From Salisapilia sapeloensis CBS 127946 (taxonomy: Eukaryota > Protista > Oomycota), in contig JAADVB010000027.1 in the NCBI GenBank assembly GCA_023334545.1, positions 1 to 64,000 of the forward strand: a stretch of DNA of 64,000 bases. Direction: 5' to 3'. A program made the position numbers and the translations under genes. This document shows positions 1-64,000 of the stretch, piece by piece; position 1 is the stretch's first letter, and every line of letters begins with the position of its first letter. The notes below the pieces were generated by a model. It did not search any database and was not told the DNA's origin. It saw only the letters and a list, made by a program, of their open reading frames with translations.

Positions 1-269
1 CATTTCAACCCTAAGACGTGCTGTTCCAACATGTTAAATTGCAATTGTATGCCAAAAGTCCTCTTCTCTTCGCTTCGAGTTTGAAAAGGATCTTGCTTTT
101 AGACAGTGCACAGATACTTCGCCTCAGTAGAGATGACAACTAGAACGACGATAGATATAACAACCAAATATGAACTTGACTTATTTCTCTTATCAACTTG
201 TCTTCAGACCAATTCGTTTGGTCCCTTGTCCTCGGATTTCAAAGTGAGCTCTAAGCTCTAAGCTCTCGT

Positions 270-391
270 CCAGCGCTGACGTCAGGTTTCCACGTCAGCC
301 TGGACTTCCAGCCACTGCGACTGATACGCATCTTCCGGGCTTGCGTGCTGGTAGGAAAACCATGACCTGAGTCACGGGATCGACTCAGGTC
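270..391. promoter_or_regulatory. Cluster of bZIP-type sites forming two hairpins/palindromes
   Basis: TGACGTCA (277-284), CCACGTCA (290-297) and TGAGTCA (368-374). GCTGACGT 275-282 pairs with ACGTCAGC 292-299. GACCTGAGTC 364-373 is the exact reverse complement of 382-391. Confidence 0.35.
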
Positions 392-870
392 TGGGCAAAA
401 AACCTCCGCACATATGGCAAGCCCACTTCCCGCAACTGCCTTCCCATGTCGACCATATCGTTGTCATCTCGCGTCTGGCCAGCTACATATCTTCAATGTC
501 TTGATAAATCACTCATCTCACAATTGCTAGTCAATCCAGAGAGCACTGCAGCTGTTTAATGAAGGCCAATCAAATTAAGAAGGACTTGTCGTTTGGCAAG
601 CTAACTTGTCTATGGTAAAAAAATTGTGACAACTGTAGTTTTTATCCTCAAGACAGATCTGAACACAGGACCTGGTCCGGACCAACCTATCGACGTCATA
701 TTTTGTATACACTTGGTGGAAATTTGAGTATATCTTCAGTTGAGTATATATTTTTTGTATGATCAATGGGGTCTTCTAAGGAGGTGGGATTGTACGCTTT
801 TGTTCGTGTTATTTTCTATGCTCTGTTTCTAACGTTAATTGTGTATTAGCGATTTGAACAAAACAAAGAC

Positions 871-2639
871 ATGGAAGCAGTCACGTCGATCACTTCTTCT
901 GCTGATGGTAGTGCTATCAGTACTAATGTGGATGAATCTTCCGTCGATCAGATTCTAGAGATGCTATCCCCGCTACCAGTGTCAAGAGGTGAAGTGTACA
1001 AAGCACTTGAAGACAGCAAAAATGACGTTTCAGCGGCGGTGGAGGACTTGATGGGCATGGCAACTGCTCGAGAGCAAGAGCTCAGTGAAAATCATGACGG
1101 CTCTGGTGAATCTGCTCTAGACTGGGACCAGCTTTGCACTACCCTCGGTCTCTCTCCTGACGATGTGTTCGTGCAGGCACTCGGAAGTCTACCCCAGGAA
1201 CATAAAAACTCTTTACTAGCACACGACGGCGCGTGGATTCAGCAACTCCTTTTACAACTAGATGAGGCTGAAAAAATGGACCAAGAAAATAATGTAGAAG
1301 AACATCCTCTGGCCCAGCTACAGGCCCTGTACCCAACCTACAAGCTGGGTGTCATTGAGCGCGTGTTGGACCAGCAAAACTATGATGTCGATGCTGCTGC
1401 TACTGCCCTGGCGAATGTAAGAGCGAATTCAAATGTACAGAGCTACGCCTCGGCTGTCTCGGGCTCGTCTCGCGATGGTGTTACAACATATTTGCATTCT
1501 AGTGTCGGAGAGAGCGACACGCCGAATGCAGAGTTCCCAGGTCTCCAGCAAGTAGCGTCTCCAACACGAGATGGTAGGCACAAAGTGAAGAAAAAGAATG
1601 GACATAGACCTTGGCAAAATCAGGAGCCGAGGGTTCTTGTGGGGCAAGATGTCAATGCTGATGGCGTATGGCGCAACTCGAGTGCTCCATTGAGCCTTAC
1701 GAATCGGCTGAAAGTCGATCGCCTCCACTCTCTTCTTCCCTCCATCGACCGAGACACTATCCAAACAGTATTCTTTCATATTGCACGTTCACTGTCGCCG
1801 ACAAAGTCTAATCTGCATTTTACTTAGACGTTCTATCTGAATGGATGTAGTTCGGACGCGACAGAAGCAGTGCTACGAGAGACGTACAACCTTCCTATAT
1901 CGGATGCTGCCAAGTCGTCCTTTGAGGTAGCAGAGGATTTGGAAGAAGTGGAAAACGGAGTCAACGGAGGCTTTGTCATTGTCGACCCCATGGCTCGCAA
2001 AGGTTCGTCTCTTTTATATGCCCACTATTCCGTCTACTGGATATGACGTGCCTATTGTACAGATTCGGAGTACGTCCAAAGCAGAAATAGAGTGGAGGAG
2101 TCTCGCAGTGCACTCAGCGACCGCTACGCCAACGTCCTCCGCAGCTTCCGGTCGTCCAACGCATTTCTTGCAGGCGACCGAGTTCGAGAGTTCGTCTTGC
2201 TTCCCTTCGCCATCTTCATTCGTGCCATAACTTTTCTGTTATTAGATTAAGTCAGGCTCGTCGGGACTTACGGGAGGCTCAGAGAGATGCTGCTCATATG
2301 TTCTTCGAAGCTCAAAAGGAGCAGCTCAGGTATTGCATTTGTTCCAGTAGACCAAATCGAATAGTTACAGCTGAGTATCATGACAGACGTGGACAGCCAG
2401 TGGACTTGCACGGGTTGATCGTTCTTGAGGCGTTGCAGGTTTCGAAAGAGTCGATCGAATTTTGCAAACAGGAGCGCATACGGCGTTGTCGGCTGATATG
2501 TGGCGCCGGCTACCACTCCAAGCAAGGAAAGGCCCGCATCGCAGCTGCTCTAAAAGTGGCCTTTGACAGGCGAGGCATCCCATATCGCCAGGATAACAGC
2601 GGTATGCTTACAGTCTTCCCTCTCCGCAGCTCTCCTTGA
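871..2639 (+). CDS. CUE-like ubiquitin-binding + DUF1771 + Smr (small MutS-related) domain protein, CUE2/N4BP2-like endonuclease; multi-exon
   Basis: CUE-like segments (LQALYPTYKLGVIERVLDQQNYDVDAAATAL; LHSLLPSIDRDTIQ). Spliced helical DUF1771-like segment. C-terminal Smr signature VDLHGL...ICGAGYHSKQG. About four GT-AG introns join the ORFs. Confidence 0.85.
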
Positions 2640-3109
2640 CACTAGAGGCTACAAGTCAACGGTCATGCTCTTGCAGTTGAATCATACTAATCATCGTACA
2701 CTCTTTCACATCCGAAGTTGGCGTTGATCCTTCGACTCTCCATCTCTTTTGCGTTTAAAATTACGTTTGGAATTTTTCAGTAGAATTACCATGCGACGTA
2801 TCTAGTTCTGCCACATGAGAAGGCGCGTACAGCATATTCTTCGCTGTCATCGAAAGTTAGAAACGTGAAACTGCTCTTGCCAAGAACGGAAGCGACGAGT
2901 CACTACGTGCAGTGCCAGAACCTACAATGCTAACGAGGCATCAGAGACGCTTTCCTACTTGTCACTGCGCTTCACGAACTTTGCGTAAACTCCACTGCAG
3001 GCGCCAAACTCTCTCCTTCTGAACACCAAGTTGAAGCTACATCCCACCTCCCCGAGACACTGCTCCCGGTCATCTCATTTCCATCATTGTCCCACTGCGG
3101 CTCAATTCA

Positions 3110-4084
3110 ATGGCAAGCGCCTCTCCGCTGGAAGAATACCTCGCGCAATTCTCTCGAACGAGTAGCGGATATCTCCACGAGATACCAGCGACAGTACACA
3201 GACCTCCAGAGCAGACAAACAAAGGCCCAGTCGCTTTAGAGGATCAATTCTGTGGGTGGCTGTGGATACGAGAGTCCAAGCTCCGGAGATGGCATCATCG
3301 CTACGTGTGCCTCAACGATTCTGTTCTGTCCTATTTTGCCACCTTTCCCTCGGAAGAGTTTCTACGCCAGGCAGAACTTCGCTTTTCCATCGACCCGGAA
3401 TCTCGCATGCCCGTTGGTTCTGGCGGATCTCTCCCTCTCGGCGTCATTCGGATAGCTCATGTCGACGACTCTGTTCACAACGTTGGTTTCGACGTCTATG
3501 GGGCTTGTGGAAAGAAACTCGAAGTCCGGGCCAGAAGCAAAGAAGATCAAAATTCTTGGCTGAGAATGCTGAAACGTCCTGCTCGAAGAAAGTCTCGGTC
3601 TTGGACGAAAGCAGAGTCCGAACATATGCGCTACAGCTCGGCTACGTACAATGCCGACAGCGCCTGTGCATTCGAACGACAGTCGATTCCAGTCTTATCG
3701 AGTGGATGGCTCTACGTCCAGCATCGATCATCTGGTAAGAACGTTTCCAAAGTCTTCTCCGGTCTTTGGCATCTTTGGCGGCGACGATTCTGTGTTATCC
3801 AAGGAGAAACATTTGCCTACTATGCCAGTGAAAAGCCTTATGATGTGCCGAAGCGGAGGGCGTACGTTCAAAGTGTCAAGGTGGAAGTGAGCTGTGGAAA
3901 TCGACACGAGTTGGTGGTTCGAATGGAAGAAGGGGATTGCTTACGCCTCAAACTCACAACTGCTCCGGAGCTAGAGAGCTGGCGGACAAGATTGCTCGAG
4001 TGTGTCGCTGCCCGGAGAGATCGTGCCGCATCAGTCGAGACGTCTGCGTTGCTCCGTCAGCAGAGCTCCGTAGCAGCCAATTAG
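3110..4084 (+). CDS. Tandem pleckstrin-homology (PH) domain protein
   Basis: Two PH signatures: GWLWIRESKLRRWHHRYVCLNDSVLSYF...SWLRML and SGWLYVQ...WRRRFCVIQGETFAYY...ELESWRTRL. Confidence 0.85.
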   Translation: MASASPLEEYLAQFSRTSSGYLHEIPATVHRPPEQTNKGPVALEDQFCGWLWIRESKLRRWHHRYVCLNDSVLSYFATFPSEEFLRQAELRFSIDPESRMPVGSGGSLPLGVIRIAHVDDSVHNVGFDVYGACGKKLEVRARSKEDQNSWLRMLKRPARRKSRSWTKAESEHMRYSSATYNADSACAFERQSIPVLSSGWLYVQHRSSGKNVSKVFSGLWHLWRRRFCVIQGETFAYYASEKPYDVPKRRAYVQSVKVEVSCGNRHELVVRMEEGDCLRLKLTTAPELESWRTRLLECVAARRDRAASVETSALLRQQSSVAAN

Positions 4085-5537
4085 TCGGTATATTGTATTG
4101 TAAGTAGCTTGAAGAGACTCAAGTACAGCGTTTCCTATTTCAGTTATCTTTGGCATCCTAGCTAGTCTCACATCTCCGCTTGGCTGTCATGTGAGCTTCT
4201 GGCATCTTTTATCCGGCAAGTCGAGACATGCGATTGTTCTCATATCGGAGTACTTGTAAAAAGCTTCCATATCTCATCGCAGTAGTGTCATTTCTGTTTA
4301 AATTTATGGACTACCGGCTATTCTAAGCGAAAACGAAAGAGCACTGGCATCCATACTGGTCTCCCCTATGTCCTCAACAATATATGGGTGTAGACCGCTA
4401 CGCATATCTGCAGCACATGTGCCGCATAGGTTTCCGCCCACATGAATCCCTCACAATACCCACGGCGCCCTCTTTTTATATGTACATCTCCAATTGTCCC
4501 GCCTTAGCGTTCGCATGTCTTCGCTCTGTGTATCTTCTTCAGTTCATTTCGGTCGTCGAAACGTCCATTGTCAGCTACCTTCGTATGCTGACTCCTTCAG
4601 GTTGCCTTGCCATTTTTGTTAAATGCAAGGCATTTCAGCCACACTTCGAACTCCCTCCGGTTGGCCGGCACACTTTGGCGAAGAAGAGACTTCCAGGAAG
4701 ACCGGGGCTTCGAGAAGTCTTGCGCGATGAGCTACAGTGGAAATTTGTAACCGAGGCAGGAATTCGGAGATTGAGCAAATTTGTACAGGGCTCGAAAGTA
4801 AGAGTGGATGGGATTTTAGGTTGGAAAGATAGCCGACAGGTCCGAAAGGAGTACGTAGGTGTGGATAGAGAAGAGAGCATAAGAGCTAACTAAGGAATAC
4901 ACTGTCGAACGCGAACAGTCTTTAAATTGCAGTCAATTCACTTGTCCATCCATTGTCCTTCAAAATATACCGTGAATCCGATAAGGTTCTCTTACTGCTA
5001 CCGTCCCGAGAATCGCTCCGCAGAGTCCTCTTCGTATTCTGTTTCTCGGCAATTCATTTTTGGCAGCCTAAAATATACATTTTAGAGGTCTGGCGATACG
5101 AGTTTGGCGATCCAATGAACCACCGTAGGAATGTTTGAGTAGAACCAACAATAACTGATTCCAAAGCAGTACACCGTAGCAATAATTTGCTTCGCATCGG
5201 TTGATAGCTACGGTGCCTATCAGAACGTGCATATATTTACAAATAAAGCAGGTCAACCTTCAATTTGTAAATGGCAAAAACTAAAGCGATCGGTAAGCTG
5301 GCCATGTTCCTCTCTGTGATGTCGAATTATTCTTTTGTACTAATGAATTACTGGTAACCATATTTGTATGCGTTGCCACTCGATCTTTTGTAGAAGCATT
5401 CATGGAGAACACGACAGCGTCAAAGCTATTTCCACCGTATAAGTAGAGCAGACACGATACTAGAGCTGTCTATCTCACTGGGGTACCAAAAACCACTTTT
5501 GCAATGCTCTCCATGTATTTTTGCTCACTGTTGTCAA

Positions 5538-6209
5538 CTACAAGGACACATTCTTGATACCCAATTGCTCCACAAGTCCATCCACTTGACTGTGAATTTC
5601 ATCATGGTGCGGCAGTTTCTTCATGGCCGACAGCCAGTTGGCCGTCTTTGGGTACTTGGAAGCATTGAAGACATTCATTTGCTCCAGCTGATGCACTTCG
5701 GGATACATCAGCAAGTCGGCAATGGAGAAGCTCGAGGTACCAGCGACATAGGAAGAAGATGCGAGATATACCTCCAACCGCGTGAGAACCTTTTCGAGCG
5801 TCTCTGCTTTTTGCTGAAGGTAGACTTTGTCCAAGTCCGACAATTCATTGGTTTTCTCGTGGATGACAGGAACGAGCAGTTGCGATGTGATGAGACGGTC
5901 GCCACTGTGGTGCCAGTGGAGCATTTGGTTCACTTTTGCACGCTGGTGCGCATCGGTCGGGTACAAGTCCGTCCAGTTGTGTTTTTCCGCCAAATACTCG
6001 AGAATGGCGCTGCCTTCGAAGAGTGCAAAGCCGTCGTCTTCAATGGTAGGGACCAAACCGTTCGGGTTGAGCTTTTTGTACTCGGCCGAAGACAGCTTTT
6101 CAGAACCGAGTGGCGTATCCTCAAACTTGAATTCTACGTTTTTGATTTTGAGTGCCCACAAGACGGAGCGAGAAGGTTGACTGATGTAGTTGCCGTGCAC
6201 AACGAGCAT
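5538..6209 (-). CDS. GSTT: Theta-class glutathione S-transferase
   Basis: SQPSRSV active-site motif, KLNPNGLVPTIEDDGFALFEGSAILEYLAEK, and SIADL. First ATG at 6209; intronless. Confidence 0.92.
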   Translation of the reverse strand: MLVVHGNYISQPSRSVLWALKIKNVEFKFEDTPLGSEKLSSAEYKKLNPNGLVPTIEDDGFALFEGSAILEYLAEKHNWTDLYPTDAHQRAKVNQMLHWHHSGDRLITSQLLVPVIHEKTNELSDLDKVYLQQKAETLEKVLTRLEVYLASSSYVAGTSSFSIADLLMYPEVHQLEQMNVFNASKYPKTANWLSAMKKLPHHDEIHSQVDGLVEQLGIKNVSL

Positions 6210-6241
6210 TTTCACGTTTCTGGTTGCTTCTCTGTTCTGGG

Positions 6242-6257
6242 CCGAAAAGGAAAGTGA
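6242..6257 (-). promoter_or_regulatory. Oomycete Initiator+FPR core promoter of the GST gene
   Basis: Minus strand TCACTTTCCTTTTCGG fits the TCAYTYY + MWTTTNC consensus, about 45 nt upstream of the ATG. Confidence 0.55.
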
Positions 6258-6593
6258 CTGAGATCTTGAAAGAGAGAAGAGGATCAGCTGATCGGTAAAA
6301 GATTTTTCCGTTTATATTGATTCGAGGCCTGTAAAGGAGGATGCCTTTTTGAATCTGATCGCTTGCTTAACCTTGAGATCCGATTGAAGCGTACGCATCC
6401 AGAGTATTGATACATGATTGAACTCTGCCTCTAAATACCAAAAGGAAGGCGGGTGATAGCTATTCAAATTGTCTACAGGTAAAAGTGGTTGTATATCTGC
6501 ATGTGTAGAGCCAAAGATCGTCAGTTCTTTACCAAATATACCTAGTCTTGACACCATGTCACGTCCAGAAGTGTAAAATGCAATCGTTGTCAA

Positions 6594-6995
6594 CTACAAG
6601 TTGAAATACGGATCGATTTGGGCCTTATATAGAGCCTTGGCGTATGCACTAGGAAGGAGTTTATCTAGCACTTGGTGACCAAGGATCTGGATTCGAGCAT
6701 TCCAAGGATGTTCGTATAGAATAGTGTGCAATCTTGAAACAATGCGGAGTTCATCGTCCAAAGTGACTTGCTCCAGTATATTCACATGTTCCGCAGCTAA
6801 TAGCTGAAGTTTCTTGTTGATGGCGTAGAGCGAGCGTTGGAGGATTGCTTCATCCACGGGGTTAGCATCCATCAGACGAAGGATTTGGTGCCACTCCCAA
6901 TGGATCGTCGGCCGATGATGCAGTTTTCGCAACCGGGCTTTTGCCAGCTCGCGCAACTCGTCGACAGGATCGCCATTTTCGTTCATCTCATGCAA
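6594..6995 (-). CDS. Hypothetical helical protein; 5' end uncertain and may continue in frame to 6312
   Basis: 133-codon ORF with amphipathic, protein-like composition. No family recognised. Directly abuts an in-frame 93-codon ORF. Confidence 0.5.
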   Translation of the reverse strand: MHEMNENGDPVDELRELAKARLRKLHHRPTIHWEWHQILRLMDANPVDEAILQRSLYAINKKLQLLAAEHVNILEQVTLDDELRIVSRLHTILYEHPWNARIQILGHQVLDKLLPSAYAKALYKAQIDPYFNL

Positions 6996-7916
6996 GTGGT
7001 CGATACCGGCGCACTATTTTTAGTTTCATATCATTTTCACAGGCGGCATTCACCGTTGTTTGTTTGACGTATCCATTTCGTGTCTCGACTCATGTCTGAG
7101 CTACTATCCTTTCCACCTAGCTCTGCTGCCCTGCGAGTTCTAGGTGCACGCTCAACCCGATCTGAACCGAGCACATCCTGCTACTTTTTTCGGTCACATC
7201 GCAAAGGTATGCATGAGACAAAGTTTGTGGATTTCTGCTCAACGCGTAAAATATTCCACTTCCTTTCCACTGTTCATGAGTGCATTGTAAACTCGCCATG
7301 TCCAATAATCGGTAGCATCGAGTCTTTTAACCGAATTGAGAAGCTCGTAAGGACAACTCGCCTTCGAGTGGTAGGACACTGAAACTATATTCAAGCACTA
7401 GAAGCTTGATTTTAATCGACGTGTGATGTGCTGATGGATAGGAGGATGAGAAACGAAGTTTCCAAACCAAAAATTGGTGCGAATGATGACGAAAACTAAA
7501 AAATACTCTTTTGTATCCATGTGTACAAGAAGGTCATCTCTACGCTGGAAAAGTGCGAGATTAAGTAGGAATGGGGATAGTCACACTTGATGGAGAAGGG
7601 ATGAGAAAACCAACTGTGCTTCGTATACGAAATAGGAGATTGCAAAACGCAGGAAGAAAGCGGAGGAGAATGAAAACTCATACCACTGCATCTTCAAGGA
7701 AAAAGTCGAAAGTAGGACAAGGTCGTCTGCTAGATCTCGTCGCAGAGAGTCTCATCACTGGCCAAAGCTCAAGATGGATGCGTTTCCCGTTGCCCACGCC
7801 AATCAGTTGCACCGGAAGATTGGCGTACTGTCAAGCGTTGCAGCATGTAGACGAGGTTGCACGAACAGTAGCGCGACCGTGGAGCAACCTCGTCGAAGAT
7901 CACAACCGCGTTTCTG

Positions 7917-10409
7917 ATGTCGGACGAGTCCGACCGGCGCGTCTTCATGGTCGCGAGAGCTCACTCCCCACGCCGCATCGCAGGAGAGGGAAACCCCGGT
8001 GGAAACCGGAACAATGGTGACGCTGAAAACAACCGCAACGATGGCGGCCCAGGACTCATTAACGTGAACAACATGGGTGCCATGGAAGCAGACTGGAGGC
8101 AGCAGCAATTCCAGCGACAGCGAATGCAACTGCTCAGTATGGCCATCTTCCTATGCTTCATGGTGCTCTTCTTTGACAATCGAGCTGGAGAGGCTCGTCA
8201 TCGTGCCGCGGAACGCTCTGGTCGTAACCGGTACTCGATTCCCGACAGTCAAGGGTTGAATGTAAGCGAACGCAAGAAGCAAGCGGACGAGCTGGAAAAA
8301 GTGCTGCACGACCAGCCAGATTATATGCCGAACATACCTCCGATGAACGTTTCTGGTATCTACAGCGGTATGCTCTTCTCCTGTCTACTTTATTTTATAT
8401 GTCACCCAAGTTGCGTTTGAAATAGGCACATGGAAATCGCTGTCGGCGGAAGAGTATGACACCGAAAAACCAGTGTACTCGGACGTTATGTAAGCAGTGT
8501 AGATTTTATGATCCAAAAGCGATGTATTCATTATGTGTCTCTAGTCCGTACCTAAAGGTGGATCGAGACATTCATGACCAGGACTATGAGCAGCCGGAAG
8601 AGCTCGGCAGCTCTTGGCTCTTCCTCAAGATGAAGACGCCTCCCATCAAAGAGCTGGAAGACGACGTGTCTTACGTCACAGGCCAGCTCGTCATCTACGA
8701 AGAACAGGCCTCTCTCGCCGCTACGATTCTACCAGTCCAAGGTGTCTTTCTGCGTCGGATGGCCAAACTGACGCTCTTTGGCAACAGTCCAGACTCGACG
8801 GTGCAGCTACTGTATCGAAAGCCGAACGCGACGAGCAACTCAACCACGAGTGTCACGGTGAAGAAGCCGCCAGTGGATACTGCGGATGCAGAATGGAGTG
8901 AAGTAGAGGAAGGGAAGCCTCTGACGACCAATTTGCGCTGGCGGCAAACGATCGATTTACGTAGTGGTCGTGCAAGGGTGGAGGGTGTACCGAACGTTGT
9001 GGACAAGCAAGACTTTGCTAGTGTCGACGTCTCTCCTCCACGCTATGCCTACGTCTCTCGCTTCCGCTCGAGCGACTCGTTCAGTGACCAATGCCTCAGC
9101 ATTGTTGAAATGACGCTGCGAAACAGCACTAAGGGAGGACAGGAAGATGGTGAATTGTCCAACCAAAAGGGTTCGACGTTGGACGGCACACTCGCAAGTG
9201 TCAACTGTGGACTGTACTTGCAGCTGAGCACGGACTTTCAGGAAGAGAATTTGGACGTGTTCTTTTCGAAAGCCTCTCACTACGCCGTCCTCATGACGCT
9301 AATCGCCATGGTCGAGATCTACGTCCTCTTACGACAGCTCCAGTTCTCCAACACCCAGGCGGCAGCAGCTCGAGTGTCGCTCGTGACGGTCGGCCAGCAG
9401 GCTATTTTGGACTCGTACTTGTGTTTGGGTCACTTGACCATCGGTATCGTAGCGCAGAACGTCTTCACAGCCTTTGCGTCCGTCGCGTTCGTGAAACTGA
9501 TAATCTTTTCGGTTTTCGAGATGAGGTATCTACTCATCATCTGGAAAGCGAGGCGGCCGCAGGGCTTTGCAGAGGGCTGGCTGACTCTGCGTCGAGAGCT
9601 GACGACGCTCTACTCTCGCTTTTACATCTCTCTCCTGGCGGGACTGGTGATCTTGTACAACTTTTCGGTACGCTCTAGCTGGCATACTATGGCAGGATCT
9701 GATACTAAATCTTCTGAGGATCTGACAGAACTACGCGAGCGTCCTGGTTTTCCTGTGCTATTCGTTCTGGGTCCCACAGATCGTGCACAACGTTCACAGG
9801 TACACTGCATCGTCTGTCGTAGAGCCTATCCCGTGCACTCTGATCTGATGCGATGGCTGACTGACATAGGGAGGTACGCAATGCGTTTGACCCAGGATAC
9901 CTGTACGGCATGAGTGGCTTGCGCATGTTCCTGCCGCTCTACTTTTTCGGCTGTCCGAGCAACTTTTTGTCAGCGTTTCCCATGGTATCGATTCTATGCT
10001 GCTTGGTGCGCATCTCTGATTTACATCCTAACGACTTCAACTTCAGTATGAGAATAGCGTGGATTATCAGCTGTGCTACTCGCTGATGGCGTGGATGGGC
10101 CTTCAGTTGTGCACCATCTTCCTTCAACAAAGACTTGGCCCACGCTTCTTCGTCCCGGCCATGTTCCTCCCAGTCAAGTATAACTACGAGAGGAAGGTTA
10201 CCATGCAGGACCTCGCGCTTTTGAGGAACAATCCAGGCGACGGCGACTCGGCCATCGACTGCGTCATCTGCATGGTCGAGCTCGACGTCGACACGGAAGA
10301 CTACATGATTGCGCCTTGCGACCACATCTTCCACCGCGACTGTCTCCAAGGGTGGATGCAAGTCAAGATGGAATGCCCGACATGCCGGTGCGCGCTCCCA
10401 GAGCCGTAG
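7917..10409 (+). CDS. TUL1: Transmembrane RING-H2 E3 ubiquitin ligase of the Tul1/Dsc1/FLY1 type; multi-exon
   Basis: Luminal domain, then a multi-TM block with spliced SFWVPQIVHNVHREVR and LPLYFFGCPSNF, then C-terminal RING-H2 CVIC...CDHIFHRDC...CPTC. Five GT-AG introns restore the frame. Confidence 0.88.
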
Positions 10410-11196
10410 AATTGAAAAGGAGGATGCGTTCGAAATCGGATGGCATTGGCGGGACTTGAAGAGGTTAAAGACAGGATTATGTAGAAGTATATGCTCGTGA
10501 CAGAATGCAAGGCCTTTTTGCGTTGATCCGTCCAATCCATACCATCCTCCCCGCGATCCGTCTTTTTAATACCACCTTGAAGTACGGGAAAAGATCCGGT
10601 GCGCTGATCGACTAGGCTGATGGCCACCCACATTGACTCGTCGCGAGGTCTCAAACATCGCGTGATGACTCGGTTTCATCTAACATCCTATTTTTCCACC
10701 TACCATCACCTACTTCGAGGACGATTCGCTGCACGGCGCAATGCACCGGCACTTTTCCCTAAATAGCAAAGTTCCTGTAGACGAAATTTCTTATTCAAGA
10801 TATAGTGGACTTGGCCGATTAGCGAGAGCCATGAAGAACAATCGCCACGTTGTGAAACTTCAGAAGACAGCTCCTGCGCTCCCAGTCTATGCATGCATCG
10901 ATTTCCTAATCCCTCGCTAGGGTTAAGCCCCAAGCAGCGTTTCTATAGAAAACCAAGTCGAGTAAGCACACACTGGCTTTTCTCGTATCATGCCATCCGC
11001 AGGATTTGTTTTCAATGGATGCTAGAGAGTCCGTCTTATTTGCAAAGCCACGTTGATACGAACCTCCGACGAACTATGGGCTGACGCGATAGAGATCATG
11101 CTAGTTGCAGGAGCAGCGTTGTCACAAAACATCCGCTTGCACTTCAGAAAAACGAGCGACAATCGCTGCGCCCAAAATTCCGCTCTTCCTCTCAGT

Positions 11197-11212
11197 TCAC
11201 TTGTCAATTTCG
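11197..11212 (+). promoter_or_regulatory. Oomycete Initiator+FPR core promoter of sugar transporter 1
   Basis: TCACTTGTCAATTTCG, about 70 nt upstream of the ATG at 11268. Confidence 0.6.
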
Positions 11213-11267
11213 TCTCGACCAAGCACACCGCCTTCTCCATCTACCCAATTTGGATTGAATCAACATC

Positions 11268-12785
11268 ATGGCCGCGCTCGACAACCCCAACGACGTGTAC
11301 ACCGCTGCCAACAACGACTCGGACAGCGCCAGCCACACCAACCCGAGTGAGCCCAAAGACGCCTTGGTGCTCAAGCCCAACGCCATCCTCTACACGAGTG
11401 TGCTCGTCTCCTTCCTCCTTCCGCTCCAGTACGGTTGGAGTACCAGTCAATTGAATCTGAACAAATTCAACAATGAAGACGACTGTAACGCTGACCCGGT
11501 CCAAGAAGGAACGTGTGTCATGTTCCCGGGTCACTCCAAGCTCCAGTGGACCTTTGCCGTCAACGCATGGATTCTCGGAGGTATGATCGGTGCACTCTCG
11601 ATTGGTCGCTTCTCTGACCGCTTCGGTCGTGTCCCCAGTCTGCGTGGCAACTGCGTCCTTATGGTCGTTGGCGCTGTCATCCAACTTGCTGTCTCCAATG
11701 TCTGGGCATTCGCTGCCGGCCGTTTGATTGCCGGTCTTGCTTCCGGTGGTGCCTCGGGTGTCGTCAGCTCCTACATTGGTGAGATCTCTCCTCCGCACCT
11801 CCGCAGTTCGCTCGGTGTCGGTTTCCAGATTTCTATCACGCTTGGTATTCTGATCGTCAGTCTCACCTTCTTCTTCGCCAACACCTCCAGCGGATGGCGA
11901 TACATTGCTGGCTTCCCGATTATTCTTGCTGGTCTCTTTGTCATCCTCTCGCCGATGCTTATGGTCCGAAGCCCAGTCTGGCTGCTCAACAAGGGCAAGG
12001 AAGATGAAGCCAAGAAAGAACTTGCTCGCCTCTACGGTGAAGAGAACGTCCCGATGGCCATGGCTTGGCTCCAGACCAAGCTCGAGGACTCGGACGATGA
12101 AGGTGCCGACGGTGCTGAACCCGTCAAGGACAACAAGCGTGCTCCCAGCATCTTCTCGTCGCTCCTCATTCGCCAGTTCCTTACGGCTACCTTCTTGGCC
12201 TGCTCCCAGCAACTCCTTGGTATCAACGCCGTCTTCTACTACTCGAGTGACCTCTTCACGAGCGCTGGTATTGATGACGACCGAATTGGTACGGTTATCA
12301 TTAACGTTGTGAATGTGGTGCCGACTCTGTTCGCCGGTATGCTATCCAACCGCTTCGGCAACCGTCCGATGGTTCTCACTGGTTTCGCCGGTATGCTTAT
12401 CAGCTGCATTGGTATCACCATTTCCCTGTCCACCGGCGTTGACTTCTTGTCCATCGTCTTCACGGCGCTCTACGTTGCATTCTTCGGTATCAGTATGGGA
12501 CCGCTCGTGTGGGTCATCCTGCCGGAACTCTTCCCGAACAACGCTCGTGCCACGGCCGTGTCCATCTGTGTCGCTCTTAACTGGCTGTCCAACTTGATTG
12601 TCGGTGTCGCGTACCCGTACATTGCCAGTGCTCTCGATGACCTAGGCTTCTTGCCCTTCATCGTTCTGCTCGCCATCTTCTTGCCGACTGCATGGTTCTG
12701 CGTCCCGGAGACGTTCGGCAAGTCTACCGATGAGATCCAGGAAATGTTCATCGGTGAGAAGAAGAACGCTCTCGCGGAAGCATAG
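11268..12785 (+). CDS. MFS sugar porter (GLUT/SLC2A-like), canonical paralog 1
   Basis: About 12 TM segments; SDRFGR, GEISPPHLR, QQLLGINAVFYYS, GPLVW and PETFGKS motifs; intronless. Confidence 0.95.
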   Translation: MAALDNPNDVYTAANNDSDSASHTNPSEPKDALVLKPNAILYTSVLVSFLLPLQYGWSTSQLNLNKFNNEDDCNADPVQEGTCVMFPGHSKLQWTFAVNAWILGGMIGALSIGRFSDRFGRVPSLRGNCVLMVVGAVIQLAVSNVWAFAAGRLIAGLASGGASGVVSSYIGEISPPHLRSSLGVGFQISITLGILIVSLTFFFANTSSGWRYIAGFPIILAGLFVILSPMLMVRSPVWLLNKGKEDEAKKELARLYGEENVPMAMAWLQTKLEDSDDEGADGAEPVKDNKRAPSIFSSLLIRQFLTATFLACSQQLLGINAVFYYSSDLFTSAGIDDDRIGTVIINVVNVVPTLFAGMLSNRFGNRPMVLTGFAGMLISCIGITISLSTGVDFLSIVFTALYVAFFGISMGPLVWVILPELFPNNARATAVSICVALNWLSNLIVGVAYPYIASALDDLGFLPFIVLLAIFLPTAWFCVPETFGKSTDEIQEMFIGEKKNALAEA

Positions 12786-12951
12786 GGCCTAGTCATACCG
12801 CTCAACATTCAAATATCTACCCGATAACAAAGTTCAGTTTTACACATCAACTCTTACTCTTGTCATTACATCTGCACCACTCTATTGTCTCTTCTTTGTC
12901 TTCACAAGCTACCAGTGTAGACTCTTCCGACGCATGGCCATGACTTCAGCT

Positions 12952-14615
12952 TTACAAAGTCAGTAACATCCTCTCCACATCATCTAACATCGTCCGTGCC
13001 GTCTGCGTAATACTTGTATCGCTTTCGTACGCTCGTCCAAACCTGCAGAAGCACAACATATCAGCCACTGCCGATTAATTTTAATCAGTAGCTGTCTACA
13101 TACACTGTCAACGAATGTCGCAGGTGCTCACGTGACTCCAGTAGAGCAGACCGTTTGTCAGAAGATGTGCATGCATCCATTCCAGATTCGTACAGCAACT
13201 TGCCAATCTGCATATAAAGGAGGCCACGGGATGGGAGGGCTAGTTTCGGAACGACCCATTCTGTGGCACTCAATTCCGCTCTGAGGTAGTAAACGGGAGG
13301 TTCCTGCTCTTTGCCTTTTACATCCATGTGGTCGATGAGAAAGTTGCCCAAATCTCGAGCCAACGATGCTTGGGTGGCGTTTCGGCGGTGATGCAGTTTG
13401 GACGATATCAGCCAGCACTTCTTGTAGGCAGTCCATTGGTGTTGGGCTGTAGGAAGAGACGGGATCTGACTCAAGAGAGACGAAAACTCTTTTGTGGCTT
13501 GCAGGATGCTTTCGTCAGAAGCACGGAAGCCACAACGAAGGCATTGAAATGGACAAGTAGCTGATAAAACGCCATTTTCATCGCAACTAGGATTCAAGCA
13601 CTTGTATCCGTCGAGATAGTCATCTTCCGTCGGTCTATCGGTACTCGTCGCCAACTGTGTCGAGCAGCGAGAGCATTCACATGTGAAAAAGTAGGATGAC
13701 TGGAGGGCTTGTTGGCGTTTGGGCGTGGATTCCAACAGCTCAGTGTAGGACACCTAGTGTTATACACACCAATAGGCGTTAGTCTTTCCCTTCGTATTCG
13801 TAGTGACGTACAAGACTTACCGTCAGCTCTTCGCCAATCTCTACGTGCCGTATAGCTCGAATGAACATCTTGTCATTCCGAAAGCTGACGATGCAGTTCG
13901 GGTAGCAAGAGTGATTGAGCATGGCAGCGTCAGGAAAGAGACCGATCGCAACCGGCGCGTTGACATCATTGGCGATCGTAAATGCGTTGCAGTTCACTCG
14001 ACAAAAGAGCAGCACAACGTCATCTTTTCGCCGCTTTAGAAGCTCTTCAAAAGATGCCTTCACATGATTGTACTCGGAACGGGTGATGAGCTGTATCACG
14101 AGAGCACTCATCTCTTCAAATTGTCCGATCTTCGTCTCGGCGTGCTCACCTGCAAGCGGATTTCACTCAGCCATAAACGACAATCACGAGAAGAAAAGAG
14201 TACCGTAGTGATGCTGGAGTTGGAGTACGCCTTGCATTTCTGTCGAGTTCGAATTGCTCGTGAAGAAGAGTTTGCAAGCTAATCGGAAGACGAGCAAAAC
14301 TGTCTGAGAGACGGATTTGCCGGACGCCATAGGAATCTCCTTCCATGCAGCACATTCCAATTTGTGTCCTCCCCTCCATGCATTTTGCTGACACTGTCGA
14401 CTGCAAAAGCGAAGACGCCGACAGCTTCCACACTTGCGGAGAATGACGTCTCTTGTGCTAGTCCGTAAGCACCAGTCGCATGCTGTTACGGACACGCGTG
14501 CAAAGGCAGACGACTCTAGAACACGTGTATATGGAAGAATGGGATGCAAGGCGACTCCTCCGCGGCCTCGTCCAGTCGAAATCGACTCGACAGCGAACAT
14601 TGGCTTTCGTGTCAT
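12952..14615 (-). CDS. SMYD: SET and MYND domain lysine methyltransferase (SMYD family); multi-exon
   Basis: MYND finger CDWC...CGSC...FCSRQCQ...HKLEC, SET motifs NCNAFTI and AMLNHSCYPN, post-SET YFFTCECSRC. Last exon spliced to TAA at 12952. Confidence 0.9.
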
Positions 14616-15880
14616 TTAAGTGTGTCCAGGTGTCAAGCCACGCCGCTGGCACTTTACGCCCGAAGTGACGAACCATTCAACAGAACGTATTATATTTCAA
14701 GCCAAAGCACCAATCATGCTGTCGGATATGTCAATTTCTCGTGTCTCTACTTCGACAAGAGCAGCGACTACCACCATTTTAAGACGCTGCATACGTGAGC
14801 CTGCAATGTGTCCGAAGAAAAGTGCTGGAAATGACATGGATGCCTAGACGAGCATCACATTCGCATTGTTACCAGCTTGCTTCATTGGTCCCAATGCGAT
14901 CAAAGCACAAGCCAGCTTAAAGTCGATGTCTACAGCTCCGACGAGATATGCCATGCAGATCGGGCGAAGAAGAGTCTTTACATCATGCTCCCGGGATATG
15001 TAAAACTCGAGCGGATGATTATGTCGAACGCATGGATTGGTGGAGAAATTATCAGTGCTCTCTTTCTGGATGCCTTTGGTCATCGAAAGGCTGAAATGTA
15101 TAGCTGCAGTGCCACTCTCATCATCGAGTTATGTGTACATCTGGGTAATGTCAGCCGGGTAGCTCATGTCTGGCTTCGCTTCTGAAAGCGCAACTTTCAA
15201 AAAGCAGTATTTCGACATCATTTGCGTCTAGATGGACCAGCAAATCTTCTCTAACAGCGCAGTAGCTTTCTACGCATGTGACTTTCCAAAAATGACAGCA
15301 TCAGCAATGACAAGATTTAGACAATCTTGATGAATGTCGTCAGTGTGACACCGACATACCTTGCAGGTAGCGGTCTACACGCTTTGGTAATTGATGGTGC
15401 TCTGTACAGACCCTTCGTCTCGCTCACCGGTACTATAGGCATGATAACCGCGTTGCTCATGAGCATCTTGTCAGTATCCTTTCCTCTTCACAGCAACGGA
15501 TGTTATTGAATAGGAGGTCGGACAAGATACTATCACGCAGGCCATCCTGTCTCACCTTCTACCAAGTTCAGCATGTGCAAATGCTGTGTTCATTTGCTTA
15601 AGCTCGAGTTGGCTTTCCGATTTTATTGGTGGCCTTAGTCATCCTTACCTATTGTCTCCTTAAAACGACTTGAGCTTTGTGTCTTTTGACGTCCTTTACA
15701 GCGTCGAAAGTCATCTCCTACTTGAGCATATCGTTGACTGGAAAGTATATGACAGAGGATATCTAGACGCAATTTCAAAAGAAGCATTAGCCGAACCAGT
15801 AAGCGCTACAGCACTTTAAACAATTCATTGTATGGCTGGTCTATCGCTACTCTTCGCTTGCCCTATCGCCCGCTCATTTC

Positions 15881-16916
15881 CTACGAGTCTTCGTCTGTCA
15901 TCCGAAACGGAGGGCCGGCCGCAGGTTGGATGATGCGGCTCACGTCCACTAGTTTGGACTTGAGCAGCCCATGGTACAGTCCAGCACTCACGGACGCATT
16001 AAACTGGAACTTTTTCGCTTCTTCCTCCGTCAGCACCTGCTTCGTCGGACCTCGATGAGGCCTTTTCTCCAACTTTGATAGGAAGCGGAGGACTTGGTCC
16101 ACCGACTTGGCACTAGTGTCGCTTCCGACTGTTATCTCCACAGGCGAAACGAGTAAGCACGGGTAGAAAAATCGGACGCCTAGAAATCGTTCAGGCGTTA
16201 CGAGGTTGCTCCTACGTATCGTTCAGCATGATTAGTTGTGATTCCCACCTCTCAGCAAGTCCAGGGACAAAAGCGTACTGTATAGAGTCAATGGTCAGGT
16301 TGATGGTGCTCGTCGCAAGGACGGTCGAAAGAGAACATATCTTTTCCAGTTCCTGGAACAGCTTGGTCTTTGCAGTCAGGTCGTCCGGGATCTATGCTCA
16401 TAGAGCAAGTGGTGAACTCTGTTATGTTTTTCATACCTACTTATCCTTCATACCGCCTCGAGGACGACGTCAGCTTCTGCACAGCCGCTCAAATCCGACA
16501 CAAAGTTGATGCCATTTGATGCTTCCGTCACCATGCGCTTCGTGATGTAGCCGAGGTGAAGTAGCGGAGTCAGTAGCTCATACGCCGACGTTGAGAGCTA
16601 ATGTTTTCATATCAGTCGATGCTGGATCGAAGTTGTAAACTAGGAACTCTACCATAGATGCGATGTTTGGATCCCTGTCGATAACAGTGACTTGAACGCC
16701 TTGCAAAGACAGATCCACTGCAATGCATCTATGCCAGTCGCATATATGTTAAAGATATCGATCATGAGTCCATTTACGAGCACTAGAATCGTACTTGCCG
16801 AGAACCCCTGCGCCAACGATGGCTACTCTATAGTGCGCCGCCTCGCAGGAAACAAGATTCCGCTCCAGGTTGCGGTAGGCAGAGAGGGGAAGCGGGGCAG
16901 GCGCGCCATGGGACAT
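15881..16916 (-). CDS. 3-hydroxyacyl-CoA dehydrogenase NAD-binding-domain protein, truncated and lacking the catalytic His; about five exons
   Basis: Spliced translation gives RVAIVGAGVLGKCIA...VIDRD, ADVVLEAIPDDLTAKTKLFQELEKICSLSTVLATST, ERFLGVRFFYP...VEIT. It is only partly represented in the ORF track. Confidence 0.8.
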
Positions 16917-17529
16917 CTTTGAAAGACAGACTTTTGTGCCAGGTCCAGTTGGTGGATGGGTACCATAAAAGCGGAGAAATTGCACGATGCGAACGTTATT
17001 TTATTAGACATATTCAGAGTTTCGTGTGGTCGAAGCCTTCCGATGTGGCAATTGCTAGCTGTACCTCCGGTACAACATCAAGGGAGCGTGCGAAATGGTG
17101 ATTGTCCGACGAGTATCGGCAAAGCGGTGCCGAGCATGATCAGTGAGTAAGAGAATAATCATAAAATAGGATTGCGCGGATCGATTAAGACGTGAGGAAA
17201 AATGCATTCAATGCGCATACAAAATAGTGATAAATTGGTTGACATTTTATGAGATCGTGGACTTGACGCGTGATAAGACTGCTTGAAGTTTCGGTCTTTC
17301 ATCTTGATTAGAGGAGCAAACGCGACCAGGGCGAGATGCCGAAGAGCATTTTACAAACGAAACAGACTCGTCTATAGCTTCTAATACATCATTAGTTCAT
17401 ACACCGCTTCAGCACTATCCTCCAAAGACGTTAGAGGTCAACCTCGTTGACTGCTGTTCCCGTTGACCGCTCGCTTGCTCTCTCCACGACAGCCGATTTG
17501 CCGCCGACGCTGTTCTATCTGTGTCTTCC

Positions 17530-17545
17530 TCACTTTTCAATCTCC
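17530..17545 (+). promoter_or_regulatory. Oomycete Initiator+FPR-like core promoter of sugar transporter 2
   Basis: TCACTTTTCAATCTCC, 45 nt upstream of the ATG at 17575; supports that ATG over the GTG at 17521. Confidence 0.5.
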
Positions 17546-17574
17546 TGTACGCTCTCAAATTGCAATCACATTTC

Positions 17575-19101
17575 ATGTCAGCAAAGCTATCGCCGCGTCA
17601 AGGCGACATGAACGTCAAGACACCGGTCATCGACGAGCAACCTACCACGCACTACGAAGACCTGCTCAAGGAGCCAGAACACAAGTTGAAACCACGCTTG
17701 ACGCTCTACACGAGCATCATCGTCGCCATGGTCGTTGGTGTGCAATACGGCTGGAGCATCTCCCAGCTTAATCTTTCGACTTTCCATGACTCAGATGACT
17801 GCAACGCTCGCCCTGTACCCGAAGGTCGGTGCTTGATGTTCCCAGGACACTCGGACCTCGAGTGGGTTTTTGCTGTCAATGGCTGGATCTTTGGAGGCAT
17901 GATCGGATCCCTTGGCACTGGTCACTTTGCCAAGCGCTATGGTCCAAGGAATACATTGCGAGGTGCATGTGGCATTATCATCATCTCGGTTGTCATCCAA
18001 ACAAGTTCTTATAACGTCTGGCAATTTGTCGTTGGCCGTCTAGTAGCTGGGCTTGCATCCGGTGCCTCCTCTAGTATCATCAGTGCCTACATTTCGGAAG
18101 TTTGTCCACCGCATCTTCGTAGTGCGTTTGGCGTCGGATTTCCACTCGTGTTGTGTATCTCCATCTTACTCGTTGCCATCGCCTTCTTCTTTGCAGACAC
18201 ATCCAGCGGATGGAGATATATGGCAGGCTTCCCACTGATCCCGACAGCCATCTACTTGGTCGGGTCTTTCACTGTGATGGTAGAGAGCCCGCCATGGCTT
18301 CTTGTACAGGGTCGAAGAGAAGAAGCAAAGCAGGAACTTGCTCGTCTGTACGGCGAAGAGGGCGTAGTCATAGCTCTTGCGTGGATCGAGCCCAATGGTG
18401 ACGAGTCTCGCATCAGTCAATCCTACAGCGACTTGGGTGACGACATTGTCCATCCGCTTCACGATGGTAAAACGCCAACACTATTCTCAAGGGAAATGAT
18501 ACTGCAGCTATTGGTTGCGCTTGGCGTGATCGGTTCCCGTCAGATGTGCGGCATAAATACTGTATTCTACTACTCTGCTGGTCTGTTTGTCGACGCTGGC
18601 ATTGAAGATGATCGTATTGGGACGATTATCATCAACGGCGTCAACTGCATCCCACCCTTAATAGCTGGTGTGCTTGCCACAAAACTCGGCAACAAGAAGA
18701 CCCTCATTTCAACGTCATTTTGTGGAATCCTAAGTCTCATTGGGCTTACGATTGCTCTCGTCACCGACGTTTCCGCGCTCTCGATCGTCTTTACGGCTAC
18801 ATTCGTCATCTCCATCAATGCCGGATTGGGTGCATTGGCGTGGGTCGTGGCAGCGGACGTCTTCCCAGACGAGGTACGACCGAGTGGATTCGCGCTCTGT
18901 GTTGCCTCACAATGGTTAGCAAACCTTATCGTCGGTGTTGGATACCCATACCTTGCATCCGCAATAGGGACGCTGCGTTACGTCCCTTTCATTGGCATCT
19001 TGGTCATCGCCATTCTCTTCATGATGATGGAACTCCCGGAAACCTCAGGAAAGACGAACGAAGAAATCCAGCAATACTTTCAGAAACGCCGAAACAAGTA
19101 G
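17575..19101 (+). CDS. MFS sugar porter-like protein, divergent paralog 2
   Basis: Colinear with paralog 1; SEVCPPHLR, RQMCGINTVFYYS, PETSGKT; intronless. Confidence 0.93.
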   Translation: MSAKLSPRQGDMNVKTPVIDEQPTTHYEDLLKEPEHKLKPRLTLYTSIIVAMVVGVQYGWSISQLNLSTFHDSDDCNARPVPEGRCLMFPGHSDLEWVFAVNGWIFGGMIGSLGTGHFAKRYGPRNTLRGACGIIIISVVIQTSSYNVWQFVVGRLVAGLASGASSSIISAYISEVCPPHLRSAFGVGFPLVLCISILLVAIAFFFADTSSGWRYMAGFPLIPTAIYLVGSFTVMVESPPWLLVQGRREEAKQELARLYGEEGVVIALAWIEPNGDESRISQSYSDLGDDIVHPLHDGKTPTLFSREMILQLLVALGVIGSRQMCGINTVFYYSAGLFVDAGIEDDRIGTIIINGVNCIPPLIAGVLATKLGNKKTLISTSFCGILSLIGLTIALVTDVSALSIVFTATFVISINAGLGALAWVVAADVFPDEVRPSGFALCVASQWLANLIVGVGYPYLASAIGTLRYVPFIGILVIAILFMMMELPETSGKTNEEIQQYFQKRRNK

Positions 19102-19115
19102 ATTAAAGTCGTGCG

Positions 19116-19552
19116 TAGACTCTGGAAACTTAGCCGTCCAGCATGTTAGAAAGTGTCTACAGTCACCAACTTCGAGATAGTTTAGGGCGTTAGTAAACGT
19201 TTGTGAGATTTCGCAGTTCTTGAATGCTATTTTGTATGGTGTAACCATGGAGATGGAACTTAGGCAGCTAACGATTTTTGTTCATAGGCTGAAGTAGGCA
19301 ATCTACTACATAGAAAAAGCGTATCTCCTCCCTGGAATCGCTCCGGCAGTCTCCACAGCTGTCGTGCATCAATTTGTAGGGTTTGGTGTTTTGGATTATA
19401 AGCTACGATCATTGGCTAGTCCAGCAATTAACGTAGCCCATATGCAATTAAGTACGAACTGTGTACTAAACCACCTTAATGTTGGTGACTGTAGACGTTT
19501 TTTATGTACGAATACCACATAACGTGTTGGATGCCCAAGTTACCAGAGTCTA
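19116..19552. repeat. Imperfect inverted repeat (MITE-like remnant or shared 3'UTR element) between convergent transporter genes
   Basis: 19116-19148 matches the reverse complement of 19520-19552 at 27/33. 19155-19170 is the exact reverse complement of 19481-19496 (16/16). Confidence 0.75.
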
Positions 19553-19556
19553 AAAG

Positions 19557-19577
19557 TGCTTAGTGCTTAGTGCTTAG
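19557..19577. repeat. Short tandem repeat (TGCTTAG)x3
   Basis: Three exact heptamers directly outside the right arm of the inverted repeat. Confidence 0.7.
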
Positions 19578-19743
19578 GCATCTTCTAAACGGACTATAAG
19601 CCCAGCAGAAATGCAAGCCACAATTTACTTGAACGGCATGCCTAACATCAATCCTGCTGTATTGTACGCGGACGAGAGACTTGTAGGAAATGTATTAAAA
19701 CCTATACTTGAGCTAGAATGAAACTGTCGGAATTTACTTGTCC

Positions 19744-21264
19744 TTACGCACGTGCGGCAGCCTGACGCCGCTTCAGCCGATCCTGAAATATCCCCTGAAT
19801 CTCTTCATTCGATCGGCCTTGAGTCTCTGGTACTAGACACCAAAGGAAGAGAACTATCAGCGCCATGATGACTATGAATGGCACGTAGCGAAGCGATCCT
19901 AGCGCAGATGAAATGTACGGGTAGCCGATACCAATGAACAAGTTGCTAAACCATTGGCAGGCGACGCAAAGAGCGAACCCGCTTGCACGTGCGTAGTCAG
20001 GGAGGACGTCAGCTGCTACGACCCAGGCCAAGGCCCCAAGTCCTGAGTTAAGAGTAAGCACGAACGTACACGTGAAGACGATCGAAAGCTCCGAAATGTC
20101 CGCAATGAGTGCAATGGTAGTACCGATGTGACTTATGAAAGCACCCGTGGACATCCAGAGAAGCGTCTTTCGATTACCAAACTTGGTGGCAAAGACTCCG
20201 CCTATCACTGGCGGTAGCATATTGACACAGTTGACCACGACGGTTCCAATACGGTCGTCCTGGATACCCGCGTCTGTAAAGAGCGTAGAGCTGTAGTAGA
20301 AGACAGTATTCAAGCCTGAGAGCTGCCTGGATGCTATTGTTCCCATTCCGATAATTAGTTGAGGAAGCACGGACTTGGAAAACAGCGCCGGGGTCTTGCC
20401 TTCGTGAATCGGTTTGATAATGTCTTCGGCTAGGTCACTGTAGGAGCTGCTGATGTGCTGACTGTCCGTTCGAGTCGTTTCAATCCAGCCCAAAGCCATG
20501 GACACGTTTTCTTCCCCAAAAAGTCTTCCCAGTTCATGCTCAGCTTCATTGCGTCGACCTTTTAGTAGCAGCCAAGGCGGACTTTCCACCATCACTGTGA
20601 ACGATCCAACGAGATAGAGGGCGCTCGGAATCAACGGGAAGCCGGCGATGTACCGCCAACCGCTAGAGCTTTCGGCAAAGAAGAACGAGACAACGACCAT
20701 CAAGCTTGACGTCGCGATAGCAAAGGGCAGCATCACGCCCATGGAACTCCGCATGTGAGGCGGAGCCACTTCTTGGATATAAGTTCCAACGATACTAGAA
20801 CATGCACCAGAAGCAAGACCGCCAATGAAACGGCCGGCAGCGAATTGCCACACGTTAAAAGAGCTGGCCTGGATGATGGCAGCTACGATAGCAATCACGC
20901 TAACGCCACGCAATGTGGCTCGTGGACCGTAACGGGAAGAGAAATGGCCAGCACAGAGAGAACCCACCATGCCGCCGAAGATCCAGCCATTCACGACAAA
21001 AAGCCACTCGACTTCGCTATGACCTGGGAACATTAAGCATGTGCCATCAGCGATGGTCGCAGCGTTGCAGTCATCTTTGTTGTTATACGCTGTGAGGTTC
21101 AGTTGTGATATACTCCAGCCATACTGCAGAGCAGTTAGCAGCGAGCACAAGATGCTCGTGTACATTATTTGATTCGGCTTCACAAGTTCGAGCGGGTCCT
21201 CCAAGAGGTCCTTGTACTGCGTATGCGGCCCGGTATCCGGCGGTGGTGTCTCGACATCTCTCAT
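19744..21264 (-). CDS. MFS sugar porter-like protein, divergent paralog 3 (inverted)
   Basis: QEVAPPHMR, RQLSGLNTVFYYS, PETQGRS; intronless; closest to paralog 2. Confidence 0.93.
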   Translation of the reverse strand: MRDVETPPPDTGPHTQYKDLLEDPLELVKPNQIMYTSILCSLLTALQYGWSISQLNLTAYNNKDDCNAATIADGTCLMFPGHSEVEWLFVVNGWIFGGMVGSLCAGHFSSRYGPRATLRGVSVIAIVAAIIQASSFNVWQFAAGRFIGGLASGACSSIVGTYIQEVAPPHMRSSMGVMLPFAIATSSLMVVVSFFFAESSSGWRYIAGFPLIPSALYLVGSFTVMVESPPWLLLKGRRNEAEHELGRLFGEENVSMALGWIETTRTDSQHISSSYSDLAEDIIKPIHEGKTPALFSKSVLPQLIIGMGTIASRQLSGLNTVFYYSSTLFTDAGIQDDRIGTVVVNCVNMLPPVIGGVFATKFGNRKTLLWMSTGAFISHIGTTIALIADISELSIVFTCTFVLTLNSGLGALAWVVAADVLPDYARASGFALCVACQWFSNLFIGIGYPYISSALGSLRYVPFIVIMALIVLFLWCLVPETQGRSNEEIQGIFQDRLKRRQAAARA

Positions 21265-22521
21265 GGTGTGGTTGGGCGTTTATTCCGAGGAGAGAGGGAT
21301 CCGGAGCGCACGTTGAATAATGGTTTATCGGGGCGAGGAGCATCGTTTACTCATACGACTGTCCGAAAGGGTGGTATAGCCGATTCCAATCACGTGATTG
21401 CAGATGTCTGATTGCTCGGTGATTTGTTGTTTTCTCGCGCTGTACCTCTTGCAGATATCGACGACGATGCGCATTACCTCTCGATTAACACGGATATACC
21501 TAAGGCTATACTTTCATGCCACGCAGTAGAATGTGATGACTACTATCTATCGTGGAGTAATAAAAAGATGCTGCTTTGTCATAGTAACCCAGGGTGCCAA
21601 AGTTCAATAGGCGCACAAATGAGCTGGTACTTTAAGCGACACATACACGTGCAGCACGTCAGACGCCCCTTCTCGGAAAGCCGTATATCGTTTCAACGTG
21701 GCAAGAAAGGATTGACACCCATACTTGAAGTTCAGTCTACCTGCTGAACTCCAGACGGTCGGAGTATGAAGCGACGAAACAAGCTGCACACACGTGTACG
21801 GGCGCATTGCGGCCCTTTCAGTCTCAAAGAGCCTTACTACTCGTCCGCTTGTAACCGACAATTTCTGAACTTCCAAGTGTGCTTTTTGGACGAGTCTTTT
21901 GGTAGAGCAGTTGGAGCAGCCGAAGCATACAAATCGCACACTTTTCAAGCAATCTTGTCCGGCTTTCATATTTGTTGGTTCAGCGATAGAATAAAGGATT
22001 GGTGTTGATGCAATGGATCAGACGTGATTGTGCATTGCGCCAAAGATATGCTACTCATTTGCTGTGGTCAGATCAGCCCTGTAGTCCAACCCGGTACCCT
22101 ATCACGGATTGCTCGACCCATCATTCAACAAATGAATGTCTGTGTACTGTGATGTGACTAGCTGCATGACAGTGCTCCAGTATAGATGGCTCAGTTCAAG
22201 AAAGAGAAATGTACAGCCAATGTTGAATAAGGAGTTTTGTGCTCGAATGAGCCACGACAACTATTATGCATTCGCCTTCACTGCGCTTCTAATTTCATTA
22301 AGCCTAAAGGTAACACGTGCGATGGATGCGGTCGGTCTTCATGTTATTTAGTTCGATATACTTCTTTGCTTGCATAACATCTTCCTGCTACCTGACAGAG
22401 TATTATAGGATGTATGTCTATTTGTTCCTTGTACCTTTTGCCAACCACCTAGCAAGCATGCACGCATAGCCACTATGGTCGTATGGTGGTAAGCTGCAAA
22501 GCCCGATTGACACAGGATACT

Positions 22522-25128
22522 TTATAACGATAGAAGAGCAATAATAGCCTCTGCAGAGTCTATCTTGGCACTGTATCCTTCAGGTTGTCTTGCCAGAGCT
22601 ACATGTCTAGTCTTCTGGAGACTCAGGAACCTAGAAGCGCAGCGGTCGGCGTTCTCTTTATCATCAAGCTGAGTAACGTAAACCATCGACTCGAGATACG
22701 CCACTTGCATTTGGCTCTCAATATCCCCCGAGAGAAATAAGAGTTTGTCGCTTTGATGAAGCCACTGAAGTATCTGCTGCGATCGTCTAGCAGAACTGAC
22801 GGAAGTAGCCATAGCCGCTTTAGCCAGTGTCAACAAAGCCTCTCCACGCAAGTGGACGTCTCCATGCTCTTCTAGTGTGGACATTAATATCTCTAAAAGG
22901 GTCCATGCGCTTTCAGCTTTCCCACTAGCGATCAAGATCTGACTGAGCGCCACATTGGCTTCGCACCAGAGCAAATCGTAGTGATTCTTCCGAGACATTG
23001 CAATAGCATCGAATGCAGCCTCCATTGCTGCGGCTGGATTTTCTGGACTAGATGCTAGACGCACTTGGGCGGTAGCAATGAGTGCCTGCGCTTCCAAGTA
23101 GCTAAAAGACAGCTCCTCAGATGCGAGTGTGAGGTGTCGAAGCCACTGGAGCGCATTTTCATACTCTTCCGCTTTGCTGTATAGGAGAGCCTGGGCCAAG
23201 ACAGCATCGAGGTAGGCTGGAAGGTCTTCCTCTTTCCGACACAGTTTCCACAGCTCCTGCATATGTAACGACGCTTGTGTGATCTCTCCACGATGCATAC
23301 ACCATCGCACTAGCAGCAACTGAGCTGCTCGTTGGATTGATTCTTCCTCCAGAACCGACTCAGGGACGCTTTCGGCCAAGAAGAAAAGTGCCTGGGAGTA
23401 CACATTTTCATCCTGCTCTGCTTTTGACGATTTCCACAGTCTACTTAATGCCATACGAGTGACGGTAAGCGCGATCTCGGCGGAGCTAGCCGAGTCATGA
23501 TGGCAAAGGGAGTGAAGCTCATTGTACGCATCTGTCAGCGTCCTGTGGCCCACGACGCTCCATCCTGCGGACGAAGTCAAGCACACTCCGCCGCTTAATC
23601 TCCATACTCTCTCCAGCACAGAGGATGCAGGAGACGGCCACTGCACCCCACCACCCACTTTTGTCTGCAAAGTCGACGTGTCTGTTTGTCGAGAAGCGTC
23701 CTGGGCTCTCGTCTGCCTCGAGTGCATTCCGATCGCAGGTCCGGAAGAGGAAGAGCTTTGTTCTGGTACTGACATGGAGCCAACTAGCGTCACGCACTCA
23801 CGTATTTTCTGCCACATATGGAGGGGCCGGACTGCTGACGACCGCCACGAGGCGGCAGCAGCGATGCCTCTCCTACTTTCCCTCGTCGATGTCGAAAAAG
23901 AGTTGGGACTGGAACCCAACAAGAGTTCGTTTTCTGCCTGAGCCAGCGATGTGATGACCTGAAGCACAGGAAGTTTGAGTTCCTTGGCGTACTCGAGTGT
24001 GCTCTGCATCATCGACATGACTTTGTCAGGCGGAGATCCATGACGCTGGTGTAGTCGGAGCTGCCACGAGAGCGCAAAGGCGATGCAGACATGATCACCC
24101 TCGCTTTGGCCGATGCGCATGGCCTCATCCAGGGCATCGTTTGCTCTATCGAAATGGTTAAAGAGCAGCTCCAATCCAGCAGAGTTCAGCGCTGCGTACT
24201 GTGGTCCGCAGCCAGCAAGAGCTGTTGGAGGGTTTGCAGAGCGCACAGTAGACGAATCACCCGGTCCAGCGTTCCAGGATTGAGCGTCCATGCCTTGGTT
24301 TATATTCACGACGCTTGTGTCTGCCGTGCCGCCCCCGATGGTGGAACTCCGTGACGTGCTTGAGCCTCGTCTGCCAACAGGATTCGTCAGCACGAGATCG
24401 TGGTACCGATGTAAACTGGTCACTGCATTGTCGTAGTCTCGTCTTTCGACTGCGCGAAGGTACTGGGAGAAGACGTGACTCGGTGTCTGTGCAGTACGCT
24501 CTTGCAGAGGCGACTCACCGCTGCTTTCCTCAGCAATGTCCTTTGTTTCATTCAACTTATCGAGCATGAGCACTACTTCTTCGCTGGTCCAGTCTGCTGT
24601 TTGCCGTCCAGACGGATGAGCTCTGTGTGTCGGTGCCTCTTGAAAGGTAGCTCTAGCGTCGGTGAATGTACCAATAAACGTACGAATGTCATCCAAAAGG
24701 TCCGCGACTCCCTCAAAGAAGCGGGCGTGAACGTTCGTGAGGAAGGTTCGAATGAAAAGTCCTAGTTCTGTGGCCCGACCTACTGCGCTTTGATGCGACT
24801 CGCCATTTCCTGTGACGAGCTGCTCGATCCAGTCCAGTACTTCTTCCACGTCCTCTGGCGTTTCAATCTTATGAAAACAGTCAAGGACGAAGGAGCCTAG
24901 ATAACCCACAGCAGACCGATTTCCAATGGACTGTTGGAGCTGCAATAACAGCTCTGTTGGCGTCGACGAGCCTTCCGACTGGGTCTGCATACGAAGGAAG
25001 CCAAGTAAAGACAGCACTACGGAAGGAGGCAGCTGGACAGCCAGGTCTCTTTCTGCTGGTGCATCTTGGGAATGGTGCTGCCGTGTGTACTCTCCGATGA
25101 GCAAGCTCACAGCGAGTCTCGTGGCCAT
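22522..25128 (-). CDS. APC5: Anaphase-promoting complex subunit 5
   Basis: N-terminal ELGLFIRTFL...FEGVADL, then YLRAVERRDYDNAVTSLHRYHD and QYAALNSAGLELLFNHFDRANDALDEAMRIGQSEGDHVCIAFALSW (APC5 domain), then TPR helices. Confidence 0.88.
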   Translation of the reverse strand: MATRLAVSLLIGEYTRQHHSQDAPAERDLAVQLPPSVVLSLLGFLRMQTQSEGSSTPTELLLQLQQSIGNRSAVGYLGSFVLDCFHKIETPEDVEEVLDWIEQLVTGNGESHQSAVGRATELGLFIRTFLTNVHARFFEGVADLLDDIRTFIGTFTDARATFQEAPTHRAHPSGRQTADWTSEEVVLMLDKLNETKDIAEESSGESPLQERTAQTPSHVFSQYLRAVERRDYDNAVTSLHRYHDLVLTNPVGRRGSSTSRSSTIGGGTADTSVVNINQGMDAQSWNAGPGDSSTVRSANPPTALAGCGPQYAALNSAGLELLFNHFDRANDALDEAMRIGQSEGDHVCIAFALSWQLRLHQRHGSPPDKVMSMMQSTLEYAKELKLPVLQVITSLAQAENELLLGSSPNSFSTSTRESRRGIAAAASWRSSAVRPLHMWQKIRECVTLVGSMSVPEQSSSSSGPAIGMHSRQTRAQDASRQTDTSTLQTKVGGGVQWPSPASSVLERVWRLSGGVCLTSSAGWSVVGHRTLTDAYNELHSLCHHDSASSAEIALTVTRMALSRLWKSSKAEQDENVYSQALFFLAESVPESVLEEESIQRAAQLLLVRWCMHRGEITQASLHMQELWKLCRKEEDLPAYLDAVLAQALLYSKAEEYENALQWLRHLTLASEELSFSYLEAQALIATAQVRLASSPENPAAAMEAAFDAIAMSRKNHYDLLWCEANVALSQILIASGKAESAWTLLEILMSTLEEHGDVHLRGEALLTLAKAAMATSVSSARRSQQILQWLHQSDKLLFLSGDIESQMQVAYLESMVYVTQLDDKENADRCASRFLSLQKTRHVALARQPEGYSAKIDSAEAIIALLSL

Positions 25129-25786
25129 CTCGTGGGCTTTTCGCTGATGGTATCTAGCGGTTCGGAATTATATACGCAACTGTTAGATAGATTTTTCTGG
25201 GCCACTATCCATACCATGTGGTGAAAATGGGTTCACTTATTTGGTATTGTCATATCCGTTTCAATTTACCGACTGCCGGTTATTCGAAGGTTTGCGCATA
25301 CTGACCGAGAAGCGCAGTACTCGCAAAAGACTGCAAAGGCAGTTGACTAGCATTTGAAAGCTATTGTACCATGTACGACAAGTAATCTATTCGAGCTGTA
25401 GAATGGATGACAATATAATTTGTGTCAACATAACGCTGTCCAAGATAGACACAGTAAGAAGCGGAGTGCTTGCACAGGAAGAAGTAGAGATATGCAAGCC
25501 TACACTGTCATTTATTGCGATTTATTCGATGAGCGTCGCAGTCAACGCATGATGGGCATTTTAGTCTATTGATGCTTACATTTGGAAAGTCAACCACGCA
25601 TCGCGGCATACGAGAGACAGATGTAGCATGAAGCTCTTCATTACCAAGAGAAACTTTGTAGACATTTATGAGTCCGACCATCCTCGCTTGGTGTAAAACG
25701 CAGATGGTTGTATCTGCAGAAAGCTAGCATAAACGAAGAAGATTACCATTAGTCAATTCACAGACTTTGGCTCTAGACTTTCAACT

Positions 25787-27343
25787 ATGACTTGCAGAGA
25801 GATGGAAGGCACTGGCGTGTCACCAAGGCAGCCATTTGCGTCCTGTAGTACTCCAGAAGTACTAGAAAACAACTCATTTACGATATCGCACGTAGACCAA
25901 GATAAGCATCTGAAGACTGAAGAGCCAAAGCCCAAATGGATCATGTATTCAAGCGCTGGATTGGCAACCCTCTTCGGGTCCCATTATGGCTGGTGCATTT
26001 CCCAGCTCAACCTCTCGACTTTCCATGACTCGGATGACTGTAAAGCTCGTCCAGTACCGGAAGGCAAGTGTCTTATGTTCCCAGGACACTCGGACCTGGA
26101 GTGGACATTTGTTATTAACCTTTGGCTCTTTGGCGGTATGGTCGGTGCCCTCAGCGTCGGCCATTTCGCTTCCAAATACGGTCCAAAGCGGGTGCTTCGC
26201 TTCAACGCATTTGTGATCATCGCTTCGGCAGTACTTCAAGCCAGCTCCTTTCACGTTTGGCAGTTCGCGATCGGCCGGTTTATTGCTGGACTAGCGACTG
26301 GAATTACCTCTGGGGTGGTGCCTGGATATTTGTCTGAGATCTCTCCTCCCAGCATGCGAAGCTCACTTGGTGTTTCGTTTCAAGCTGCGACTGTTCTTTC
26401 GATCTTGCTGGTTATCCTGACATTCTACTTTGCCAACACAAGCTCTGGATGGAGGTACATCGGTGGCTTTCCTAGCGTTCTGGCGCTCACGTTTCTGCTC
26501 TTCTCTCCTCGAACCATGGTTGAAAGTCCAGTTTGGCTGGTAGTAAAGGGAAGACGAAGCGAAGCAGAAGGCGTTCTGGTACGAATGTATGGCAAGGAAA
26601 ATGTGCATCTTGCCATGCAAGGGATTGAGTCCACTCGAACTGACGACGGCAACCTGAATAGCATCTACAGCGACCTGTCGGAAGACCTCGTGAAGCCACT
26701 AAGAAGGGGAGAGACACCATCCTTGCTGTCACCAGAGTTACGTCTGCAGATGATCGCTGGTCTGGCTCTCGTCGTCGGCAGGCAGATGACGGGTATCAAT
26801 ACAATTTTTTACTACTCTAGTGGCATGTTCCGGGATGCTGGTGTTCAAGATGATCGCGTCGGAAACACAATTATCGACATTGTAAACGTTTTACCTATGC
26901 TGGTGGCCATCAAATGTGTGAGCAGATTTGGAGCTAGAAAGATGCTCATCAGCGGCACTTGCACGATGTTGGTCAGCGCCATCGGGATGACTGTAGCGCT
27001 CTTAACCGAAGTCTCCGCACTGTCGATCGTCTTTTCCGGTATCTACGTCTTCGCTTTTCAAATGAGCCAAGGACCCTTCGTCTGGACAGTTTGCGCAGCG
27101 GTGTTTCCAGACTCGGTCCGAGCGACTGCTATGTCTCTCTGTGTCGGATTCCACTTTTTCTCCAACCTCGCTGTTGGCGTCTTCTACCCATACCTCTCGG
27201 CTGAAATCGACGCATACCGCTACATCCCGTTCTGTGGCTGCATGATAGCCCTTGTCTTCTACTTAGTCATCTATCTTCCCGAAACGACTGGCAGAACGAC
27301 GGATGAAATTCAGCAAGATTTCCTAGCTCGTCGCAAAAAATAG
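25787..27343 (+). CDS. MFS sugar porter-like protein, divergent paralog 4
   Basis: SEISPPSMR, RQMTGINTIFYYS, GPFVW, PETTGRT; intronless. Confidence 0.93.
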   Translation: MTCREMEGTGVSPRQPFASCSTPEVLENNSFTISHVDQDKHLKTEEPKPKWIMYSSAGLATLFGSHYGWCISQLNLSTFHDSDDCKARPVPEGKCLMFPGHSDLEWTFVINLWLFGGMVGALSVGHFASKYGPKRVLRFNAFVIIASAVLQASSFHVWQFAIGRFIAGLATGITSGVVPGYLSEISPPSMRSSLGVSFQAATVLSILLVILTFYFANTSSGWRYIGGFPSVLALTFLLFSPRTMVESPVWLVVKGRRSEAEGVLVRMYGKENVHLAMQGIESTRTDDGNLNSIYSDLSEDLVKPLRRGETPSLLSPELRLQMIAGLALVVGRQMTGINTIFYYSSGMFRDAGVQDDRVGNTIIDIVNVLPMLVAIKCVSRFGARKMLISGTCTMLVSAIGMTVALLTEVSALSIVFSGIYVFAFQMSQGPFVWTVCAAVFPDSVRATAMSLCVGFHFFSNLAVGVFYPYLSAEIDAYRYIPFCGCMIALVFYLVIYLPETTGRTTDEIQQDFLARRKK

Positions 27344-28379
27344 ACTTGGCTTTTGCTCGTAGGTTCCTTCTTGGCATGTTTGCTGTGGGTAAGAGAATGT
27401 GTTCGTACTAGTTTTGACTGGGCATACGTAGCATGCTTCCGCTCGTACCTACTCAATTTAGCGCTGCATGTACAGCTTCTAGCGAGCCACACCAAGGACC
27501 TAGTGAAAGATCTCAATCGAATTTGGATTGCGCTGCACTTGGGTGCAATCTAGCATGTCGCTTGCATACTCTTGTCGCAAATACTGCGCCGTAGCAGCTG
27601 AACACTACCATGAACGCACCAAAATTGTACTCGAAATGTCCAACCAGCAAGCAAAATTCACTCGAAAATGACAAATACCATCATTTAGAAGACCACAAGA
27701 TGACCACGAGACACGCTGGGAGCCTGCCCATCGCAGAGCACACTCGGCACCAGCAGAAAGGGAGTTGGCCGTTCGATTGTCGCTAGCTCTAGGCCTGCCT
27801 TTACTTTTAACTCCCTCGTCAGCAGAATCAACCGGAAGGCTCGCCGCCGTCGACAACGCTGCTATCGCGATGTTAGCAGTCCGTTAGGACTGTGAGCCAG
27901 GGCTAAATAGGCTTCTTCCTCATCTCATTTTACAAAAAAACTCCAGATGACGAGAGATTTATCGCACGCAAGACGAGTCGACGACTTCAGCGTCGCAACG
28001 AAATATGCCGATACAAACTGAAGCAAATCGCTATGACAGTTGCACCGTCATCACTCTTCTTAATCTGCTTTATTGCTCAGCCTCTAAGCAGGTCTATCGT
28101 AAAGCATATTAATCGTGTTTTATTGCTGGGGTGTTCGGAAGAGGACAGAGAATGACATTTTGTTGTCACCAATTTTAATCTACGTGGTGCCGACTTTAAC
28201 ACCATTGGTCGTTTCGTGGGATACGAGAGTAACGGATCACTAGCGTATCACACAACCTTTCCTGGTCTCGAATGGCTGTGAAGCGACGGAAGCTTCTCGT
28301 GGATGGAGTCAGCAACAGTGATGTTTACGAGGGTGATCAAATCGTCTGTGAATGCCAGCAGAGTAAATTTTGAACAACT

Positions 28380-28395
28380 TCACTTTGCCTTTTGC
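28380..28395 (+). promoter_or_regulatory. Oomycete Initiator+FPR core promoter of sugar transporter 5
   Basis: TCACTTTGCCTTTTGC, 32 nt upstream of the ATG at 28412. Confidence 0.55.
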
Positions 28396-28411
28396 ACTCG
28401 ACATCGAAGCA

Positions 28412-30001
28412 ATGGCACCAAACGCCTCCGATCGGATTCCATCACCACATAATGGTGCAGACTACGTAACGTATGAGACTTCTGCTACAGGCTCTTCGCC
28501 AAAACATCATGCGGATCTTTTGACTCCGGCAGAAGAGGAAGTCACGCCTCGATGGACCATGTACTCCAGTGCCTTCATGGCTGTATTATTTGGTTGCCAA
28601 TACGGCTGGAGCATCGGCCAGCTCAATCTTTCCACATTCAACGACGCGGACGAATGTAGTATGCGACCAGTACCTGAAGGTCAATGTCTCATGTTCCCTG
28701 GGCATTCCAAGCTAGAGTGGACTTTTGTCGTCAACGCGTGGCTTCTCGGTGGCATGGTCGGTGCACTCACCATTGGACACTTTGCGTTCAAGTACGGCCC
28801 AAAGACAGTGTTGCGAGCCAACGCTTTCGTGATGATCGCATCAGCTGTGCTGCAGGCTAGCTCCTTTAACGTTTGGCAATTCGTTGTCGGGCGATTCGTA
28901 GCTGGATTGGCGACTGGAGCCACTACCGGTGTTGTGCCTGGTTATCTGAGTGAAATCGCCCCACCGCGTATTCGAAGTGCTGTTGGTGTTGCGTTCCAAA
29001 TTTCGCTTGTTGCCTGCATGCTTCTTGTGGTCATCACATTCTTCTTCGCCAACACAAGCAGCGGATGGAGGTATATTGGCGCCTTCCCAGCTGTACTAGC
29101 TATTATCTTCCTCGCCTTCTCTCCATTTTTCATGGTCGACAGTCCCGTGTGGCTGCTTGTGAAGGGACGAAGGGATGAAGCCGAGCGTGAACTCGCTACT
29201 CTATACGGCAAAGAGCACGTTGCTACAGCTTTGGGCTGGATCGAATCTACGCGGACTGTCGACGGACAAATTAGCAGCGCCTACAGCGATTTATCCGAAG
29301 AACTTGTCAGACCCGTTCAAGAAGGAAATACGCCATCTCTGTTTGCCCCCGAAATGCGTCTACAGCTCATCGCAGGACTCGGGCTAGTCATCGGAAGACA
29401 GCTTACTGGATTAAATGCTATCTACTACTACTCCTCGAACCTCTTCCAAGACGCTGGTATCGAGGACGGTCGAATTGGTACGGTCATTATCAATTCGATC
29501 AATGTTATCCCGGTCTTGTTCGCTGGCTCCATGGCGACGAGATTTGGTGCCACAACATTGCTTCTTTACGGCACATGGGCGATGTTTATCAGCTTTATCG
29601 GCATCACCGTTGCTTTTGCCGTCGACATATCCGCGCTGTCGATCGTCTTCTGTGGAACATTTGTGTTTGCGGCTCAGCTCAGTCATGGTCCTTTTGTATG
29701 GACGGTGTCTGCAGCGGTCTTCCCTGACAACGTCCGTGCAACAGCCATGGCTGTATGCATCGGTGCCCATTTCCTGGCCAACCTGATCGTTGGTGTCGGA
29801 TACCCGTACCTCTCGTCGGCCATCGGTGACTACCGGATGGTTCCATTCGTCGTGTGTATGGTATTCATGATCTGGTTCTTAATGGTCTTGGTGCCCGAGA
29901 CGACCGGGAAGACGACCGATGAAATTCAGGATTATTTTGCGGACAAGAGGAAGGCAAAGCGAGTTCCTCGCTCTAGTCACGATGTCGGACACAACGTGTA
30001 G
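28412..30001 (+). CDS. MFS sugar porter-like protein, divergent paralog 5
   Basis: SEIAPPRIR, RQLTGLNAIYYYS, GPFVW, PETTGKT; first ATG at 28412; closest to paralog 4. Confidence 0.93.
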   Translation: MAPNASDRIPSPHNGADYVTYETSATGSSPKHHADLLTPAEEEVTPRWTMYSSAFMAVLFGCQYGWSIGQLNLSTFNDADECSMRPVPEGQCLMFPGHSKLEWTFVVNAWLLGGMVGALTIGHFAFKYGPKTVLRANAFVMIASAVLQASSFNVWQFVVGRFVAGLATGATTGVVPGYLSEIAPPRIRSAVGVAFQISLVACMLLVVITFFFANTSSGWRYIGAFPAVLAIIFLAFSPFFMVDSPVWLLVKGRRDEAERELATLYGKEHVATALGWIESTRTVDGQISSAYSDLSEELVRPVQEGNTPSLFAPEMRLQLIAGLGLVIGRQLTGLNAIYYYSSNLFQDAGIEDGRIGTVIINSINVIPVLFAGSMATRFGATTLLLYGTWAMFISFIGITVAFAVDISALSIVFCGTFVFAAQLSHGPFVWTVSAAVFPDNVRATAMAVCIGAHFLANLIVGVGYPYLSSAIGDYRMVPFVVCMVFMIWFLMVLVPETTGKTTDEIQDYFADKRKAKRVPRSSHDVGHNV

Positions 30002-30458
30002 GTTAGTGTAGAAGTGAATTTACATACATCCGTAGGATAAAGTAATGTAAATTTATACGCATGAGTATCATAACTTCGAAATGGTCGTGTCTAGCGAGCT
30101 GTATGAAGAAAGGTATCCATAAGCGAGAATAAAAAGGCGGCACCAATTTCCATGTTTATTAGTGCAGCTTTTGTGTTTAAGGTTTAGATTGAAGTCTAAT
30201 TGAAGCAAAAAGACCACCTGAAGGCGTGACCAGTTTTGGTGGGAATGAGATTTTCCCATTACAGTGAGCGCTTGGGAGTGGATGGAAAGGCAGCATTAGT
30301 TTAAAGCAGCTAAAAGGGATATATTCGTCTTTAAGAAATCTCGGTTATACACACTCGGACGTCTACTTGGTCAATCAACTATATCATCACTTCATCCTCT
30401 TTCTATAGATGTGGATAAACCTCGCCGATTGACCTCAAACGTTAAAAACATAAAAGTT

Positions 30459-30531
30459 TGGACACTGGGGGTATCGATCCCCCTACCTCCCGCATGCGAA
30501 GCGGGCGCTCTACCATTTGAGCTAAGCGCCC
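30459..30531 (-). tRNA. tRNA-Ala-CGC: tRNA-Ala (CGC)
   Basis: 73-nt cloverleaf GGGCGCTTAGCTCAAATGGTAGAGCGCCCGCTTCGCATGCGGGAGGTAGGGGGATCGATACCCCCAGTGTCCA. G3:U70 Ala identity pair; anticodon stem CCCGC/GCGGG; downstream T-tracts (Pol III terminator). Confidence 0.96.
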
Positions 30532-32168
30532 TGGATGTCAGATTAGCATCTTTAAAATATATATTAGCTTTATCTACATGTAGATGCAATAAAACGTGGA
30601 AATATTTATTGTTGACAAGAATTGGCAGACCATCGTGCGTGCCCATATCGGGAATACAAATTGTTGTTTATGCCTATTCTATTCTGCTATCTGTCCATAT
30701 TCTGGTCCAGCAGAGATACGCGCTCTTTTTTGTCAGCTACGATCAGTGGTCATTATGTATCTGGTTCAGAATTGAGGAGAATATTTGCTCTCCGCATCGA
30801 ATCGTTTCTAGAAATAACACTAATGATTATCCTCCATCTGCCTTCTGAAGTAGATGAGTACTAACGGTCACCACGAAGCAGATTCCAACACTTAGACGTT
30901 TAGCTAATCAAAGTTTACGTGAAACAAATAATAGGAAGCTTCTCCAGAGCTTGCCAATGCCAGACAGCTTGCACTGATATCCAGTTGAATATGCTCCGCC
31001 GTTAGGATCCAGCTTGCGCTTCATAGCGGTAGGATGTATCCATGCAGCTATTTATTGCTCTACTCTTGCATCTCACGACAAGCCTTTTATGGTTCGTAGA
31101 TGTAGAGTCAATAACAATAGCTCAAAAAGTCAAATCTCAATTCGTCCAAGGTATTGAAGATCTGGGCTACTACCATAATATTTCTTTCGGTATTATGCAT
31201 TTATTGCTGGTATGTGCGATTCTGAGGGTATGCTAGCCGGCATAACTATCAATTTTCCGTTCGTCCGAAGTGTAGAAGATTGATCGGATGGTACGCTTGA
31301 AAGTTTTCGAATATAATAGTGTCTCGCAGTAGCGAGCTTACGCTTATCATCATGGATAAATTTAAGTTACGTGGTTGTTTTTGATAACGCGGGATCTACT
31401 ACACCTTGGTAAGGCTGTGTACTTTGTTTTCCAACCTGTAAATTGTGTCTAAGCGTGATTCGAATCTTGGACGGAAAAGTGTGCAAGATAACACTACACA
31501 ACCGACTATTCATGGTCACTTTTAGTTTGTCTCCGATGCATAAGATAGTGAAAAGATAAATAATGGTAGACAAAGGCAAGACTGGGCCTCACGCACAGCT
31601 ATCTTCGATTTTCTAGTCTTGTATGGTAACCTTGTCCTACGTCTATATTTTATTAACACCAATCTACAGAAGTAAATTCATCCCTGCCTACTCCCTCATA
31701 ATATTGCTGTACGCTCGAATGTAGTGGACATATTCCTTGTACTCTGACATGGATGAAAGACATCTTCGACCGTCACGTATCTTTACCGTACCGATTTGGT
31801 ATCAATCCATGGAACTTCAACATAGAGTTAACCCAAAGACAATGTTCGTACACCCGGTAAAATTCACTAACAAGAGCTTTGGAGATTGCATGCACCACAT
31901 TTTTCAACTCTGAAGCTTGCTCGCAGCGGTGACCGAAATTGTAGCCGACCTGCCGTAGAGACGTTGCACGAGTGTAACGCTCACTTCAACATGATAATTG
32001 GAGCCACCTTCGTCAAACCTATCTTGGGGACACTATTGCACGTGGCGAGTTCACGGGAAGTGAAGAGCGAAGTCTAATCCGCTGTTGCGAACATCCTCGT
32101 AGAGATTACAAGATAGTGCCGTCGAGAGAAGAGCCACTTTGTCAATCTCGAGCCAGAACGGATCCAAG

Positions 32169-35100
32169 ATGCAGCCCCCAAGAGGACCTCCAGGCCAGTA
32201 TCCCAATGGGAATCCTCCGATGCGATCCGCACCTCAAAACCAAGGTATTTATCCTCCTCTCTCCTTTACTAGCACAGTCTCTACGTTATAGACTGCTTGA
32301 CATGGCTCCCTGCTGCATGACATTCCTAATGTCGCCGTTTGCTAACGAATACGTCTTGATATGCATTGGCTCGAATTGAACATTATGCAGGACCAAGAGG
32401 ACCGCCGAATCCAGGCCAGCGTAAGTTCCAGCTGCATGCCTCTCATAAACTTGTTCCACTCCTTACATTGTTGTCTTGAAGAGATGCCGCCTCAGCAGCA
32501 GCAGCAGCAGCCTCGACCTTCGCCGCCGAACCAGCAAATGATGCGTGGACCAGCGCAGCAACCTCTTCAAAACCCCACGCAGCCAGGCGTACGACCTCCG
32601 AACGGTGCTCAGCCACAGATGCGTGGCTCTCCAGCTCCGCGTCCATCTCCGCCATCAGCAGGCTCTCCTGCTCCTAGAGGTCCAATGCCTTCGAATCAGA
32701 TGGTGCGAGGTCAAGCACCGCCTCCAGGTCCAAGCAGTGCAGGAGCGTCACCTTCCATGCGTCCTCAGTCTAGTCCGTCTCAGCCAATGCGACCATCAGG
32801 TCCATCCTCCGGCAATGGTGCCTCACCAATGCAGCAGATGCCACCCCGAGGTAGTCCGATGAGCGGGCCTCCTCGGGGTGGAATGCCGCAGGGACCTCCC
32901 TCTACCGGCAGCAACAACTCTGCTTCCTCTGCTTTACGGCCAATGGCTCCATCTCCAGGTGGAATGAACAGAGGGCCACAACCTCCTATGCAGCAGCCAA
33001 ATGCTCGTGGACCACCGCCGCCTCAGGGTCCGGGTCCGAATCAGTCACAAGGCAGAGGTCCGCCCCAGCCTGGTAGTATGCCACCTAATAATGCACCTCC
33101 ACCAATGCAAACTCCTGGAAACCAAGGCATGCGTCCTCCACCAAACCAAAGCATGCCTCCTCCAAATCAAGGCTATCAGCAGCCTCCGCCGCCTAATCAG
33201 GGCATGCCTCCTCGTCAGGGTTACCAACAGCCTCCTCCTCGCAACCAGGGCATGCCTCCTCGTCAGGGTTACCAACAGCCTCCTCCACAGGGTTACCAGC
33301 AACCACCCCCGGCGAATCAAGGCATGCCTCCGCGTCCAGGCTATCAACAACCTCCTCCTAATCAAGGCATGCCCCCACGCCAGGGATACCAGCAACCCCC
33401 ACCGAACCAAGGCTATCAGCAACCTCCTGCGCCTGGCCAAGGGATGCCTCCAAACCAAGGCTACCAGCAACCGTCGGATCCGCCAGCGCAAAAGCACCGA
33501 ATCGATCCGTCGCAGATCCCTCGACCTGTCGTCTCGAAGAAGAAGGAGGTGTACCATGCCCGAGGTCACACAGTGACGATGCCTCCGCCGGCGTCGAGTG
33601 AGTTTGTCTGTGAAGATGAGGGCTGCTGCAATCCTCGCTTCATCCGTCCGACGCTCAACCACGTTCCGGTAGACAAGCAGCTCGCACAACAGGCAGCACT
33701 GCCATTCGCGGCCGTCATCTGTCCTCTAGCAGAGCTCCACGAGGACGAGCGACCGATCCCGCTGGTGGACTTTGGTCCGACAGGTCCCCTGCGATGCACG
33801 CGATGCATGGCGTACGTGAATTCGTTCACCAAGTTCACGCACGGCGGTCGGAAGTTCATCTGCAACATCTGTACGCTCGCGAACGACACGCCGGACGAGT
33901 ACTACAGCGGTACGGACCAGAATGGCCGTCGACGTGACGTGATGGAAAGAGCAGAGCTGTCGCGTGGGTCCGTTGACTTTATCGTGCCCAAGACGTACAC
34001 TGTTCGTCCTCCGCAAGAGCCCATCTTTGTCTTTGTAGTTGACGTATCTGCGTCTTCCTTTAAGAGTGGGTTGGCGAATGCCGCGTTGGACAGTATAAAG
34101 TACCTCCTTCCATCTTTGGCGCAGAACGCACGGAAGAAGGTCGGCATCGTCACGTTCGACTCTGGTATCCAGTACTACCGGATGGACCAAGCTAGCGGTA
34201 TCTCCGTCTGTGCTATGCCCGACGTGGACGACCCATGCGCCCCTCTACCTCCAGACAGTTGGTTGGTGTCCATGGCGGACGGAAACGCAGCGCAGGAAAA
34301 GTTGTCCAACCTTATCGATCTCATCAAGACCACCTTTGAGGACACCACTGAAGAGCAAGCAGTGTCCGGCGCGGCATTCGCCAGTGCCGTCGACGCGCTG
34401 CAGGTCATTGGCGGCCGCATCGTCCTGTTGCATTCGAGTGCTCCGCGCATAGGCTTGGGTAAGCTGTCGCGTCAGGAGAACCCTGGCGCCTACGGTTCGA
34501 CGTCCGAAGTGGACCTGTACACACCAGCAGAGGACACACCGTACTCTCGCCTGGCCAAGCAGTGCGTCACGTCCCACATCTCGCTCGACGTCTTTAGCGT
34601 CGCGAACACATACTCTTCTCTCGCCGACATTGGTCGCGTCTGCGAACTCACGGGCGGACGAGTCATGTACCTGCCGCAGTTCGCCAAAGAGCTCAGCAGC
34701 AACCGACATCACCTCACGACGTCTCTCCAGCGACTCGTGGACAGAGAAGCTGGGTACGAGGCTGTGCTCAAGGTGCGTGTGAGTGCCGGCGTCCGGGTCG
34801 ACCGGTCCTACGGCAGCTTCTACAGCCCCGTCAGCTTTGACGGCTACAGCGTCGACGAGATGGAGTTCAGTGTCATCGATCAAGATCGATCGGTATGTGT
34901 CACGCTCGCGCACGACGAGTCTCTAGTTGAAGGGTCGGACGTGCACATCCAGGCCGCTCTGCTCTATACGCGGAGCGACGGTCTGCGATGCGTTCGGGTG
35001 CATAACTTGGCGTTGCAGGTGGACCCGCTGCTGTCGAACGTCTTCCGGTATGCAGATCTGGATGCTACGTGCTCTGTCTGGCAGCGTATGGCTGCAAGGA

Positions 35101-35888
35101 AGTTTGTGGACCACTCGCTAATGAAGTCGAAGCCGACGGCAGTGAAGGAGCAGCTCGTGGACGACTGCGTGACGGTGCTGTACAACTACCGCAAGCACTG
35201 TGCGTCCTCTTCGTCTTCTGGTCAGTTGATCTTGCCGGAAGCTCTCAAGCTCTTGCCTCTGTACACGCTCTCAACACTGAAGAGCCGAGCGCTGCGTGTA
35301 AACCAGACTGGAAACCCGCCGAGAGGCTTCATTGATGTCCGAGCAGACGAGCGTGTGATGATGCTTGGACTGCTGAATAGTCTCCCTGTGGAGTTCGCAG
35401 TCTCGGCAGTCTACCCGAAGCTCTACAGCATCCACGACATGACGGAAGAATGCGCGACGTTGGACGAAGACGGACACTTTGTCCTGCCACCGCAGCTGCC
35501 TCCTACGGCTGAGAAACTGGAAGAAGAAGGCGTATTCTTGGTCCACTCGGCCATGTTCTGCTACCTCTACGTAGGCCCCAAGGTCAGCAGCGAGACGCTC
35601 ATGGCGCTCTTTGGTGTCGAACAAGTGGACACGTCGGAACGTATTCCCGACATAATGGAGCCGCAGGAAGGAGAGCAGGAGGACGGACTGCGGGACAAGC
35701 TCCGCAGTCTGGTCGAGTACTTGAACTCGACGATTCCGATCTCGCAGCCGCTGGAGATTTTAACCAAGCAGGACTGGCGCTCTGGCAAGTTCATGAGTGC
35801 GCTCGTGGAGGACCGGACGCGAGACGACGTGTCGTATGTCGAGTTCCTTGTGCAGTTGCACAAGAAGATCCAGCAGCGCGGACGCTAG
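32169..35888 (+). CDS. SEC24: COPII coat cargo adaptor Sec24 (Sec24C/D type)
   Basis: P/Q/G-rich N-terminus, zinc finger RCTRCMAYVN...CNIC, vWA trunk FVFVVDVS, YEAVLKVRVS beta-sandwich, gelsolin-like C-terminus. Probable exons 32169-32244, 32391-32420 and 32482-35888. Confidence 0.95.
33169..33480 (+). repeat. Coding tandem repeat (NQGMPPRQGYQQPPP-like) in the Sec24 N-terminal IDR
   Basis: Several near-identical copies of about 14-15 codons are visible in the translation. Confidence 0.8.
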
Positions 35889-36002
35889 GCGAAGACCGTT
35901 TAGATTTGTGGCCAAAGACGAGAGTACGATTGATTAGAGTCCAAATCAAGCAACAGTTGAAACTACATTGGCACGCTTTTGATTTCGTTGGTATTTTTAA
36001 TC

Positions 36003-36998
36003 ATGGAAGACCAGGAGCCTATACAAGAGGCTGGCGAAGTGCATGAGGAAAAGGTAGAGGCTGAAGGAGATAAGCCGGAAGAAACAGGAGCAGTAGTAGA
36101 GGAGACAAGCAAAGAAGAGGATGCGGTTCACAAGCCTTCATCATCACTCCAAGTAATTGCAGGTGGAGACGATGACGTTATTGAAAGAAAGGAAGAAAAA
36201 CCAATCCAAGAGCCTGAGCATTTAGAAGGTCACCAAGCCAGCGAAACTAAAGATGAGGGTAGCAAACACGAACATGAAGAAGACGTGGTGCAAGACGAAT
36301 CCTCGCATAATCCACTATTGTCATTACCCGATGAAGCCGGAGGGTCTAGTGATAGCACTGCCCAGACACCAAAGACTTTGGATGTGCCAGCGATACAATC
36401 TGAGCTTCAACCAGCTATTGCACTAACAAGTACGCCTCGAGCGGACACCCGAGTACAAGTAGAGCAGAAACCGTTGATCGTCAAACGTGTACGCAATAGT
36501 ATATCGTCATTTCCTACACAAGCGCAAACTTTACGAACCCAAGTACTTGTAGAAAGACTCGTTCGTCGATGCTAGCGCTCTGTCTGAACTCCAAGCGTAT
36601 CTACTCCAAAAGGTATTCCTATTCTTTGCTGCTGCATTAAAAGTGTGGGTAGCTAAATGAGGTGCTAGATACCAGAAAGTGAAACCTCGGAAGCCGAGCA
36701 GACAATACACAAGGCCATCACATCCAGGTTGACGGAGAAACAGATTTGCCGCTACCTTCCACCCATGCTGAAAGAGATCACGGACCAGTTCCAGTCGAAT
36801 GCAGCCTTTGTAAACGACCAAGGGGAGATGGCACTGGAAATCCAATCCAATTTGTGTCTTCTCGAGCAGATCTACCTCGACGCAGGACGCAAGTCGCCTT
36901 TGCAGAACATTTACACGGAGGAAGAGACCGAGATGTTGGAGCTACTCTCCACATCCAGTGCTCCTCCGACGCCTCGAGTTGTTCAGATAGAAAAATAG
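36003..36998 (+). CDS. Hypothetical protein with an acidic disordered N-terminus and helical C-terminus; about three exons
   Basis: GT-AG introns join ...KPLIVKR / KDSFVDASALSELQAYLLQK / IPESETSEAEQ...QICRYLPPMLKEITDQF. No family recognised. Confidence 0.6.
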
Positions 36999-37026
36999 AT
37001 TCATTTCGTACTCTCATTCTCTCCTG

Positions 37027-38622
37027 TCAACGTATCCGCACGACCTTTCCGATGCCTTTTGCTTGGCCGTCTCGGAAGATGAAACGCATACCCTTCTTCA
37101 GAAACTCGGGTGAGTGCAAGAAGCGGAATCGCACGAGAGCTCGGTCACCCGTGCGGATTACTTCCTGATTCGTCTCGATCGCCACGATCTCAGCTGTCTG
37201 GCGCACCGTCCGACAGTTGATCATCGGCTGGTATCCGACCGCCACGGTTGTCTGGTGGTGCAAAATCACCACACGAGCTTCAAACTCCTGCGATACGAAC
37301 TCAGACACAGGAACACTCGTGCTCAAGAGCACCATGCCTTTGCGGAACGTCTGACGATTGATAGCATACTTCTTGTTCACAGATCGCACAGCCAACGCTG
37401 CGGTTTGACCTGGAGTCAGTTCTTTCTGAGGCAAGTACATGCACTCCATGCTCCGAATCGTAACCTTGTGGAAGTGGCCGTTGTAGTCTGGACCTATCTG
37501 CATCGTATCATTCACACGCAGCGCACCACTGAGCAAGGTTCCAGCAATGACGAAACCGACGCCAGGAACTTGGTATGTCTCGTCGATCGGCATCTCGACC
37601 GCCTCCGATAGACCGTCCGGCGCGGAAGACGTTTTGGCTACTGTAGGAGCCAAGGACGCTTTGAAAAGCGCTGAAGGACTGGCCTCGAAAAATATTTGGC
37701 GGAGGTTCCTCAACCCATCTCCCGTAACGTTCGAGAGTGGCAGAATAGGCGTCACTCGGTTCGACGGAACGCTCTTGGCTGCAGTCGTTGCCTGATCCAG
37801 CTCTTTCACCAGCATCGGCATCTTCCCATCTACCAGTCCCTCGTTCATGTCATCATCTGCAGTATATATAAAGACAATTGAAAGAGTCACATTTGCGAAG
37901 AATCTGACGGATGCTCTTTAGAGTCTCCTTTGCAATGTTCTTCGGGGCAATGTCGACTTTGGTAATCACGAACACAAGCGGAATCTCAAGCTACATCCGC
38001 GTAAGTCTATGTAAAGCCATGTAAATCCATGAATACGTACAGCAACAGCAACAGCAATGTGCTCTCGAGTCATCCGCTTGACGCCCATGTTTGCACCAAC
38101 AACGACGACGACCATATCAGGCACCATCCCCGTTAGACCATAAGTCGTCGTTTTCAAATACTTTTCATGCCCAGCGAGATCGATCAACTGTATTCGTTTC
38201 TCAGCAGCCCTTGCTAGTTCCACCCACGGCATTGTCTTCCCAGCTCTCTTGGACAGGACCTGTTCACCAGAAGGATCGAAGCCCATGTAGGCAGTGGCTA
38301 CGCTGCTCGTCCGTCCTGTTTCCATCTCGTGCTTGTGGCGAAAGACAGCACGCCTGGCCGACCCACGACCATCATCGAGGTCGCCCTTCACAAGCGTTCC
38401 TAGACAGCAAGCGACGTGAGCGAGAACAACATTAAGAATCTTAAAGTGACGTATGGACGTACCGATCAGACTCGATTTTCCACTGTCCACGTTGCCCACA
38501 AAGGCTATTCGCAACGTACGAGCGTGATCAGTGGACGAGTTTTCATTTTGCTGTTTACTAGTGACTTCTTCCTTGGACTCATGTGTTTCCTCTAGTTTCG
38601 TCTCGCTCTCCGTGGCCGCCAT
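37027..38622 (-). CDS. GTPBP: Translational GTPase of the GTPBP1/GTPBP2 family; multi-exon
   Basis: G1 GNVDSGKSSL, RHKHEMETGRTSS, G3 IDLAGHEKYLKTT, G4 TKVD, and EF-Tu-like domains II/III. Confidence 0.92.
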
Positions 38623-39094
38623 ACTTCTGCTCAAGCTCCCCAAAGCACTTGTGAAGTCGAAGTGCTGTGGAAATAGACGCACGGAGCAATACCGGGTACA
38701 AGTGTAATGACGTGTATTAAAACGAGACGGCTGTTCTTGAAGTTGAGGACAACAAAGCTTATGGACGTTTCGGTGCCCAGCTTTCCATGAAACGGCGGTT
38801 GATATCCACATTACGCCCATGAGTGATGGTGCCCAATCTGCACGCGTTGGTAAAATTCTCGTGGCAAGTAAATACCTATCGTCCACCATAGCTTATTCCT
38901 ACCAAAACTTAATGACGAATATGCAGTGTATCACATCTACCTCGTGCCCAATCGTGTTCTCATCCTTTGCCATCCAAAAGATCAATCCGAGTTGACTCCT
39001 TTTAGCATTCTTTTTCTTTTCTTTGGACGTATCCAACACGTTTCGAACACAGCAACACGCTGCCAACCCGCGATCACCGCGTTCGACCCAAGAG

Positions 39095-41175
39095 ATGGCG
39101 CCGCCTGCAGCGGACACACTCAGAATCCTCCTGGCTACAGATAGTCATTTAGGTTATCGTGAGAAAGACTCTGTGCGTGGTGGTGACTCCTTCCGTTCCT
39201 TCAAAGAGGCGTTGTCCATCGGCAAGCGTGAAAAGGTGGACTTTGTCTTGCTCGCCGGCGACTTGTTCCATGACAATCGACCTTCTCGGACGACACTGTA
39301 CCAGACGATGAGCATTCTACGGTCCCAGTGCATGGGCCCGGCTCCTGTTCAGTTCCAAGTCGTGAGCGACCAGAGCCTCAACTTTCCCAACTTTGGCGCC
39401 GTCAATTACGAGGATCCGAATTTCAACGTCGAGCTGCCCATCTTTTCCATCCACGGCAACCACGACGATCCGACGAGAGACGGCGCTGGCACACAGCCAC
39501 TGGCTGCTTTGGACCTCTTGTCGGCAGCCAACCTGATCAATTACTTTGGCCAAAGCGACCGCACCGACCTCATTGAAATCTTCCCAGTGCTCATCTGCAA
39601 AGGTACAACTTGTAAGGACTCTTAGCTGATGAGGAGACTAACTTAATATCACCAGGAAAGACGAAACTGGCCATCTATGGACTGGGTAGCATGATGGACG
39701 AGCGACTGCATCGCATGTTTGCGCAGAAAAAGGTGGTGTTCCGTCGTCCAGCAGAGCACCAGTCGTCCTGGTTTAGCATCTTTGTCGTACACCAGAATCG
39801 AGACAACAGAGGTCGTGGATCGAAGAACTGTCTACCAGAGTCGTTCATACCAGACTTCATTGACTTCGTCCTCTGGGGCCATGAGCACGAGTGTCTGATC
39901 GAACCGACTGAAAGTGCCCACGGAGATTTCTTCATCTCTCAGCCAGGATCCAGTGTCGCGACATCTCTTATTGAAGGCGAGTCGGAGAGTAAGCGAGTCG
40001 GCATCCTCCAAGTGCACAAGCAAAGCTTCCATCTCACCAGCCATCCTCTCACCTCCGTCCGAAAGTTCAAAATGGACGAACTTTCCTTGTCAGACCAGCC
40101 GCAGCTAGATCCGAATGACGCACAGGTAGCAGATCGAATTCAGGAGATACTGGAAAAAAAAGTAAAAGCGCTCTTGGCAGCTGCACAAGAAGAGGCTGGT
40201 ATCGATCCGAATGACGTACTGAATGGAGAGGAAGACGAAAGTAAGAGTAAGCAGGTGTTGATTCGACTCCGTGTGGAGCACTCTGGCTTTCCTATCGTCC
40301 AGAACCAGCGCTTTGGGCAAAAGTTTGTAGGTCAGATCGCCAATCCGAACGACATTCTTCTCTTCCATCGACGTAAAGAAAGAGCTAGCTCTGGTCAAGT
40401 GGACGTCAAGGCCAAGGAGCTGCTTCAAGCTCCTACCAAGCCATCTCATCAATCGGAAACAGTTGAAACTTTCTTACGGCAGCAACTGTCCACTGCAGAC
40501 GACTCGCTTCGTTTCTTTCCAGAGAAACAGCTAGGCGAGGCGCTTGAGACGTTTGTAAGAAAGAACGCTGCGTCTGCTTTAGAGGATTACACAAAGAGTG
40601 CCTTAAAGGAGTCTCAGACGAAGCTCCATGCAAATGGAGAGCAGACAGACATGACAGTGCAGCAAGTGCATGAGGCTGTAAAGAAGCAAAAGGAGGAGAG
40701 TAATCAGCAGGAGCAATTGGCGAATCAGGAAGAAGATCTGTTGGCGAGACTGCAGGCGCCAGCTACAAATGCTGCGTCTGATAGTGAAGAAGAGTATCAA
40801 CCGAGTGAAGAGGAGAAGCCTGCACCGAAGAAGAAACCTGCACTGAAAATGAAGCGAGCGCCGAGACAGACTAAAGCGTCGACAGTGAAAAAGGAGAGCA
40901 AGAAGCGTAGTCAAGCATCCATCTCGACCATGCTCGAAGCCAAGTCTAGGAAAAAAGTAAAGAAAGAGGAGAGCGAGGAAGAGTTGGAGAGTGATGACGG
41001 ATTCACCCAGACCAGTCGACGGACTTCAGGTGCAGACATGGAAGAGTCTGCGTTGCAACCTTCCCAACGCTCCAAGAAGAGGCTGCCGACTTCTCGCGTA
41101 GAATCTCAAGGGTCCAGTCAGCCGCAGAAGAAAGCAAGCTCTGTTCGATCTGGATGGAACGTACCTCGACGTTGA
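39095..41175 (+). CDS. MRE11: Double-strand break repair nuclease MRE11
   Basis: Phosphoesterase motifs ATDSHLG, GDLFHDN, HGNHDD, VHQNR and WGHEH; capping/DNA-binding domain; one intron near 39603-39655. Confidence 0.97.
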
Positions 41176-41331
41176 TATAAGCTACTGGACAAGAGCATTT
41201 AATGTAATAGAAACGACCGTCCGAGTGACGGAGGGCTGGATAGACACATGACTCGTGGCACCGACAGACATCTCACCATCAATTTGTCTATTTTCAAAGT
41301 ACAACTTATCTCGGTCTAGTGTTCATGTGCT

Positions 41332-41949
41332 CTAGAATTCAATGGAGGGCTTCCGACTGCGGCTTTTGTCTTGACTGTCAAAACTCATGTTGCTGCTCTG
41401 ACTGTCGCCAAAGCCGTGTCCATAGCTGTCCTCAGGGTTGTACTCTTCCAGTGTTATTTGGCTCGAACCACTCTGGTAGTTCGTGCTATCTTGCCAGTGA
41501 ATGTCCTGGGCGTCTGCATCGTAGACAGAATCCTTTTCGTTCTCGTACCCGTGCATGCTGTTGTGCTCGGTCGCAGTCATGGCTCTCGAGTCTTTCTGAA
41601 TTGGGTACGCTGGTGTGGACTGCTGCGTGTCGTCACTGGGCGTCGGATGAGCCTTGCCTAGGAACTGCTGTTTGTCTGACACAATGGACTTATCATCGGA
41701 CCGAGAGGCCTCCGTCCTTCTCTTGTCGGATGCACGAATGGCTTCTCGATTGTCACCTCTCGTCGGACGGTTCTGGAAGTAGAAAAAGTAGATGGTGTAG
41801 CCTACGCCGATGGCGGCAATGACACCGAGGAGTATGAGACAGTAAATCCACGTCTTGGATCCACTCAAGTCGCCTTCTCCATCGATTAAATCGGAATCGG
41901 ACGAAACGCTACCGACGGAGCTATCGGTGCTACTCTGAGAAGCCTCCAA
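41332..41949 (-). CDS. Single-pass membrane protein with S/D-rich cytosolic tail; possible short upstream exon near 42040-42063
   Basis: TM segment WIYCLILLGVIAAIGVGYTIYFFYF followed by basic residues; low-complexity tail ending SIEF. Confidence 0.7.
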   Translation of the reverse strand: MEASQSSTDSSVGSVSSDSDLIDGEGDLSGSKTWIYCLILLGVIAAIGVGYTIYFFYFQNRPTRGDNREAIRASDKRRTEASRSDDKSIVSDKQQFLGKAHPTPSDDTQQSTPAYPIQKDSRAMTATEHNSMHGYENEKDSVYDADAQDIHWQDSTNYQSGSSQITLEEYNPEDSYGHGFGDSQSSNMSFDSQDKSRSRKPSIEF

Positions 41950-42609
41950 TTGCCGTCGTAGAGCTACTCCTGGAGTCAGTTGAAAGTTTTTCTACTAGCA
42001 GACATAGTGCATGCTAGAAAAGTAGTGGAGGTACGTACTGAAGGTGCCTGGTGGAGAATACATGAAGGCAGTCGGACGCTGGGCGGTAAGGATTCTTACT
42101 GTGGAAGGACGTTCGCACAACAGTGGCAGATGGTAGAAAATTGATTGACGAGAATAGATGCCAGCACAAGCTTTCTCTCACGCTAGCAGCCACTACGTTC
42201 GTACACATCTCTTTTTCAGGTATTCATGTGCAGGTGCTTGACAGAAGTTCTCCTGAATGGTAGCAAGTGGAATTAATAGAAATGATCTTCATATAAAAAC
42301 TAAAAGCTACAAGGTCATGGCTACCCATCATGATGCGTTTTCAGAATATTTATGCCCTCAATGCTGCAGTTAAACATACACTCGCAGTAAGAACTTGTAG
42401 TACGCTGTCTTTGATACTACAAGACTCTTCTCGCGATGGAACACTCAGAGAGGTTTTAGACATGGCATAACCTCTCGAGCAGGATGCTTGGACACTTGAT
42501 ATCACTCACTTTTTCAAGACACCTTTATAAAAAGCAATACACCATATAAATAGCTTCGTAAAATCGACAACGAAACTCGACACGTTCGAACGAAAGTCGA
42601 TTGAAAGCC

Positions 42610-43888
42610 ATGTCAGCATTCCGGACGATCCGATACGAGTGGCAGCGGATCCCAAAGCCGGTCAAAATTGTTGCTGGCTTTGGTGGATGTATGTTAAACT
42701 ATCTAGAGCTCAATGATACCGTGTAATAACGCCATATTGATATTTGGTAACGAAAAATGTCTAGTGTACGCGGTATCCAGCATCGAAACGCTGCCGATTT
42801 CTGGACGAAAGCGCATGATGTTGCTTCCATACAGTACGTATACGTGTATGCACGCATTATTGCCTGTATATGTAAACCACAATGCGAATAGGCTTCGACG
42901 AGTATGTTGGACAGCAAGCATATCAAGTACGTTTGCGTCATAGTATGACTCTGGCTCAGTATATAACCTTTTTAATAACAGCAAGAGCTTCAAAGTCGGC
43001 GCGTCCTACCAGCATCCGATCGCGTATGTACATGCTCCATAGCTTCTTTAATAGACGTTTACACAAAGCTATACTGTAGAGATCAAAAGTCGTTAACCGC
43101 ATCGGACAGAAAATCATCCAGCATTCAGCTAATTCTAAGCTAAACTGGCGTTTTCATGTCGTCGAGGATAGTACACCAAACGCCTTTTGTCTACCTGGTG
43201 GCAAAGTCTTCGTTAACACGGGTCTCTTCAAGACTGTTCGCAATGAAGACATGCTAGCCGCAGTTCTATTTCACGAAGCTGCACATGGAATTGCTCGTAC
43301 GCTTTACATACCATTCTCTATAGCCATCTTTAGCTAATGAAAAATATATAGGTCATGGAACGGAAAAGGTACAGGGCACTGCGCTCCTCCAGACACTTTT
43401 GTATTCGGTCTTTTTCTTCTTTCTACCAGACGCTTCAAGTGATATGCTACGTATGAGTGACTTTGTAAGTTTCTCCTTTTTTAAGCGTTTAAGTATGGTC
43501 TCATCGTATTTTTACAGGTACTAAGGATGGCCACAGAGCTTCCCTTTTCTCGGAAATTGGAATCTGAAGCTGATTTGATCGGACTCAAGCTCATGTCTAA
43601 AGCTTGCTACCCGCCAGAAGCCAGTCTGGAGATGAACCGAGCACTTGCCAAATTAAACAAGGGCAGTGACGATTTCACGAGCAAGTACTTTTCGACGCAT
43701 CCGCCGAGCAAAGAGCGAATCGAGGCTATTCGGTATATCATGATCCACTTCATTATCAAGTCTTGCAACTTACATAGGCATCAACTGTTAATATCTCTCG
43801 TAGTCAACACCTTCCTGACGCCAAAGCCATTTATGAATCCTTCGACTGCGCGCATACCAAACAGTCCTTCCGTCGCATCATGCAATGA
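42610..43888 (+). CDS. OMA1: M48 family zinc metalloendopeptidase, OMA1-like; multi-exon
   Basis: Spliced exons give IETLPISGRKR, NAFCLPGGKVFVNTGL, HEAAH (HExxH), ESEADLIG and FSTHP. Confidence 0.88.
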
Positions 43889-45272
43889 ACGAATAAAACA
43901 CGCACTTAGTCTGACATGTTAACTGCTACTTTCCTATGAGCATTCATGATGCTGTGCAAAATATCGGCTTGGTTATCAGTGTGTTCTTTGTTGCTGCATC
44001 TATTGCTTACACTTAGGATATTATAGCATACAGATTAGCTTTATTCAAACAAAGCAGACACGTATTGGCTTGGCAAGATGCAGCGTAATACATTTTGTTT
44101 TTGATGATAGTGAGGCTTCTATACTACCTAATGCGAGAGGCTGGGCAAATTTGATTAGAGGTGTGGTAACTTGACTGGGAATGGCTCACACGTTTTGTAA
44201 ACACGCTACAGGAGGTGCTAGTGGGCTAGAAATATTGATGGAAAAGGTTGAAGAGGCTAACGATTGCATAAATCGACAAGAAGTCAGTTCAATTCGTCCT
44301 TATGGTAACATACCCTTTCCTGCCTGATCGTTGATAGCTTTTAAAGACATTCACTGTGTCACTACTAGAATATATGCTTTTAATCTAGCCGATTCTGTAC
44401 AGCAAACTCTAATAGGAAGTGCACGAACTTTGTCACAAGACTAACAGACGTCTAATAACAAGTCATTTTCACTCTCACTTGTCATCCAATAACCACCAAA
44501 AATTCTTCTGCCCAAGTTTCTACTGGATTTCGTGATCTGGCAATCAAATCTTCCTCATTCGACTTTATCCTTATCTGCTAGGCAGCGCTATGGTTACACT
44601 CGATCATGCTATCGTCATATCTCTTATCCTACTTCAGTCGAGAGCGGCTCTTCTTTGCAATAATCGTTACCTGATATGCGAACTCCCGCTCGCACGTCAA
44701 GACCGAAATTGAGTTTAACTGTTCGGTACGGACAAGATGTATACTCTAATTTATACCGTAGTCACATCTTGCGAGACCCATACTGTTCGTCGCTTATCGT
44801 CGAGTGCTCCAACACATCCAGGGAGCTCAGTCATATCCTAAAGCAAAAAATTATTCAAAGAGGCAGTGACTTGATATAGAGCCTGCTGATGGCAAGCTAA
44901 AGCAGCTCTCGCTTCGCTGTCTACTCCATCCGAAAGCCATAAAAATTATCCATGATAAAGTGCCACCTCAGCAGTCACTGTCCCGAATTATACACACTAA
45001 AATAAGCATTGTTTTTGTATAAATTTGCTGCATTTAATTTGAAAACTCTTTCTATTCGCTCGCTTCATGGACACCTGGCGGTTTCCACGTCAGGTGCCAG
45101 CTCATGCTGAATCACCAGCATAATGCTGTCTTCGCCTTCATTTTGCCACTTAAGCGACTAGTTCTGCACTACTCCGAAGCTATCTAGACAGTTCAAAAGT
45201 ACGTGGGAACTACCTATCGCTCGGTCATCTCCGGTCCGATAACACAAGCTTCCGAATTGTTAATTAATCAGG

Positions 45273-47201
45273 ATGCGAGCGACGAGCATTCTAGGCGTCG
45301 CGTTGGCGCTTTTAACATCTCAAGTGCATGCCAACGATAGTCTTCCCGACTCGGTATGTGATTTTGAGTTGAGCAGAATGTACCGACTAGACCCAGAAAC
45401 CTCCTCCAAGTCGAAGCAATACTACACGCAATGCGATCCAAGCGACAGATGTGAAATGTGTCGATGCCGATATATGAAGAAGCGTAAAGTGGGAGACAAA
45501 ATTCACGTCTGGGGCGTCTGCACGGCCGATGAAGACATAGAAACCTGCGAAGAGTCTATTAACAACATCCTGGACACTACGAAAAGTGTCGGCGAGAGAA
45601 GTGACTTTACGTTTTGCGATGAAGACGAACCTGGGATCAGTTCGTCATCGTCTAGCAAATCTGATTCCTCATCAGGAAGTGATGAACTGCCATCGGACGA
45701 TCCACAGGCATCATACGATGCGCCTGGATCATCCACTAGTAACTCTACGTCTGCAGATGCAAGCTCATCTTCAACTTTGGACAAGAACTCGTCGGACAAA
45801 GGTGAGATGGATAACTCAAAGTATGGAAACGGGCCTAACGCTGGAGACGATTCAGTTGACGATGATGACGACCGGTCAAGAGATTCTAGTTCTGCTCAAA
45901 GCTCTCACAGCAGTGCAAACAAAGACAATCATTCAAGTAGTTCTAGTCCCAAGCAAAGCTTTGACAGTGATGATGACGACTCAGCTAGTTATTCTGGCAG
46001 ATATCATCCGGGCAATGTAGTCGGAGGAGCGGGTGTCGGTAGTGACTCAGCTGATTTTAATGGTGACGGCAAAAAAGGCCTGACCTTTGATTCATCTACT
46101 CCGTCTGCATCGGAAACTGACGCAGAAACTGGATCCGATCAGAGCGAATCTGGAATCTATGCGAGTGAACATGATGGTACAAATGATTATCGCCCCGCGA
46201 CTCCTTCCCAGGACAAGGATGCAAAACATTCCAAGCCACCAACTCCTTCCCAGGACGAGAGCAAACAAGATCCTCCGCCATCAACTTCCTCTCAGGACGA
46301 GGACGAGGGAAGCATTGCCTCCGAGAATACGGACAACCCGAACACACTTTCCGACAGATCAAACCAAAAGAGCAGTCGACCTCTCGAATCCAACACTGGA
46401 GCCATCGTCGGTATTGCCATCGCATGTGCTGTTGGCGTCGCGGCAATCGTTGGATTATTCGTCATGCGCCGTCGTCACAATAAACTTCAGAAACAAGCAT
46501 CTGACGGTCCCATTTGGCCTCCTCAAGATGGGTCTATGGGCATGTACGCACCTACGGATCGTGGTACGAGAGAAAGCGCTGATTTACCATCCAACTACGC
46601 TGGCAGCTTCTTGGAGACATTCCGGCCCCCAATGGCGCTGACTACCATGTCCGTTCATGGCCAAGGTGACACTTCAAGAAAAGGTAACTCTAGGTCAGGT
46701 CCGTCTCCGAACCACAAAGGCTCGAAGGATGCGTATAATGACCGCAGCAACAAGAATGACCTCTATGAAAGCGATGACAAGTTCTCTGTTGGAATGAGTG
46801 TGTACGATGACTCGAACCACCAGTCTCTTGATTTCCTTTCCAGCAATGCATCCGGTGCTAGTAGTACCTGGGACGAATTCTCGTCTCGTACAGGTGGCTT
46901 TGCGTCTGCCATGCAGAGCAAGGTGAACAAGGGCGGCAATAACCGAACGAGAGACAAGAACAACTTCAGTCGCGTGGAGGAAGAGTCTGATCCGGACAGC
47001 AGCTCTGGTTTCGAAAATGATGAAGAGTTCTACCGGAATGGTTCCTCGAGCCTCAATCTCAACAGCAGCCTTCCGGCCTATTCTAAGAATAAGAAGACGA
47101 CGGGTGGTATGACTAACAACTGGGGCAGCTCCTCAAGCGCACTAAGTGCTCATGAGGAGGAAATGAGCGACAAGGAAGATCGCAAGTCGATGGAGTTCTG
47201 A
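45273..47201 (+). CDS. Type I membrane protein: signal peptide, 8-Cys domain, S/D-rich stalk, TM, long S-rich tail
   Basis: N-terminal hydrophobic signal ending VHA; Cys at aa 29-115; TM GAIVGIAIACAVGVAAIVGLFVM followed by RRRH. Confidence 0.85.
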   Translation: MRATSILGVALALLTSQVHANDSLPDSVCDFELSRMYRLDPETSSKSKQYYTQCDPSDRCEMCRCRYMKKRKVGDKIHVWGVCTADEDIETCEESINNILDTTKSVGERSDFTFCDEDEPGISSSSSSKSDSSSGSDELPSDDPQASYDAPGSSTSNSTSADASSSSTLDKNSSDKGEMDNSKYGNGPNAGDDSVDDDDDRSRDSSSAQSSHSSANKDNHSSSSSPKQSFDSDDDDSASYSGRYHPGNVVGGAGVGSDSADFNGDGKKGLTFDSSTPSASETDAETGSDQSESGIYASEHDGTNDYRPATPSQDKDAKHSKPPTPSQDESKQDPPPSTSSQDEDEGSIASENTDNPNTLSDRSNQKSSRPLESNTGAIVGIAIACAVGVAAIVGLFVMRRRHNKLQKQASDGPIWPPQDGSMGMYAPTDRGTRESADLPSNYAGSFLETFRPPMALTTMSVHGQGDTSRKGNSRSGPSPNHKGSKDAYNDRSNKNDLYESDDKFSVGMSVYDDSNHQSLDFLSSNASGASSTWDEFSSRTGGFASAMQSKVNKGGNNRTRDKNNFSRVEEESDPDSSSGFENDEEFYRNGSSSLNLNSSLPAYSKNKKTTGGMTNNWGSSSSALSAHEEEMSDKEDRKSMEF

Positions 47202-47252
47202 ATAATTTGAAACAAAGGACATTTCATTTTACTTTTACTATCACGACTTTCG

Positions 47253-49090
47253 TTACTCATCCATTCGACGCAGTAGTTTACGTACGATCTCAACGTCTTC
47301 TGGTTTTTGATGCGTATCGTCCTTCGAAAGCACTAGGCTGAGCAGTCTGCGTGAATTGCGGGAAGCAAAGAAGGCTTCCTCGACAATGGCGATGAAGATG
47401 TTCAGCACAACGTACATGAACAAACTCATAAACAAGTACATGAAGGCTTTGCCAGAAACTGGAAATCCGCCACTGTCAAGAGCTTGGAAGACGTCTAGAA
47501 TCTCGTCTCCATTCATGACAGCAAAGAGAGTGATGATAGAGTCACTCAGCGATCCAAACAGCGCCACTCGAGCACCAAAGTACGTCGAACCGAAGAGTGC
47601 AAAGCCGACAAAGATAGGAGATACACCGGCTAGGAACTGGAGCACTCGCGGGATACTCGTTTTAAGCGTCAAGACAATCGAATACAACGAGTTGCTGTGC
47701 TCGAGATACCCCACGACTGCACTCCAAAGAAAGAGCAAGGCGGAGGAATGTACTAGACGGTGGGTGAAGGCTAATGGGACGTGCGCTTGGGCAGCTGAAA
47801 GGCTCCAAATGCAGCTAGTAATTAACAAAACCAGCGACAAGCATACCAATAGCTGTCTGCGAGATAAAATGCCGTCAGTAGCCATGTATAGGTAGAGACA
47901 AGAGGTTGAAAGGCTTACAGTTTGTTGAAGAGACGAAATTGTAGTGCAAAGGAGGCTTCGACTCTTCCCAATGCAGAGGAGATGACTGGGAACCGTTCGG
48001 ACGGAGACGACATCAGAGGGCTTTCGGGATCTGTTTCGTCTGTCGAATTTACCTGTTCCTCTTCTAGAAACCGTCGCACCCTTGCTACCCTGCGAACGTA
48101 TCAGCAACCTACAAGTTGCTGTAGGAGATAGATTATAACGTACATGTGGAAGGAGCGGTAGACAGCTCGAACGCTCAGCACCAAGTAGATAGAGGCAACG
48201 AGTAAACTGGCCAAGTGGATCCAGACAAAGTGGTCTTGCTGAACTGATTGCCACCAAGGGATGCGGTGACATCGCCGAACTTCGGATTCGTCCACTTCTA
48301 CCTCCATACGCATGCCTTCCCGCACCTGCATTCGCAGTCGGATATTCCAAACAAAGCATTCCGAGTAAAAGCGTCCGGCTTGCATGTCTTTCAGTTGAAA
48401 TGCAAACCGGATCGATTCTGTTGCTCGGACCAACTTCCTCTTTGCGATCGACGGCATGTCCGAGTGAAATGGACCGAGGAAGCCTCTCTCAAAGTCATCC
48501 TGATTAATACTATAGTCCGTCGTTTGTGCTTGCTTTGTATTAGAAACGAATCGCGTGAGGGAAAGATGGAGAGGGGCGATGTCAAAATCATCGGTCAAGA
48601 CGTGTTCGTAATTGGCCACGGATGTCTTCGGCGTTTCAAAGTATGCGCCTGATATGTGCTCCACCGCCGCAAACGTGTCGTTGACAGTGTACAGTGCTCG
48701 CAAATACCTCAATCTATGCCCTAGCGTTTGTACCTTTTCTATTCGACGCTAGGACGGGGGATATGAACGTACTCGTCACCAGCTTCGTCTGCGGATGGAA
48801 GGAAAAAGTAGGCCCTAGGAACATAACGAAGCAAACCATGAGTGGCTTCGAATCGAAACGTCATCCGCGGAAAGCGTTACTCGGGCATCTATTTACCAGT
48901 TTCGATGGGAAGCCCGCAGATACGACGCATTCTGTGCGTCATACAACTGGATTTGCGCTAGTGTCAGGAGCAAAAGCACTAGGTGGAGCACCAGTTTAAC
49001 CGGGACTTTGCGGTACAAGCGCCACTTTTCGACGGGGGACAGCAGCAGCCTCTCGGCAGATCGCATCTCGCTCTTGTCCGACTCGGTCAT
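47253..49090 (-). CDS. MCOLN: Mucolipin/TRPML-like cation channel; multi-exon
   Basis: N-terminal LLLSPVEKWRLYRKVPVKLVLHL, a large extracytosolic loop, and pore/S6 SIITLFAVMNGDEILDVF...YLFMSLFMYVVLNIFIAIVEEAF. Confidence 0.88.
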
Positions 49091-49206
49091 CGTGTGTTTA
49101 AAATTCACCCATACGATTTCTTCCACCTGAGTCGATTAAAGCTCGATTTTGCTTGAACTACACTACTAAGCTCCTTTCGTCACCTACGATACACCTTCGC
49201 TAGACT

Positions 49207-50576
49207 ATGTCAGCTGCAGTCGACGTGTGCGACATTGAAGCTCAGGATTGGTATTTTGATAACCACGGCGAATACAGCCCATGTCTCAAGAACGGCAAAA
49301 TCGCTCGTGTCTGTGTCGATGAAGATGGACAGCGAGACTGTCGCTGTCGATGGCCGAAAGAAAGATACATTGTGGATGGAGATATTGCCATCATGGCCAT
49401 TTGTCAAAAATGGGATGGCGAAGCAGCATGCTTGAGCGACAATGGCACAATATGCGTATCAGGTACTTTGGATCACCGACAGTATGCTGTGCATGCAGTT
49501 AAGTAACTCTGGACGTAGGTGGCAGTGAAGCTGTACGTGCGCATGCACCAGATCTATCGCTTTCCAACAACAGTACTTTTGACTTCGCTTCGAGTGCCTC
49601 CAACTCGGACGCTTCTTCCATAAAGCGTACCCAGCAAGATGGATCAAGCTCACAGGACGAAGCTTTTGAAATGGATAATAACATGATCCTCGTTATCGTC
49701 ATTGCTGCTATCATCATCATCGGCTCTATCCTCTTCATGACCAGACTAGCGTATCAAAGCCGCATCAGATCTCGGGCAGCTCAGTCCGCTGGCACTTCGA
49801 GTAGCACTCAGGATCCTCCAAGCGGTCCTAAACAAGAGACTAAAGGAGCGAGCACCACATCAGATTCAAACGCAACAAATTTGTATGCAAGCAATATGTC
49901 TGGCCTAGCTGCCAACTTCCTCTATCGACTACGTTCATCTGCTTCGTTAAATACCGGATCTGGGCGCTCTACTGATTACCATAGAAATTTGACCCATCAG
50001 TCCGGCCAACAGAGCTCAGACACCACTGCGCAAGGTACACAGGATCTAAATGACATGTTCGGTGGCAAGCAACCGATGCGGGAGTACATGGCAAAGTCTC
50101 AGTTGACAGGCAAATCAGTCTTTTACATGGATTCGGACAATGCAAGGACAGAGGACAAGCTACCTCGCTTCCGGGATGAGTCTCTGCGCCACCCAACAGA
50201 ACAGACAAGTGATCGACGGCGTTTTAATTCTGAGTTTAATACGATGAACACTGGCAATGCAGATGCCATCTACTCTCGGTCGACAATCTCGCTCGGAACG
50301 GATCGCGTTGGGTCCGGCAAGACAGATGAATACTTGAACTCTGCGACACAAAGGACGAACACAAACAATGTACCTTCTGCAGCATATGCGACTGCACCGA
50401 GCTCGAGCAATCGGATGCTGGACACGTGGGCCAGCTACCTCTATGGCGCAGACTCGAGTGAAGAAGATGATTATAAAAGCAGCAACCAAATGAGCAGCTT
50501 CCGTTCTGTCGATGAGCTACATTCGGATCAAACATGGCAAGAGCAGAACAAAGACGAGGATATTGTGCGACTCTAG
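49207..50576 (+). CDS. Single-pass membrane protein with an N-terminal 8-Cys domain (paralogous to 45273) and no evident signal peptide; one intron
   Basis: A 56-nt GT-AG intron at 49463-49518 joins ORFs 49207 and 49671 in frame; TM MILVIVIAAIIIIGSILFM followed by a basic patch. Confidence 0.8.
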
Positions 50577-50648
50577 ACGTACAACATCCTACAGTGTTTA
50601 TTTCGGAAACTGCATAAGGTACAAAACCGTGAATACATATCGCATTCG

Positions 50649-51780
50649 TTATTCCAACTCGGCTACGGTGGTTTCCAAAAGATCTCGCATCGCCTTCAAA
50701 TTGTCAAACCAGTTACTCCACTTGTCCATGTCTTGCATTAAATCCGGTTCCTAAATCACATCAGTCGTAAGCACAAAAGTAGGTAATAAATATAGATGAA
50801 CGCACTTCTAACACGAGGAAGACTTGGCCCTCCGGTCCTTTCTCCTGGAAACCCATGGCTCGCAGGCACTTAAGACCTCCGTCGAACTGACCCACATCTT
50901 GATGAAAGTTTTCGTTCGCGAGTGGAATCTGCCGATAGATGAGGTTTTCAGGAGATGCTACGATATTCTCTAAAATCCTCTGGACACTTGTGACGGTTGT
51001 TTTCACCTGCGCTCTGCTCTCGACTGTCTTTTGAAGATACGCAATCGCTTGCTTTAAAGTTTCAGGTCCAGCATTCCGGACAGCCTCACGATTGCGAGCG
51101 CGCCTCTCCTCACGCTTATCTTCTTCCTCCTTCTCCTTCTTCTCCCTCTCCAGTCTTCGCTGCTCCCGACTTTCGTTGGCCAGTCGTGCCAGTTCCTCTC
51201 TCTCCTCCTTTTCTTTCTTCTCTTGCTGTTCCAGAACTCTAAGCTCCTCCTCTTCTTTCCTCTCTTTCTCTTCTTGAGCCTTCACTCGAGCTGCATGAAG
51301 TCTTTGTTCTTCATTTTGTTTCTCCTGTTCCAATTTGTCAGACTTAGCTGCACGGAACGCAGATATACGGTCTCGTATTTGGTCAGTTATGCTGCTGGAC
51401 TCGTATGCAGACAGCACATTGTCATATTGCGAAAGCACCTCTTCCACTTTTGTTTGCATCTTGGGACCGAAACGAGGTTTTTGGGTGACCGGATCGACGT
51501 AATTCAACCTCTCTCGATACTTGGCGATTTTACGTCTCGTTTCACCTTCTTCTTCAACAGACTCCTAGAAAGTTCAAACGTTATATGCTGCAACTATCTT
51601 ATCTTTGTAATAAACACACGAAGTCTAAGCTCGTACCTGCAGAAATGCAAGCTCCTTTGCTTCTTCGTCTGCTTGTTCTTCATTCTCAATTAAATTTGAA
51701 CTACTCTGCCTCTCTTGCAACAACTCAAAAGTACGTTGGAGCTTGTCCACCGTATCGTTAAGCTGTCTAAACTCGGCCAT
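50649..51780 (-). CDS. PUB (PUG) domain protein with a coiled coil, p97/Cdc48 cofactor-like; multi-exon
   Basis: TVTSVQRILENIVASPENLIYRQIPLANENFHQDVGQFDGGLKCLRAMGF fits PUB; E/K/R-rich coil upstream; spliced last exon ends at 50649. Confidence 0.82.
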
Positions 51781-51942
51781 TCTCGCTTCGGTATCTCGTG
51801 TCAAATTTCGTGTCAAGAATCTATCCGTAATTTACATTTCTCTGCAAACTATAATGACCTACAAAGTATCTTCCACGGTCAACAGATTTAACGAACAAAT
51901 ACTTTTCAACGTAGAGTTTCCATTTACTTCAGTACATATCTT

Positions 51943-53539
51943 TTATTCAGGAATAGTGGCATGGGTCGACGTCGACACGACATTAGTAGACGTCTGTTGT
52001 GACTTGCTTATCAAGTACTTTTGTCGCTTCTCCTCGTTCGTCTTCAAGAAGCGTTCCAAGACGTTACCCAAGAACGGGGCCACGGAATCCCTTTCCTTCT
52101 CGTAACAATACAAGAGTACTCCCATAGAAGATGCAAACAACGCCACTTCTCCATGGGGCACACTACCAACCATCCGACGGTCCTTAAGTAGCAGATACAG
52201 ACTATCCAATGCTCTCGGGAACACGTACAGTGCCAATTCCGAGCGTCGACTTGGCTGCTCGACGAAAATGGACAGTGATGCGCCAAGACCAAACAAGTAG
52301 TACATGAATCGATGGTCGGTGCTGACTACCTTTCGATGCACACATACGAGCGCCAGGAAGAGCGTCACAAAGCACGACACGAACGCATTCGACCTAGCTG
52401 CGTTCGTCACTGCACGAAGTGTCATTTTTCCCGGACTGCTGAGGAATCTCCGGTGCTGGAGCACTAGAGATGGCGCGAGGAACAAAGACAGGTAGAGGGG
52501 AAAGTTACGCAGAAAAGCTTTGTAGAAACATCGGAAACTGCCATGGACACATCCCGTCGCTTCTGCATGAGCGTACGCGCATGGGATGATAGGCGGGTAG
52601 TCTAGTGGCATGGGTGGAGCCACTCGCTTTAAATGAGGATTCTTCCTGATCAACTCTGCCAGCGTGTTTCGGTCGAGAGGCAGCCCTCGATTGCACTCGC
52701 GTACCATCTTCATTAGCTGCGTGGACGTCGGGCTCGTGCCTTGGATGAAACGCATGTACTCTGCTGGCAACGTCGAAGGACGCATGACATAGGCGTACAT
52801 GACCTGCGCACTGGATAGACCAAACAGTAACGAGTCTCCATGGGCCCAGTCGCTTCCCCAAAAGTGCCACGCGCCTCGGTTCTTGAGCATATTGTACGCT
52901 GTTTGCAAGGCTCGAGTGAAGGCGTAAAGAGCGACGGAGCGTTGGCGGGACTTGTTCAAAGAAAACAAGGACAAGGAAGCGACGGCGGCAGACGTCACAG
53001 ACGCAATCTTCAGTCGATGCTTGGCATCTCGAACGTGGTGAGACAAGAGGTGGGAAGTGACAGCCAAGAGGGCACGGTATCCGCCCGAGAAGCCGCCGAT
53101 GAAAAGTCCGAGCGAGACAGCATCCACCCGAAAAGACAGCTTGCTCTCGTCCAAGAGCTCACGTAGATCCAGCACCGATCGTACATTTCTATAAAAATAT
53201 TAGTGCTAGTCCAAGCGGCGTGTGTCTCTGCATCAAATACTTTTTGCGAAGGAGTTTGAAGATGCGCATGAGCAGACCGACACCAGCGCGGAGGTTATAG
53301 GCTAGTAAAAAGTTGGACGTTCCGAGGTAGAGTGCCTGCAATAGCTGTTTGCCCAGTTTCTTGCTCTCCAAGATCTCCACGATCTCCTCGGACGACTTGA
53401 CCTTCTTATCACCGTCTGCAAGCTGATCGATAGAAGAGTTCGATGCGTCGTGGTCCCGAAGACTCAGGTCGGAAGGCGACGGCGTCATCTCCATGTTGGA
53501 AAGTGAAGCGGAGGAGGCTCCTGTTGGCAGCTTCATCAT
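51943..53539 (-). CDS. TMEM135: Transmembrane protein 135 / peroxisomal PMP52-like (Tim17 superfamily)
   Basis: Two Tim17-like halves; HGDSLLFGLSSAQVMYAYVMRPSTLP, YLSLFLAP, FVEQPSRRSELALYVFPRAL. Confidence 0.85.
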
Positions 53540-53776
53540 GCTGTCGGGCGAAGTGGGAGCTTCAGACTTATTGCTGCTCGAACGACGGTCGATGGTTTCA
53601 GCCCCTGGGTGTCAAGATGACGTCATAGTTACTTGCAGATCTCAGGATGCGGCCACCTCCTTTCAGCCAATCGCACATCTGATCTACCTGATAATGTCCG
53701 TGGCCACCCATCCTGTGATCTCACATCTCACGTTGCAGCTCGGACCATAGTCGATCTTGTCAACGCCGGATCTAAC

Positions 53777-54631
53777 ATGGACAGTATGAACGAAACCTGG
53801 ACGCAATACAAGGTCTGGGCCGATGACGTCGAGGAGTCCTTCCTCTCGTGGGTCGACCCGTCCATGAACTACAAGAAGAACCCGATGCAGGACTACCCCG
53901 GGGCGGACTTTGCCACCGTCTTTGCCATCTGCGTCGCGTACGTTGCATTCGTGATCATCGGATCGCTCGTCATGAAGGCTGGCGTCCCAGCCATTAAGAC
54001 CAGTCCGCTGCAGTTCGTGTACAACCCGATCCAGGTCATGCTGTGCTCGTACATGTGCATCGAGGCGGGTATCCAGGCGTACCGCCACAACTACTCGGCC
54101 CTGCCGTGCAACCCGTATGACGCCGAAAAGCCTGTCATGGGCAACGTCCTGTACATGTTCTTCTTGTCCAAGATCTTGGACTTTTGCGACACCATCTTCA
54201 TTATCTTAGGCAAGAAGTGGAATCAGCTGTCGTTCCTGCACGTGTACCACCACCTGACCATCTTCTTCATCTATTACATGAACTTCCGCACCATGTACGA
54301 CGGTGACATCTACGCCACGATCATCCTCAACGGCTTCATCCACACCATCATGTACACGTACTACTTTGTGAGCGCCCACACTAAGGACATTTGGTGGAAA
54401 AAGTACCTCACGGCCATGCAGCTCATCCAGTTCATCACGATGAACGTCCAGGGATACTTGATGATCTCTCGCCAGTGCGATGGCACGCCTCCGACGGTGC
54501 CCGTCCTGTACGTCGTGTACATCCAGTCGCTCTTCTGGCTCTTCATGAACTTTTTCATCCGTTCCTACTGCATGCGTTCTCGCACCCAGTCTGGCAAGAA
54601 GAACAAGAACAAGAACAAGAAGACCCAGTAA
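53777..54631 (+). CDS. ELO: ELO-family fatty-acid elongase, PUFA (delta-6/delta-5) elongase-like
   Basis: KILDFCDT, SFLHVYHH, NGFIHTIMYTYY and TAMQLIQF motifs, with a basic C-terminal tail. Confidence 0.93.
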   Translation: MDSMNETWTQYKVWADDVEESFLSWVDPSMNYKKNPMQDYPGADFATVFAICVAYVAFVIIGSLVMKAGVPAIKTSPLQFVYNPIQVMLCSYMCIEAGIQAYRHNYSALPCNPYDAEKPVMGNVLYMFFLSKILDFCDTIFIILGKKWNQLSFLHVYHHLTIFFIYYMNFRTMYDGDIYATIILNGFIHTIMYTYYFVSAHTKDIWWKKYLTAMQLIQFITMNVQGYLMISRQCDGTPPTVPVLYVVYIQSLFWLFMNFFIRSYCMRSRTQSGKKNKNKNKKTQ

Positions 54632-55135
54632 CCTCGTTTTCCTGTAGAGCGTACGGCGATCAGCAAGTCGTTAGAACACAATGCAGCTGAAAATGTTTAG
54701 TTGTATTCTTTCTCTTCCGTTTGCCTAGAGCTTTTCCGTGAAAGTGCAGTATCAGTTTAGAGACACGGCGGTCACCTGCGATAGCAAGATGTCTACCAAC
54801 ATGTTTCACGCACTCCCGAACTTTTGGAGCTCAACATGAAGCCACTGCCTTTTACAGACTATAACGTAGTATCTAGCCAAGTATCCTTTTCGTGCAGTGC
54901 CTACTTGTACTACAAGTCGCAGAACGTAGTAGCTCTTCGTCTTCAAGTAGTTTCGAGACACTCGAGTGTACCACGAATCCAAGTATACTTGAAAATTGTA
55001 TGGTCAGCCGCAAGAACAGTAAAAAACACCAGGCACGGTCGGCCAGAAGGAGCGACCATCAACGGACTCGAGAGCTTGACAAGGACGGTCAATTTTCAGA
55101 CTTGAGAACCTTTATTGAAAAGTTCTCATGCAAAG

Positions 55136-56569
55136 ATGGTCATTTTAAAAGACAGCGGTAGTGAAAGCCCTAGGAGCGTCTCGAGCGACTCGTCCAGCGT
55201 CAGCTCCAGCGCCAGCGAGCACGACCCGAACGATGAACCTGCGCCGCCAGTGCCAGCAGAAGAGCCGCCAAAAGTATCCTACCCGGTGGCAGATGTCCAC
55301 GAAAGTGATACACTGATAACCCCAGAAGAAGAGAATGACAACAGCTCCGTCAGTAGTTCCAGCTTTAGCTCCAGCAGCGACAGCGACAATGAACACAATA
55401 CGACGTTGGAACCAGAGTTCCAGAAGGAGAATACCTCCATTCAAAGTGCAGTCGTAGATGCTGTGTCTGTAGAAAACAACGAGGCAGACACTACGGACGG
55501 AAACCCCGAGGCTGAAGGACCGACTGATAGTCCGAAAGACACGTTGGATGCTTCCATCCATCTCGATGCTGTGCAGGTAGAACAGTCCCCTGCAAGTGAC
55601 GACACGTCCGACGCACCCTTTTCCCTCCAGTCATCCTACCCAAAGCTTCCACCTGCCCCAGTCGACGCCCTCATCTCCCTCCGGCTCCAATCTCGTCAAG
55701 ACGAGCTCAAGATCTCCGACGACTTGCTTCAGCAGGAAGTCGCGTCCGCTCGAACGCACTTGCAAGAGCTGGAGGCTAAATCTTCTCGTCAGAAGAACAA
55801 ACTGTCTGCCTCCACCAACTCATTTGCCATTCCTCTTCCTTCCGCGTCTCCTACCGACGCTGGAGCAGTGAGCTGTCGATGCGGCAATAACGTCGATGAT
55901 GGTCGTACAATGGTCCAGTGCGAGGACTGTCTCAAGTGGGAGCATGTCCTGTGCATAGGTGAGCCTCCCTCACGCGTACAAGACCCTACCTTCCGGTTCT
56001 TCTGTCTCGACTGCGAGTGGGAGTTCCGGTGCGTCTGTGGCATACGAGCGAAGAACCATGACGACGGGTCGCACATGATCTGCTGTGACTTTTGTAAGAA
56101 CTGGTTGCACTCGTTCTGTGTCAAGGTCGATCCGAACGACCCGCCAGAGACGTACAAGTGTCCTCGATGTAAAAAGGCTGGCAGTCGAAGGCTAAAGCAG
56201 AGGAAGGAGGCGCGCGAACGGAAGAAGAAGGACGTGAGGCCTCCACCTCCGCCACCGACCACGCCTCCTCCGCCACCAGAGTCTAGTCCTCCGCCGCCTC
56301 CTCCATCGACCCCACCGCCAGTCCTGCGTGGGAGAAATACGAACAACTCGAGGTCGAGCGACTTGACTTTTGACGAGGAAAAGCTCACTGTGGTCGTTCG
56401 GCCCAACCTGCCGTCGAGTTCAGGACCATCGAAAGGTCTGTCGCCCATGTCTCCGACAAGTCCGGGAGGAGAGACGCCGAGAGGAAGCAACGGCAAACGA
56501 GGGAGGAAGCGCAAGCCAGGGACTGCCAAGAGTCGATTGGAAAAGAAGCTACGAAAGAGACGTCGTTAA
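55136..56569 (+). CDS. Tandem PHD-finger chromatin protein with an acidic N-terminus and poly-Pro/basic C-terminus
   Basis: CRCG...MVQCEDCLKWEHVLC...FFCLDC directly followed by CVCG...MICCDFCKNWLHSFC...YKCPRC. Confidence 0.87.
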   Translation: MVILKDSGSESPRSVSSDSSSVSSSASEHDPNDEPAPPVPAEEPPKVSYPVADVHESDTLITPEEENDNSSVSSSSFSSSSDSDNEHNTTLEPEFQKENTSIQSAVVDAVSVENNEADTTDGNPEAEGPTDSPKDTLDASIHLDAVQVEQSPASDDTSDAPFSLQSSYPKLPPAPVDALISLRLQSRQDELKISDDLLQQEVASARTHLQELEAKSSRQKNKLSASTNSFAIPLPSASPTDAGAVSCRCGNNVDDGRTMVQCEDCLKWEHVLCIGEPPSRVQDPTFRFFCLDCEWEFRCVCGIRAKNHDDGSHMICCDFCKNWLHSFCVKVDPNDPPETYKCPRCKKAGSRRLKQRKEARERKKKDVRPPPPPPTTPPPPPESSPPPPPPSTPPPVLRGRNTNNSRSSDLTFDEEKLTVVVRPNLPSSSGPSKGLSPMSPTSPGGETPRGSNGKRGRKRKPGTAKSRLEKKLRKRRR

Positions 56570-56592
56570 GCGCTAAGAAATCTATATTCCTT

Positions 56593-58039
56593 TTATGTCC
56601 ACGGATAGAACGCGCTGAAGAGCGACGTGCCTAAGATGTTGTAGAGTAAAAAGTAGGACAGCAGCGTCTTGCCTTTCGCACTGTCCATGGGGATGGCGGC
56701 GGCGCTCCAGTAGAGAGCAGGACAGGCAGACAGGAGGCGCGTAGTTACTTGGATGTGCACGACAAGGACAGCGTTGATGGCGAGGAAAAGCCAATGGCTG
56801 TAGTAGGGTAGCAACTCACTTTTATAGCACTTCAAGTACTTCATGAGACTGTAGGCTGAGAAGATCAGGATGGGAGAGGCCAGGAGGAAATTGGGGAGCT
56901 GCTGCAGCGTGTAGTAGCTGAAGAGACCGACGCCCCAGTACTCCTTCTGAATGAACATGTACATGGCGGATGGGTTGGGAAAGAGAGAAGCGCACCATGG
57001 CCGATCGTCAGCTTCGGAAGAAGACAGAGAAGGACAGTAGATGTAGGCACTGTAGGCAAAGTAGACGAGCTGTGGGACGAGGCAAAGTAGTCCGAGGAAA
57101 GCCGTGGACATCCAGTGGGTAAGAAATCTGCTGATGGAGGCTAGAGACGGAGTCGCCTGTAAGCAACGGTACGCCACGAACACTAGCAGATACGACGTTT
57201 TAGGATAAAGATTGGTATGAGGAGAGGAGGCAAGATACAGGACAGGAGGTTTCCATTCGATCTGGTCGCTGCGGCGAGACCAAAGAGAGCCGAGCATCGA
57301 AGCAGGTCAGAGTATTTGGACGACTGACGGTGCCGTTCGAGGTAGTAGAAGCCCATGAAACTCAAGCAGGCCATCAGACTACTCGTACATTCAACATCGG
57401 CAGATCTTTCGTACGATTAGTATGAATGTATACCTTTCCGTGTAGACAGCGGTCATAAAAATAGTGGCAGGGTTGATGCAGAACAAGAGGACAGCAGCTA
57501 GAGAAAAGTTAGGATCCTGGAAGAGGAGGTTCGTGAGACGATACAGGTAGACGGCAGCGACCACAAAACTCATGTTGCTATACAAGGTGCATGTTAGACG
57601 GTTGGTAGCGTGGTGGTGATTATCAATAGTACCTGATGAACCAGCCACTGACGATGACACCAGTGGTAGTCGTAAACGGGAGCAAGGCACTGAGGAAGAC
57701 GCAGTACCGGAAACGTATCCAACGTTCAATAGATACATACGTAGCAACCGAGTTAAATGCACAATCAAAATGCAGTTGTAGTATTTGCTACCTCATTGCG
57801 CGCATGAGCATGGGATAGAATGGGAAGAACGCGTGCATCTCTTCGTACGGGTAGCCGTGCTCAGCTATGGTCATAAAGTAGACTCCGTCCCAGTTGGCAA
57901 AGGAAGCGAGGGGCATCTTGCCCGACCCCGAGTACGCCGAGGTGTCATAAGGCTTGACGACCGCAGAGGCCATCCATGCGAGGAGAGAGACGACAACTCG
58001 AGAGGCCGTCGCGACGGCCACCACTCTGGTCTCGGCCAT
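56593..58039 (-). CDS. PIGV: GPI mannosyltransferase 2 (PIG-V/GPI18); multi-exon
   Basis: NWDGVYFMTIAEHGYPYEEMHAFFPFYP, FCINPATIFMTAVYTE, LAAATRSNG, YMFIQKEYWGVGLFSYY...PNFLLA, FYPWT. Confidence 0.92.
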
Positions 58040-58287
58040 GCTTGTTGAACAGCTATCCACCCTTGTGACATTTACTACCTGTGATCTTTGATATTTGTTT
58101 GAAATTAATGCGGTCGCGAACGTCCGGATTTGAATTTAACAGGCTGATGAGTATGCTGGATGACCAGAAGACAGTGTCCTGTGAAAAGTAATTTCTATCG
58201 AAATGAGTCCATTTCGCGATTCACCGACCAGAGAGAAGTTGCCGCCCGCGCGCTTTTCTTCTTCATACTATCGACGACGGCCGCACG

Positions 58288-60119
58288 ATGGACCCGCATG
58301 GCGTCAATCCGATGGGCATGCCGCAGATGTCCATTCCCATGAGTGGAGCTCTGTCGTCTGGCGGAGGAAACGCGTCCTCTGCGCAGATGATGAATATGGG
58401 CCAATACGGCATGCCACCCAATCAAAGCCAGATGATGATGATGAACACCATGAACGCGATGACGATGGGCATGAAGATGCCGCCGAATGTACAAATGGGC
58501 GGACACCAGATGAACCCGCCGCAAACGTCGCGACCGCAGGGCGGGGTCAACGCTCCGTCCGGTAACGACTGGCGAGTGCAACTGACGAGGGAACACCGCG
58601 CGAACCTCATCGCAAAAATGTACGAGCGCCTCTTACGTATTCATAAACACGTATACTTATCATTGCTAGTTATAACGAGATGGTTCGCGTGCAAAACGAA
58701 CCGCCCCCAGGTATCAAGCTTTGGATGCACGCGGCATGGTTCGAGCTGACCAACTACAAGGAGGCGCAGACACAGCAGGAGTACATCAACAAGATCTTCG
58801 GCAGGTTAAAGCAACTTCGAGGGCAGCAGACCAATCCGGCGGCGGAGGCCCAGAGCCAGAATATGCCCAACCGAGGCATGCTCACGCGCTTGGATTTCTC
58901 CTACTACAACAACAATCCTCATTTTGCCAGACTCCATCCGAGCGCAGGTGGAGCTGTCCCTAGCAATCACGAAGTGCCGTTAGGTGGAGGGCCGAATATG
59001 CCACCTCCGAAAGACAACAGAGAAAATATGATCGGGTCGAGTGGCTCCAGTGGAAACGCAGAGAATCCGGATGAGTACTGGACGCAGCACGCCGCGCTCA
59101 AAGCAAAGTACCACGATGACGTTGAAAAAGTACACAGTGCGTTTAAGAAGTATGTGGATCACATGAAAGATCAAAATGAGACGGACCAGAAGAGAAAACT
59201 GCGGTACCTGCTAGAGTACGTTCACTTGTGCGCCTGCGTGCTGAACGAGGACAAGTCGACGCATCCGCCGCGACGACTGGAAGAACTGGACAAGGTGTAC
59301 AAGTACATTGTCAAGATCGTGAACCCGTATCTGAAGAAATTGCGAACTGAAACGGACAAGCGCAGCTACGATCCGGCGACGAACACTTCTAGCTCCGCGA
59401 CACCTAATGGCAACAACTCGTCCGGGACGATGCCCGATCCGAACAAGCAGATGCATCAGGGCAAACCGCAGCAAATGACGCCACAGCAAAAGCAGCAATA
59501 TCACCAAATGCAGCAGCGCCAAGCGCAGATGCAACGCCAACAGCAGATGCAGCGCCAAACGTCCAACCCATCGCAGATGCCGCCTCACCAGCAATCTATG
59601 CAGCAGCAACTACGGCAGCAACAACAACAGCAGCAACAACAGCACCACCACCAGCAACAACAGCAGCAGCAGCAACAACAGCAGCAACAACAACAACAAA
59701 GAGGGCCGCAAGCGCGATCGCCGATGCCGAACCAGCAACAGCGACCGCAAGGAAACAATGGGCAGCAGAACATGCAGCGACCTAACAATGGGCAGCAGAA
59801 CCAGCGATCAGGAAACCCGAATAGCCGAGGGAGTCACGACAACATGCTTTCGCTTGACGATCCAAATTTGTACGGAGGAGACAGCGGACTGATGCACATG
59901 TCGTCCGGCCTGTCGACGTCGGGCTCTGGGAACCAATCGAGCAACAGCATGAGTTTCCCGAATGACCTGTCGCCCGGTACGCCCATGGATTTTATCGATT
60001 TTGACAGCACACAGCTGTCCGGCCTCGCCTTTGACGGCCAGGACACTGGCGCCAATGGGAACTCTGGGAACGACAATAATGACTCTTCCGACTTTATGAG
60101 CTTTGTCGAGACGCTCTAA
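58288..60119 (+). CDS. MED15: Mediator subunit 15-like protein: KIX domain, central helical domain, poly-Q
   Basis: After intron 58620-58669: DWRVQLTREHRANLIAKIYNEM...HAAWFELTNYKEAQTQQEYINKI (KIX). Central YWTQHAALKAKY block; poly-Q. Confidence 0.72.
59602..59700 (+). repeat. CAG/CAA polyglutamine tract with HHH interruption
   Basis: Read directly from the sequence. Confidence 0.9.
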
Positions 60120-61097
60120 CCACTCTGTAGGATGAATGCAAATTTTTCTTTCCGTTATAAATCCACTTGAACGTGTCTCGAGTCCAGTAGGGGTGTTAAC
60201 TGTGTATTAGGAGCGACGCAAGCGCATGGTGACTTGCTGCTTGCTGTTGTATATCTTGAATAGGTAGTCAGTCATTCGGATTAAACATGACCTATGCAAG
60301 ATGGAGGCTGGATATCCTTGTTCTTTCGACAGTGTACGTTTATGCAACAGTGACAGCACCTTGCATGCCCTTTCGTTCCGAACGGATACATTGACTAAGG
60401 TGGCAACGTCGTGAAATGCAGGGTCGCGCAAATTGCGATACATCGCCTGATTAGACTACGGCCGCTATCACGGACAGTAACAAGAACAAAATGAAGCAGG
60501 GGCTTCAAGGTGGCAGTCGCTCCTAGTATATCGCGAATTTGTCCTAGGAAAGAGTTAATGAGGGTGAGAGCTTTGCAGGAGGTAAAAAGTTTGTCTTTGA
60601 AATGCATTTCAAAGACCAATGGACACTTGGACTCTTGTTGTTGAGAAACAAAAGCATTGCAAAATACCACCCTTTGATTCGAAAGTAATGTTGCTACCAC
60701 CTTGATACGGAGACTCGAGAAGACAGTGACAGAACTGCAGACGATCCATTCGTTGTAAGAACAGCCCACAAGCAGGAAAAGGATATACACACTCCGATAA
60801 AAGAAAAAATAGAATGCTCCGTATGCAAGACTTTGGCTATACAAACACCAGATATTCTCGAAACCCTTCCTCGTGCAAGTAAATGCAATAAAATCCGCAT
60901 CCTTTCCATAGTAGAGCCATGCTCGCAGCTACAAGCTCTCTCAAAGCCTCTTCCGTCCTCTGACAGTGCAGCAACTGCAGTTTAAAAACGCATCAATGCT
61001 TCTTTTATCTGGACATGCCTATCAAGGTAAATCAGATGGAAACCGTGCCTCGAAATGAGTCTATGTCGCTGGCTTTTTCCCATTAAACGTAGCGACG

Positions 61098-63251
61098 ATG
61101 AAAAAGAGCTCAGGCAATCGGTTGCTCAAGACTGCCAGCACAAGCAGCATGGTCGGGAACAACCTCAACCTTCCGCCGTTGCGGTCCTCGGCCATCTCCA
61201 AAACGCTGGAAGAAGACCTGGAAAGCCAGGCACGCGCAGCTCTCGCACCCTTCAGCTTCGGGACGCAGGAAGCATACTTAAACTGGTCCGCCGTGCAGGA
61301 CTATGCAGGAGACAAGTCGCTTTCGAGCTCGAGCTCGGGTAAAGAAGCCATGAGTGCTAGTGGAGGACCCACTGGCGCCTATGCCGTCCTGTCGGAACGC
61401 GTCGCCCCCGTCGGTGTCAATGCTTTTCTATGGAATTTGATGAACAACAATGGCGATGCACTCGCGGCCAGTGCTGTCAATGACACTTCGACGGAAGACA
61501 CACCTGCGACAGACAATGATGAGACCGCCACGCCTCACAACGGCAGTCTCGGCTCGGACAATGATAACACAGGTGGACACAGTAGCTGGTTCACGTCGAA
61601 ATCGCTACAACAGTACTATTGCAAGAGCTCTGCGACTCTCCCAGCAACTGTGGCGGAAGTCGTGGACGCTGTCAACAGAAGCGACAAGGAAGAGTGCACG
61701 GACTTTGCCATGCAGTACTTTGTCGGCGTGAAAAACAGTGCGTCCGGTCTCATCTACCGCCGTCCGTCGACTCGTAAACGCGGGTACTCTCGCCCGTACC
61801 CCGGGACACAGCGTCCATCTCGAGAGATGCGTCGAAAGTTTATGCGAAGACACAAGTCGTCGTCCATGGGTCGCAAAACCTCCGGCTCAGCTCCGAGCAC
61901 ACCCGACAGAGACATGATCATGCGCCGCATGCAAAAGCATCAGAGCGAAAGCGAGAGCTCCGACGATGAAGAGAAGCTGTCGGATATGTCTCGTCCACCA
62001 AGTGCCGGCAGGATGTTCGGAGGCAACTCGAAGCGATCTAGTTGGACCATGAAACGAGAGGAATCAACCGGCGGATCGGAATCCGACTCGATGGAGTCGG
62101 TCGAAGAGCTTTCTCTCCAAGACCTAGGCCGCCACGTCCGTCGAGCCTCCGCGTCGTCTCCAACAGAAGCGGATAGTCCTCCCATGGATCCGACGACCAC
62201 GACCTTTCCTCCTCCGAATATGAAGATCAGTGCCATGCAGGAGAAGCTTCCACCGACGTCGGAAGTCGGGAACTACATGGACGAGTACGACATGTCGTTC
62301 GACATGAGTGGGAATCAAGGCCACATGACGATTAAGTGGGTTGTAGGAGAAAAGTCTGGTCGGATGTTTGGATCGAGAGCGCACTTTGTCCTTTTGGACT
62401 ATGAATGCGTCATCATAGACGACTGGGCTCCGAACTATGGACCCATGTACATTCGCATCCTACAGTCCATCTACTTGCCCCAGTGCCAGCCATGGACAGA
62501 TGAGTTCCCAGGTAGGAGACCGACAGACTTGCAGCCAGTGGGCTTCATGGTCCGTCCGTCGCGTACAAAGGAGGACCACGTAGATATTCAATTCGTCGGC
62601 TCTGTCCTGGAGAAGATGCAGCTCCCGATGGCCAGTCGACGCGCCAAGCTCAAGCAGCTGGCCTTTAAGCTCCCGACCAAGCTCCAGGAGCTGCTCACGA
62701 GTCGACGACTGTCTCAGTCGTTGCGGACGCACCAGCCTCTGTGGGTGCATAACCGGGAACGCATCGGATGCAAGCTATGCGACGCTCGCTTTGGTCTCTC
62801 TCGTCGACGTCACCACTGTCGCTTGTGTGGAGAAGTGTGCTGCGCCGACTGCTCTCCAAAGGTCGGCATCAATAGGAGAGAGAGTTCGATGCTCTCTCGT
62901 AGTACAAGTAATTCTGGTAGTAGTAAAAGTGTCCGAGTGTGCATCAGTTGTCTCCAGCGACGCCGACCGAGTGACGAAGCCACTGGGAACAACTCGTCTG
63001 GCGGTTCTGCAAGTCAGAACGCCAAGCTCAGTCCGACGAAGGGACTCGGCTACGGCGGCTGGAGCTCTGCGTCTAGCTACAACCTGTCGATGCCGTCGCC
63101 GCCGTTGAGCGTGAGCGACAGCCAGCAGTTCCAGATGAGTCGGTCTGCCACGAACGTCATGTCTCCATCGGCTCATGACATGCACTGGATCGGCAGCATG
63201 GGCGAGAAGAAGCACTCGCTTTCGGCGAGTGTTCTGCGTCGAAAGAAATAG
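61098..63251 (+). CDS. START-like + FYVE zinc-finger protein (family expanded in oomycetes)
   Basis: FYVE WVHNRERIGCKLC...RRRHHCRLCGEVCCADCS...VRVCISC. START-like strands TIKWVV...FVLLDY...IRILQSIYLPQC. Confidence 0.85.
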   Translation: MKKSSGNRLLKTASTSSMVGNNLNLPPLRSSAISKTLEEDLESQARAALAPFSFGTQEAYLNWSAVQDYAGDKSLSSSSSGKEAMSASGGPTGAYAVLSERVAPVGVNAFLWNLMNNNGDALAASAVNDTSTEDTPATDNDETATPHNGSLGSDNDNTGGHSSWFTSKSLQQYYCKSSATLPATVAEVVDAVNRSDKEECTDFAMQYFVGVKNSASGLIYRRPSTRKRGYSRPYPGTQRPSREMRRKFMRRHKSSSMGRKTSGSAPSTPDRDMIMRRMQKHQSESESSDDEEKLSDMSRPPSAGRMFGGNSKRSSWTMKREESTGGSESDSMESVEELSLQDLGRHVRRASASSPTEADSPPMDPTTTTFPPPNMKISAMQEKLPPTSEVGNYMDEYDMSFDMSGNQGHMTIKWVVGEKSGRMFGSRAHFVLLDYECVIIDDWAPNYGPMYIRILQSIYLPQCQPWTDEFPGRRPTDLQPVGFMVRPSRTKEDHVDIQFVGSVLEKMQLPMASRRAKLKQLAFKLPTKLQELLTSRRLSQSLRTHQPLWVHNRERIGCKLCDARFGLSRRRHHCRLCGEVCCADCSPKVGINRRESSMLSRSTSNSGSSKSVRVCISCLQRRRPSDEATGNNSSGGSASQNAKLSPTKGLGYGGWSSASSYNLSMPSPPLSVSDSQQFQMSRSATNVMSPSAHDMHWIGSMGEKKHSLSASVLRRKK

Positions 63252-63280
63252 AAACAAGAGGTAATGGAACACGTGTGTCT

Positions 63281-64000
63281 TTATTTTTGCTCCGGATGGA
63301 AATACTTTTGCAGTCCTTGACGCTGCGTTTCTGTCAGCTCCCTCGGGAACACGACATCGAATGTGATACGGAGATCGCCATGTCGACTCGGATCGTTCGT
63401 TCGAGGCATACCTTGGCCCTTGGCGACATGAACGTATCTCGGAGGTGTCACCTGGTCTCTTTCGATGTTGACGACGTGTCCATCTAGATGCTCCACTTGC
63501 TTTTGGAAACCGACGAGACTCTCCTTAAGACTGATGGCAAGGTCCATGTACAAGTCGTCTCCATCTCTTGTGAATACTGGATGAGGTAGTGTGGACAGGA
63601 TGATACGCAAGTGACCTGCTTGAGCATGTTTGTTCTCCGGGTGTTCATCCGCGTAGTTCTCCAGCTCCACTTCTAATCCGTCCGGAGATCCTTTCTCCAC
63701 ATCAATGTCAAAGTGCAGGTCCGTCATCTCCACCTTTCGTCCGCCGCATACAGGACAGGTGGACGTCGACATCTTTCCTTTGCCACCACACTTGTCACAA
63801 GTCGATTGGAACTGCTGGATGAAGCCCATGCCCATACGTCTCGTCGTCGTCTGGACACCAGACCCTCGGCACTGGTCACACACGTGGACGTGGTCTTCAT
63901 GCGCTGCTCCGGAGCCATGGCAGTGCGGACACACAGTCTGTCGACGGTAGGAGAATTGGATGGTCTCGCCAGAGTACAGGGTGGCTAGAGAGACTCGAAG
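63281..64000 (-). CDS. Type I DnaJ/Hsp40 co-chaperone, 3' part (zinc finger + C-terminal domain); 5' end outside the window
   Basis: Four CxxCxGxG-type repeats, then DnaJ_C (HPVFTRDGDDLYM...GQGMP...GDLRITFDVVFP). Confidence 0.92.
   Translation of the reverse strand, partial: LRVSLATLYSGETIQFSYRRQTVCPHCHGSGAAHEDHVHVCDQCRGSGVQTTTRRMGMGFIQQFQSTCDKCGGKGKMSTSTCPVCGGRKVEMTDLHFDIDVEKGSPDGLEVELENYADEHPENKHAQAGHLRIILSTLPHPVFTRDGDDLYMDLAISLKESLVGFQKQVEHLDGHVVNIERDQVTPPRYVHVAKGQGMPRTNDPSRHGDLRITFDVVFPRELTETQRQGLQKYFHPEQK

Follow-up and report, generated by a model that had tools for sequence, protein, structure and literature searches.

What does it mean for a sugar transporter when one of the residues that holds the sugar is replaced by an arginine, and could the change give the transporter a new substrate? 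The question is raised by a window of 64,000 nucleotides from the oomycete Salisapilia sapeloensis CBS 127946, in which 19 kb holds five intron-less Sugar_tr genes (P1-P5), each an uninterrupted open reading frame. The genes and the one that lies among them are as follows.

P1, 11268-12785, + strand: QQ sugar porter, Gln codons at 12207-12212
P2, 17575-19101, + strand: RQ gene, Arg322 encoded by CGT at 18538-18540
P3, 19744-21264, - strand: RQ gene, Arg313 encoded by AGG at 20326-20328
ANAPC5-like housekeeping gene, 22522-25128, - strand: Pfam ANAPC5, E 2e-16
P4, 25787-27343, + strand: RQ gene, Arg332 encoded by AGG at 26780-26782
P5, 28412-30001, + strand: RQ gene, Arg329 encoded by AGA at 29396-29398

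The ANAPC5-like gene breaks up the array and lies outside the feature considered here, it was used as a marker and as a comparator for expression.

The transporter array and its TM7 motif

All five genes match the Pfam family Sugar_tr, with E values of about 1e-76 to 5e-104. For P2-P5 (E 9.5e-77, 4e-76, 4.6e-86 and 1.5e-77) the match covers the full profile, from positions 2-10 to 451-452 of 452, and Sugar_tr and MFS_1 are the only Pfam matches, so by profile these are members of the sugar porter family (PF00083, TC 2.A.1.1). The TM7 motif is SQQLLGINAVFYYS in P1, SRQMCGINTVFYYS in P2, SRQLSGLNTVFYYS in P3, GRQMTGINTIFYYS in P4 and GRQLTGLNAIYYYS in P5, that is, QQ in the first gene and RQ in the other four. 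The first-pass annotation had reported RQ in P2-P5, with Arg codons CGT, AGG, AGG and AGA, and both motif and codons are exactly where it placed them. The sugar porter motif Q-Q-x-x-G-x-N is broken in P2-P5 at its first Gln, which is Arg, with its other conserved residues (Gln, Gly and Asn) retained in all four, and the variant leaves these genes inside the sugar porter family, as it is homology that defines the family.

When aligned by phmmer to GLUT3 structures, residue by residue for P3, the Arg lies opposite Q280, which is Q282 of GLUT1 and the site that had been proposed, the Gln that follows lies opposite Q281/Q283 and the Asn opposite N286/N288 (GLUT3/GLUT1). Residues Q282, Q283, N288, N317 and E380 of GLUT1 hydrogen-bond the glucoside (PMC11169512). 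Whether RQ is simply the norm for oomycete sugar porters had been raised as an objection, yet among 148 oomycete homologues the norm is QQ (109 QQ, 24 QK, 1 HK and 0 RQ). The first-Gln column holds Q in 133 of the 148 and R in none, with H, L, T, M and N found as sporadic single replacements in relatives, and on this alignment the Arg is the derived state, and the pattern is more than an accident of a single gene.

Predicted fold and substrate site

An AlphaFold2 model of P5 (pLDDT 86.9, pTM 0.85) has 12 long helices together with helices at 245-303 and 502-517, which is the 12-TM fold of the MFS, complete with the helical bundle on the cytosolic side and the interrupted TM7. TM7 is broken at 332-333, with Arg329 in TM7a directly ahead of the break, and the Arg is shown by the model to lie in the predicted TM7a segment, the one that contacts glucose in GLUT1 and GLUT3. 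The best match found by Foldseek is glucose-bound GLUT3, with a TM-score of 0.88 (GLUT3 range 0.86-0.88), whilst the best solved relatives by sequence (phmmer) are GLUT3/1/4/5, XylE and GLUT9. RQ proteins resemble human GLUT1 and GLUT3 (SLC2A1/3; E 4e-37, 22-27% identity) in their 12 TM helices, the helical domain in the cytosol and the break in TM7, but differ in having Arg at Q282, Asn/Gln at E380, Gln/His at N411, Pro at Q161 in P2 and P3, Pro at R92 of the A motif, Trp for the Arg of PESPR and Asp/Ala at E393, with Ala in P4 and P5.

Comparison of the pocket, put forward earlier as a check on the altered site, adds more RQ-clade changes at GLUT1 pocket columns, the E380 column in TM10 going from Gly to Asn/Gln and the N411 column in TM11 from Asn to Gln/His. 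Clade signatures occur at 14 of 480 columns, and 3 of them fall in the 25 pocket columns that were picked beforehand by the analyst (expected 0.73, p 0.03), a modest enrichment. The positions of these changes, and of two further clade motifs considered below, are:

P2, + strand: Q161 column, Pro (18142-18144); E380 column, Asn (18817-18819); N411 column, Gln (18910-18912); Pro of the A motif (17944-17946); YSDL (18424-18435)
P3, - strand: Q161 column, Pro (20725-20727); E380 column, Asn (20047-20049); N411 column, Gln (19954-19956); Pro of the A motif (20923-20925); YSDL (20431-20442)
P4, + strand: Q161 column, Gln retained; E380 column, Gln (27059-27061); N411-W412 columns, His-Phe (27152-27157); Pro of the A motif (26183-26185); YSDL (26666-26677)
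P5, + strand: Q161 column, Gln retained; E380 column, Gln (29675-29677); N411-W412 columns, His-Phe (29768-29773); Pro of the A motif (28799-28801); YSDL (29282-29293)

The RQ proteins are probably working carriers with a changed substrate site, and they make up a lineage-specific tandem subfamily within the 'Hexose transporter 1' family of oomycetes. The guanidinium would then be a hydrogen-bond or charge partner of the substrate, and as the central site would no longer fit glucose in the manner of a QQ protein, the solute may be a different one, or one of the same class taken up with very different selectivity.

It is somewhat unlikely that the RQ proteins are still carriers of neutral hexoses or polyols, the product of an ordinary expansion of nutrient transporters in which the Arg is a hydrogen-bond donor that tunes affinity or preference. 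The equivalents of Q283, N288, N317, W388 and N415 are retained in all four RQ genes, the first-Gln column does vary sporadically in relatives, and the E380 position is Gly/Ala/Ser across the oomycete family, so the pocket of this family already departs from that of GLUT1. In binding proteins, too, neutral sugars are often held by an arginine, and R144 of LacY binds a neutral galactoside, so an Arg in a sugar site need not mean an anion. However, burying a charge with nothing to balance it comes at a cost unless the charge serves a purpose, and a search of the membrane helices of the RQ genes for a clade-specific acidic residue found none, so the charge of the Arg appears to be uncompensated. 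TM1 of the RQ genes is without Arg or Lys, its only basic residue being a His in P4. The Arg is moreover fixed, alongside two further pocket changes and the loss of Q161 in P2 and P3, and basic residues at the QQ motif are limited to three discrete conserved clades rather than scattered.

Transport cycle, ancestry and expression

The N-domain A motif stabilises the outward state in sugar porters (PMC7898563). Instead of G-x3-(D/E/N)-(R/K)-x-G-R-(R/K) the RQ clade has a degenerate G-H-F-A/S-(K/S/S/F)-(R/K)-Y-G-P-(R/K), in which G-R-K has become G-P-R/K, and this is seen in the RQ clade only, the altered positions holding D/N/E in 141 and R in 142 of 143 relatives. With Pro for the first Arg of G-R-K and the Asp lost, the balance between outward and inward states should be shifted, and to judge from the motif this could mean poor or no transport. 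A second motif, in which YSDL leads into a run of acidic residues and then G-x-T-P, is conserved and specific to the RQ clade, within an otherwise variable, low-confidence central loop.

Non-transporting sensors had been offered in the first-pass annotation as an alternative to new carriers, but the case is weak, the A motif being degenerate without a long signalling tail to go with it. It is decidedly unlikely that the RQ proteins are non- or weakly transporting receptors (transceptors) that signal or traffic through the cytosolic loop with YSDL, a role to which the two motifs would be suited, as would the Ala at the GLUT1 E393 column in P4 and P5 and a contig depth below that of P1 in RNA-like runs, depth being a poor measure of expression. 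In yeast-type glucose sensors (Snf3/Rgt2) the transporter-like body is followed by a long C-terminal tail that signals in the cytosol, whereas the RQ proteins (508-529 aa) end 15-40 residues past the PET motif. The Ala at the E393 column is also found in some QQ and QK relatives, the equivalents of E146, R153, the SP-motif Glu (VESP.., PET.G[KR], for the PESPR and PETKGR of the family) and PET-x-G-K/R are retained, and four diverged copies with differing pocket details resemble the diversification of substrates more than a single sensor.

In a maximum-likelihood tree the four RQ genes form one clade (100/99), bearing out the earlier view of them as a single diverged clade, and they group with P1 and a QK clade at 95/88. 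They are nested within a 96/97 group of 34 rows, a placement repeated in a wider tree, which puts them in the 'Hexose transporter 1' family with Pythiales/Peronosporales homologues. An Arg four residues past the A motif is unique to P1 and the RQ clade, and it is likely that P1 is the parent-type copy of the tandem array. Among the RQ paralogs pS is 0.72-0.82 (saturated) against a pN of 0.25-0.36, and all four agree at 33% of ungapped columns, thus the differing Arg codons point to an old, retained Arg and not to recent gene conversion. These codons had been read as evidence of selection, and the part of this that stands is an old residue that was kept, with nothing beyond ordinary purifying selection on a derived state. 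The frames are intact, at 508-529 codons without stops, and P5 fragments of a related organism show 90-96% similarity, 11 of the 13 differences listed being synonymous; going by these substitution patterns the RQ clade is under purifying selection.

Two runs, X2 and X3, are RNA-like assemblies, taken here as RNA, a status absent from their record. P2 is found in both on a 2.0-2.1 kb contig with an exact match at 17719-17748, P4 on a 2188-nt X3 contig that spans 25418-27605 with no differences and no gap, and P5 on X2 and X3 contigs without differences. These contigs break in intergenic DNA, contigs of both runs end close to the 5' end of the ANAPC5-like gene, and depth varies widely between adjacent genes, with the P1 contig at a word depth much above the RQ genes. 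Going by such contigs the RQ genes appear to be transcribed, and one clade, saturated synonymous divergence, intact frames and RNA-like contigs together indicate a single, ancient origin of the Arg and its retention ever since.

That the RQ genes are relaxed, decaying duplicates of P1, with the Arg a tolerated accident, is hardly credible, for whilst they sit on branches longer than those of most relatives, at 0.3-0.5 changes per column, and no longer have certain conserved motifs, decay is contradicted by frames that stay intact despite saturated synonymous divergence, a pN far under pS, the third of columns that is invariant, the transcript-like contigs and the mostly synonymous differences in the relative's P5 fragments.

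The subfamily most likely came from a P1-like QQ gene within the array, by an early single substitution of the first TM7 Gln to Arg. With the Arg would have come the TM10 and TM11 changes at the E380 and N411 columns, all three being kept across two further old duplications, and the products would have remained alternating-access carriers.

Relatives and the substrate

One close comparison is with the QQ 'Hexose transporter 1' porters of Pythium, Globisporangium, Phytophthora and the downy mildews, as well as P1 of the window, which by tree are the same family as the RQ genes, at 45-59% identity. Both have two Cys in the first extracellular loop, VESPxW instead of PESPR, Gly/Ala/Ser at the E380 column as a family feature and Ser where XylE/STP have a proton-coupling Asp, but the QQ porters keep QQ, an intact G-R-K and Asn/Ser at the N411 column, and are without YSDL.

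The QK clade has 25 sequences (e.g. P. sojae PHYSODRAFT_516351, Bremia, Plasmopara and Pythium oligandrum), and its genes are a tandem pair in P. sojae. Like the RQ genes, with which it groups, it has a basic residue in the TM7 motif and a Thr/Ser following the conserved Asn. It differs in having its basic residue, a Lys, at the second Gln (Q283 of GLUT1) instead of an Arg at the first, in keeping an intact A motif, and in its TM10/TM11 partner residues, its own pocket changes being Ala at the N411 column, Tyr/Phe at W388 and His at Q161 in 14 of 24. An AU test (p 0.35 for RQ+P1) leaves the branching order of the three groups open, so the Lys and the Arg were separate substitutions.

Contrary to what the first-pass annotation had implied, the RQ motif is not peculiar to this array, since an invariant ARQ is found at the same site in a long-form clade (597-689 aa) already deposited from Albugo candida (CCI43728.1), A. 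laibachii, Lagenidium giganteum, Pythium insidiosum (KAJ0406479.1) and [Pythium] brassicae, annotated only as hexose transporter or hypothetical protein. The Arg is invariant in its 11 sequences (ARQ[FL]GGV[SA]AVFYYS), but the clade falls outside the family of the window genes, with starred branches and QQ lineages between them in the wider tree, and has an extension of about 100-150 residues, Ser/Ala for N288, Phe at W388, Ser at the E380 column and Asn at the N411 column. By its placement it is an independent gain of the Arg, and as it lacks the TM10/TM11 changes these are not obligatory partners of the Arg.

The substrate that had been proposed was an anion. With no acidic partner for the Arg embedded in the membrane, one class of candidates is a sugar bearing a carboxyl, phosphate or sulfate group, and an anionic substrate is plausible but unsupported. 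Among the MFS anion carriers GlpT and UhpT have Arg in TM1 and TM7, DgoT being a galactonate symporter, and a mid-membrane Arg on TM7 (GlpT R269, UhpT R275) or TM1 binds the phosphate or carboxylate of the sugar derivative, which is the mechanism that had been suggested for the RQ genes. These carriers are however of the OPA and ACS families, with paired arginines on TM1 and TM7 or on TM1 and TM4, whereas the RQ genes match Sugar_tr and have neither the paired arginines nor the homology of organophosphate:Pi antiporters or anion:cation symporters. A nearer precedent is GLUT9 (SLC2A9), a sugar porter retuned to the organic anion urate and among the fold matches of P5. At the GLUT1 Q282 and E380 positions it has Y327, which hydrogen-bonds urate, and C427, which is tied to a lost hydrogen bond to glucose (PMC11169512). 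GLUT9, which uses a Tyr in place of any basic residue, is no near relative of the RQ genes; it shows that these columns set specificity, which does not make Arg the mark of an anion.

The claim of a neofunctionalised clade stands in part, in that the genes are diverged, under purifying selection, represented by RNA-like contigs and changed at E380 and N411; nothing points to an anion in particular, and the neighbours of the array in the genome are housekeeping genes. A tested substrate for any RQ, QK or QQ member of the family was not found in the literature, and the glucose uptake site of P. infestans was still described as unknown in 2020.

Oomycetes have repeatedly put a cationic residue in the TM7 QQ motif, in the three clades found here (the RQ genes of the array, the long-form RQ clade and the QK clade), a recurrence in keeping with a changed substrate site. 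It is unlikely that each case created carriers of acidic or phosphorylated carbohydrates. Candidate substrates in such a case are uronic acids from host or algal walls and sugar phosphates. If true, carriers of acidic carbohydrates would be an uncharacterised nutrient route in oomycete pathogens and saprotrophs.

The sugar porter array and its TM7 motif

The array consists of five intron-less genes of 505-529 codons, ~1.5 kb each, that match the full Pfam Sugar_tr profile with E-values of 5e-104 to 4e-76, and it lies amongst housekeeping genes (SET/MYND, ANAPC5, Sec24, Mre11 and similar).

Genes of the array, in window coordinates
11268-12785, plus strand: P1, uninterrupted ORF, Sugar_tr
17575-19101, plus strand: P2, uninterrupted ORF, Sugar_tr; Arg codon CGT at 18538-18540
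19744-21264, minus strand: P3, uninterrupted ORF, Sugar_tr; Arg codon AGG at 20326-20328 (minus strand)
22522-25128, minus strand: ANAPC5-like gene, between P3 and P4
25787-27343, plus strand: P4, uninterrupted ORF, Sugar_tr; Arg codon AGG at 26780-26782
28412-30001, plus strand: P5, uninterrupted ORF, Sugar_tr; Arg codon AGA at 29396-29398

Few substrate contacts of sugar porters are as conserved as the QQ motif of TM7, and in the GLUT1 crystal structure the glucoside is hydrogen-bonded by Q282, Q283, N288, N317 and E380 (PMC11169512). The motif of P1 is SQQLLGINAVFYYS, whilst P2 to P5, the RQ genes, have Arg at the first Gln, giving RQMCGINT, RQLSGLNT, RQMTGINT and RQLTGLNA respectively; these motifs and the four Arg codons are exactly as the first-pass annotation had placed them. 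When P3 was aligned to solved structures with phmmer its Arg fell opposite GLUT3 Q280 (GLUT1 Q282), with the next Gln opposite Q281 (Q283) and the Asn opposite N286 (N288). An AlphaFold2 model of P5, built from a 54-sequence alignment (mean pLDDT 86.9, pTM 0.85), has twelve long helices and a cytosolic helical bundle, with a break in TM7 at residues 332-333. Arg329 is found at the end of TM7a within a block of pLDDT 97, and the direction of its side chain is predicted from homology. The top Foldseek matches of this model are to outward-facing GLUT3 (4ZW9, glucose-bound, TM-score 0.88), followed by GLUT4, GLUT5, GLUT1, GLUT9, XylE, PfHT1 and STP10.

Distribution and origin of the RQ genes

Word-index searches with P3 and P5 matched solely oomycete proteins, of the type labelled 'Hexose transporter 1' by UniProt, from Pythium, Globisporangium, Phytophthora, Nothophytophthora and the downy mildews, and the identity of these relatives to an RQ paralog reaches 51% at best. 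Among 148 homologues the TM7 column pair is QQ in 109, QK in 24 and HK in one, with a few scattered H/L/T/M/S-Q pairs and no RQ, which rules out RQ as the ancestral oomycete state, the objection that the first-pass annotation had itself raised. When 1.84 billion cluster representatives were searched exhaustively with a profile, known QK and QQ clusters came out on top and no closer relatives of the RQ clade were found, and a protein-language-model atlas returned the same family names and nothing beyond. Metagenome contigs scanned with a protein pattern yielded no confirmed match to the clade, and a degenerate DNA pattern (R-Q-x-x-G-x-N-[TA]-[VI]-[FY]-Y-Y) on such contigs gave five loci and no further member, one of the five being a chance match and the other four Ser-Gln sugar porters that were matched via AGY codons. 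The latter (L002, L004, L005 and L006, on JGI metagenome contigs) are eukaryote-like sugar porters with ASQFSGINAVFYYS in TM7, ~25-30% identical to the window genes, and came up solely through their AGY Ser codons, which satisfy the Arg pattern. The array stretch is present in public runs of the same organism, and those of a related organism (organism B) contain fragments that are 90-96% alike.

In a tree of 49 rows (IQ-TREE, LG+C20 PMSF) P2 groups with P3 (100/100) and P4 with P5 (100/99), and all four RQ genes form one clade (100/99). The RQ clade is joined at 95/88, as a trichotomy, by P1 and by the QK clade, the latter being Pythium, Phytophthora and downy-mildew relatives with Lys at the second Gln. 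Forcing the RQ genes and P1 together costs a delta lnL of 0.76 (AU p 0.35), therefore arrangements of RQ with P1 and of RQ with QK are both compatible with the data. As Lys replaces the second Gln in one clade and Arg the first in the other, these are separate substitutions under either branching order. An Arg four residues past the A motif is common to P1 and the RQ genes and is found in no other homologue, and because of this shared residue and the presence of all five genes in one 19-kb array, the favoured origin of the RQ genes would be a P1-like QQ gene of the same array.

Positional orthology with the QK clade was not found, as the QK loci of P. sojae, P. oligandrum and Bremia share no neighbours with the window save transporters. 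Phytophthora sojae (JH159157.1, L001) has tandem QK genes at 10001-11566 and 14224-15792, with an unrelated MFS gene upstream and a pectate lyase gene ~4-8 kb away, past the second copy. The pectate lyase was rejected as a hint to function, since the QK loci of P. oligandrum and Bremia lack it. In Pythium oligandrum (SPLM01000038.1, L007) a single QK gene is found amid six genes of the BT1 folate-biopterin transporter family, along with an acyltransferase and a UDP-glycosyltransferase.

Changes in the pocket, constraint and expression

Columns in which the four RQ genes have no more than two residue types, shared by at most 3% of relatives, were taken as clade signatures and make up 14 of 480 comparable columns. 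Three of them (Q282, E380 and N411, GLUT1 numbering) fall among the 25 pocket columns listed beforehand from GLUT1, where 0.73 would be expected (hypergeometric p 0.03). At E380 there is Asn in P2 and P3 and Gln in P4 and P5, with Gly, Ala or Ser in relatives; at N411 there is Gln in P2 and P3, and His followed by Phe, not Trp, in P4 and P5, with Asn or Ser in relatives and Ala in the QK clade. The TM5 Gln (Q161) has become Pro in P2 and P3, and these differences between the two pairs agree with the two sub-clades that had been proposed from the first reading of the DNA. No clade-specific Asp or Glu was found in any membrane helix of the RQ genes, thus on sequence evidence the charge of the Arg is uncompensated.

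The A motif of the N-domain is degenerate in the RQ clade only: Pro stands where 142 of 143 relatives have the first Arg of G-R-K, and the D/N/E position (141 of 143) is occupied by K, S, S or F. In sugar porters the Glu of the SP motif hydrogen-bonds the backbone amides of the last two A-motif residues, stabilising the outward state (PMC7898563). As Pro has no amide hydrogen to offer, it is a reasonable inference that the conformational balance of the RQ proteins may be shifted. P1 itself has G-R-V rather than the G-R-K of the family, which together with the Arg it shares with the RQ genes suggests that drift of the A motif may be older than the Q-to-R change. Within the central loop, which is elsewhere variable and is modelled with low confidence, YSDL followed by acidic residues and G-x-T-P is kept in all four RQ genes; YSDL is found at that position neither in P1 nor in the QK and QQ relatives of the printed alignment. 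It is a putative sorting signal, matching the Y-x-x-hydrophobic pattern of such signals.

Synonymous divergence is saturated in all paralog pairs (pS 0.72-0.82) with pN of 0.25-0.39, thus the duplications are old and the genes constrained. All four RQ genes agree in one third of columns, so that invariance of the Arg is by itself unremarkable; what counts is that a derived residue is fixed at a position nearly always held by Gln elsewhere. In P5 fragments from organism B, which do not span the Arg codon, 11 of the 13 listed differences are synonymous.

Two runs of the same organism (X2 and X3, assemblies of ~15 Mb) have contigs that stop in intergenic DNA either side of ANAPC5, short GT-AG-type joints and a word depth that varies up to 25-fold between adjacent genes, and so behave like RNA, which the record does not state. 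In these runs P4 is covered by a 2188-nt contig with zero differences, P5 by contigs of 2297 and 4836 nt, P2 is matched exactly by a 2.0-2.1-kb contig, and P1 by a far deeper contig of 1.3 kb. Mean word depth is ~945 (X2) and ~347 (X3) for P1, ~91-120 for P2 and ~17-40 for P4, P5 and ANAPC5, and whilst such depth is a poor guide to expression, the QQ gene P1 may be the main expressed carrier. Between 84 and 88% of sampled words of 17575-27343 are present in the runs, leaving little room for a missing gene.

X3 contigs also skip 74 and 63 bases at 27604-27679 and 28093-28157, in the P4-P5 spacer and upstream of the P5 start, where the longest ORF is at most 83 aa. The skips are bounded by CT..AC, or GT..AG when read on the minus strand, and may reflect a spliced non-coding or antisense transcript of that strand or a merge in assembly. 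The fragments from organism B (X6 and X7, 2025 runs) are short contigs matching ANAPC5 and P5 at 24100-25123 and 28476-29990, and nothing from a P4 orthologue was found among them, save a paralog cross-match at 25988-26104.

Basic residues in the QQ motif and what the RQ genes may carry

The exhaustive profile search also returned two longer proteins with ARQFGGVSAVFYYS, from Albugo candida (CCI43728.1) and Pythium insidiosum (KAJ0406479.1), and a word search with the latter extended these to a clade of eleven members of 597-689 aa from A. candida, A. laibachii, Lagenidium giganteum, P. insidiosum, [Pythium] brassicae and environmental assemblies. All eleven have ARQ[FL]GGV[SA]AVFYYS. In a 68-row tree this long-form clade and its QQ sister are placed outside the family of the window genes, with starred branches and many QQ lineages between, thus Arg has arisen at the TM7 column on at least two occasions among the sugar porters of oomycetes. 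With the Lys of the QK clade, a basic residue has entered the QQ motif of these proteins three times. Outside the oomycetes such residues are rare in the sample inspected, with one cockroach RQ and one QR among ~140 representatives; the long-form clade and the insect protein rule out that RQ is unique to this genome. The cockroach protein (Blattella germanica PSN47389.1, P0298, 955 aa) has RQLSGINAIIFFT in the second of two transporter-like domains, and a MetaClust sequence (P0196, 671 aa) has GQRLSGINTAFLYS at the TM7 motif.

The evidence supports the RQ genes as a genuine and ancient subfamily that is under constraint and transcribed, and in which three substrate-facing columns of the central site depart from those of QQ relatives. 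The most likely reading is that they are probably working carriers with altered substrate specificity. That they remain carriers of neutral sugars with changed kinetics is unlikely, if the best of the alternatives, and that they have become receptor-like proteins is more doubtful still. Decay of the duplicates is contradicted by the evidence and can be given hardly any credence.

As to what the carriers with altered specificity might transport, GLUT9 has other residues than GLUT1 at the positions of Q282 and E380, and these have been linked to its preferring urate to glucose; Y327 binds urate, and C427 has been connected with a lost contact to glucose (PMC11169512). An anionic substrate for the RQ proteins would be compatible with this difference and with the uncompensated charge of their Arg. 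The pocket arginines of GlpT, UhpT and DgoT offer a further analogy for anion carriage. No substrate assay on a protein of the P1-P5 family turned up in the literature, nor did anything usable at residue level on fungal galacturonate carriers.

The RQ genes thus form a tandem subfamily that had not been described before, within a transporter family already known, and are defined by a rare residue change at a canonical contact to the substrate. Of more interest than the window cluster itself is the wider pattern, in which three clades of oomycete proteins each have a basic residue within the QQ motif, two of them already in public databases and unremarked. Carbon uptake in oomycetes is poorly understood, and a 2020 study of Phytophthora infestans still described the site of glucose uptake as unknown. 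A conserved, expressed subfamily with Arg at a TM7 contact provides concrete candidates for non-glucose carriers, and so do the two other clades, whose basic residue lies at that contact or beside it. Being intron-less and ~1.5 kb long the RQ genes are cheap to test, with the sequence differences of the clade providing a ready set of reversion mutants, and if their substrates were acidic sugars the family would be of use for engineering the uptake of pectin-derived sugars.
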